Part shown: piece after piece, positions 1 through 40,240 of the stretch
Layout: every line of letters begins with the position of its first letter
Numbering within the stretch: the first letter of the stretch is position 1
Made by a program: the position numbers and the translations under genes
Notes under the pieces: generated by a model
Seen by the model: only the letters and a program-made list of their open reading frames with translations
Databases searched by the model: none
What the model was told of the DNA's origin: nothing
From: Candidatus Undinarchaeota archaeon
GTDB lineage: Archaea; SpSt-1190; JASMDC01
Reading direction: 5' to 3'
Assembly (NCBI GenBank): GCA_964519305.1
Contig: CAZFHY010000023.1
Coordinates: 1-40,240 of the forward strand
Length of the DNA: 40,240 bases

Positions 1-1
1 T

Positions 2-1969
2 GGGGTGCGCTCAACACCCGGCATGGACGGGCACTTCTCGGACTCGCTCTGTACCTACAAAGAAAATGGTGATCCCTGCTACACCGATTATGAGTGCGAT
101 ACTCAGAATTGCCACAGCGGAGTTTGTTGCAGTTCCGGTGAGTTCTGCTGTAACGTCGATAAGGACTGTCCATCAGATAAGGAATGTGGCTACCGGTACT
201 TCTGTGTAACTCCCACTCCAACGCCAGAACCTACACCCGAGCTGACTCCAGAACCTACACCCGAGCTGACTCCGGAACCTACTTCTGAACCAACCGCGGA
301 ACCTACACCTGAGCCGACTCCCGAGCCGACTCCTGAGGCGACACCAACGTCCTCCCCTCAACAGAATGGGGATACTTGCATGAAGAGTGAGGAGTGTGCG
401 AGTGGGAACTGCAAGAACGGCCTTTGCTGTCTAGCAGGCTACCAGTGCTGTGCGTCAGATGCAGCATGCCCTCCCGACTTTGAGTGCGATAAGGACCGCT
501 TCTATTGCGTTCAGAAAGAGACACCGACACCCGAACCGACTTCAGAAACCACACCTGAACCGACAGTGGACGCAACTCCATCACCCTCCTCGGAAGCGAT
601 CCCCGAACCCACACCTACGCCCAAGCCTGCCTTTTCAGAGAATTCTAGCCCCCTTGAGCTCGGAGGGACGAAAACGAGAATAGCTCTCGCTCTCGTTCTA
701 GATGTGTCGGGTAGTATGGACGGACTGAAGCTGGACAAGCTCAAGGAGGCGACGAATGGTCTCCTCAGTACCCTTCCCGAGTACAACAGGGTTGCGCTCA
801 TCTCGTATTCAGATGATGCGGATGTGGTGTTCTCCCTTGACTCGATAGTCGAGAAAGATGACCTCAAGCGGAAGGTTAAAAGAATGGATGCCATCGGGAA
901 GACGAACATCGGTTCGGGGCTCGAGATCGCCCTCTCGGAGCTGGAGAACACGACGAAGGACGAGAAGAAGTACATACTTCTCCTCACCGACGGGCTCATC
1001 ACCGCCGGCCTAACGACGACGGAGATAATCGAGCTTGCACGCTCTCATTTCGATGTGAGTATCTCGACGGTATCCGTGGGCACCGAACCCGACAAGGACT
1101 TCTTACGGACACTGGCGAACTCCGCTAATGGTAGGTTCTATGATGTGGAGAACGCGATAGAGATGGTCTCAAGCTTTACAAAAGAGGTAGGTGAGATCGT
1201 CGCCCTCGAGGAATTGGTCACTTACGTCTACCTCCTAAACGTGCGCGAGACACTTGACACTATTGACAAGGATGCGACGACAGAGAGCATCCTCCAAGGA
1301 TTCAATGGTGAGTACTTTGTCACGGAGAATGGTAAATCCTCGATATTCTTCAACCTCATCTGCGTCAACTCCTTGCGACGACTTGGAACCCTCGACTCGC
1401 TGGAAAAGGAACGGTTCATCGGTTGGGTGAAATCACAGCGACTTGACGACGGCAGCTACAAAGAGGTCGGTTTTACTCATTCGACAGTATTCGCTACCGC
1501 TTCGGCCCTCAGCCTCCTCTACTACCTCGATGCTTCAATCGAGAGTGAAGAGGAGTCAATCGCTTTCATGCTAGAACATGCCACAGGAGGTGGATTCGAG
1601 AACATCAAGGGCGAAGGCCCTTCGCTCCTCGTAACTAATATGGTAATAGAGACGCTCTATGAGTCCGATGCCCTTTCCGGGGGACTACTAAACAGTGCCG
1701 CAGACTTCGCTCTCTCTACTGAGCTTGAGAGCGGGGGATTCTCTGACAGAGTGGGCGGGGCCGAGGCACATCCATGGTTCTCGCGGCTTGCGGTCGAAAT
1801 CATCTCAAGAGCAGGACGCCTTGACGAGATTGACAAGAACCGCCTTGAGCGCTACCTCACCTTCGTGAAAAATCCGGACGGCTATGCATACACGCCCGGG
1901 GGAGAGACGACAGTAGGAGCGACATACGATGCAGAGCGCATCCTCAAGATGGTTTCCACGGAGGTATGA
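2..1969 (+). CDS. Surface protein (5'-partial): two 10-Cys modules, Pro/Thr linkers, VWA domain, prenyltransferase/squalene-oxidase-repeat-like alpha/alpha barrel
   Basis: Frame is open from the window edge. MIDAS motifs DVSGSM, TNIG and LLTDG. C-terminal repeats QRLDDGSY, ESGGFSDRVGGAEAH and NPDGYAYTPG resemble prenyltransferase beta-subunit repeats. Confidence 0.8.
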   Translation, partial: GVRSTPGMDGHFSDSLCTYKENGDPCYTDYECDTQNCHSGVCCSSGEFCCNVDKDCPSDKECGYRYFCVTPTPTPEPTPELTPEPTPELTPEPTSEPTAEPTPEPTPEPTPEATPTSSPQQNGDTCMKSEECASGNCKNGLCCLAGYQCCASDAACPPDFECDKDRFYCVQKETPTPEPTSETTPEPTVDATPSPSSEAIPEPTPTPKPAFSENSSPLELGGTKTRIALALVLDVSGSMDGLKLDKLKEATNGLLSTLPEYNRVALISYSDDADVVFSLDSIVEKDDLKRKVKRMDAIGKTNIGSGLEIALSELENTTKDEKKYILLLTDGLITAGLTTTEIIELARSHFDVSISTVSVGTEPDKDFLRTLANSANGRFYDVENAIEMVSSFTKEVGEIVALEELVTYVYLLNVRETLDTIDKDATTESILQGFNGEYFVTENGKSSIFFNLICVNSLRRLGTLDSLEKERFIGWVKSQRLDDGSYKEVGFTHSTVFATASALSLLYYLDASIESEEESIAFMLEHATGGGFENIKGEGPSLLVTNMVIETLYESDALSGGLLNSAADFALSTELESGGFSDRVGGAEAHPWFSRLAVEIISRAGRLDEIDKNRLERYLTFVKNPDGYAYTPGGETTVGATYDAERILKMVSTEV

Positions 1970-1972
1970 ACT

Positions 1973-3613
1973 ATGTACACCGACCCCCACCCGGATACTA
2001 AACTGGTATTGATACTGTCAATATGCATGGTCCTCGCAATCCTCATTGGCGGGTGCATGTCGAGCCCAAAGGTTGAAGAACCTCCGAAAGCGACAGCTGG
2101 ACCTTATCAGGAAGGACCGCCCACCGGGACAGGAACATCCACCGGTATACCATCGATGACACCTACTCCTTCCCCCACGTCTCAACCAACACTGACACCC
2201 ATACCGACACAGTTACCCACGCCCGTGCCAACTTCAATTCCAACTGTGACACCCGTGCCTAGTGAGTCTCCCGAAGAAGCTTCCTTAGCAGGACAGGATC
2301 CGTTCGACCTTCTCAGCAAGAGGAACACCCTCGCAATCGTGCTCGTTCTCGATGTCTCCGGTAGCATGAAGGGGAATAAGATCGAACAGATGAAAGAGGC
2401 CACGATAAAACTGTTAAACGTCATTCCTGAGTACAATAAAGTCTCACTCATACCGTATGCGACGTCAGCTAGAGTGGAAAAAAGCCTCAGCACACTTGCG
2501 GATAAAGAAGGACTTATCAAGAAGGTCGAAATGCTTCGACCAGAGGATAGCACGAATATTGGAGATGGGATGGAGGGCGCGTTCCTACAACTATCCAGAG
2601 CTCAGGATGAAGATACTCCGTTTATTCTTCTATTGACCGACGGTGTGATAACCGCGGGACGTAGCGCTCTTGAAGTGATAGAACTCGCTCGTGGTCATCC
2701 TGACATCAGCATCTCAACCGTCGCTGTTGGGGGGGATGCTGATAAGAAATTCCTTCGTGAACTGGCGCAGGTAGGCCGAGGGCGTTTCTATGATGTCGCC
2801 GAAGCTGAAGAACTCATCGCCACATTTACTAAGGAAATGGGTGAGATGCTATCCCTTGAGGAGCTGGTCACCTACGTCTACCTACTCAATGTTCGGGAGA
2901 CGCTCGATACAATTGACAAGGACGCCACCGCCGAGAGCATCATGAAGGGTTTCGACGGTGACCACTTCGTGATAGACGACGGGAGCACCTCTCTCTTCTT
3001 CAATCTGATCTGTATCAATGCCCTCAAACGACTGGGCCACCTGGACGACCTCCCCAAAGACACGTTTATTGCTCTCGTGAAGTCGCGCCGACAGGATGAT
3101 GGCGGGTATGCGGAGGTCAGTCAGACCGCCTCGTCTGTGCTGGCCACTTCATCGGCAATCCGCATCCTTAATTACCTCGATACACCCATAGAGAACGAGG
3201 ACGCTCCGATTGAGTTCCTAATCGCTCATTGGACAGGACGCGGTTTCAAGAACACGGCGACCGATATCGAGAGTATATTCGCCACGAACATGGCCATTGA
3301 GGCCCTGTACGAGCTCGATCGCGTCAATGAGACCGTCCTGACTGGTTCTTCGGACTTCGTCATCTCGCAACAGACAGATCTAGGGGGTTTCGCCGACTTC
3401 GCAGGTGGGAATCCCCACTCTTGGTATTCTCGAATGGGAATTGAGGTGCTCCGGCGAGCCGATCGTGTCGGAGAAATCGATGCAGAGTCCCTAAAGACCT
3501 ATCTAGAAACTCTCAAGAACGACGATGGGTACTCCTATTCACCTGATGGGGAGACGACAGTCGGTGCGACCTACGACGCGGAACTCACTCTGAAGTCACT
3601 GAGCGCAGTCTAG
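1973..3613 (+). CDS. Lipoprotein paralog: Pro/Thr linker, VWA domain, prenyltransferase-like alpha/alpha barrel
   Basis: Hydrophobic N-terminus with lipobox LIGGC. MIDAS DVSGSM/LLTDG. Collinear similarity to the upstream ORF. GGAGGT just upstream. Confidence 0.85.
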   Translation: MYTDPHPDTKLVLILSICMVLAILIGGCMSSPKVEEPPKATAGPYQEGPPTGTGTSTGIPSMTPTPSPTSQPTLTPIPTQLPTPVPTSIPTVTPVPSESPEEASLAGQDPFDLLSKRNTLAIVLVLDVSGSMKGNKIEQMKEATIKLLNVIPEYNKVSLIPYATSARVEKSLSTLADKEGLIKKVEMLRPEDSTNIGDGMEGAFLQLSRAQDEDTPFILLLTDGVITAGRSALEVIELARGHPDISISTVAVGGDADKKFLRELAQVGRGRFYDVAEAEELIATFTKEMGEMLSLEELVTYVYLLNVRETLDTIDKDATAESIMKGFDGDHFVIDDGSTSLFFNLICINALKRLGHLDDLPKDTFIALVKSRRQDDGGYAEVSQTASSVLATSSAIRILNYLDTPIENEDAPIEFLIAHWTGRGFKNTATDIESIFATNMAIEALYELDRVNETVLTGSSDFVISQQTDLGGFADFAGGNPHSWYSRMGIEVLRRADRVGEIDAESLKTYLETLKNDDGYSYSPDGETTVGATYDAELTLKSLSAV

Positions 3614-3639
3614 TAGTCGATAGGAAATTCGGACAGCTC

Positions 3640-3655
3640 AAGGACAATCGTCCTT
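3640..3655. terminator. Small hairpin between convergent genes
   Basis: AAGGAC-AATC-GTCCTT in the 49-bp gap between two stop codons. Confidence 0.25.
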
Positions 3656-3662
3656 AGACAAT

Positions 3663-6080
3663 CTATCCGATCGTCACGTCCTCGACAGCGATCTGACGCT
3701 CCTCGCCAGCTTCTGTTGTGTACGTAACGACACCTGAGACTACACCCGTACCGTTCTCGGGAACGACCACTGTGAAGACCGCCGACTGGGAGTCCTCTGG
3801 TGGTACCGGCCCCAACGAAAGGTAGGTGATCCCCTCGTACACAGTGAATCCCTCTGGGAGATAGAGGGTGACGGCAGCGTTCCCTATCGGGAAGGTGGAG
3901 CCGTTCTTCACGGCGACGGTGATGCGCACATATGCACCCTCACGTTGGATGCTCCGCGATACGATAACGTTCTCTTCGCCCAGTGTCTTTCGCTTAATGA
4001 GCTTGAGGTAGCCCACGGTGGCACCCAGGGCTGTGAGGATGGCCGCGATGAGGTGGCGGTTGGCCACGATAGGGTCCAAGACGCTCGGTTCGATCAGCTC
4101 GCCCTCGAGCTGTAGCCCGAGCCGTGATCCCTCCTCCCGATATGTGCCCACGAGCCGCACAACGGGGCTGTCGGACTTCTGGAAGGCCGCCTCCACCGCA
4201 TGCACACCCGTGTCAGACGTTTGGAGAACGGTGAGATCGCCCTTCATGACATACCCCAGTCCGTAGAGCCGCTCCAAGTGGCCCTTCATGGTGGGATGTT
4301 CTTTGACGGTTAATAGGACCTCCCCGGATGCCGATTGACCGGTGGGTGCGGAAGTGGGGACCGGCGTATCATCTGAGGGCTCAGTCGTGGTTTTAGGAGT
4401 TGGACAGGGGCAGTCCTCACAGCATTTGCCAGCACCCTCGCCCTCTGCGCACTTTCCGTCACCACAGAGGGGCGCGTATGCCTTCCCGCTCACGAACGCA
4501 TCGTGCCTGTCATCGAAGGCGAGCTGGAGGAGAAGGTGGTCGCGCAGGAACTTGGCCTGGAGCCGCTCGGTACCAGCGAGGTCGTTGCTCATCCACAGGT
4601 AGCCACCGTTGTCGGCGTGCAGGTGCGCGAGGAACCCCATGGCCGAACCGATGGCGTCCGCGTACTCGCACTCACCCAATGAGATGCGATGCGAGAGCAC
4701 GAGCATGACGAGCGCCTGGTCCCAGACCTTCTTCGATGTATCGAGGAGGCCGCCATCTGCCTTCCCGTTGGTACGGAACCCGCCGTTCTCATCATCCCTG
4801 AGCTCAAGGATGAACGCGAGCGTCCCGTCAGCTGCGTCCTTATACTTCTTGTCACCGCTGGCAAGGTAGGCCTCGTACAGGGTGAAGTACGCGAAGACCT
4901 GGTCCTCGAGGCCCTTGACGGACTTTGACGAGTCGGAGAATACACCGCCGTTCTCGTCATCATACATCTCGGTCATGAGGGCGTCGACCGTTTCGTAGAC
5001 CTCCTTGCGCATAGTGAGCAGGTCCGCGACCGCATTCGAACGCGAGGCCCGGAGGGCCACATGTGTCCGGAGGAACCTGAGACCGGTCTCCATCGACTGG
5101 AAATCGGTGATCAGCACCTGGGCTCGTGCAGGGTCGCTGTCGACGAGAGCGAACGCGCACATCAGCTTGTCGTACGGAGAGGTGATCTCGGGCGGCAGGA
5201 GCGTGTTCGCGCTCTCCAGTCCGGCCAGATGGGCGATGGCCCGGTCCTCCCAGTTAGCCTCACCCTTGACCACGTTGTCCGCGGTAAGGCTGTTATGGAA
5301 CCCATCGGTCTTGAACGTCTCGAGAAAGGCGGTAAGTTCGGTCCGTTCCTCCTCGTTGCCCCCTCCCTCCCATCTGAGGGCGGTGAGGAGCACCTCCTCG
5401 AGCAGTCGTCGTGCCCAGTCGGCCCGGTCGACGATGGTATGGAAGTCAGGATCGAATGTAGTGAGGACGATCCCCCCCTTCCCGAAGCGCTGGAACAGCA
5501 GCACGGGCTGGCCCTGGTCATTGAGTATGGTCCCCTGTCCCTCGAAAGAACCGTGGGAGCCGTAGAGCGTGTTGGCGATCTCATTATCGAGGAGGTTGCC
5601 AAGAGGTGCGACCAGTGTATGATTGTGGGACGTGCGGGGTGAGTTGATATAGGTCACGTCGACAGGAAGGAACGTGTAATCCCCGGTCCCCGGAAGGGTC
5701 TGGTGGTATGTGAGCTCAACGTCCTCGCCGTCGATGCCGCGGAACTGTGAGGGGACGATGATGAAACCACCATCGCAGAGGAACGTCCGCATCGTATCGC
5801 GCTCCCTCTTCAGGGCCCCGATGATGGGTGTGTCGAGGTAGGAGCCGAGGGCGAGCACTCGGTCGCCTGTGAGCACGGTACCGAGGTCATCGGGCTTGAC
5901 GAGCTTGTGAGGGATGGCCAACCGGGCGAACGCCGAAGTACCGTACTGGTACAGCGGGTCCGTGTTGTCCAGAAGGTACAGCTGGTTCCCATCGGACGTA
6001 TACAGCTCCTCCATGTCCGATTCCGCCGCGCATGGGACGATGAGGAGCATCAGTACCAATAGCAGGGCCATCCTGTCCAT
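3663..6080 (-). CDS. Membrane-anchored multidomain protein: signal peptide, alpha/beta domain, AGE-epimerase/six-hairpin-like helical domain, CGDGxC Cys motif, TM helix, C-terminal Ig-like beta-sandwich
   Basis: Signal MDRMALLLVLMLLIVPCAA. Repeats YDDENGGVF and RDDENGGF with YEAYLASGDKKYKDAA. CGDGKC..CCEDC motif. TM LIAAILTALGATVGYL followed by KLIKRK. Confidence 0.75.
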   Translation of the reverse strand: MDRMALLLVLMLLIVPCAAESDMEELYTSDGNQLYLLDNTDPLYQYGTSAFARLAIPHKLVKPDDLGTVLTGDRVLALGSYLDTPIIGALKRERDTMRTFLCDGGFIIVPSQFRGIDGEDVELTYHQTLPGTGDYTFLPVDVTYINSPRTSHNHTLVAPLGNLLDNEIANTLYGSHGSFEGQGTILNDQGQPVLLFQRFGKGGIVLTTFDPDFHTIVDRADWARRLLEEVLLTALRWEGGGNEEERTELTAFLETFKTDGFHNSLTADNVVKGEANWEDRAIAHLAGLESANTLLPPEITSPYDKLMCAFALVDSDPARAQVLITDFQSMETGLRFLRTHVALRASRSNAVADLLTMRKEVYETVDALMTEMYDDENGGVFSDSSKSVKGLEDQVFAYFTLYEAYLASGDKKYKDAADGTLAFILELRDDENGGFRTNGKADGGLLDTSKKVWDQALVMLVLSHRISLGECEYADAIGSAMGFLAHLHADNGGYLWMSNDLAGTERLQAKFLRDHLLLQLAFDDRHDAFVSGKAYAPLCGDGKCAEGEGAGKCCEDCPCPTPKTTTEPSDDTPVPTSAPTGQSASGEVLLTVKEHPTMKGHLERLYGLGYVMKGDLTVLQTSDTGVHAVEAAFQKSDSPVVRLVGTYREEGSRLGLQLEGELIEPSVLDPIVANRHLIAAILTALGATVGYLKLIKRKTLGEENVIVSRSIQREGAYVRITVAVKNGSTFPIGNAAVTLYLPEGFTVYEGITYLSLGPVPPEDSQSAVFTVVVPENGTGVVSGVVTYTTEAGEERQIAVEDVTIG

Positions 6081-6101
6081 GCTGACCGGATAGGGATGCA
6101 G

Positions 6102-6111
6102 TTTTATTAAA
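6102..6111 (-). promoter_or_regulatory. Archaeal TATA box for the gene starting at 6080
   Basis: TTTAATAAAA on the minus strand about 22 nt upstream of the ATG, in a GC-rich background. Confidence 0.55.
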
Positions 6112-6132
6112 CCTCATGCGGTCGCGGGCCTC

Positions 6133-7110
6133 TCATCGCTTGACACGAGTGAGTATGTTCGTCTTGTGGTGGGGGGTCTTGTCAACGAGCCCCTTCTCCT
6201 CGAGACGGCGCACGACCTTCGACAGCTTGGGCTTGGAGAAACCCACGACCTCGCCCATCTCGTCCTGGCGCATCTCACCCCCGTTGTCATCGATGGCAGC
6301 GAGCACCTGGTTCTCGTCCTCGGTCACCACGGCGGTGATCAGTTCCCCCGTCTCCTGATGGTGACGTATACGACTTCGCAGGTGGTAGGTGCCAACAAGG
6401 GCTGCGCCCAACAGGAAACCGATAAGAACTGAGGTCCCGCTATCGCCCGGAGGGGGCGTGCCGGCATCAAATCCGCGTACTCCCGCAGGTCCGGCCCCCG
6501 GACCACCTCCATAGTAACGGTAGAGAGCGAAGAACGACAGTCCGTCGCCCACGGACACATCATCACGGGTCCAAACGACGTGCACCCGACGTCCGTCGGT
6601 GAGGATGTTGTCGGGCTTGGGGGAGAGTGGGAGGGCGGACGAGCCCGAGACACCAGCGCCGGACGGGAGCTGTAGGTAGAGAGTGAACCGCTCGAGATGG
6701 ACCGACGGCTGGAGAGTGAACTTGAAGAGCACCTCCTCCTCGAGATTCTGGATGATGGATGGATCTGTGAAGGAGAGGCGGAGCTTGGCGGATCCGCCGG
6801 ACGGGACGGGCTCGGCGAGGTCGATGTCCACGCGCGCACCGGTCTCCAGCTGCTCTGTCTGGAACCGCTCCCGTGCGAACCCTGCACCGTTCGCCCTCTC
6901 CACGATAAGGCTCTCAGGGAGCTTGTCGAGCTCATAAGAGAGCATCGCCAGAGGTTCCGCCTCGTCATTGACGATGTCGAGCACGATCGTCTCCAGCGGT
7001 GCGCCCTCGATGTCGAAGGTGACGTTGTACTCCGTCACGCGGACCGCAACGGTTGGCGTGGCTACTATGAACGCCAATGCCATCATCAGTACGATCTGTC
7101 GGTATCTCAC
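6133..7110 (-). CDS. Membrane-anchored winged-helix regulator (COG2512-like): extracellular beta domain, TM helix, C-terminal wHTH
   Basis: GTG at 7110 gives a signal peptide (MRYRQIVLMMALAFIVATPTVA). TM VLIGFLLGAALVG. C-terminal TEDENQVL..MRQDEM..GFSKPKLSKVVRRLEEKGLV..KTN is a typical wHTH. Confidence 0.8.
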   Translation of the reverse strand: MRYRQIVLMMALAFIVATPTVAVRVTEYNVTFDIEGAPLETIVLDIVNDEAEPLAMLSYELDKLPESLIVERANGAGFARERFQTEQLETGARVDIDLAEPVPSGGSAKLRLSFTDPSIIQNLEEEVLFKFTLQPSVHLERFTLYLQLPSGAGVSGSSALPLSPKPDNILTDGRRVHVVWTRDDVSVGDGLSFFALYRYYGGGPGAGPAGVRGFDAGTPPPGDSGTSVLIGFLLGAALVGTYHLRSRIRHHQETGELITAVVTEDENQVLAAIDDNGGEMRQDEMGEVVGFSKPKLSKVVRRLEEKGLVDKTPHHKTNILTRVKR

Positions 7111-7132
7111 GTCGTGCACGCTACCATAGGTC

Positions 7133-7639
7133 CTAGGGCTCGGGCAGGAGTGCACGTGGGTCAACGTTCGTGTTCAGCACCGCCTGGGCGGCGAGGTTCC
7201 GACGCAGGTTATTGTATTCGAACTCCGGAGTGGGTCCCACGGTCACGATGGCGGACGTTGAGTTCTCCTGATCACGGATCTTCTCTTCTGTACCATGGAG
7301 CTCCTCCTCGCGGTCGGCGACGTCCTTCTTGAGGTCCTGCTCCCGGGCGGGAAGGTACTGCTGGGCCACGTTCTGTACGAACGCGTCCTCCGCAAGCCCC
7401 TGCTCCTCCCAAGCCACCTGCTGCTCCATTGCCTGCTGCTGCCATTCCTGGTCAGTCGGTGTCCGGGCCCGCTCCTCCGGGGGCGGCGCCAGTGCATTAT
7501 CCACGTACTGGCTCCCGATCGTCTTCCTGGGCAGGATCTCGCCCTGGTCGGTGTTCCGGACAGGGAGGACGATGACGAGCAGCATGAGACCTACGGCTAT
7601 CACCGCGGCCCATGCAACCGGTCGTTCGTCCCCTGTCAT
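7133..7639 (-). CDS. Hypothetical membrane-anchored protein with a short coiled coil
   Basis: N-terminal TM (AWAAVIAVGLMLLVIVL), Q/E-rich helix. ATG at 7639 preceded by AAGGTG. Co-oriented with its neighbours. Confidence 0.6.
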   Translation of the reverse strand: MTGDERPVAWAAVIAVGLMLLVIVLPVRNTDQGEILPRKTIGSQYVDNALAPPPEERARTPTDQEWQQQAMEQQVAWEEQGLAEDAFVQNVAQQYLPAREQDLKKDVADREEELHGTEEKIRDQENSTSAIVTVGPTPEFEYNNLRRNLAAQAVLNTNVDPRALLPEP

Positions 7640-7692
7640 CGTTTGCACCTTGCTCGAGCCTAACCTAGGTCCATGCGCCATACAATAAATAA

Positions 7693-10137
7693 CTACCTAG
7701 TCAGCATGCCCGCGACGAGCTCTCCGGCAGCGAGCGTGTCCTCCTTCTCGGCTCCCGCGACCACGACGGCGTTACCGACAGCGTACACAGTGCCACGTCC
7801 ACCCCGGTTGAGCCTGTACCAGCTCGCCTCGGACGGGAGGGAGGCCACCTGGGCATTGACCACGGGGCCGCCGATGAGGATGTAGGACTTGCCGTCGTCG
7901 AGGGACCCCACCTGGTCATCGTACGCGACCCGGACGGACCCGCCCGCGGATTCGAGCGCGGTCTTGATCCCATTGGCGACCTGCTCGTCGGCTTCATGGG
8001 CACGGCGGCCGTACACGATGACGACCTCCTGGTCCCTGACACGAGCACTGATGCGGTCGTTGGTGAGCCACATGTCCTCGACCTGGGAGAGGGTCTGTCC
8101 GATGGCCCTGCGCCGGTTCTGGAGCAGCTGGGAGCGGTCCAGGTTACGGATGGCGTAGGTAGTCGTGGTGGCGGTGTTCTGGGAGAGCTGAGAGCCCATG
8201 TCCTTCTTCTCTGCACGCTGGCGCATATCGGCGACGGCGGACGCCTGGGAGAGGACCTCGCTGTTCCATGCGACACCAAGGCTCTGGAGTATCGCGTGCT
8301 GGGCCTCCACCTCCCTGAGCACCTCTTCGGTTGTGTTGAAGTTCCCGGCCATCATCTCCTCCTCGGCGTCGTACGTGAGGTCGGCGGTCTTGTCCAGTTC
8401 CGCCTGCCCGACCACCCAGAGGTTCTCGCGGATCGCGTTATGGTCCTCTGTAGCAGAGACTACGATGGACGGGAGGATCACGACCTGTGTGGACCCATCG
8501 GCAGCTACATAGGTGAGCCTTGACTCGCCAACGATCTCGACAGACTCGCCGGCCTCGAGGGCGGGCACCGTCACCTCGACCTCGAAGCTCTTGGTCTGGC
8601 CGTCCCTGAGAGCGTGGAGGGGAACGGTGAACGCGCCATCGCTGACATCGCCCTCGGTACCGTAGACCCCGGCGAGCGTCACGCGTTCCCCGGCGGCCGC
8701 GGCGAGCATGGCGTCGGTCGCCACCGATGATGCTGCACCGGTGAACTCGCTCTCGAACTCGGCGAGGAACGATGCGTCCTGGTTGTAGTAGTAGTTGCCC
8801 CCGCTGGCCTCGGCGATGCGCCTGAGGAGCCGGGCGTTCACGTCCCTACCGAACCCGATGGTGGACACGACGACCCCCAGTGCCTCGGCACGTCCGCCAA
8901 GTGCGGCAATGGAATTCTCGTTGGTGATACCTGCAGTGGGCATACCGTCAGTGAGCACGAACACGACCTTGAGGGAATCGTGCGAGGACTCAGAGAGATC
9001 GTCCAGAGCGAGCGAGAGGCCGTCGTAGAGGTTCGTCCCCCCGCCGGAAGTGATCATACTGACGAGACCGCGCAGCTCGTTCCTGCGGCCATTGAGGCGG
9101 TATGCCTGGGCAGCGAACGTGACGATCGACACCGAGTCGATGTCCCCTAGATTGTCGAGAGCGTAGTACGCGGCGCGCTTCGCGTCCTCGATCTTCTGGC
9201 CGTCCATGCTCCCCGAGGTGTCCATGACGAGCACCACGTCCATGGGGAGCCGGACGATCTCCTGGGCGGTCGCCTGTGCGGTCACCTCATAGAGGAGGTA
9301 CACAGAGGATTCCTCGCCCGCAGGGACGTACGCTGTGCTGGGGTCGATGCGCATGAGGACATCCTCGCGCCCCGAACCGGTGGGGATGAGCTCGTAACGG
9401 ACGTTGAGGTCATCCCAAGGACGGACGTCCTTGAGCGTGAGGGAGAGTGATCCCTCGCCGATGGTCGCACCGGCGGGCGCCTCGATTACGTGGACCCTTT
9501 CGTCCTCGCTCCCGGAGAGCACATTAACGAAGAAACCGACCTCGCCCACGGGCCCATGCCAGAACCGTGCAGCGGACAACTGGAACGATGCGGAGTAGGT
9601 CTCCAGGGCAGGTCCCATCTCGGGCGACAGTTCCCTCGAGTAGGAGATCGTGAACCGCTTGGACCCATATGCCTCTAATGATATGTCCCATAGGTAAAGT
9701 GTCGCGCCCTCATGGTCGATTAGGTTCGAACAGGATACAAGATTGGACGATGTGATGGTCGCTGACCGGCACCTGCCTGCCTGTATTAGTTGCTTGACTA
9801 CGTCCCGTACGAACGCCGACGACTCCGCGCCCGGAACGATTTCCACATTACCTATCTCGATAGCGCTCCCGTCAGGGAGCTCCTCGGCGACGTTGAGCCA
9901 GTCGGCCGTGGTCCCCAAGGGGAAGAAAAGACGTACCGTTACCGGTGTACCCTCCTGGTTCACCACTTCGAAGGCGATCTTTCCGTCCTCGGTCCCGCCC
10001 TGTAATGTAAGGAGGATATGTCCATAGGTCATGGTCACCGCGCTCGTAGTATCTGCAGGGAGGAGACCCGGCAGGCCCGCTACAGACCCCATGATAATGA
10101 GGATGGCGAGCAGTCCCGTGTTCAAAGCATGTCGCAT
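7693..10137 (-). CDS. Secreted VWA (YfbK-like) protein with C-terminal archaeal S-layer-type domain
   Basis: Signal peptide. DVVLVMDTSGSM, GGTNL and VLTDG MIDAS motifs. C-terminal VVIVYGRRA..D..VA and YILIGGPVVN..VAGAEKEDT match the S-layer C-terminal signature. Confidence 0.8.
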   Translation of the reverse strand: MRHALNTGLLAILIIMGSVAGLPGLLPADTTSAVTMTYGHILLTLQGGTEDGKIAFEVVNQEGTPVTVRLFFPLGTTADWLNVAEELPDGSAIEIGNVEIVPGAESSAFVRDVVKQLIQAGRCRSATITSSNLVSCSNLIDHEGATLYLWDISLEAYGSKRFTISYSRELSPEMGPALETYSASFQLSAARFWHGPVGEVGFFVNVLSGSEDERVHVIEAPAGATIGEGSLSLTLKDVRPWDDLNVRYELIPTGSGREDVLMRIDPSTAYVPAGEESSVYLLYEVTAQATAQEIVRLPMDVVLVMDTSGSMDGQKIEDAKRAAYYALDNLGDIDSVSIVTFAAQAYRLNGRRNELRGLVSMITSGGGTNLYDGLSLALDDLSESSHDSLKVVFVLTDGMPTAGITNENSIAALGGRAEALGVVVSTIGFGRDVNARLLRRIAEASGGNYYYNQDASFLAEFESEFTGAASSVATDAMLAAAAGERVTLAGVYGTEGDVSDGAFTVPLHALRDGQTKSFEVEVTVPALEAGESVEIVGESRLTYVAADGSTQVVILPSIVVSATEDHNAIRENLWVVGQAELDKTADLTYDAEEEMMAGNFNTTEEVLREVEAQHAILQSLGVAWNSEVLSQASAVADMRQRAEKKDMGSQLSQNTATTTTYAIRNLDRSQLLQNRRRAIGQTLSQVEDMWLTNDRISARVRDQEVVIVYGRRAHEADEQVANGIKTALESAGGSVRVAYDDQVGSLDDGKSYILIGGPVVNAQVASLPSEASWYRLNRGGRGTVYAVGNAVVVAGAEKEDTLAAGELVAGMLTR

Positions 10138-10455
10138 GTCGCTTCACCTACCACATCGGAGGCGCTCCTGGTTCAAGAATAATCCGGGGAAACCGTTGAC
10201 TGGACCGTCGAGTTACGCGCGCTGATCACCTGGAACGGTTCATATAGGACGATAACCATTTCCCGAGTGGTATGTGCGCCTTTCAGCCAATAATGACCGA
10301 TCTTGGACGTGATATATCGGTATCCTGGCGAGATAACAGCGGAATATCGCCGAACGACTCGTGAACGACACGGACCAGACCGAAAAAGAGCAGACGCGCG
10401 GCCGGGGACGTCAGGTTAATATAATTTGACCGGAGGTTCCTGTCTGGTTGTAAAG

Positions 10456-10713
10456 ATGAGCGAGAAGCAGCGTATCGGGACCGTGTTCACTTACTTCGCC
10501 AAGGTGGGCGTCGCCGGCATCGTGCTCGAGGAGGGCACCCTGAAGGTGGGCGACACCATCTCGATCGAGGGAAGCACCACGAACATCCAGCAGAAGGTCG
10601 ACTCCATGCAGATCGACCGGCAGGAAGTGGAAGAGGCCGGACCCGGCTCGAAGATCGGCATCAAGACGAAGGACCGCGTCCGACCACAGGACGTCGTCTA
10701 CCACGTCGAGTAG
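10456..10713 (+). CDS. Translation elongation factor-like small beta-barrel protein (EF-Tu domain II / U32 C-terminal-like)
   Basis: IGTVFTYFAKVGVA..LKVGDTI..QQKVDSMQID..GIKTKDRVRPQDVVY. TTAATATA at 10416-10423. Confidence 0.85.
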   Translation: MSEKQRIGTVFTYFAKVGVAGIVLEEGTLKVGDTISIEGSTTNIQQKVDSMQIDRQEVEEAGPGSKIGIKTKDRVRPQDVVYHVE

Positions 10714-10876
10714 CTCCGTAATTCCTGACGTCACCCGGGCGTCGGACCGGTAGACAACGCCATGTCCCGGTGATCTGAAGAACGTCAGCGATTCCTTCTC
10801 TTAGAGCTCGGCACTGTTCCTCGTTCATGCCCGCCCCACTAATGCTTATGAAGGATGGTGTTCCCTTATCACTCCG

Positions 10877-11236
10877 ATGGCCAAGGAGGAGCGGTGGGAG
10901 GTGCAGTTGTTCGCCATCTTCCTGTTCATGTCGATCATCATCATCCCTGTCATCTTCATGGCCGAGATGCTCTTCCCGGGAAAAACCGAGGAATGGGCAG
11001 GGTTCACGGTCCAGTGGGGCATAGTCATCATGGGGTTCGGCCCTCTTCTCTTCGTAGGCATCGTCGCATACGCCTACTTCAAGCACAAGAGGATCGTCGC
11101 TCGACTAGAGACCGTCGACCGCATTAAGGAGGTCCATCTCGATGACTGGGAGCAGGAGATGGAAGAGGAGATCGAGGCGTCCTTCGAGAGCCCCTATGAG
11201 TCCGAGTCCTACTACTCAAACCGCTTCCCTTTCTGA
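10877..11236 (+). CDS. Small two-TM hypothetical membrane protein with acidic tail
   Basis: Two hydrophobic segments. TATA-like CTTATGAA about 25 nt upstream. Confidence 0.7.
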   Translation: MAKEERWEVQLFAIFLFMSIIIIPVIFMAEMLFPGKTEEWAGFTVQWGIVIMGFGPLLFVGIVAYAYFKHKRIVARLETVDRIKEVHLDDWEQEMEEEIEASFESPYESESYYSNRFPF

Positions 11237-11254
11237 GCGGGACCGTCCGTCCCC

Positions 11255-14200
11255 TTAGATGCCGCCCTGGAGCACGTACACGAGTGTGAGCAGGAAGGCG
11301 ACGACGGCCGCCAGTGCCAGGATGAGCTTGATGTTCCGTGTCCGCGCTTCGGCGATCATCTCCTCGCTCGTGCAGTTCCGGCATCTCTCCTCGGTGTGGA
11401 CCAGGTCCCGCCGGAGCACGATCGTATGCTCGTCGCACACCTGCTTCCCGCAGTTGGGGCAGTCGTGGAGGTGGTCGGGACAGAACACCTTGTCACAGTA
11501 GGTGCACTTGTGACCGTCAGCGTGCTCGGAGCTCACGTGCTTGTCGCAGCCTTCGGAGTTGCACTCCATAGCGTGCTCCTTGCAGAGGGGTTTCCCGCCC
11601 GCTGCGCATTCGATCGAGCACATGGGGCAGGTCACCATCTGGCACACCGAGCAGGGTATCTCGTCGACGCTCTCGCTCAGGACGCTCTCGCACTGAGGGC
11701 ACGTCCAGCTGTGCTCCTTACAGATTACCACACCGGACGCAGCGCAGTTAATGGTGTGGTCGGGGCACAGGAGCTCGCTGCACGATGAACAGCTGGACCC
11801 GTGCTCGGTGCACACGACGTGCTGACATATCTTGCACGAGCGCTCACCGACGTGCTCGGGGCACGCTCCTCGCGAGCATCCCTCCACCGTGCATGGCGTG
11901 AAGTGCCCCTCGCAGAGCGCCACCTGACACACGTCGCAACGGAGCGTGTGCTCTTCGCACAGCAGTTCTCCGCCCTCGACGCACACGGCGCCCGGTGAGT
12001 CCGTGGTGAGCTTGACTGTGCAGCCAGCGTGCTCGCAGTCTCCTGCTGAGCCTGCCCCGTCGACAGTGTACGTGACCGTCACCTCGCGTGAGCCCTTTGG
12101 ATAGTCGAATACGGTGTCAACGACGATTGTTCGCGGTATCCACACTACCCGCGGTTCTGAGACGGTAACGCTGTCCGGGTCCACTCGCAGCTCGAGGCTC
12201 TTGAGCTCGCGGTCGAGAGTCTGGGTGAACTGCTTCTCGACCAGCTGCTTTTCCCGTGAGATGGCGGCCGCTTCACGCTCCTGCTTCTTCTCGAGCATGG
12301 CGATGGCCTTCTCGGCGGACGAGATCTTGGCCTTGATGTCAGCGATACGTCGCTTGCGCGAGGAGATGCTGGTGTTGAGCTGGGTGATCGGCTTACCTTC
12401 CTTCTTCTTGGCGGTCTTCTGGGACTCCAGGTCCTTGACCTCCCCTTCCAGGGAGGCGATGTCCGCGCGGTAGCGCTGGATGTCACCTTCCGCCTTCTCC
12501 TTCTTGTAGGCGGTATCGTCCTCGAGCTTGGCCAGCTTCTCATCCACCTTGCTGGTCTTGCCCTCCATGTCCAGGGCGAAGTGGTCTTTGAGCGACTCCC
12601 TAACCTCGTCAGCCTCCAAGGAGAACACGCCCGTCTTGGGTGAGTAGTATAACGTGCCCGAGAGCTCCTCCGCGGCCGTACTCTGGGCGGCTTTGAGCAG
12701 CTCCCGGTGGTTCGCGGCTGGCTCGAACTTCTCCAGTGCGTGCTCGGACCCCGACGCGATGGCCTTCATACCGTCCGCAAAGGTAGAACCGGTGAACTCC
12801 GAACCGTCGACGGCCTCGAACAGGACATCGGCACTGGCCGTCGACATGTCGGCCGTGACCTGCCATTCCCCGTCGGTCCGGAAGGCCTCGATGATACCGG
12901 GTAGCTTCTTCTCCACGGAGCAGGAAAGGGATGCGGCAAGGAGAGGCGTGGCCCGGACCGTGACCCGCTTGGCCCGCGCCATGACCTCCTCTAATGGGAA
13001 TGTGGCCAGCAGGCCGTCAGTGGTCACGTTGGGATCGAGGAGGCTCTCGCCCAACCCTGGGAGCGAGACCGCCTTCTTCCGCTTAGCAGGCGCTGCAGCG
13101 GCGACCTCCTCCTTCGCCTTCTCGAACGGTGCGGCTAGCGACTGGACCTCGGCCGGGCTCAACGGTCCACGGTGATAGGTCAGCAGCCATCGGGGCTGGA
13201 CGAACAAGGGTTCGCCACGGTCGGGATTATGGAAGAAGAACTGCCTGGTCTTCAGTCTGGAGAGCTGGTCGGCAAGGTCGGTGACCGGCACGTCCATTCC
13301 AAGGGCGACCTTCTCGACATCGCGCTTGGTCTTGAGGTTACCCACGAAGCGGTTGTTGATGTTGGAGAGCATCATGTAGTCGATGTCACCGGGGTTCTGG
13401 GTCGCGAAGATGCACCCCAGGCCGAAGGCCCTGGCCTGCTTGACCAGTAGCCGAAGCCCCTTCTTCGACGGTGGGTTCTTGGGGTCCGATGGGAGGTACC
13501 CGGCGATCTCGTCGAAATACAGCAGGTAGCGCAGGTTCTGTGTACCGCCCTGCTTGAGCAGCCACTTGTAGAGCTCCTGGGTCAGCATTCCAACGAAGAA
13601 CTGTCGCTCGGACTCCTCGGTGATCCACCGCAGGTCCATGACTGTGATGGGCGTCCTTTCGCCCCGGGCGAAGATGCGGTCGAAGTCCAGAGGCTCACCC
13701 ACGAACCACGCCTTCAGCCCCGGGAGCGTCAGCACGAGGTTGAGCTTGGAGGCTAGGTCAGAGCGGTCCTTTTTGCTTATGAAGTCGTCAAGGGTGAGTG
13801 CGCCTATCTCCTTTATCTGCGGATTCCTGACTAGGTTGATCAGCGCTCCGAGGTCCGGCGACGAGCCCTTCTTCCACTCATGCTCGAGGCATTGGGAGAG
13901 GAAGGACAGCTCCTTCTTGGCCGAGTCGTCGTACCCCACGAGCTTGAGGAGAGAGAGCATGGTGGACTCCACCATATCCAGGGCCAGGGTGGGGTCCGAG
14001 GCCATGAGCTCGGTGAACCCGGGCGGGGGGTCCATGCGCGGTGAGATGGAGACCTCGAGACCGGCGGTGCTCTTAGGGGTGTAGATGCGTACCTCGGTCG
14101 TCTCCTTGAGCTGGCGGATCTGCTCGGCAGTATAGCCGAACTGGGCCAGGGATTCAAGGTAACGCTCCCCCATCTTCTGAGAATACTCGTCAGGGTCCAT

Positions 14201-14458
14201 CCCGGCGTTCTCGGCCTCGGTGTCCGACCACGGTCGGAAATCCAGCTCGGGGAACGCAAGCGCTAATCCGCCGATGTCGCCTTTTGGATCGATGGCGAGC
14301 GTGGGGACACGGGTGAGCGCCGCTTCCTCGATGAGGGTCTTGCACATAACGGTCTTGCCCGAGCCGGTCGCGCCGAGCACCACGCCGTGCTTGAGCAGGA
14401 GGTCGCTGTTGAGCGTGAAACGCTGTCCGTCGCTGGTCGTACCGATGTTGAGATCCAT
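11255..14458 (-). CDS. HerA/FtsK-superfamily (DUF87/DUF853-type) ATPase with coiled coil, CxxH zinc-finger array and C-terminal TM
   Basis: Walker A GATGSGKT, IDPKGD, Walker B LLYFDE, KQARAFGLGCIFATQNP. Nine CxxH motifs. Terminal LILALAAVVAFLLTLVYVL. Confidence 0.85.
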   Translation of the reverse strand: MDLNIGTTSDGQRFTLNSDLLLKHGVVLGATGSGKTVMCKTLIEEAALTRVPTLAIDPKGDIGGLALAFPELDFRPWSDTEAENAGMDPDEYSQKMGERYLESLAQFGYTAEQIRQLKETTEVRIYTPKSTAGLEVSISPRMDPPPGFTELMASDPTLALDMVESTMLSLLKLVGYDDSAKKELSFLSQCLEHEWKKGSSPDLGALINLVRNPQIKEIGALTLDDFISKKDRSDLASKLNLVLTLPGLKAWFVGEPLDFDRIFARGERTPITVMDLRWITEESERQFFVGMLTQELYKWLLKQGGTQNLRYLLYFDEIAGYLPSDPKNPPSKKGLRLLVKQARAFGLGCIFATQNPGDIDYMMLSNINNRFVGNLKTKRDVEKVALGMDVPVTDLADQLSRLKTRQFFFHNPDRGEPLFVQPRWLLTYHRGPLSPAEVQSLAAPFEKAKEEVAAAAPAKRKKAVSLPGLGESLLDPNVTTDGLLATFPLEEVMARAKRVTVRATPLLAASLSCSVEKKLPGIIEAFRTDGEWQVTADMSTASADVLFEAVDGSEFTGSTFADGMKAIASGSEHALEKFEPAANHRELLKAAQSTAAEELSGTLYYSPKTGVFSLEADEVRESLKDHFALDMEGKTSKVDEKLAKLEDDTAYKKEKAEGDIQRYRADIASLEGEVKDLESQKTAKKKEGKPITQLNTSISSRKRRIADIKAKISSAEKAIAMLEKKQEREAAAISREKQLVEKQFTQTLDRELKSLELRVDPDSVTVSEPRVVWIPRTIVVDTVFDYPKGSREVTVTYTVDGAGSAGDCEHAGCTVKLTTDSPGAVCVEGGELLCEEHTLRCDVCQVALCEGHFTPCTVEGCSRGACPEHVGERSCKICQHVVCTEHGSSCSSCSELLCPDHTINCAASGVVICKEHSWTCPQCESVLSESVDEIPCSVCQMVTCPMCSIECAAGGKPLCKEHAMECNSEGCDKHVSSEHADGHKCTYCDKVFCPDHLHDCPNCGKQVCDEHTIVLRRDLVHTEERCRNCTSEEMIAEARTRNIKLILALAAVVAFLLTLVYVLQGGI

Positions 14459-14536
14459 GGATGATTACCCCGCCGGTGGCAAGTTAAGATAGCAATAAAA
14501 ATCCACGGTCAGGGACGGCATGGCCGATACAATACC

Positions 14537-14544
14537 TATATAAA
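14537..14544 (+). promoter_or_regulatory. TATA box for the giant surface protein
   Basis: TATATAAA about 24 nt before ATG 14568. Confidence 0.6.
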
Positions 14545-14567
14545 CCATCCATCGGAGAAATGTGGTT

Positions 14568-17500
14568 ATGGGAAGGCAAAGAACCCTGTTTACACTCTTG
14601 ATCGCCATCGCTCTCCTGGCGGTAGCAGAACCAACGATCGAACCGACCTATGAACCCGGAGCTCCCACTCCCGAGCTAACTGCCGTTCCGAGCGCGGAAC
14701 CTTCGGCAGAACCATCCGTTGTCCCTGATGCAGCTCCATCTGCAGATCCGTCTCCAGTTCCAAGCGCAGATCCTACAGCAGTCCCGAGCGCCATTCCATC
14801 CGCATCTCCTTCCGCCATCCCTACCGACGTTCCCGGGACGACCGCCCTCCCTTCACCCGAACCTACGACAGAGGCGCCCGAGCCCACCTCACCTCCCGAG
14901 GACGTTCCTCCTGAAGAGGACGCGGCCTGCCTCCCGCCCGACTGCGTTACTGAAGAGACGATCTGCATCCCTCCCGACTGCACCGACCAGCCTACAGAGG
15001 GGATGTGCGTCCCTCCCGACTGCACCGAGACGCCCGTGGACGAGATGTGCATCCCGCCCCGCTGCACGGACCTCACCGGTTCCTTCAACCATATAACCAA
15101 TCCCTCCTTCGAGGACGGTACCAATGGCTGGGAGGTCAAGCTAGAAGGGACCTTCGACGAGAAGTGGTGCCCTCACGGTGATGGTACCGAGGTCAAGCAG
15201 CTAAAGAAGGGCGAGAAGCTCGCCATCGGTACGGGCGAGATCCCTCCGTTCGACGGTAACTCGTTCATGGGCTCGTGGGTGTGCAGCACAGGCGCATCGT
15301 CCATCCAGTATCGCCAGCGGCTCGGTATGGCGCCCGGACTGCTCAACGACCTGACCTTCGCGCTCTACGATACATTCCCCGAATCGGATCCCAATGAAAG
15401 CTGGAAGTGGTCGCTCGGGGTACAAGTGGAGCTCCTCGACGCTAGCGAGAACTCCATCTACACCCTCACCTATGGCATCACTAGGGACGATTACGAGTTC
15501 CCGCCGATCACATCGACATCGATGACACGAACGGTCGAGCCCGTTATCGACGTAGAGGGCAACAACTGGAAAGCCTTCGCCCTTAAACCTGCCCGCGAGA
15601 TCATGAAGGCAGGTATCGATCCGACCAAGGTCGCCCTGGTCGACCTGCGGTTCGTCGTCAAGGGATTCAACTCTAACTACTATCTTCTGCTCGACGACGT
15701 GAAGATGGGCCATGGAGTTGGTGAGGGGGCCAATTACTTCGACAATCCTGAAGGGATGATAGCTCCCTCATCCACAGACCAGTCAGCCCCGCTCGGTGAG
15801 ACGGCCAAGGAGAACGTGAGGAAGTGGGAGTGGAAGGACGATCCCGATGGCGACGAGGATAAGGACTGCATCCCCAACGCCAAGGACGCCTGCCCTGAGA
15901 CCCCCGGTGTCACCGCCGAGGAAGGCTGCCCCATCGATGATGATGTCTGGGAGCTCAAGACCTTAGGCCCCGGCGTTACCTCGGCCCGGTTCGAGTGGCG
16001 GTATACGCGCGAGTACAAGGTGTACGCCAAGTCCTTCGCTGTCAAGGTCACCCAGGGCCCTTCGCCCAAGATCGATGGTGTAGAAACCGTGGACACGGTG
16101 TCCGACGAGTACGCCTGGCACACCGTCACAGTAGGCCCCTATAATCCGTCCAGGACCGAGTGCCTCGACCTCTCGGTCACGTTCGTATCACAGGACCCGC
16201 TGTGGGCCGCTGACACCTTCACACTAACCCCCTGCACCAAGGTAGTCGGTAAGGCGCAGGGGACCATGGCTTACGTCCTCAACACCGATGCGTCCGGTAA
16301 GTTGGGCATCTTCGGCCGCACCGGGTACGATCCGGTCACCATCAACGTCAAGGTGTCCGATGTCGCGGGCGCGGTCCTGGCCGACAAGGACGTCAAGAAC
16401 GACCTGGTCTTCGAGGGTGAGAACCTCGAAGGGCCGTTGAACGTCGCCCTTACCAATACATACAGGAGCGACTGCGACAAGATGCTCCATATCGAATCGG
16501 ACTATCCTGTCCTACTATCCGCTACCGCTGACGGTGCGCTCGCCTATGCCCGGAGGGAGGTCATCGAAGATGAGTACGGCCTCGATGCGCTGGTCCTGGC
16601 CACCACCATCAACTATCCCGACGCGATCGTCGGGGGGGCCATCGCCAAAAAGCTTGGCGTGCCCGAGCTCCTCACACCACCGGAAGAACTTCCGGAGGAC
16701 GTCGCCTCGTTCATCGCCGACGAGCGGCCCAAGGAGATCATCCTTATCGGAGGGACGGCCGTCATCAGCGCCGATATTGAGGAGAAGCTATTGGCCGACG
16801 GTTTCGACGTGGTCCGTCTCTGGGGAATGACGAGGTTCGGCACCGCAGCCGAGCTCGCTCAGTACGCCTGGAACGCGGGCGTCGACGAGGCCGTGGTCGT
16901 GTACGACCGTAGCGAGGGTACTGAGGGAGACGAGCACACACAGCTCGTGATGGCCAAGTCACTGGCGGCCGCACGGATAGTACCCATCCTCCTCACATCC
17001 AACGAGGAGCTTTCCGAGGCCACGAAGGAAGCCCTCGAGGACCTTGGTGTAAAGAAGGTGACCCTCGTGGGCCCCGCTTTCGCTGCCGAGGTCGTGGAGG
17101 CGCTCGACGCTCTCAATATCGAGGTGGAGGTAGTCACCGGTGAGACCGTGGAGGAAGTGAACGAGAAGCTACAGGAGGAGGTCGTCGAGGAACTCGAGAA
17201 GAACCTCCCTGAGGGCGGGCTCACACGCCTCGTCGTAGTGGCCGCTGGCACCGACTTCATGGCATCTATCTCGCTCCCCGCTCTTCCGGAGGCGACCGCC
17301 TCTCTTGTGCTCGCTGACGAGGAGCAGATCCAGGACGTCATCGACTTCATCACAGAACACGGTATCAAGGAAGTGACCGTTGTCGGTATCCCGGAGCTCA
17401 CGTCGAAGGTAGTTGCCCGACTCCTCCTGGTGGAGGGGATCGAGGTCAGCGCCTTATCGACGAAGTCGATCGAGAAGAGCCTGGTCGACCGCCTCAAGGA

Positions 17501-20003
17501 GCGGAAGGACACATGGAAGGAGCACCGCAAGGAGCGGCTCGTCGACAGACGACGAGAGCTCATCCGCCGGGGCGACGAGATCCGCGAAAGGACCGAGCGT
17601 GCCGTGGAGAAGGCCCAGAGGATCATCACCGAAGTGAGCGCGGCGCTGGAAGAGTTCAAGACTCAAGAGCTCCCTGACGAGCTCAAGCCCGTCCTCGAGA
17701 TGTTCGAGAAGGAGCTCGGGCGTTCCCGCGACCTCGTGGAGCGCGCTAAGGTGCTCACTGAGAACGCCGATGGTGATGGCAGAGCGTACGCGGACGCGAT
17801 CCAGCTCCTAAAGAAGGCCGAGGGCGTGGCGCGTGATGCCAAGTTCCGTGGCATGAAGATGATCACCGAGAGTGAGCGCCGTCAGCGCGAGAAGGTCCGA
17901 CATGATCGTGACGCACTGGCCGACGACATCTTCGGCGAGCTCGAGGAGCGGGAGTCACTGCGCAACCGCATCCTTGGTAAGCGTGACAAGCTCGACGAGC
18001 TTCGCGAGCGTGTCAAGGAACGCAAGGACGAGAAGAAGTTCGGACCTGACCTCAACAAGCCCCGCGAATTCGGCCCGAAGTTCGGTGGCGACCGGTTCGC
18101 AAAGCGCGATCTTGGTAACAGGCGCATTGGCAAGGACTTTTCGGTCCGCGGTGATTCGTGCAAGAAGTGCCTTACGAAATGCGATCGGGAGGAAGAAGGT
18201 CCCGAGTGTGCGTTCATCTGCGCCGACTCGTGCGGACAGAGCCCCTGCGAACTCTGCCACGAGCACTGCCCCACCGAGGCCCCTATGCCCGAGATGTGCC
18301 CGATGATCTGTGACGAGGTGTGCAGCATGGCCGCTGATGTGGCGGACGCCCGCGGGTTCAAGCCGCCGATGCCACCCGGACGCGATAACGAGCGCGTCAG
18401 TAGCGGAGTGACCTGCTGCCAGCCCGACCACGGCGCCAACACACCCGCCTGCACAGTCGACCTCAGAGGTACCTGCCCCGAAGGCTACCGCGCGCTGGAC
18501 GACGAAGCGGTCGATCCGTTCGACGACTTCAACTGTGTCGGTGAGCGTGGCAAGCGTGGGCCGCGGTGCGACGAGTTCGGGCTCAAGGGCGACGGACGCC
18601 GGCCGGACTATGGCCGCGAACCTCAGGAGGACGATGATTGGTTGCCGCCGACCGACGCCTTCCGACGTGGCCCCGGACCCCGGTGTAAGGGGTGTATGCA
18701 GAGCTGTACGGAGAAGGGCGAGGACGGAGCCGAGTGCGGTTTCGTGTGTGAGCCCGTGTGTCAGTTAGGCCCATGCGACCTGTGCGAGGGATGGTGCGAC
18801 GCCACTGGTATCCCGATGAGGGACTGCGATGTGAAGTGCATGCCTGCCTGCGACGAACGCTCTGACCGTGACGGTTTCGGCGAAGGCCGGCAGTGCGGTC
18901 GCTGTGTCGATGATTGCCTAGAGGAGACAGGCTCGATCGAACAGTGCAGCGGTTTGTGCTCCGACCCCTGCCACCGCGATCCGTGCGGTGTATGCAATTC
19001 CTACTGCCAGAAGGGTTCGTCCGATCCGCGGGAGTGCCGCGATGAGTGCCGACAGGTCTGCGATGGCGGTCAGGATAGGCGGGAACCGACGCGCAGCGAT
19101 CCGGTCACAGAGTGCCGCGACAAATGCAAGCGGTCAGGTGACGTGGGCGCGTGCATGCAACAATGTCTAAGCGGCCAGGACCGTCCTGAACCAACGGCCG
19201 ACCGACCACCGCCAGTGCCCGAGGGCCCCGGTCCGATCGAGGTGTGTCGTAAGCAGTGCAGTTCGGTCTCGGACACGCGCGCGTGCATGGACCAGTGCAT
19301 CGCTCGGGAGGAGGGCCGTCAGGACACGTACGGCGGGCCCTCGACGGATGATTACATCCCGGGCGGTAGCCCTGGATTCTTCCCTGGATCAGATCCCTGC
19401 GACGAGTGCCATCAGGAGTGCGACCGCTCGGACTGGCAGGATCAGGGTTCATGCCATGCAAGGTGCGACGAGGACAAGTGTGGCGGAGGACCCAAGGACG
19501 AGTGCCACTTCTGCTGGGAGGACTGCGAACGCGAGGGCGGACACGGCTGCGAGGAGCGGTGCAAGCCCATCTGCGAACGCTTCCACCCGCCGATGCCCCC
19601 GCCGGGGGACATGTGCGGCGAGTGCTGGTACAAATGCGAGGAGGAAGAGCAGCGGCCGCAGTATGAATGCGAGCGCGAGTGCAAGCCCCTCTGCGAGTTC
19701 GGAGGTATGCCACCGCCACCGCCACCGCATGACCGGTGCGGGAACTGCTTCTACGAGTGCGAGTTCAAGGAGAACCAGCCATGGAGCGAGTGCGAACAGC
19801 GGTGCAAGCCAGGGTGCGGATTTGGGAGCGGGCCGGGTGACATGCCCCCTAGTGGATTCGGAACTTTCGAAGGGTATGTACCACCCGGGGACCTCGTGGG
19901 TGAGTCCAACCCACAACCAGCGCCCGGCCCGATGTATCCCGATGACACGTACGTCCCGCCCGGCGATCTCGTCGGTGAGTCCAATCCGCAACCGGCGCCC
20001 TAG
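14568..20003 (+). CDS. Giant secreted surface protein: PT linker, CxPPDC repeats, carbohydrate-binding-like domain, TSP3-like Ca motif, cell-wall-binding-2 repeats, coiled coil, long Cys-rich tail
   Basis: Signal peptide. NHITNPSFEDGTNGW. DGDEDKDCIPNAKDACP. YPDAIVGG..ELLT, RLWGMTRFGTA and PILLT are CWB2 motifs. Many CxxCxxxC units. Confidence 0.85.
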   Translation: MGRQRTLFTLLIAIALLAVAEPTIEPTYEPGAPTPELTAVPSAEPSAEPSVVPDAAPSADPSPVPSADPTAVPSAIPSASPSAIPTDVPGTTALPSPEPTTEAPEPTSPPEDVPPEEDAACLPPDCVTEETICIPPDCTDQPTEGMCVPPDCTETPVDEMCIPPRCTDLTGSFNHITNPSFEDGTNGWEVKLEGTFDEKWCPHGDGTEVKQLKKGEKLAIGTGEIPPFDGNSFMGSWVCSTGASSIQYRQRLGMAPGLLNDLTFALYDTFPESDPNESWKWSLGVQVELLDASENSIYTLTYGITRDDYEFPPITSTSMTRTVEPVIDVEGNNWKAFALKPAREIMKAGIDPTKVALVDLRFVVKGFNSNYYLLLDDVKMGHGVGEGANYFDNPEGMIAPSSTDQSAPLGETAKENVRKWEWKDDPDGDEDKDCIPNAKDACPETPGVTAEEGCPIDDDVWELKTLGPGVTSARFEWRYTREYKVYAKSFAVKVTQGPSPKIDGVETVDTVSDEYAWHTVTVGPYNPSRTECLDLSVTFVSQDPLWAADTFTLTPCTKVVGKAQGTMAYVLNTDASGKLGIFGRTGYDPVTINVKVSDVAGAVLADKDVKNDLVFEGENLEGPLNVALTNTYRSDCDKMLHIESDYPVLLSATADGALAYARREVIEDEYGLDALVLATTINYPDAIVGGAIAKKLGVPELLTPPEELPEDVASFIADERPKEIILIGGTAVISADIEEKLLADGFDVVRLWGMTRFGTAAELAQYAWNAGVDEAVVVYDRSEGTEGDEHTQLVMAKSLAAARIVPILLTSNEELSEATKEALEDLGVKKVTLVGPAFAAEVVEALDALNIEVEVVTGETVEEVNEKLQEEVVEELEKNLPEGGLTRLVVVAAGTDFMASISLPALPEATASLVLADEEQIQDVIDFITEHGIKEVTVVGIPELTSKVVARLLLVEGIEVSALSTKSIEKSLVDRLKERKDTWKEHRKERLVDRRRELIRRGDEIRERTERAVEKAQRIITEVSAALEEFKTQELPDELKPVLEMFEKELGRSRDLVERAKVLTENADGDGRAYADAIQLLKKAEGVARDAKFRGMKMITESERRQREKVRHDRDALADDIFGELEERESLRNRILGKRDKLDELRERVKERKDEKKFGPDLNKPREFGPKFGGDRFAKRDLGNRRIGKDFSVRGDSCKKCLTKCDREEEGPECAFICADSCGQSPCELCHEHCPTEAPMPEMCPMICDEVCSMAADVADARGFKPPMPPGRDNERVSSGVTCCQPDHGANTPACTVDLRGTCPEGYRALDDEAVDPFDDFNCVGERGKRGPRCDEFGLKGDGRRPDYGREPQEDDDWLPPTDAFRRGPGPRCKGCMQSCTEKGEDGAECGFVCEPVCQLGPCDLCEGWCDATGIPMRDCDVKCMPACDERSDRDGFGEGRQCGRCVDDCLEETGSIEQCSGLCSDPCHRDPCGVCNSYCQKGSSDPRECRDECRQVCDGGQDRREPTRSDPVTECRDKCKRSGDVGACMQQCLSGQDRPEPTADRPPPVPEGPGPIEVCRKQCSSVSDTRACMDQCIAREEGRQDTYGGPSTDDYIPGGSPGFFPGSDPCDECHQECDRSDWQDQGSCHARCDEDKCGGGPKDECHFCWEDCEREGGHGCEERCKPICERFHPPMPPPGDMCGECWYKCEEEEQRPQYECERECKPLCEFGGMPPPPPPHDRCGNCFYECEFKENQPWSECEQRCKPGCGFGSGPGDMPPSGFGTFEGYVPPGDLVGESNPQPAPGPMYPDDTYVPPGDLVGESNPQPAP
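19875..20000 (+). repeat. Two copies of YVPPGDLVGESNPQPAP (75-bp period) at the C-terminus
   Basis: Copies at 19875-19925 and 19950-20000 encode an identical peptide with synonymous differences. Confidence 0.85.
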
Positions 20004-20009
20004 ATGATC

Positions 20010-20672
20010 CTACATGAGGCGTGAGAGCGCCCCGAGGACGAGGGTCAGACTCTGGCTGAGACCGTCGAACAGGAAGGTCAGCACCGTCGAGTTACCCGAG
20101 TCGACGAAGCGTAGCACGATGCCCACGAACACCACGTTCATGAGGTAGAGGAACACCAGCGAGAAGAACTTCCCGCTCTTCTCGATGTCGGGCTGGTGGA
20201 ACGAGAACTCGTGCCAGGTCGACAGGAGGTGGTAGCAGTACGTGAACCCTGCGAAGAACACGACGTAGAGGCTGTACTCGTCCTTGATGACAGGGGCCAT
20301 CAGGAGCACGAGCACCGTGACGGTGGGGAGGAAGTAGGGAGCGAGCGTGATGATGAAGTTCGTGTGCGTGTGGGAGATGTGGCCTCCCTTCTTGTCCGAT
20401 GCCTGGAACTCGATCACTTCGGAGCCCATGAGCCATGCGACGACCGTGTGCGTGAGCTCGTGCTCGAACACCTCAGCGAAGCCCTGCTTCTTAGCACCGC
20501 CGATGCGTGCGGCGAGCCGTCGATGGAGGAGGAAGAATCCCATCCCGACCAGGAATGACACCGATCGCGGTGAGATCCTGATCAGGGAACGGATGACATC
20601 GAGCAGTGCCAGTGTGTACCCGGCACAGAGGGGGATGAGGAGCACGGCAAAAATGTTCCTGAGAACGCCCAT
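20010..20672 (-). CDS. M50B-like membrane zinc metallopeptidase
   Basis: HELTH (HExxH) next to TM helices, LAPYFLP motif and a distal Asp (QPD). TTTATA about 26 nt before ATG 20672. Confidence 0.75.
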   Translation of the reverse strand: MGVLRNIFAVLLIPLCAGYTLALLDVIRSLIRISPRSVSFLVGMGFFLLHRRLAARIGGAKKQGFAEVFEHELTHTVVAWLMGSEVIEFQASDKKGGHISHTHTNFIITLAPYFLPTVTVLVLLMAPVIKDEYSLYVVFFAGFTYCYHLLSTWHEFSFHQPDIEKSGKFFSLVFLYLMNVVFVGIVLRFVDSGNSTVLTFLFDGLSQSLTLVLGALSRLM

Positions 20673-20920
20673 GGTCCCGTCCATTCGTGCGGATATAATA
20701 TAAATCATCAATGACACACCTTCTGTCGGTAGGTATGAGCATCTCCGTGCCCGATATCCTTCTTGGCCTCCTCATAGGGGTAGTCATTCTGATACTCGGT
20801 ATCCTCAAGAAGCTCCTGTTCGAGGAGTTCTAGGTCCCTGCGCATCCCTTCGGGCCCGCACCGTGGACCGTCCTGCACTCGCCCAAACATTTTAATTCCT
20901 GAGAGGGTCCTGTACCCGCG

Positions 20921-23185
20921 ATGGACCTTCGCCGACGCGACCTGAGCGGTATCGCGCTCCTCTCGGCAGCGGCCCTATTCCTCGAGGTGTCGCTGACCCG
21001 CGTGCTCTCGGTCGCACTGTGGCACCACTTCGCCGTCATGGTCGTCGGCTGCGCCGTCATGGGCATCGCCGCATCGGGAACGCTCCTCTCCGTCCGCCGC
21101 CGGCTAGTGGATCCCGAGCTCCTGGCCGCATGGCCCGCACTCTTCGCGGCGTTGGCGGCGTCCGCATTCATGCTCGCATCCCTCTCACCAGTGGACCCCT
21201 ACGCCTTGGTGCTCACCCATCAGCGTCTCTGGCTCGTCCCGGTCTACTACATCTTCATCGCCCTCCCGTTCCTCTGCGTCGGGATGTGCACCGGCACGGC
21301 CTACGCGCTCTCCCCCGGCCGGCCGTGGCGCGTGTACCTGGCCGACATGCTGGGTGCGTCCCTCGGTTGCCTGGCGGCGTCCGCTTGGGGCGGTCCCACA
21401 GTACCCCTTGTCGCCGCGCTCGCTGGCGCCTGTGCGGCCCCGCTCATGGCAAGGGACCGGACCGCAGCGGTGCCTGGCATACTCATGGGATTGGCCCTGG
21501 TCATAGCCGTCGGTAGTCCCGGTCTGGCCGTACCCCTCTCCCCCTACAAGGGTCTTGAGCATGACCTCAACTATGCTTCGGCGCACATAATCTCCACTGA
21601 GTGGGGCCCCTCGAGCCGTGTCGACGTGCTCAACGCCACCCGTCCCGATGGAGGTTCGCCCCTGCGGTTCGCACCGGGGATGAGCCTGAACTGCCCCGTA
21701 CCAGTCCCTCCGCAGTTGGGTGTTTACGTGGACGGCGAGGCCGCGGGCGGTGTGCCGGGTGACGACCTTGCTTTCACTGCATGCCTGCCCTCTGTCGTCC
21801 CCCTTCCCCGGCGTCCGGGAGATGTGCTGGTGCTACGCCCCGGAGCGGGCCTCGATATCGCGGTAGCTCTCCATGCCGGAGCCTTGTCGGTGACCGCGGT
21901 TGAACCCGATCCAGTGCTCCGAACGGTCCAGGACAGGTATCTCACCACCGATACGCGCGTGTCCCTGGTCGCTGAGGCGCCACGTCCGCTCCTCGCTCGC
22001 TCTCCCGGCGCGTTCGATGTCATCCTCCTCACCCAAGGCGGGCGCGCGTTCGTCTCCTCTGCCGGACTTGCGACCCTTGAGGCCGACGAGCTGCTCACCA
22101 CCGAGGGCTTGGGTGCCGCCATCGACGCTCTAAGGCCGGGCGGTCTCCTGGTGGTCACCCGCTACCTACACCCCGTGCCCCGGGACAGCGTGAAGCTCGT
22201 GTCCACTCTCGCAGAGGCCCTGCGGCACCGGGGTGTCACAGCTCCGGAGTCCCGCATCGCCGTGTTCACGTCCTACTCCACCTACACGGTCGTGGCCTCC
22301 CCTGATACGCTCCCCACCGAGCTGCTTGAGCGCATCCGCTCACGGTGCGATGAGCGCGGGTGCCCCGTCGCGTTCCCTGGTGGTGGGGAGGGGCTGCTCT
22401 TCCGTGATATCCACGGCGTGGTCACCGATACAGAGGGGACCCTGGCCGGGCATGCCTTTGATGTCCGACCGTCCTCGGACGACCGGCCGTTCTTTGCCCG
22501 GTTCTTCCGTCTCTCGCGGACCGACGACCTCTATCGTGGGGGCGGGAGCTGGGAGCCTCTCATCGAGGGCGGGTTCATCGTTCCTCTTATGCTCTTCCAG
22601 GCCCTCGTCCTGGCGGTAGTCCTCGTGGTCCTTCCGCTCAAGGGACAATTCGCACAGGTCCCGCGCACTGTACCCTTGTACTTCTCGCTTGTGGGTCTGG
22701 CGTACATGTCCGTGGAGGTGGCCCTTATACACCGTATTCTTCCGCTCCTGGACTCTCCGACCGCCACTCTCTCGGTGACCCTCGCCGCCCTGCTCGCCTC
22801 GTCCGGCCTCGGTGCGCTCCTGTCATCGCGGACGAAGGACCCGTCCCGTGCCATCGTGACACTAGGTGTCCTCTGCATCGCGGCCCCTTTCCTCCTGGAC
22901 GTCCTCATTCCCGGCGTCCTCGCCCTTGACAGGGTGCAGCGGTCGATGGCCGTCGTCGCCCTCGTAGCACCGTTGGGCCTTCTTATGGGGGTGCCATTCC
23001 CAACGGGCCTCGCGCGGATCGACAAGGACGTGGTCCCCGTGGCCTGGGCCCTCAACGGTGCTTCTTCGGTCGTGGGCTCCCTTGCCGCCCAGGAACTGGG
23101 GATGGTCGTGGGTTTCCGATGGGCGCTCGCAGGGGCCGGGTGCTGCTACATCGTCGCATGGCATGTTCTACCACAAGAGGCCTAG
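20921..23185 (+). CDS. Spermidine-synthase-like SAM-dependent methyltransferase fused to multi-TM domains
   Basis: FLEVSLTRVLS N-terminus, VLVLRPGAGLD..VTAVEPDP, SSDDRPFF, AWALNGASSVVG. TTTTTAAT at 20890-20897. Confidence 0.85.
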   Translation: MDLRRRDLSGIALLSAAALFLEVSLTRVLSVALWHHFAVMVVGCAVMGIAASGTLLSVRRRLVDPELLAAWPALFAALAASAFMLASLSPVDPYALVLTHQRLWLVPVYYIFIALPFLCVGMCTGTAYALSPGRPWRVYLADMLGASLGCLAASAWGGPTVPLVAALAGACAAPLMARDRTAAVPGILMGLALVIAVGSPGLAVPLSPYKGLEHDLNYASAHIISTEWGPSSRVDVLNATRPDGGSPLRFAPGMSLNCPVPVPPQLGVYVDGEAAGGVPGDDLAFTACLPSVVPLPRRPGDVLVLRPGAGLDIAVALHAGALSVTAVEPDPVLRTVQDRYLTTDTRVSLVAEAPRPLLARSPGAFDVILLTQGGRAFVSSAGLATLEADELLTTEGLGAAIDALRPGGLLVVTRYLHPVPRDSVKLVSTLAEALRHRGVTAPESRIAVFTSYSTYTVVASPDTLPTELLERIRSRCDERGCPVAFPGGGEGLLFRDIHGVVTDTEGTLAGHAFDVRPSSDDRPFFARFFRLSRTDDLYRGGGSWEPLIEGGFIVPLMLFQALVLAVVLVVLPLKGQFAQVPRTVPLYFSLVGLAYMSVEVALIHRILPLLDSPTATLSVTLAALLASSGLGALLSSRTKDPSRAIVTLGVLCIAAPFLLDVLIPGVLALDRVQRSMAVVALVAPLGLLMGVPFPTGLARIDKDVVPVAWALNGASSVVGSLAAQELGMVVGFRWALAGAGCCYIVAWHVLPQEA

Positions 23186-23249
23186 TGTTCCCCATCGCTG
23201 GCCGAGAATAAACGCTTATATTACTGCGGTCCATCACCTTGCACCGTAG

Positions 23250-24965
23250 GTGGTACCGCTGGTTCCGAAGAAGGACGATAAGTTGTACGAGGAGGAGGGC
23301 GAGGACCTTGTGGAGGTCGTCGAGGAGGAGGCTTCGTACACCGGTGTACGTGAGCTCGACCTCATGCTCGGGGGTGGATTCCCGAAGGGTGCAGTCGTGC
23401 TCCTGTCCGGCTCGTCCGGTAGCGGTAAGACCATCCTGTCCTCCCAGTGGCTCTTCGCCGGAGTGAAGCATGGAGAGAAGGGTCTGTACTTCACCGTCAC
23501 GGAGCCCCTTTTCAAGGCGGTAGAGAACCTCGAGGCCATGGGGTTCTACGACCGGGAGGCGCTGGAGAGCGAGCATATCAGGATCGTGGACCTGCGGGAC
23601 GTGATTACCGACGACGGCAAGGACGGGTTCGACCAGGACAAGGTCATCGATTTCATCGAAAAGCAGGTCAAATCCCACAACGCCAAGCGCTTGTGCATCG
23701 ACTCCATCACCGCCATCGCCTACCAGCTCCATGACAAGGCCCAGATCCGACGGTTCATCTTCCGCCTCGGTACAGTCCTGGCAAGTCTCGGGTGTACCAC
23801 AATCCTAACCAGCGAGGTCACCGAGAGCGGCCGGTACTCCGTGTACGGTGTCGAGGAGTTCATCTCCGACGCCATCGTTCGGATGGACCAGGTGAAGGTG
23901 CGGGGCGAGCTCCAGCGTGTGATGGGCATGGTCAAGGTCAGGGGCCGAAGCTACCGGGCCGAGGAGCTCTTCTTCAGGATCACCGACAACGGTATCACGG
24001 CCTTCCCGCAGCTGAGGACCAAGCTCGAATACGGTTCCTCCACCGAGCGTCACTCCACGGGCGTTCCCGAGCTGGACGAGATGCTCATGGGGGGTATGCT
24101 AGGGGGCGCGTCAACACTCGTCGCCGGCCCCACGGGTACGGGGAAGACACTATTGGGCATGCACTTCATCATGGAAGGGCTACGCCACGGCGAGACATGC
24201 CTGTTCGTCGGGTTCGAGGAGAGCAGAGAGCAGTTCCTTCGCAACGCCAAGGGGTTCGGCTGGGACATGGAGTGGTACGAGCGCGAGGGGATGCTGACCA
24301 TCCGGTGCGCGTACCCCGGGGAGAAGCTCCCCGAGGAGCATCTGCACGATATCAAGCACCTCGTGGAGAAGAACGATGTCAAGCGGTGCGTGGTCGACTC
24401 GCTCTCATCGGTGTCCAACTCGTACACCAGTGAGGTGTTCGATGGCTTCGCCCAGCGGCTCAACGGCTATCTGAAGGCGCAGAGGTTGACCACCCTCTTC
24501 ACGATGGCCACCCAATCCCTCATCGGCCAGACAACGCTCACGGAGAGCAACCTCTCCACCATGACCGACAACATCGTCATGCTGCGGTACGTGGAGATGG
24601 AGGGTGAGCTCAGGCTCATGCTCAACATCCTCAAGGTGCGCGGTAGCGCCCACAGTAAGGGATTGCGGCGGTACGACATCACCAATGAGGGCATGCAGAT
24701 CGGCCCGAGCTTTGCTGGATACGAGGGCGTGCTCACCGGTGTCGGCCGGAAGGTCTCCGATTCCGTCGAGGAGCGCGTCGAGGAGGAGTTCCGCAGATTC
24801 ATCGGACCCATGGCCGGGACCGTGTTCACCGACCTGAAGACCCGCGGCCTTACCAAGGAGCACATCGACGAGTACCTCAAGGACCTCACCCGGCAGGGCA
24901 TCCTCAAGAAGGACGATGCTACACGGTTCAAGGAGCGTATCCTCGCCATCATCGACGGCGCTTAA
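23250..24965 (+). CDS. kaiC: Double-domain KaiC-family ATPase/autokinase with C-terminal helical extension
   Basis: Two RecA domains (GSSGSGKT, GPTGTGKT), FEES, VKVRG/LKVRG arginine fingers. LSTMTDNIVMLRYVE aligns with the KaiC S431/T432 segment. CTTATATT at 23215. Confidence 0.9.
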   Translation: MVPLVPKKDDKLYEEEGEDLVEVVEEEASYTGVRELDLMLGGGFPKGAVVLLSGSSGSGKTILSSQWLFAGVKHGEKGLYFTVTEPLFKAVENLEAMGFYDREALESEHIRIVDLRDVITDDGKDGFDQDKVIDFIEKQVKSHNAKRLCIDSITAIAYQLHDKAQIRRFIFRLGTVLASLGCTTILTSEVTESGRYSVYGVEEFISDAIVRMDQVKVRGELQRVMGMVKVRGRSYRAEELFFRITDNGITAFPQLRTKLEYGSSTERHSTGVPELDEMLMGGMLGGASTLVAGPTGTGKTLLGMHFIMEGLRHGETCLFVGFEESREQFLRNAKGFGWDMEWYEREGMLTIRCAYPGEKLPEEHLHDIKHLVEKNDVKRCVVDSLSSVSNSYTSEVFDGFAQRLNGYLKAQRLTTLFTMATQSLIGQTTLTESNLSTMTDNIVMLRYVEMEGELRLMLNILKVRGSAHSKGLRRYDITNEGMQIGPSFAGYEGVLTGVGRKVSDSVEERVEEEFRRFIGPMAGTVFTDLKTRGLTKEHIDEYLKDLTRQGILKKDDATRFKERILAIIDGA

Positions 24966-24975
24966 TGGGGTAACA

Positions 24976-26922
24976 ATGGAGCTCAAGAAACGGCTGCCAG
25001 CGGTCCTGCTCTTGGTGTCCGTCATTCCCATGATGCTCATCGGTTTCATCACCCTCGACATCGCCGAACGCCAGGCGATCGGGCTGGCCGCGCAGAAGCT
25101 GGACTCGATAGCCTCGATCCAGGAGGCGCGGCTCGAAGAGGTCATGGACCGGAACCTAGAGCGGTTACGACTGGTCTCCAGCCGGACCCAGCTGCGCATC
25201 AGCTTGGAGCGGTACGCCCGCGAGGGTGGCGAGGAGGACCTGCTGAAGATGCGACGCATCTTGGTCGACGCCAAGGGCTCCATCCCTGATTTCGAAGAGG
25301 TCTCTGTGCTCGGTCTCGACGGGACCGTGGTCGCCTCGAGCGATCCCGCGTCCGAGGCGACCTCTCCCCTGGATGCCCGACATCGTGAGATGGCACTGGT
25401 CGGAGGGTTCATGGACATCGTCACCGACGAGCAGGGAACCTCCCGCCTCCGCCTCGCAGGACCCCTCGTGCTCGAGAACAGGACCATCGGCATCGCCCAC
25501 ATAACCGCGGGGATGACCAGCATCGCGGCCGTTGTCCAGGACCGGACCGGGCTGGAAGGGGATGGTGAGACCCTGCTCGCCATGCGCGGCCCCGCGGGCG
25601 AGGCCCTGTTCATCACGCCGATTCGGTCGGGGGCAATTCCCAACTCGGTGCCCGCCCAGCTCACGGACCTTCCCATCATGCAGGCCTTGGCGGGTACTGA
25701 GAGCACCTATACCAGCAAGGTCAATTACGCGGGCCTGAGCGTGCTCGCGGCGACGCGACATGTCGATGCGACCGGCTGGGGGCTCGTCGTACAGATAGAC
25801 GTGGCCGACGTGATCCAACCCGTCGACGATGTCCGGACAAAGGCGACCATCGCGCTGTTCATCTTCATGATGCCCCTCATCGCTATCGCGTTGATGACCG
25901 CCCACTCGATATCCCAGCCGCTAGTGAAGCTGCGGACCACCCTTGAGGACATCAGCATGGGGAACATGGAGACGACCATCGATCCCAAGCTCACGGGCTC
26001 ACGGGACGAGATCGGTGAGCTGGCCCGTGCCTTCGAGCGGATGATAGTGAGCCTCAAGCTGGCCATGAAGCTCACGGCACCCGAGCTGAAGCGGGAGAGC
26101 GACGAGCTGAGGCAGGTACTCAGGGAGAAGGAAGAAGCGGAGCGGGCGCTCAGGGAGAGCGAGGAGCGGTTCAAGACGCTCGTCCACAACGTCCCGGGGA
26201 CCGTCTACCGCTGCAGGAACGACGCCGACTGGTCGATGCACTTTATCAGCGACGAGGTTGAGGAACTGGTCGGGTACCCGGCCTCCGACTTCATCGACAA
26301 CGCTGAAAGGAGCTTCACCAGCGTCATCCACCCCGACGACCGGGAGATGGTCGATGCTGCTGTCCAGGAGGGTGTCGGGAAGAAACGGCCCTATATCATC
26401 GAGTACCGCGTCATCCATAAGGACGGGAGCGTCAAGTGGGTGTACGAGAAGGGGCAGGGAATCTTCGGGGAGGACGACAGGTTCCTGTGGCTCGACGGAG
26501 CTGTCTTCGACATCACCGAGCGCAAGGAGGCGGAGCGGGCGCTCAGGGAGAGCGAATCGCTGCTCAAGGCGACGCAGGAGATATCGCATGTGGGCGGTTG
26601 GACGTTCGATGTCGCCACAAGCGAGGTGACATGGACCGAAGAAGTCTATCGCATCCACGAGATGGAGCCCGATCCCGCCATCGACCACGTCGCCAAGAGC
26701 TCGAAGTGCTACCCGCCCGCCGACCGGGAGCGCGTCATGGCCGCTTTCACGCGCGCCATCGAGGAAGGTGTGCCCTACGATCTGGAGTGCCGGTTCATCA
26801 GCGTCAAGGGACGGAAGATGTGGGTGCGTACCACCGCGCGTGCCGAGAAGAAGAACGGGAAGGTCGTGCGCGTGATCGGCAACATCATGGACATCACCGA
26901 CCGGAAGCAGGCAGATGAGTAG
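24976..26922 (+). CDS. Membrane sensor: TM-Cache-TM-HAMP-PAS-PAS, no output domain
   Basis: Two TMs flank a Cache-like region (TGWGLVVQID). HAMP (SRDEIGELARAFERM). Two PAS/PAC units ending DITERK and DITDRK. No HisKA, HATPase or GGDEF motif. Confidence 0.85.
   Translation: MELKKRLPAVLLLVSVIPMMLIGFITLDIAERQAIGLAAQKLDSIASIQEARLEEVMDRNLERLRLVSSRTQLRISLERYAREGGEEDLLKMRRILVDAKGSIPDFEEVSVLGLDGTVVASSDPASEATSPLDARHREMALVGGFMDIVTDEQGTSRLRLAGPLVLENRTIGIAHITAGMTSIAAVVQDRTGLEGDGETLLAMRGPAGEALFITPIRSGAIPNSVPAQLTDLPIMQALAGTESTYTSKVNYAGLSVLAATRHVDATGWGLVVQIDVADVIQPVDDVRTKATIALFIFMMPLIAIALMTAHSISQPLVKLRTTLEDISMGNMETTIDPKLTGSRDEIGELARAFERMIVSLKLAMKLTAPELKRESDELRQVLREKEEAERALRESEERFKTLVHNVPGTVYRCRNDADWSMHFISDEVEELVGYPASDFIDNAERSFTSVIHPDDREMVDAAVQEGVGKKRPYIIEYRVIHKDGSVKWVYEKGQGIFGEDDRFLWLDGAVFDITERKEAERALRESESLLKATQEISHVGGWTFDVATSEVTWTEEVYRIHEMEPDPAIDHVAKSSKCYPPADRERVMAAFTRAIEEGVPYDLECRFISVKGRKMWVRTTARAEKKNGKVVRVIGNIMDITDRKQADE
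26137..26555 (+). repeat. 26-bp exact direct repeat flanking the first PAS domain
   Basis: GCGGAGCGGGCGCTCAGGGAGAGCGA at 26137-26162 and 26530-26555, 393 bp apart and in frame. Confidence 0.9.
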
Positions 26923-27051
26923 CTCAATGAGAACGAGGCGCACGTGCTCGACCTCCTCGACAACATGAGCGAGTCCATGCAGAGCACGGTGTCATCCGCA
27001 TCATTGACGAAACGGCTATAAAGGAAAAGGGTGCATCATGAGGTGGGCATC

Positions 27052-27666
27052 ATGAGCGACGAGGGGACCGATGTGACGTCCGGTGACAAGGAAGCTATCA
27101 TTGAGCCCCTGGTCCGCACTATGAATGATCACCCCGCTGGCGCCGTCGTGATGCTGGAACTACCGACCGAGGCCTACTTCGATGCGAACCTTGCCACTGT
27201 GGAGGGCCTTCTGAAACTCGGTTTCGAGGGTGTCTACGTCAGTGTTAACCGTCCCTTCCCGAACCTCGTGGAACTGTTCGGCCAGCGGGGGATCGACCTC
27301 AACAAGCTCTTGTTCATCGACATAGCGACCTTGCTAGCCGACACGGAGCGGACCGACGATCCGCGGTGCATCCACGTATCACCGGAGATCGACATCGACG
27401 AGCTGGTCCGGGCGATCTACACATCGCTCGAGCGCTTATCGGGCCCGAAACGATTCGTGTTCATCGACTCCCTCACCACGATCACGCTCTATAAACCTCT
27501 GTCCGAGACACTGAGGTTCTCTGAGTTCCTGCTCAGGACCATCCGCAAACATCACGATATCCAGAACATCAGCCTCGTGGTCAACGTCGCCGCCGACCTG
27601 GCCCAGAAACGGTTCATCCAGGACGTAGCCCTGAAGGTGGACGAGGTCATCAAGGTGAGCTTATGA
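27052..27666 (+). CDS. Degenerate single-domain KaiC/RecA-fold protein without Walker A
   Basis: GVYVSVNRP, LLFID and FVFIDSLTT (Walker-B-like) but no GxxGxGKT. GAGGTG RBS. Confidence 0.75.
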   Translation: MSDEGTDVTSGDKEAIIEPLVRTMNDHPAGAVVMLELPTEAYFDANLATVEGLLKLGFEGVYVSVNRPFPNLVELFGQRGIDLNKLLFIDIATLLADTERTDDPRCIHVSPEIDIDELVRAIYTSLERLSGPKRFVFIDSLTTITLYKPLSETLRFSEFLLRTIRKHHDIQNISLVVNVAADLAQKRFIQDVALKVDEVIKVSL

Positions 27667-28214
27667 TCGACTCCATCGTCGGTACGGCGATCGAGGAACT
27701 GCCCGAGGGGGGGATCGTTCTCCTCGAGACGGGCGAGGGGACCGAGCCAGAAGTGGGCGTGCAGGCCATGAGACAGCTGCTTAACCAGGGGTACAGCGGC
27801 ATGGTGCTCTCGGCGGGCCAGCCGCTGGATAAGCTGATCGAGCGCTGCAAGGACGAGGACTTCGACTGCGAGCGGCTCCTCATCCTCGACTGTGTGGGCG
27901 GGGGCGCGAAATGCCCAAAGGAGGCATCCGACCAGATAGTCCGTATCGATGACATCACCGACCTCACGCTCATCGTCGTGTCCATCATCAGCTCGATCAA
28001 GAAGCTACCGGCCAAGAAGTTCCTGCTCATCGACGACATCTCGGCCATGCTGGAGAAGAACCATCCGCTCTTCTTCGCGCGGTTCATGCACATAATCCTC
28101 ACGAACATACGCAACTACAACATGAGCGGCGTGCTCGTCTCCAAGAAGGACGGGATAAACAAGATGGTGCGGGCCGAGATCGCCCAGCTGTGCGACCGGG
28201 TCATCGAGATCTGA
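27663..28214 (+). CDS. Second degenerate KaiC/RecA-fold protein
   Basis: ATGA overlap with the upstream gene. LLILDCV, FLLIDDIS and QLCDRVIEI. No intact P-loop. Confidence 0.75.
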   Translation: MIDSIVGTAIEELPEGGIVLLETGEGTEPEVGVQAMRQLLNQGYSGMVLSAGQPLDKLIERCKDEDFDCERLLILDCVGGGAKCPKEASDQIVRIDDITDLTLIVVSIISSIKKLPAKKFLLIDDISAMLEKNHPLFFARFMHIILTNIRNYNMSGVLVSKKDGINKMVRAEIAQLCDRVIEI

Positions 28215-28297
28215 AACCACCGCACAAGCGCGTCACTACCCTTGCATGACACCACGTGCGTAAGACTTATATACCGGATGACATGCTTTTTTCTTGC

Positions 28298-29470
28298 ATG
28301 GGAGAGGAAAACGAATCCCAGGACTCATCATCACCGCTCGAGAAGTTGGCTAAAGGGGAGCAGACGATCTACCAGGCCATCCAGCTATGGGACTATCGCT
28401 CCAAGCAGAAGGCCGACGATTTCGAGACCGCAGTCATCAAGGGCGTAGTCAACGCCGCATCCTCCCAGGGCCTCACCGTGGACAAGTTCCCCGCATTCAT
28501 GCCCTTCCGCGACTCTGACGAGGACGAGATCCAGTCCGACGACAAGGCCAAGGTAATCTACGACGCCGACATGGACCGCTTGGCCGACAAGACGTTCGCC
28601 ATCATCGGGTTCAACGAGGGTCTGGCCAAGGACTCGGGCGAGTGCTTCGAGTACGGCCGCGCCGCCGCTCTCAACATCCCCAGCATCCTCACCATCTCCG
28701 ACTTCGAGTACTTCTCAAACCGCTACAAGGACGTGGAAGGCCAGGAGAGCATCCTCACCTACCCTATCGACCCTGTGGTCATGGCCGGTGTCGGAAAGGT
28801 CCTGGTGCTCAACGAGATCCCCTCCCTGGGGGAGGAGACCGTGCCGACTTCACGTGACTTCGCCACCGAGATGGCCAAGAAGGTCCAGTTCCGCAACAGG
28901 CTGGACGAGGGCATGCGCAAGATGTACGGCACCGTGGCCAAGGAGACCGAGAACCTGTGCCTCAACCGCGAGGATTACATCAGGGACATCCCCATGCCCG
29001 CAGCCGATGCTGAATCTGACGGCAAGACCGTATACCTGGCCATGGAAGGCCTGTACGAGTGGCAGCGGGAGAAGATGGACGAGATGCAGACCAAGCTCGA
29101 GGCCGACGGGTTCACCGTGTACCGTTCGGAGCGGTTCGACGCCGACACGCAAAGGGCGTTCGTCGCGCAGTACGGCAGCGAGCAGGCCGTGTACGAGCTG
29201 GGGCGTGCCGACCTGGAGAAGGTCGCAAAAGCGGACATCGTCGTCACCCTGGGCGACGGCGCGGACATGCCCGCGGGTCCGTCGTTCATCCAGGGATACG
29301 CCCGGACCACGGACAAGAACGTCATCACCTACTACACCGGCAACGCCCAGGTGGACGCCCACGGTGGCACCCAGATGCTCGTGAACCTCATGCTCGAGTA
29401 CTCGGCGGACAGAATCGCCCGGGACACCGACGAGGTCATCGGGTACGCCCGCGAGTTCGCCGGGATGTAG
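28298..29470 (+). CDS. Tandem nucleoside 2-deoxyribosyltransferase (NDT/DNPH1-like) domain protein
   Basis: Domain 1 has DSGECFEYGRAAALNIP. Domain 2 has VYLA..DLEKVAKADIVV..GYA..NLML. CTTATATA at 28266, about 25 nt before ATG 28298. Confidence 0.75.
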   Translation: MGEENESQDSSSPLEKLAKGEQTIYQAIQLWDYRSKQKADDFETAVIKGVVNAASSQGLTVDKFPAFMPFRDSDEDEIQSDDKAKVIYDADMDRLADKTFAIIGFNEGLAKDSGECFEYGRAAALNIPSILTISDFEYFSNRYKDVEGQESILTYPIDPVVMAGVGKVLVLNEIPSLGEETVPTSRDFATEMAKKVQFRNRLDEGMRKMYGTVAKETENLCLNREDYIRDIPMPAADAESDGKTVYLAMEGLYEWQREKMDEMQTKLEADGFTVYRSERFDADTQRAFVAQYGSEQAVYELGRADLEKVAKADIVVTLGDGADMPAGPSFIQGYARTTDKNVITYYTGNAQVDAHGGTQMLVNLMLEYSADRIARDTDEVIGYAREFAGM

Positions 29471-29495
29471 GTTATCTGCCCAAGGCGTTCATTCC

Positions 29496-29652
29496 GTGTC
29501 AAGGTAATCAATGCACTCTCACGCCTACATATCATTATCACTTACGTTGACATGCTGATGCTCCGCTTGTAGCTGTAGGGGCGACCGTATCGTGTGTCAA
29601 GGTAATCAAGGTGCTAACGGCGCCCCCTCCCCTTCGTCGCATACGTTGACAC
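29496..29652. repeat. Two ~57-bp units, each bounded by imperfect inverted repeats (TGTCAAGGTA / TACGTTGACA)
   Basis: GTGTCAAGGTAATCAA at 29496-29511 and 29594-29609. TACGTTGACA at 29543-29552 and 29642-29651. Interiors unrelated. Confidence 0.85.
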
Positions 29653-29780
29653 GTGGTCTCTTTTCTTATTGCCTCGCAGGCAATCGATCAAGAAGTTACT
29701 ACCGCCGGTAGTACCTTAATGACTTAACCATGGATCGCATACTATGACATATCTTCGAAGAAAAGGTCGATCAGTTTTCT

Positions 29781-30416
29781 GTGGTTCTCCATCTCGAGTG
29801 GCACAAGGTCCTCAGCGCCACGGACCTTGCCCGGCACTTCTCCTGCTCGACGCGGACCATCTTCAGGAAGCTCGAGGACAGCGGCTACCTCACCAGCTAC
29901 AACAAGAACGGTGAGATGCTCACGTTCCCGGACACCCCCGAGTTCGACGAGAACGGCCTCTGGGAGTACCGGGGCGCCAGATTCTCCATGTGGAGGAACC
30001 TCGGGCCCACCGTCCGCGCCCTTGTCGACGGGAGCGAACAGGGCCTGACCGCCTATGAGCTGGGGCGCCTCCTCTCCCACCCCAACGTCCACCACCACCT
30101 CCTCGAGTGCATCAGGAAGGGCCATCTCGTTCGTACCAGGCTACAGGGCTGCTCTGTCTACTACAGCGCGGACATCCTCAGGAGGCGAGAGCAGGAAGCT
30201 GCACGCTGTAGAAAGCAGCCGCCACCCCCCGTCCCAGACCTGACGACCACCGAGCTCGTCTGGCTCCTCCGAGCCGTGATCAGGTGCAACAATATCCCGT
30301 ACAAGGGGGTCACAGCTGCTCTTGAGGCCGACGGAAGGAAGGTGAGCGAACAGGCCGTACGATGGCTCGTCGAGGGGTGTCCGGGCGACGGTGCGGCACC
30401 CACCACCCCCGCTTAG
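29781..30416 (+). CDS. Multi-wHTH hypothetical protein, possibly mobile-element-associated or a relic
   Basis: HTH SATDLARHFSCSTRTIFRKL, then GYLTSYNKNG..FDENGLW..FS and a second wHTH (GLTAYELGRLL..VYYSAD). Start uncertain. Confidence 0.6.
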   Translation: MVLHLEWHKVLSATDLARHFSCSTRTIFRKLEDSGYLTSYNKNGEMLTFPDTPEFDENGLWEYRGARFSMWRNLGPTVRALVDGSEQGLTAYELGRLLSHPNVHHHLLECIRKGHLVRTRLQGCSVYYSADILRRREQEAARCRKQPPPPVPDLTTTELVWLLRAVIRCNNIPYKGVTAALEADGRKVSEQAVRWLVEGCPGDGAAPTTPA

Positions 30417-30475
30417 GAGCACGTCCCCACCGCCCGTCCGTGCATTTTTTAAAGCTCTCCACGATGATGGATAGT

Positions 30476-31042
30476 ATGGGGGTTAAGCTCACTCGTGAGC
30501 AGGGACGTCTGCTCTATCTCATCCATCTCCTCACCCGCACCGATAGCGAGGACGAGGTGGTCTGGGTCAAGGACCTGCCGCTCAAGGCGCTGCTCTACCA
30601 GGGCATCGTCCACGGGGTGTTCGACTGGGACTATGCTCCGCAGTCGGTGCTCTTCCACGGGCGGCGCAAGTTCATCAACGTCACCCAGGAGGGGGAGGAC
30701 GATATCAACGACCTGCGGGAGATCGGGTTCGTGGACAAGCTCCGTCTTTCCACCTCGGAGCACACCCATATCAACGCCTACCGACTCAGCAAAGAGGGAC
30801 TTGAGGCCGTCGAGGCCATCCTCGAGGACGATCAGGAAGCCGTGGAGGAACTTATCATCTGCCCCCAATGCAAGAAGGCCCGCGATGTCTACGTGGAGGC
30901 GACAGAGGCCTACTTCTTCTGCAAGGATTGCAACAAGAAGACCCCCATCGACCTGCTGGGCATCGAGGACGTCCCCTACATAACAGAGCCGTTCATGCCC
31001 CGGATCGCGCTGCTGGAGGAGGTGGTCCGCCATGGAGATTAA
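30476..31042 (+). CDS. Hypothetical winged-helix-like protein with C-terminal Zn ribbon
   Basis: DINDLREIGFV..AYRLSKEG is a wHTH wing pattern. CPQC..CKDC. TTTTAAA about 23 nt before ATG 30476. Confidence 0.75.
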   Translation: MGVKLTREQGRLLYLIHLLTRTDSEDEVVWVKDLPLKALLYQGIVHGVFDWDYAPQSVLFHGRRKFINVTQEGEDDINDLREIGFVDKLRLSTSEHTHINAYRLSKEGLEAVEAILEDDQEAVEELIICPQCKKARDVYVEATEAYFFCKDCNKKTPIDLLGIEDVPYITEPFMPRIALLEEVVRHGD

Positions 31043-32783
31043 GGACGAGCTCGAGGAGATCGTCTTCCTCAAGAACCCCCGCATCATGATCTGTGAGTGG
31101 ATCCCCTTCAACAAGAACCAGATAATGACGATCAACGATGACCTGGAGACCACCAAGCGCATCAAGTCCAACCTCTTCACATCGCGCATCGACACGACGC
31201 CCCACACGGCGACCTTCACGACCAATCCGGTCTTCACCGAGGTAAAGATCAAGGACTACGACGTCTCCCGGTTCGTACGCTTCGACGCGCAGGTGTTCTA
31301 TCCCGAGGACGTTGTCCAGATCGAGCGGTTCGGGGTCAACATCGACTTCTCGGGCCGTGTCATCTACGGCCTGGCGCTCAAGGATATCGACGGGTGCAAG
31401 GAGGTCCAGTCCCTGGACAAGATGTCTAGGGTCATCTCCGATGTCGTGCTCGACTCCTCCGTGATGGTGGACACCCTCCTGTCGGTGTTCCAGAAGCGCC
31501 TGCTCGACGTGGTCTTCTTCGATGATTCGAAGGAGCGGGACAAGTTCACCGTCATCATCGGTGACGAGATCACCCCGCACTTCGACGACAACGACAAGTA
31601 CCTGGACAAGGAGAAGCATGAGAACGAGCTCAATCAGGTGCTGGAGGCGGTGCACCGGGTGGTCACCCTCTCGCCCAAGGAGAAGGTGTTTGTGGGAAGT
31701 CACGGCATCATCCTTGTCAGCCCCGACTCTACTAAATACGAGGAGATCGTGTCCGTGGCCGCGTTCCTTTACTCGCTCCAGATCCTCCAGCGGAACATCT
31801 CCACCCGGATGTGGATCCTCTGGGACCAGATCCGCGAGACCAGAGAGAAGATACTTGCTGTGTCCGAGTCGGACACCGAGGGCATCTCGCACATCCAGGA
31901 GATGCTCTCCCAGATATCGGGGACCATCGTGCTCCTGGAAGAGATCACCAAGTACATGTCGCACTCGACGGCCTACATCCGCCGGGAGTGGAACGCCCTG
32001 CGCAAGAAGCTTGCGGATGACGAGTGCTGCGCGAACCTCGTGGAGGCGCTGGAGATCGATAAGCAGGCCCACACCCGCGGTGAGATCATCACCGATATCA
32101 AGATGGGCATATCCGGGCTCCAGAACGAGATATCGGGGCTCCGCGACATCGCCGGCACCATCGCGGAGAAGCAGATGAAGAAGGTGAATGAGGCGCTGCA
32201 GGAGAACATCGCCGAGATGCAGGAGATGACGCGGGCGTCGGACAGGACGGGTTCCGCGGTCGAGGTGCTCGAGATAATCCTGGCCGGATCGATATCCTTC
32301 GACATCGTCAACACCTTCTCCGGCGAGTACACCAATGAGCCCCTGGCGTTATGGGCGGGCGAACATCCCTCGCTCTGGTTCCTCATCATCCTGATGGTCT
32401 GGGGTGTGATCGGGTGGTTGCTTTACCGTATCATGGACCAGCTCCAGGCAGCATCGGAGAAGGACCTGCGGATTACGATGCGGTTCGACCACAAGGTGGA
32501 CACCGACCGGCTGAAGGCCTATATGGCAACCAAGGAGGTGCTCGTCTCGGAGGAGACCGCTGATGCCAACACGCGGCTCAAGCGAGTGTCATGGAAGGAG
32601 GATATCCTCGACCACGAGGCGTCGCTCCAGATATCCTTCGAGGCCGCCAGCGGCATCCTGCGCACCTTCAGCGCGGACGTGCCCTCGCCAGGTGTGCTCA
32701 CGGCACGCGACGTAAAAGGTTACCTGGTGGACCAGCTGAAGAAAGCTGAGGTCATAACCGAGGACGAACCGGTGTCGATGTAG
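31032..32783 (+). CDS. CorA/ZntB-like-architecture membrane protein lacking the GMN motif
   Basis: Soluble N-terminus, long amphipathic/coiled-coil helices, then two closely spaced TM segments and a C-terminal domain. 11-nt overlap with the upstream gene and a GGAGGTG RBS. The CDS is secure; the fold call is inference. Confidence 0.6.
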   Translation: MEIKDELEEIVFLKNPRIMICEWIPFNKNQIMTINDDLETTKRIKSNLFTSRIDTTPHTATFTTNPVFTEVKIKDYDVSRFVRFDAQVFYPEDVVQIERFGVNIDFSGRVIYGLALKDIDGCKEVQSLDKMSRVISDVVLDSSVMVDTLLSVFQKRLLDVVFFDDSKERDKFTVIIGDEITPHFDDNDKYLDKEKHENELNQVLEAVHRVVTLSPKEKVFVGSHGIILVSPDSTKYEEIVSVAAFLYSLQILQRNISTRMWILWDQIRETREKILAVSESDTEGISHIQEMLSQISGTIVLLEEITKYMSHSTAYIRREWNALRKKLADDECCANLVEALEIDKQAHTRGEIITDIKMGISGLQNEISGLRDIAGTIAEKQMKKVNEALQENIAEMQEMTRASDRTGSAVEVLEIILAGSISFDIVNTFSGEYTNEPLALWAGEHPSLWFLIILMVWGVIGWLLYRIMDQLQAASEKDLRITMRFDHKVDTDRLKAYMATKEVLVSEETADANTRLKRVSWKEDILDHEASLQISFEAASGILRTFSADVPSPGVLTARDVKGYLVDQLKKAEVITEDEPVSM

Positions 32784-32794
32784 GACAGGTTCTC

Positions 32795-32834
32795 AGAGAA
32801 AGAGAGGGAAGGGGCCCCGTACTATCGGGGCCCC
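32795..32834 (-). terminator. Stem-loop with pyrimidine tail between convergent genes
   Basis: GGGGCCCCG-TACTAT-CGGGGCCCC (32811-32834), followed on the minus strand by TTCCCTCTCTTTCTCT. Confidence 0.65.
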
Positions 32835-32855
32835 AGTCACTTGTCTAGTGAGGCT

Positions 32856-33674
32856 TTACTGCTCGGGCTTCTCCTCGGCGCCTACGTCGCGGTTGTACCG
32901 GAAGAAGTACATGAGCTCAAGTTCGTTGGACTCGTGACGCCAGGTCACGAGCTCGTCGAAGGTATCGTTGCGCTCCTTCTTGACCACCTTGATGGAACCC
33001 TTCAGGTCGTCGCGCTTGGCCTTGTATCCACCGAGCTCGGCGGCGACGTCCCTTATGGCGCCCTCGGTCCGAGCGATGTCGTGGATGATGGCCTGGTAAC
33101 CCTCGCTGCCCTTGGGGTCGCGGGTGCGCTCGTACTTGTGGCGGGCGCTGCTGTAGAGGTTGAGGTCGTGCTCCAGCCCGTACAGCTCCTTGGCGGTTGT
33201 CCTGATGTGGCCCTTGATCTCCTTGAGCTCCTTCTTTGAGGCGCAGAGCCTGTCAGTGAGCTCGTCGTAGAGCTTCTCACCGGACTCGATCCCGTCGGTG
33301 ACGAAGCCGTACCGCTTCTCGATGGTGCCACCGAGACGGTCCTCGACATCGCCGTACTTGCGGGCGACGGTATCGTTGAGAACGCTCTTCATCTCGCGCT
33401 CCTCCTTGGAGAGGTGGATGTAGCCAACGAAGTGCTTCCAGGCCCGTCCGAGCATGGTGTCGGCGTCGTTGCGGATCATTGCCTTGAGCGAGCGTTCGGT
33501 CCTGCACTCAGCGGAGTCGTAGTTACCGGCGATATCATAGATCTCGCCGGAGGTGACGTTAGCAGCGTCCTTACCGGAGAGCTCGACGACGTCCCCATAG
33601 GGCTCCTTCATCTTCAGGTCGGTGTAAGCATCGACAACACGTTCAAGGTCAGGGTTAGCTTCAATATCGATCAT
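32856..33674 (-). CDS. Hypothetical coiled-coil protein
   Basis: ATG 33674 with GAGGGGA upstream. Charged heptad-rich C-terminal half. Confidence 0.7.
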   Translation of the reverse strand: MIDIEANPDLERVVDAYTDLKMKEPYGDVVELSGKDAANVTSGEIYDIAGNYDSAECRTERSLKAMIRNDADTMLGRAWKHFVGYIHLSKEEREMKSVLNDTVARKYGDVEDRLGGTIEKRYGFVTDGIESGEKLYDELTDRLCASKKELKEIKGHIRTTAKELYGLEHDLNLYSSARHKYERTRDPKGSEGYQAIIHDIARTEGAIRDVAAELGGYKAKRDDLKGSIKVVKKERNDTFDELVTWRHESNELELMYFFRYNRDVGAEEKPEQ

Positions 33675-33798
33675 GTGAATCCCTCTGTCCCGTGTGTGAT
33701 TAGCCTTTCCAGTATTTAATGGCTTTTCCGGAATTAACCGGAAAATAGCGGACGGACCGCAATCTAGAGCCATTCACACCTGACCGATGACAGCAGGA

Positions 33799-34323
33799 CT
33801 ACGCCCAGTCATTGATCAAGTTCTCAGCCTCGTCCACGCTCTCTCCGAGCTCCCCCTGGTCGCTCTCGTCCTGGACCTGCTCGTCGTCACCGAGCTCCAT
33901 CTGGGCGGCCAGCTCGTTGTCCTCAGGCTCGGGCGTGGGCTCAGGTGTCGGCGTGGGGGCCTCGGTCGGCGCGGGCTCTTCCGTAGGGACAGGTGCCTCG
34001 GTCGGCTCCGGTGTTGCTGTGGGTGCTTCAGTGGGCGCAGGCACTTCGGTGGGTGCTGGCGCCTCCGTCGGCTCCGGTGTCGCAGCAGGTGCTTCAGTGG
34101 GCGCAGGCTCCTCGGTAGGTTCCGGTGCTTTCGTGGGCTCGGGAGTGACCGCTGGCGCTTCGGTCGCTACCGGCGCATCGGTCGGGGCCGGTGCCTTAGT
34201 GGGAGCGGCCGTTGGTGCCTTCGTGGGCTGCTTCCCGGGCGGCGGAGAGCCCTTCTTCTGGCATCCCGCTGCAAAGAGCACGAGCACGATGAGCATCGCC
34301 GCGATGAGATGATCCCGGCCCAT
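33799..34323 (-). CDS. Lipoprotein with PTEAP repeats and acidic C-terminus
   Basis: Lipobox AAGC. ATG 1 nt after the upstream stop, with a GGAGGTGG RBS. Confidence 0.8.
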   Translation of the reverse strand: MGRDHLIAAMLIVLVLFAAGCQKKGSPPPGKQPTKAPTAAPTKAPAPTDAPVATEAPAVTPEPTKAPEPTEEPAPTEAPAATPEPTEAPAPTEVPAPTEAPTATPEPTEAPVPTEEPAPTEAPTPTPEPTPEPEDNELAAQMELGDDEQVQDESDQGELGESVDEAENLINDWA

Positions 34324-34324
34324 T

Positions 34325-37021
34325 CTAGGCCACCTCCTCCATCTCGATCTCCTCCACGACGATCTGCTCGGCGTCCTCCTCCACATCAAGGTCCAGGGTG
34401 CCGCCGGCGGCCTTGACGCCACGGGCGATCTCCCGGAGGAGGGTCTCTGCGGACCGCAGCTCGGCCTTGGCCTCGTTCACGAGCTTCTTGCCGTTGTTGG
34501 CGCTCTCGAGCGCGGCGTCGAGCTGACCTTCGTCCTTTCGCAGCCGGCGCGCCTCCTCGATGTGGCGCTGGGCGAGCGCGAACTTGTCCCTGGCCGTGCT
34601 CACGTGGAGGCTGAACGTCTCCACCTTCAGGTCGAGGGAGGACACGTCCGTGCCCGTCGCCTCAAGGTCGGCCAGGACCGTGTCCAACCGCCGCTCCAGG
34701 TCGTCCGCCCGGGCGAGCACGTCCTGGACGTGGGCCACGGCGATGCTCTGAAGGAAGATTGCGCCCTTCTTATGGACGCGCTTACCGATAGTGACGATCT
34801 CCAGGCCTGCCGTTTTTAACTCGTCCTTGGTGGTCGCGTCGGCAACAGCGGCCTTGGCGGTCTCCAGCGCGGCGACCTCGGTATCGATGGCGTCGAGGAT
34901 GTCGGTCACGTCCTCCTCGGCCAGGTCGTCGGCGGCCTCCACCTTGCTCCGCGTCTTCTCGAGTTGGTGGATGCCGTTATCGGCCAGCGCCGTGAGGAAC
35001 GTACGAGCGTGCTCGATGGCCTTCTCCCGTGCCTCGACGCACTCGGGGGTGTCCTTGCCGGCGCACTCCTTCTCCAGACGCTTGTACCGCTCGAAGTCGG
35101 CCTTGGCCGTGGCGAGGCGTGCACGGGCGTTCAGGAACCGGCTCCGCGCCGCCAGGTAGGCCTTCTTGGCACGTTCCTGTATCGCAGCGGTCACCAGCCG
35201 CTTGCGGAACAGCTCCTTGCGGACCACCTTCCTGACACGGAACTTCGCAAGCAGTTCGGTGGCGTCCTCGATACCCTTCTCCAGCAGCTTCTTCTGGCGG
35301 GCCCGGTCCAGGCGGAGGAACACCTCTCGCTTGTCCTCGGGGAGCTTCTCCAGGAGGTCGGCCACCGATGAATGGCGCTCCATAAAGCGATCGATGGCAC
35401 GCTGACGCACCTCAGGGATGCCCTGGGGGATGAGGTTGGCCAGCTTGGGATTGAGGGCTATGGCGACGCCCACGGCCGCTAAGCGCTTGTCGCAGGCGCC
35501 CAGTGGGTCGGGGTGGGCCTCGGCCACCAGCTTGTCCACGCACTCGCGCTCCTGCATGATCGCGGTCTTGCACGCGAGCACGGGATTGTCCACATCGGTC
35601 TTTGTGACCATGAACCTGAAGCAGGCATCCATACGCTGCTTGACCAGGAGCAGGGACCCGATGCCGTAGGTCTTGACCGTGTCGGTGAGGAACGCCACAT
35701 AGTCCACGCAGTGCGTGACCGTGCCATCGGGGCCGAGGTCAGCGTAGGTGCGGGGGAGCTTTAGCCGCACATCCTTGACGCAGGTATGGACCAGCCCGAC
35801 CTCGAGCACTTCGGCCAGGGAGGTGTCCTCCTCCAATATCTCCGGATGCTTGATGACGGTCTTGCCGGCCAGGGACGCGAGGAAGAAGCAGAGGCCCTTG
35901 TCCTTCTTACCGGCCTTCGTGAACTCGTCCACGCACTGCTTCTCTTTCCAGATGAGGCGCTCGCATACCTTGATCGGGTTCTGGATGTCGAGACCGTTCT
36001 CCTCGATGCCCCGGGCCATCCCCTTGAGGCATTCGCCCATCTGCCAGTGGACGAAGTTGACGCCGGCCTGTCCATGGTCCGTCTTGATCCGCTCGAGGAA
36101 TCCGAGGTACTCGACGCACTCCTCACCGAGGGCCGTGTCCCCCAGCTGGTCGGCGATCGTGGGCAGGTGCTTCTTCACGTCGTTGATGCACTTCGCCCTG
36201 ATGGCCGGTACGAGGAGATGGGCCAGGTCGCACTCCTTGAGCGGCTGGGCCACTCCTGCGGCGACCTTCTCGTCCACACACGCCTTCTCCTCGATGAGCA
36301 GGTCCTTGCAGAATATGATCGGGTTGGTGACGTTGGTGTTCTGCTTGACGAACGCAAGGCAGGCCACGATGCGTATCTGTATTTGCGGGAGCGCGCCGAC
36401 GCCGTAGTCGTCGATCGCCCCGGCGATGAAGTCAACGTACTCTGTACACTCCTCTTCCAGTCCTTCCTCACCGATGTCGGCATAGGTGTCGGCGAAATTC
36501 TTGCGGGAGTTGGTCATGCAGTCCTCGAGGAGCTGGAGGTTCACCACATCATCGATCTTCGTCGTCTCCGAGAGGTGCTCGGGATGCTTGGTGAGTATCT
36601 TACTGGCATGTGTCGTCAGCAGGAGGCAGGTGAGTGGATCCTTGCCAGCGGCCTTCCGCTCGTCTCTGCATTCGAGCTCCTGGGTGATGAGGTTCCGACA
36701 GATGGCGATGGGATCGTCCAGGTCCGCGTCGCTCTCCACGGTGCCGTTGGCGATGGCCGTCCGAGCGTCGCGCACGAGCTTGAGGCAGCCTTTTGTCTGT
36801 GGCCACACGATGACGTTGATTCCCGGCTCCTTCTGGGCCATCTCGTTCAGGTAGGCGACGAAATCAGTGCACACCTCGTCAACGTCGAGGCCCGCCGGAT
36901 CGGCGCCGATGGCATTCCTGCAGTCGGTGTCCCATACATTATCGAGGATGCCCGCCTGCACGCTCGTTATCAGCAGCGCGGCGAGCACGAACACTAGTAG
37001 CGCACGTCGTAAGTTCACCAT
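34325..37021 (-). CDS. Secreted protein: four 6-Cys helical repeats plus long coiled-coil region
   Basis: Signal peptide ending VQA. Repeated (N/D)P(I/V)xxC-x9-C motif. Helical C-terminal half. Confidence 0.85.
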   Translation of the reverse strand: MVNLRRALLVFVLAALLITSVQAGILDNVWDTDCRNAIGADPAGLDVDEVCTDFVAYLNEMAQKEPGINVIVWPQTKGCLKLVRDARTAIANGTVESDADLDDPIAICRNLITQELECRDERKAAGKDPLTCLLLTTHASKILTKHPEHLSETTKIDDVVNLQLLEDCMTNSRKNFADTYADIGEEGLEEECTEYVDFIAGAIDDYGVGALPQIQIRIVACLAFVKQNTNVTNPIIFCKDLLIEEKACVDEKVAAGVAQPLKECDLAHLLVPAIRAKCINDVKKHLPTIADQLGDTALGEECVEYLGFLERIKTDHGQAGVNFVHWQMGECLKGMARGIEENGLDIQNPIKVCERLIWKEKQCVDEFTKAGKKDKGLCFFLASLAGKTVIKHPEILEEDTSLAEVLEVGLVHTCVKDVRLKLPRTYADLGPDGTVTHCVDYVAFLTDTVKTYGIGSLLLVKQRMDACFRFMVTKTDVDNPVLACKTAIMQERECVDKLVAEAHPDPLGACDKRLAAVGVAIALNPKLANLIPQGIPEVRQRAIDRFMERHSSVADLLEKLPEDKREVFLRLDRARQKKLLEKGIEDATELLAKFRVRKVVRKELFRKRLVTAAIQERAKKAYLAARSRFLNARARLATAKADFERYKRLEKECAGKDTPECVEAREKAIEHARTFLTALADNGIHQLEKTRSKVEAADDLAEEDVTDILDAIDTEVAALETAKAAVADATTKDELKTAGLEIVTIGKRVHKKGAIFLQSIAVAHVQDVLARADDLERRLDTVLADLEATGTDVSSLDLKVETFSLHVSTARDKFALAQRHIEEARRLRKDEGQLDAALESANNGKKLVNEAKAELRSAETLLREIARGVKAAGGTLDLDVEEDAEQIVVEEIEMEEVA

Positions 37022-37144
37022 GTCATGTCACGTCCAGAAAGAACTACTCCGGTCCGTTCAGCAAGGACGTAATAAAAAGGTATCGTCCCCCCACCACGTC
37101 CGGGCGATGCAAACTTTTTATATGACTCATGCCTTGTTCATGAC

Positions 37145-39655
37145 GTGGGCCTCCGTCGAACGTGCGTTGTCCTGGCTATCGTCATGCTCACGTGCGTCGT
37201 GGCGGTCGAGTGGTCGGTATCACCCCGGCTGGGCTGGGCGAACCTCACCGTCAGGGGGCACCGCGTTGAGGACGTTCGCGGTGAGGCGGAGATCATCATC
37301 GATGGCTGCGAGCAGGACACAGCGCCCTACTCTATCCGCCTTCCGATGGCACGGACCGAGGTCCCTGTCCCCCGAGGAAGGCGGGTGACCTCCGTCAGGC
37401 TACACGGCCACACCACAGAGGTCGAGGATCGGACCGATGTGCAGGTGAACGTCCTGGTCAACGGCTCCATCACCCAGGCCCCCATCCTGGACGCACCGAG
37501 CTACACGTACGCCGAGCTATTCTCCTGGGACGAGCGTCGGGGTGAGGACGGCCGCACCCTCTTGATCACGGTCCACCCCGTCATTGTCAACCGTACCTAT
37601 CCATATAATCCCGATCGACCGCTGACCAACCTGCTTATCACCAAGCGCCTGAACCTCAACGTGGGGACGGTGGCCATATCCCCCATCGGCTTCGGCGGCG
37701 CGGCCGTCGATGAGAACCGCGTCGAGGTGGGGCGGGAGGTGGGTGTGACCGCGAACCTTACCAACACGGGGGAAACTGTGAGCGTGGCGGTCGTGGCCGA
37801 GCTGGGCGAGGAGCGCACCTGTATCGTCAAGGACCTCGCAGCCTCCTCCAACGCGACCGTCTCCGTCCGCGTCGGCAGCACTGGTAACAATCCCAGAGAT
37901 CATCAGCTCCGGTTGTTCGTGGCGAACGTCACGTGCTGCGACGAGGTATGCGATGATACGGACATACGGGTGTTCGATGTGACCTATCTCACGGTCGAGC
38001 TGTACACGATCGAGCTGTCCGTGGGTCCCGAGCAACCGTTCTTCGGGGACGAGGTGTCCATCGAGGTAGAGGGGCCCGACAGCGTCCCGCTCTCCATCAC
38101 GATAGTCTCCCCCATGGGCAAGAAGACCACCGTGCCCATGACGGAGGGATCGGGGGGCTTCCGCGCGATGACCTTCGTCCCCTCGTCCCACGGCATCTAC
38201 ACCTTTACCGTAGAGGGACTCCTTAACAACGAACGGATCGAGCTTGACGTGAAGCCCGCCACCATGTTCAACGTGACCGTCGGTGGCGTGAGCATCGATG
38301 AGGGCACCATCGAGCTCACCGTCGTTCCGACCCTCAAGGACGACGTGGGCTGCGAGATGCGCTTGGTATCGCCCACTGAGGGCGAGGCCATTGATATGGA
38401 GCTTGCTGGAAACGCCTTCATCGGGAGCGTCACCGTTGACGCTGACGACTTGTACAACCTCGATGTAGTGTGCACCGGGCCTCGCGGGACGGTGATCATC
38501 CGCAGCCCCGCGACGGTGGACCGGGCCGCGCCCAACTTCACAGCATCCTTCCCTGAGCGCGTGAGCGAGCACACCCTGTGGGTCATCCTCGAGGGCGTTA
38601 CGGACGCAATGGACAAGCAGGTGTCGTGCACTCTAGCTCACGTGGGCGAGGAGGGGCAGTCGGTGAAGGCACAGGGGAGCGCGTTCCTCACGACCACGGT
38701 CCACGAGGGCAAGAACAGGCTGGAAGCCTGCTGTACCGACCTGGCGGGGAACCGTGCATGCGAGCCGGGGACGGTGGTCCTTGACTCGACGCCCCCCGCG
38801 TTCACGCTCACCTTCCGGCCGGGCATCGACCGGCCCATCGTGCGGTTCAATGCCGTTGATGTCGAGGAGCGGGGCAGCCCGCCGGCCACCTGCACCCTTG
38901 TGGTGGATGGGAGCACCCGGGTCCCTGATGAGGGGGGCGTGGAGAACCAATGGACGCTCACCCTGGGCGAGGGCGCTCACGCCGTCAGGTTCTGTTGTGC
39001 TGACGCCCTGGGGAACGAGCGGTGCGATGTGCGTGGGATCAACCTCACTGCTCCCGGTGAATCCCTAGTGGTCTCGACCCCCACGCCTATACCGGTCCCA
39101 AACGCTACTGTCGATCCCGGGAACGATACCAGGCCCGCTCCGGCACCAACGACCACTGTCGAGGAGCTGGAAGTGATCCCATTGGGCACCGAAGTGGACG
39201 AGCCAACTGAGGGGACGGTCGATGCTCGTGACCGCGTCGCTGAGTCAAGGGCCAAGAGCCAGGAGGACCTCGCCCATATCAAGGAGGCGGCCGGGCAGAT
39301 AACCGACGTCAGGATCCGCACCGAGGTCGAGAACTTGGTCATGGACGCAACCCGGTTGATGCAGCGCGGGGAGTACGGTGCTGCCCAGGATAAGCTCGAG
39401 CTGGCCAGGGGGATAATTGTCCTGAACCAGGGCACTACCCAACCGGAACAGGAGCCCAAGGAGACCTACCTCATCCTGTCCACACTCACGATCCTCGGGG
39501 TGGTGGTCATCATCGTGGTAGGAGTCGCCTTCCACCTCCATTCGAGGGAGGAGGAAGCGCCTCAAGAGTACCAACAACAGGACTACCAACAGGGCTACCA
39601 ACAGGGCTACCAACAGAGCTACCAACAGGGCTACCCGCCCGACTACTCAAGGTAG
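37145..39655 (+). CDS. Membrane-anchored Ig-like/CARDB-type surface protein with QQGY-repeat cytoplasmic tail
   Basis: Signal peptide, VTANLTNTG, CTDLAGN..LDSTPP and CADALGN Ig-like motifs, C-terminal TM. TTTTTATA about 23 nt before the GTG. Confidence 0.8.
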   Translation: MGLRRTCVVLAIVMLTCVVAVEWSVSPRLGWANLTVRGHRVEDVRGEAEIIIDGCEQDTAPYSIRLPMARTEVPVPRGRRVTSVRLHGHTTEVEDRTDVQVNVLVNGSITQAPILDAPSYTYAELFSWDERRGEDGRTLLITVHPVIVNRTYPYNPDRPLTNLLITKRLNLNVGTVAISPIGFGGAAVDENRVEVGREVGVTANLTNTGETVSVAVVAELGEERTCIVKDLAASSNATVSVRVGSTGNNPRDHQLRLFVANVTCCDEVCDDTDIRVFDVTYLTVELYTIELSVGPEQPFFGDEVSIEVEGPDSVPLSITIVSPMGKKTTVPMTEGSGGFRAMTFVPSSHGIYTFTVEGLLNNERIELDVKPATMFNVTVGGVSIDEGTIELTVVPTLKDDVGCEMRLVSPTEGEAIDMELAGNAFIGSVTVDADDLYNLDVVCTGPRGTVIIRSPATVDRAAPNFTASFPERVSEHTLWVILEGVTDAMDKQVSCTLAHVGEEGQSVKAQGSAFLTTTVHEGKNRLEACCTDLAGNRACEPGTVVLDSTPPAFTLTFRPGIDRPIVRFNAVDVEERGSPPATCTLVVDGSTRVPDEGGVENQWTLTLGEGAHAVRFCCADALGNERCDVRGINLTAPGESLVVSTPTPIPVPNATVDPGNDTRPAPAPTTTVEELEVIPLGTEVDEPTEGTVDARDRVAESRAKSQEDLAHIKEAAGQITDVRIRTEVENLVMDATRLMQRGEYGAAQDKLELARGIIVLNQGTTQPEQEPKETYLILSTLTILGVVVIIVVGVAFHLHSREEEAPQEYQQQDYQQGYQQGYQQSYQQGYPPDYSR
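39569..39636 (+). repeat. 12-bp tandem repeat (TACCAACAGGGC) encoding YQQG
   Basis: About five imperfect copies, visible directly. Confidence 0.85.
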
Positions 39656-39730
39656 TAGTACTCGCCCTTCGCCTTCTGCTATCTTCTTGATGCATCGCAG
39701 CGTGTACATCGACCAGTGGGTAGACACGGT

Positions 39731-40240
39731 CTAATATCCTGGATAAGAACTCGAGGGAATCCATCCGGGCACCCTTCCAGCAAGCTCTTGGAACGCGAGC
39801 GATACTTCGTGCTGGGAGAACCCGAGGGTGAGCAGTTCCGCCTCTATCTCTCCCTGATCCCGTTCCGGTGCCTCGCTCAGAAAGTGGACGATCCTGGACA
39901 CGTTCGTCTCCTCCTTTCGTGCCCGTCCGGCGAGTTCCTGGAACGCGAGCGATATTTCGTACTGAGAGAATCCGAGGGCGAGCAGTTCCGCCTCTATCTC
40001 TCCCTGATCCCGTTCCGGTGCCTCGCTCATGTAGCGGACGATCCTGGACACGTTCGTCTCCTCCTTTCGTGCCCGCCCGGCGAGCTCTTGGAACGCGAGC
40101 GATACTTCGTGCTGGGAGAATCCGAAGGCGAGCAGTTCCGTCTCGATCTCTCCCTGTCCCCGCTCCGGTGCCTCGCTCATGTAGCGGACGATCCTGGACA
40201 CGTTCGTCTCCTCCTTTCGTGCCCGCCCGGCGAGCTCTTG
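39731..40240 (-). CDS. 3' end of a protein with 50-aa tandem three-helix repeats (5'-partial)
   Basis: Frame open to the window edge. Unit VSRIVRYMSEAPERDQGEIEAELLALGFSQHEVSLAFQELAGRARKEETN. Confidence 0.75.
   Translation of the reverse strand, partial: QELAGRARKEETNVSRIVRYMSEAPERGQGEIETELLAFGFSQHEVSLAFQELAGRARKEETNVSRIVRYMSEAPERDQGEIEAELLALGFSQYEISLAFQELAGRARKEETNVSRIVHFLSEAPERDQGEIEAELLTLGFSQHEVSLAFQELAGRVPGWIPSSSYPGY
39778..40240. repeat. 150-bp near-identical tandem repeat, at least 3 copies
   Basis: ATCCTGGACA recurs at 39891, 40041 and 40191, and the flanking sequence matches. Confidence 0.95.

Follow-up and report, generated by a model that had tools for sequence, protein, structure and literature searches.

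Organization of the gene pair

The window, i.e., the whole stretch of 40,240 nucleotides that was analysed, contains two overlapping genes on the forward strand, followed by a convergent gene (32856-33773, -). The pair and its flanking signals are arranged as follows.

30445-30453, +, TATA-like sequence TTTTTTAAA 5' of gene 1, read from the sequence
30476-31042, +, gene 1, small subunit of 188 amino acids, Pfam 38.1 family PF27231 (MJ1567)
31015-31025, +, Shine-Dalgarno-like sequence GGAGGAGGTGG within the 3' end of gene 1
31032-32783, +, gene 2, membrane subunit of 583 amino acids, Pfam 38.1 family PF27230 (MJ1566_N)
32811-32834, no strand assigned, perfect 9-bp GC-rich hairpin GGGGCCCCG-TACTAT-CGGGGCCCC, read from the sequence

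The genes overlap by 11 nt (31032-31042), the Shine-Dalgarno-like sequence lies 6 nt from the ATG of gene 2, and translational coupling of the two genes is likely. Gene 1 has in-frame alternative ATGs at 30464 and 30467, and the distance from the TATA-like sequence to the three candidate start codons (30464, 30467, 30476) is 11 to 23 nt. A first-pass annotation had assigned a TATA box of its own to the pair; a TATA-like sequence is indeed present and is a candidate promoter. If it is a promoter, the mRNA of gene 1 would be leaderless or nearly so. The hairpin separates gene 2 from the convergent gene and may mark the end of the two-gene unit; it was not called by the terminator scan because no T-run follows it. 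Scans for sigma-70 promoters and intrinsic terminators, which do not apply to archaea, gave 0 sites. The 20 runs listed as holders of the sequence were all DNA metagenomes, from marine, seawater or estuary samples, and included no RNA dataset.

That the genes form a coupled, self-contained pair, as had been proposed, was borne out by comparison with 10 related loci in archaeal (Asgard, Bathyarchaeota and other) and bacterial MAGs. Gene 1 directly precedes gene 2 in 9 of these, the tenth being cut by the end of its contig, and the junctions in the other split loci range from -14 to +20 nt (8/8). A conserved third gene was not found at these loci: the neighbours vary in every lineage, are mostly housekeeping genes, and none is common beyond close relatives. 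The same genome encodes a second, paralogous pair (47% and 40% identical), and the genes flanking the pair in the window recur only in a genome of the same genus, not at the paralogous locus.

Family membership and fusion proteins

A search with gene 1 gave 19 relatives (E of 4.7e-114 to 7.5e-28), all labelled PF27231.1, including one that is 93% identical. In the word-indexed search with gene 2, coiled-coil words dominated; it gave 3 matches among 7996 scored, with the label PF27230.1 on the cluster of gene 2 itself and on 2 relatives. An exhaustive search gave 528 representative relatives at E ≤ 1e-3, 162 of them at E ≤ 1e-30. For both genes this is well beyond what chance would give. Both family assignments are precomputed annotation labels, with the family names taken from the atlas; scans with Pfam and NCBIfam sets that lacked the PF27230 and PF27231 models gave only sub-threshold zinc-ribbon and coiled-coil matches. 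The families are named after consecutively numbered uncharacterised proteins of Methanocaldococcus jannaschii, MJ1566 and MJ1567, and it is from this numbering only that we take the two to be adjacent. The pair in the window has the gene order and two-protein organization of these families and differs from them in nothing structural, i.e., the relation is one of membership. Both families are uncharacterised Pfam 38.1 entries, and the pair is thus catalogued while its function is without description. The first-pass annotation had called the system undescribed, which agrees with the literature search, in which no paper on PF27230/PF27231 or MJ1566/MJ1567 was found (supplements not covered), but not with the Pfam entries that already exist.

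Many bacterial and eukaryotic homologues are single chains in which the two proteins are fused. Both domains occur in the same order in 88 of the 226 proteins collected, and both PF27231 and PF27230 were found in 35 of 43 longer relatives. Eukaryotic fusions occur in the oomycetes Globisporangium, Pythium, Aphanomyces and Achlya and in the green alga Crustomastix. Fusions in stramenopiles, which the first-pass annotation had mentioned, were thus found; of the system shared by archaea and eukaryotes that it envisaged, the presence in eukaryotes holds and exclusiveness does not, as bacteria have it too. Many members carry the name "WD repeat-containing protein 35," which we rejected as carry-over. 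The 1507-residue gene model P0122 of Globisporangium splendens has genuine WDR35 propellers and TPR (residues 3-766), followed by the regions that correspond to genes 1 and 2.

The small subunit

The folds of both proteins were read from the predicted model of P0031, a bacterial fused homologue that is 34% identical to the protein in the window (pLDDT 93.0, pTM 0.85); a single-sequence AlphaFold model of gene 2 itself was unusable (pLDDT 43.5). The part corresponding to gene 1 has a PadR/MarR-like winged-helix fold and a four-cysteine zinc ribbon in this model, and the following features were assigned to gene 1.

30482-30841, +, PadR/MarR/TubR-like winged-helix domain, residues 3-122
30677-30721, +, invariant acidic helix N68-x-x-QEGEDDxNDLRE82, directly before the wing hairpin
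30860-30931, +, four-cysteine zinc ribbon (C129, C132, C149, C152), from sequence and model
30962-31021, +, C-terminal tail IEDVPYITEPFMPRIALL, residues 163-182, predicted docking segment onto gene 2

All motifs quoted in the first-pass annotation for the two proteins are present, in gene 1 FDWDYAP at residues 49-55, INVTQEGEDDINDLRE at 66-81, the cysteine pairs CPQC (129-132) and CKDC (149-152), and IEDVPY at 163-168. N68, Q71, E72, G73, E74, D75, D76, N78, D79, L80, R81 and E82 are unchanged in 20/20 sequences of the gene 1 family. These residues form, from 71 to 82 in the model, a helix which by the order of the secondary-structure elements would be the equivalent of a recognition helix. 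The four cysteines are invariant in the family alignment and flank two model strands (137-141 and 144-148), and zinc-ribbon Pfam matches were weak and all under the cut-off (E of 0.006 to 0.06). E164, D165, V166 and Y168 of the tail are invariant as well, and in fused homologues this segment is the covalent linker. No PadR, MarR or HTH family of Pfam matched gene 1 at E ≤ 1, and a search of PDB sequences with the gene 1 profile gave zinc-ribbon noise only. The pI of nine members for which it was computed ranges from 4.7 to 9.2, and besides R11 and R81 there are no conserved basic surface residues in the family.

The membrane subunit

For gene 2, the following features were assigned.

31032-31727, +, cytoplasmic alpha/beta domain, residues 1-232
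32055-32324, +, stalk and first transmembrane helix (TM1), a single continuous helix of ~90 residues, residues 342-431
32319-32330, +, SGEY, residues 430-433, at the position of YGMN in CorA
32364-32441, +, second transmembrane helix (TM2), residues about 445-470 by hydropathy, model helix 448-474
32454-32753, +, cytoplasmic Bet v 1/PR-10/START-like (helix-grip) domain, residues 475-574

The motifs EWIPFNKNQI and SGEY are at residues 22-31 and 430-433. Most of the near-invariant polar residues of the family are in the alpha/beta domain, where the near-invariant positions are E22, P25, N29, Q96, E98, G108, D129, R133, D137, D141, Q154, R169, K171, E199, Q202, G222 and G225. A Kyte-Doolittle scan gave two hydrophobic segments, at about 405-431 and 445-470, in agreement with the two transmembrane helices claimed earlier. 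The long helix corresponds to helix H547-636 in the model of the fused homologue and ends at the conserved G431, which is kept in 105 of 108 sequences; P446 and W457 are found in 92/111 and 90/112. The loop before TM2 is acidic and has no K or R, the stretch after TM2 is basic, and this distribution of charges fits an N-in/C-in topology with an acidic outer loop. About 110 residues follow the transmembrane segments. They include the domain that the model presents as Bet v 1/START-like, and no Bet v 1 or START sequence family matched it; compared with Bet v 1/PR-10/START (SRPBCC) proteins it is shorter (~100 residues) and comes directly after a transmembrane helix.

The model shows the arrangement of CorA, with a cytoplasmic alpha/beta domain, a stalk helix running into TM1, and then TM2. 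Indeed, when it was used as the query in Foldseek, all 21 rows listed, from rank 1 to rank 47, were CorA, with a best E of 3.8e-4; alignments over full-length CorA structures had an rmsd of about 16-20 Å. Alignment of the gene 2 family with 16 CorAs by hhalign gave a score of 36.8-36.9 (P of 8e-4) with a probability of only 24.6-25.2%, against 15.3 for the reversed control and 22.6 for the best of 20 column shuffles. SGEY was aligned onto YGMN without realignment, and after realignment 73 columns of the helical part were left. A search of PDB sequences with the gene 2 profile gave 39 matches, led by designed coiled coils, with no CorA at E ≤ 10. The first-pass annotation had proposed a CorA-like fold without GMN and with an additional C-terminal domain, which is what the P0031 model, Foldseek and the alignment of 108 sequences indicate.

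The GMN filter is the defining feature of CorA-type channels. A GMN or GxN motif at the end of TM1 is absent across the gene 2 family and (T/S)G(E/D)(W/Y) stands at this position; among 102 filled positions at 433, the five commonest residues are W (59), Y (24), F (6), T (4) and S (4), and N is not one of them. PF01544 (CorA) did not match gene 2 at E ≤ 1, whereas the canonical CorA encoded elsewhere in the same genome scores 173.8 bits. Gene 2 is not a member of CorA: PF01544 does not match it, and GMN is replaced family-wide. A pore in gene 2 is suggested by analogy only, because the asparagine that defines selectivity in CorA is missing.

Predicted interaction of the two proteins

A complex prediction, one of the checks proposed with the first-pass annotation, was in favour of binding, and says nothing about gating. 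The gene 1-gene 2 complex had an ipSAE of 0.61 (0.61, 0.67 and 0.61 in three runs), whereas the best of 3 controls had 0.00. A value of 0.61 was reached by 58/80 solved complexes and 2/110 mismatched pairs, counts that hold only roughly here because our own alignments were used for the prediction. The three runs had at least 77% of the contacts in common, with a partner pLDDT of at least 73. The confident interface on gene 1 consists of residues 165-180 and 182, and the acidic helix and the zinc ribbon lie outside it. The prediction supports binding of gene 1 to gene 2 via its tail.

Distribution and evolution

Among 17 genomes of the phylum, 15 have CorA and only 2 have the MJ1567/MJ1566 pair. 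Of 151 Asgard genomes sampled, 24 gave strong matches, each at a single place, or on two short contigs in the case of genome G079. Another 9 weak Asgard matches (E of 2.8e-6 to 9.3e-4, within query residues 240-516) were treated as coiled-coil or chance matches and not as members. In trees that fix neither the root nor the direction of fusion, the eukaryotic forms group with the bacterial fusions. When eukaryotes and three Asgard rows were kept together against four fused bacterial rows, an AU test did not discriminate (delta lnL 1.32, p 0.44). Neither protein matched any PADLOC-DB 2.0 family at E ≤ 1.

Discussion

The gene 2 family has in common with CorA/ZntB/Mrs2 the cytoplasmic alpha/beta domain, the stalk helix continuous with TM1, and the transmembrane hairpin near the C terminus with N-in/C-in orientation and an acidic outer loop. 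Unlike these proteins it has (T/S)G(E/D)(W/Y) in place of GMN/GxN, is not matched by PF01544, and has an added Bet v 1-like C-terminal domain of ~100 residues and an obligate winged-helix/zinc-ribbon partner. We consider the chances about even that the pair is a two-subunit complex forming a CorA-like oligomeric, regulated membrane channel or sensor. The two proteins of the MJ1567/MJ1566 family would be the subunits of one membrane complex, in which gene 2 provides a CorA-superfamily-like protomer with an alpha/beta domain, long helices and a stalk of ~90 residues running into TM1, followed by the acidic external loop, TM2 and the added cytoplasmic Bet v 1/START-like domain. For the tail of gene 1 (EDVxY...), the predicted docking surface consists of the beta-sheet and helices in the N-terminal domain of gene 2. 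By analogy with CorA, the protomers may assemble into a ring, probably a pentamer, with TM1 lining the central path; the acidic residues by the outer end of TM1 might favour cations other than hydrated Mg2+, and the small subunit together with the START-like domain might respond to a metal or a hydrophobic ligand by opening or closing this path.

The pair is not the Mg2+ CorA of the cell, and it is extremely improbable that it is simply a Mg2+/Co2+ CorA transporter of the usual kind with a divergent sequence: the predicted fold would suit it, but GxN is missing family-wide, PF01544 gives no match next to the 173.8 bits of the genome's own CorA, the phylum has CorA in 15/17 genomes and this pair in 2/17, and the pair brings an extra partner and an extra C-terminal domain. 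Could the complex instead be anchored in the membrane to sense or carry a hydrophobic ligand such as a lipid, isoprenoid or quinone? The START-like domain would then bind the ligand and the CorA-like part would serve as an oligomeric scaffold and anchor without conduction, which we regard as rather unlikely.

The first-pass annotation had proposed a partner that senses nucleic acid or metal. Sensing of nucleic acid by gene 1 is unlikely because the helix before the wing is the invariant, acidic QEGEDDxNDLRE, and most likely the small subunit does not bind DNA. The same helix, acidic in 20/20 sequences, speaks against a membrane-tethered transcription switch in which a PadR-like DNA-binding small protein is let go on a signal, and so do the absence of Pfam matches to PadR or MarR (E ≤ 1), the pI of 4.7-9.2 among the 9 members with no conserved basic surface residues but R11 and R81, and the bacterial and eukaryotic chains in which this domain is covalently fused to the membrane protein, where release would need proteolysis. 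Compared with PadR/MarR regulators, gene 1 has an acidic invariant helix where the recognition helix is expected, and it has in addition a zinc ribbon, a docking tail and, in many lineages, the fusion to a membrane protein; such a switch is improbable. PMC10600005 and PMC12255297 describe divergent membrane effectors of the CorA family that are activated by SAM-AMP, and the CRISPR type III effectors in PMC10600005 illustrate that divergent CorA proteins can be controlled by a ligand and need not be housekeeping Mg2+ channels. Together with the tightly coupled two-gene arrangement, this precedent would accommodate an anti-phage effector of the defence type, but the pair differs from those effectors in that its locus has no CRISPR or defence context and its family extends to eukaryotes. 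No PADLOC model matched either protein, the neighbours vary between lineages and are mostly housekeeping genes, flanking genes are common only to the genome of the same genus, strong matches sit at one place per genome in 24/151 Asgard genomes, and oomycetes and green algae have a single-chain gene; we regard a defence function as very improbable.

The first-pass annotation's reading of the pair as a whole, a channel gated by its partner, is partly supported. None of the findings that it had named as fatal was made, i.e., the fold predicted for the gene 2 family is CorA-like, the genes do co-occur elsewhere, and the pair is not an annotated, known transporter. With less confidence than in the regulated channel or sensor as such, we propose as a tentative, rather doubtful possibility that the family forms an ancient branch of its own within the CorA superfamily, is present in all three domains of life and functions as a ligand-gated cation channel, with the gate set by a winged-helix/zinc-ribbon subunit that does not bind DNA and by a membrane-proximal START-like sensor. 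That the shape of CorA was kept, its filter lost, and a partner and a START-like domain added suggests that the scaffold has been put to use with a different ion or in signalling.

With its split and fused forms, the family lends itself directly to a test of the subunit interaction, and the small size of the pair puts expression, structure determination and flux assays within reach. The family comprises more than 500 representative clusters that have the shape of CorA without its GMN filter, and it is found in M. jannaschii (by Pfam name), Asgard archaea, some bacteria and protists, the latter including oomycetes pathogenic to plants and fish. If the proposal of a ligand-gated channel is true, organisms as different as Asgard archaea, oomycetes and green algae would use the same device, with the regulatory subunit as a protein of its own in archaea and as part of a single chain in bacteria and protists.

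Gene organization and family assignment

The pair comprises a small winged-helix/zinc-ribbon protein (gene 1) and a CorA-shaped membrane protein (gene 2), whose reading frames overlap by 11 nt in the window sequence. The motifs quoted for both proteins in the first-pass annotation were all found there at their positions.

Features of the gene pair in the window
30445 to 30453; TTTTTTAAA run, 11 to 23 nt 5′ of three in-frame ATGs
30476 to 31042; + strand; gene 1 (P0001), 188 aa, ORF read from the window
Inside gene 1; GGAGGAGGTGG run, 6 nt 5′ of the gene 2 ATG
31032 to 32783; + strand, as gene 1; gene 2 (P0002), 583 aa, ORF read from the window
32811 to 32834; perfect 9-bp GC hairpin between gene 2 and the convergent gene

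The candidate start codons of gene 1 are the in-frame ATGs at 30464, 30467, and 30476. The setting is archaeal: the window encodes KaiC, MEDS, S-layer-like, and VWA proteins, and the nearest named record is a marine MAG with 95% amino acid identity.

Elsewhere, the window encodes three large VWA-domain proteins (5 to 3613, + strand; 7693 to 10137, − strand); a prenyltransferase-like alpha-alpha toroid domain occurs in two of them, and one shows an S-layer-like match at its C terminus. At 23250 to 28214 (+ strand), a double-domain KaiC of 571 aa is followed first by a 668-aa Cache/HAMP/PAS sensor and then by two consecutive short ORFs resembling KaiC, of 211 and 183 aa. At 33799 to 37021 (− strand), a 207-aa PT/EAP repeat-rich protein adjoins an 898-aa cysteine-rich repeat protein, neither with a Pfam match.

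Local Pfam, NCBIfam, and PADLOC scans of both proteins gave no above-threshold match. Precomputed labels, however, assign PF27231 to 19 of 19 gene 1 relatives and PF27230 to gene 2's own cluster and its two relatives; the protein atlas (Pfam 38.1) names these families MJ1567 and MJ1566_N, respectively. Given these labels and names, both families are already catalogued, as uncharacterized, the eponyms being two consecutively numbered proteins of M. jannaschii. A full-text literature search, with supplements outside its scope, found no paper on either family. With gene 2 as the query, exhaustive HMMER searching retrieved 528 representative clusters at an E value of ≤1e-3, including 320 at ≤1e-10 and 162 at ≤1e-30.

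Conservation and distribution of the pair

The first-pass annotation had raised the question of whether the genes co-occur elsewhere. Indeed, in a survey of gene 1 loci with one genome per species, which yielded 10 loci, tblastn placed a gene 2 relative immediately 3′ of the gene 1 relative in 9, and the tenth contig stops within gene 1. The loci were from archaea (a near-identical MAG, Helarchaeota, Borrarchaeum, Sigynarchaeum, Bathyarchaeota, and two unclassified archaeal MAGs) and bacteria (two Planctomycetota MAGs and one Deferrimicrobium MAG). At the eight split loci with both genes (the paralogous locus counted), the junction ranged from a 14-nt overlap to a 20-nt gap. Flanking genes vary by lineage and are mostly housekeeping; none recurred beyond close relatives among the surveyed loci, and the neighbors of the window's pair recur in the same-genus genome only. 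Just 5′ of gene 1, a 211-aa ORF without a family match (29781 to 30416, + strand) is conserved in the same-genus genome only (75% identity) and is missing at the paralogous locus.

That paralogous locus is a second, diverged pair in the window's genome (contig 17, about 84425 to 86823), with a 2-nt gap between its genes and 47% and 40% identity to the window's pair. The same-genus genome likewise has two copies. The window's genome (3.63 Mb) is 99.8% complete, and the pair is absent from the phylum's remaining 15 genomes (0.6 to 1.2 Mb). The same-genus relative has 3.8 Mb. The window's genome either stands out as a large genome in a lineage of small ones or is doubtfully placed in this GTDB phylum. 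In an Asgard sample, 24 of 151 genomes had a strong match (E ≤ 2.4e-41); nine further genomes, with weak matches within query positions 240 to 516 only, were discounted.

Fused forms and evolution

Many gene 2 matches are proteins of 790 to 1,200 aa in which the alignment begins near residue 210 to 250, and an HMM derived from aligned gene 1 sequences places a gene 1 domain ahead of the gene 2 match. Of the 226 proteins in the set at the time of the count, 88 had both parts nearly full length, 84 had the gene 2 part alone (many of them fragments), and 28 had the gene 1 part alone; both Pfam labels were present on 35 of 43 longer gene 1 relatives. Some proteins have two tandem gene 1 domains. 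In the homologues P0196, P0198, P0205, P0209, P0211, and P0213 (389 to 394 aa) and P0189 to P0195 (904 to 1,031 aa), the gene 1 HMM match spans about 280 to 400 residues, which we read as two putative tandem gene 1-like domains, alone or before a gene 2 part; one source calls several of the stand-alone tandem proteins "PadR family transcriptional regulator."

The first-pass annotation mentioned a fusion in stramenopiles, and this was correct: named single-chain proteins were found in the oomycetes Globisporangium, Pythium, Aphanomyces (five species), and Achlya, and one atlas cluster of gene 2-like proteins is 50% Eukaryota, most commonly Oomycota. Another is 85% Eukaryota, most commonly Chlorophyta, and fused forms in the MMETSP and EukProt transcriptomes include one from the green alga Crustomastix stigmatica. 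Named bacterial fused forms came from Wallbacteria and one unclassified bacterium. The common name "WD repeat-containing protein 35," an artifact, goes back to one oomycete gene model in which a true WDR35 is merged with this gene. In the Aphanomyces astaci gene models P0222 and P0224, a GNAT acetyltransferase domain precedes the gene 1 domain; the two domains may be genuinely fused, or the models may be merged.

An unrooted FastTree phylogeny was calculated from 127 gene 2-like parts (rows covering 430 or more query positions, with nine redundant cluster members dropped). A branch with 100% support separated 27 rows (26 split), including all 6 labeled archaea and the Deferrimicrobium MAG, from 100 rows; the latter include the fused bacterial forms as well as a clade of 79 rows to which all 12 labeled eukaryotes belong. 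The labels of MAGs may be wrong. IQ-TREE (LG+C20) with 43 rows agreed (support of 98 for the fused side and 99 for the eukaryote-containing clade) and placed a split form of the Sigynarchaeum type adjacent to the fused side (support of 90). Split rows also occur within the fused side, e.g., P0029 beside Wallbacteria, and the fused P0095 lies within the split side. Since split and fused rows are intermixed, either fusion or fission took place repeatedly or the rows include fragments. An AU test of the eukaryotes and three Asgard rows together versus four fused bacterial rows did not distinguish the alternatives (P = 0.44).

Predicted fold and relation to CorA

The single-sequence model of gene 2 was of low confidence (pLDDT of 43.5). 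Instead, we modeled P0031, a 791-aa fused bacterial homologue that shares 41% identity with gene 1 and 34% with gene 2. The underlying alignment of 135 rows combined fused and split members and also served to map elements onto the window's proteins. This model reached a pLDDT of 93.0 and a pTM of 0.85. In a Foldseek search against the PDB, CorA accounted for 21 of 21 matches listed between rank 1 and rank 47; the best had an E value of 3.8e-4 and a probability of 1.00, with low TM-scores and an rmsd of about 20 Å.

Structural matches of the P0031 model (region; match; score; rmsd; aligned residues)
Model 313 to 591, gene 2 105 to 386; E. coli CorA cytosolic domain 5n77_A, rank 1 of 48,161; 11.9; 1.8 Å; 134
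Model 313 to 684 with TM hairpin; full-length T. maritima CorA; 8.8; about 16 Å; 192
Gene 2 helical part; ZntB; 7.5; 2.1 Å; 118
Gene 2 helical part; Mrs2; 7.4; 14.4 Å; 211
Gene 1 residues 3 to 122; PadR/MarR/TubR winged helices; 9.2 to 10.2; 2.3 to 3.1 Å; 77 to 89
Gene 2 residues 475 to 574; Bet v 1/PR-10-type proteins; 8.3 to 7.4; 3.1 to 3.5 Å; 93 to 97

In CorA structures, the stalk and TM1 form one continuous helix. The mapped model predicts a similar arrangement in gene 2, with a single helix of about 90 residues (342 to 431) running from the cytoplasmic domain into TM1 and ending at G431.

By sequence, gene 2 is not a CorA member. The CorA profile PF01544 did not match it, whereas the genome's real CorA, encoded separately, scored 173.8 bits, and a gene 2 profile found no CorA among PDB sequences. 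Profile-profile comparison with 16 CorAs of the same phylum gave a probability of about 25% (P = 8e-4; score, 36.8 to 36.9, versus 15.3 for the reversed control and 22.6 for the best of 20 column shuffles). Without realignment, the match was colinear up to the C terminus and placed SGEY on YGMN; realignment left 73 helical columns. These results suggest a possible homology of gene 2 and CorA. The CorA-defining GxN is absent across the whole gene 2 family: G431 is present in 105 of 108 sequences, and the position of the CorA N is W in 59, Y in 24, F in 6, T in 4, and S in 4 of 102. Of the proposed GMN-less CorA-like protein, the lack of the motif was confirmed, and the CorA-like fold is supported by the model. 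Acidic residues are frequent near the outer end of TM1 (position 424, D in 47 and E in 20 of 115; position 427, D in 82 of 115). The TM1-TM2 loop lacks K and R and the opposite-side flanks of both helices are basic, which fits a putative N-in/C-in topology.

The small subunit and its predicted binding

Invariant in 20 relatives of gene 1 are N68, Q71-E-G-E-D-D76, N78-D-L-R-E82, L89, L91-S-T93, four cysteines, E164-D-V166, and Y168. In the model, the acidic helix (71 to 82) lies immediately before the wing hairpin and, judging from the order of elements, would occupy the place of the recognition helix. An invariant acidic run at this place argues against DNA binding by gene 1 and thus against the nucleic acid sensing considered earlier. 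The pI is not conserved (4.7 to 9.2 in nine members computed).

Complex prediction, suggested in the first-pass annotation, supports binding of gene 1 to gene 2 through the gene 1 tail. With both alignments, the ipSAE was 0.61 (0.61, 0.67, and 0.61 in three runs), and the best of three controls reached 0.00; 58 of 80 solved complexes attained 0.61, against 2 of 110 mismatched pairs, counts that are only approximate because custom alignments were used. Contact agreement between the runs was at least 77% and partner pLDDT at least 73. The confident interface comprises tail residues 165 to 180 and 182 of gene 1 and, in gene 2, strands 17 to 19, 74 to 86, and 95 to 119 and helices 130 to 138, 234 to 242, and 315 to 323, with the near-invariant residues Q96, E98, F100, G101, G113, R133, and D137. 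The body of gene 1, including acidic helix and zinc ribbon, had no confident placement.

Possible function

The observations and predictions describe a conserved, coupled gene pair with recurrent fusion, in which gene 2 combines a CorA-like architecture without GMN with a START-like C-domain, the winged-helix/zinc-ribbon partner is tethered by its tail, and a canonical CorA is separate in the same genome. A plain Mg2+ transporter would share this architecture, and has to be reconciled with the missing GxN and the separate CorA. A tethered transcription factor would draw on the winged helix; the invariant acidic helix argues against DNA binding. The C-domain would suit a ligand sensor or carrier scaffold, in which the CorA-like part would serve as scaffold and anchor. 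As for a defense pore, PADLOC gave no match, and the flanking genes are mostly housekeeping. Our preferred reading is a channel: gene 2 protomers would assemble as a ring and conduct a cation other than hydrated Mg2+, and the cytoplasmic parts would exert control.
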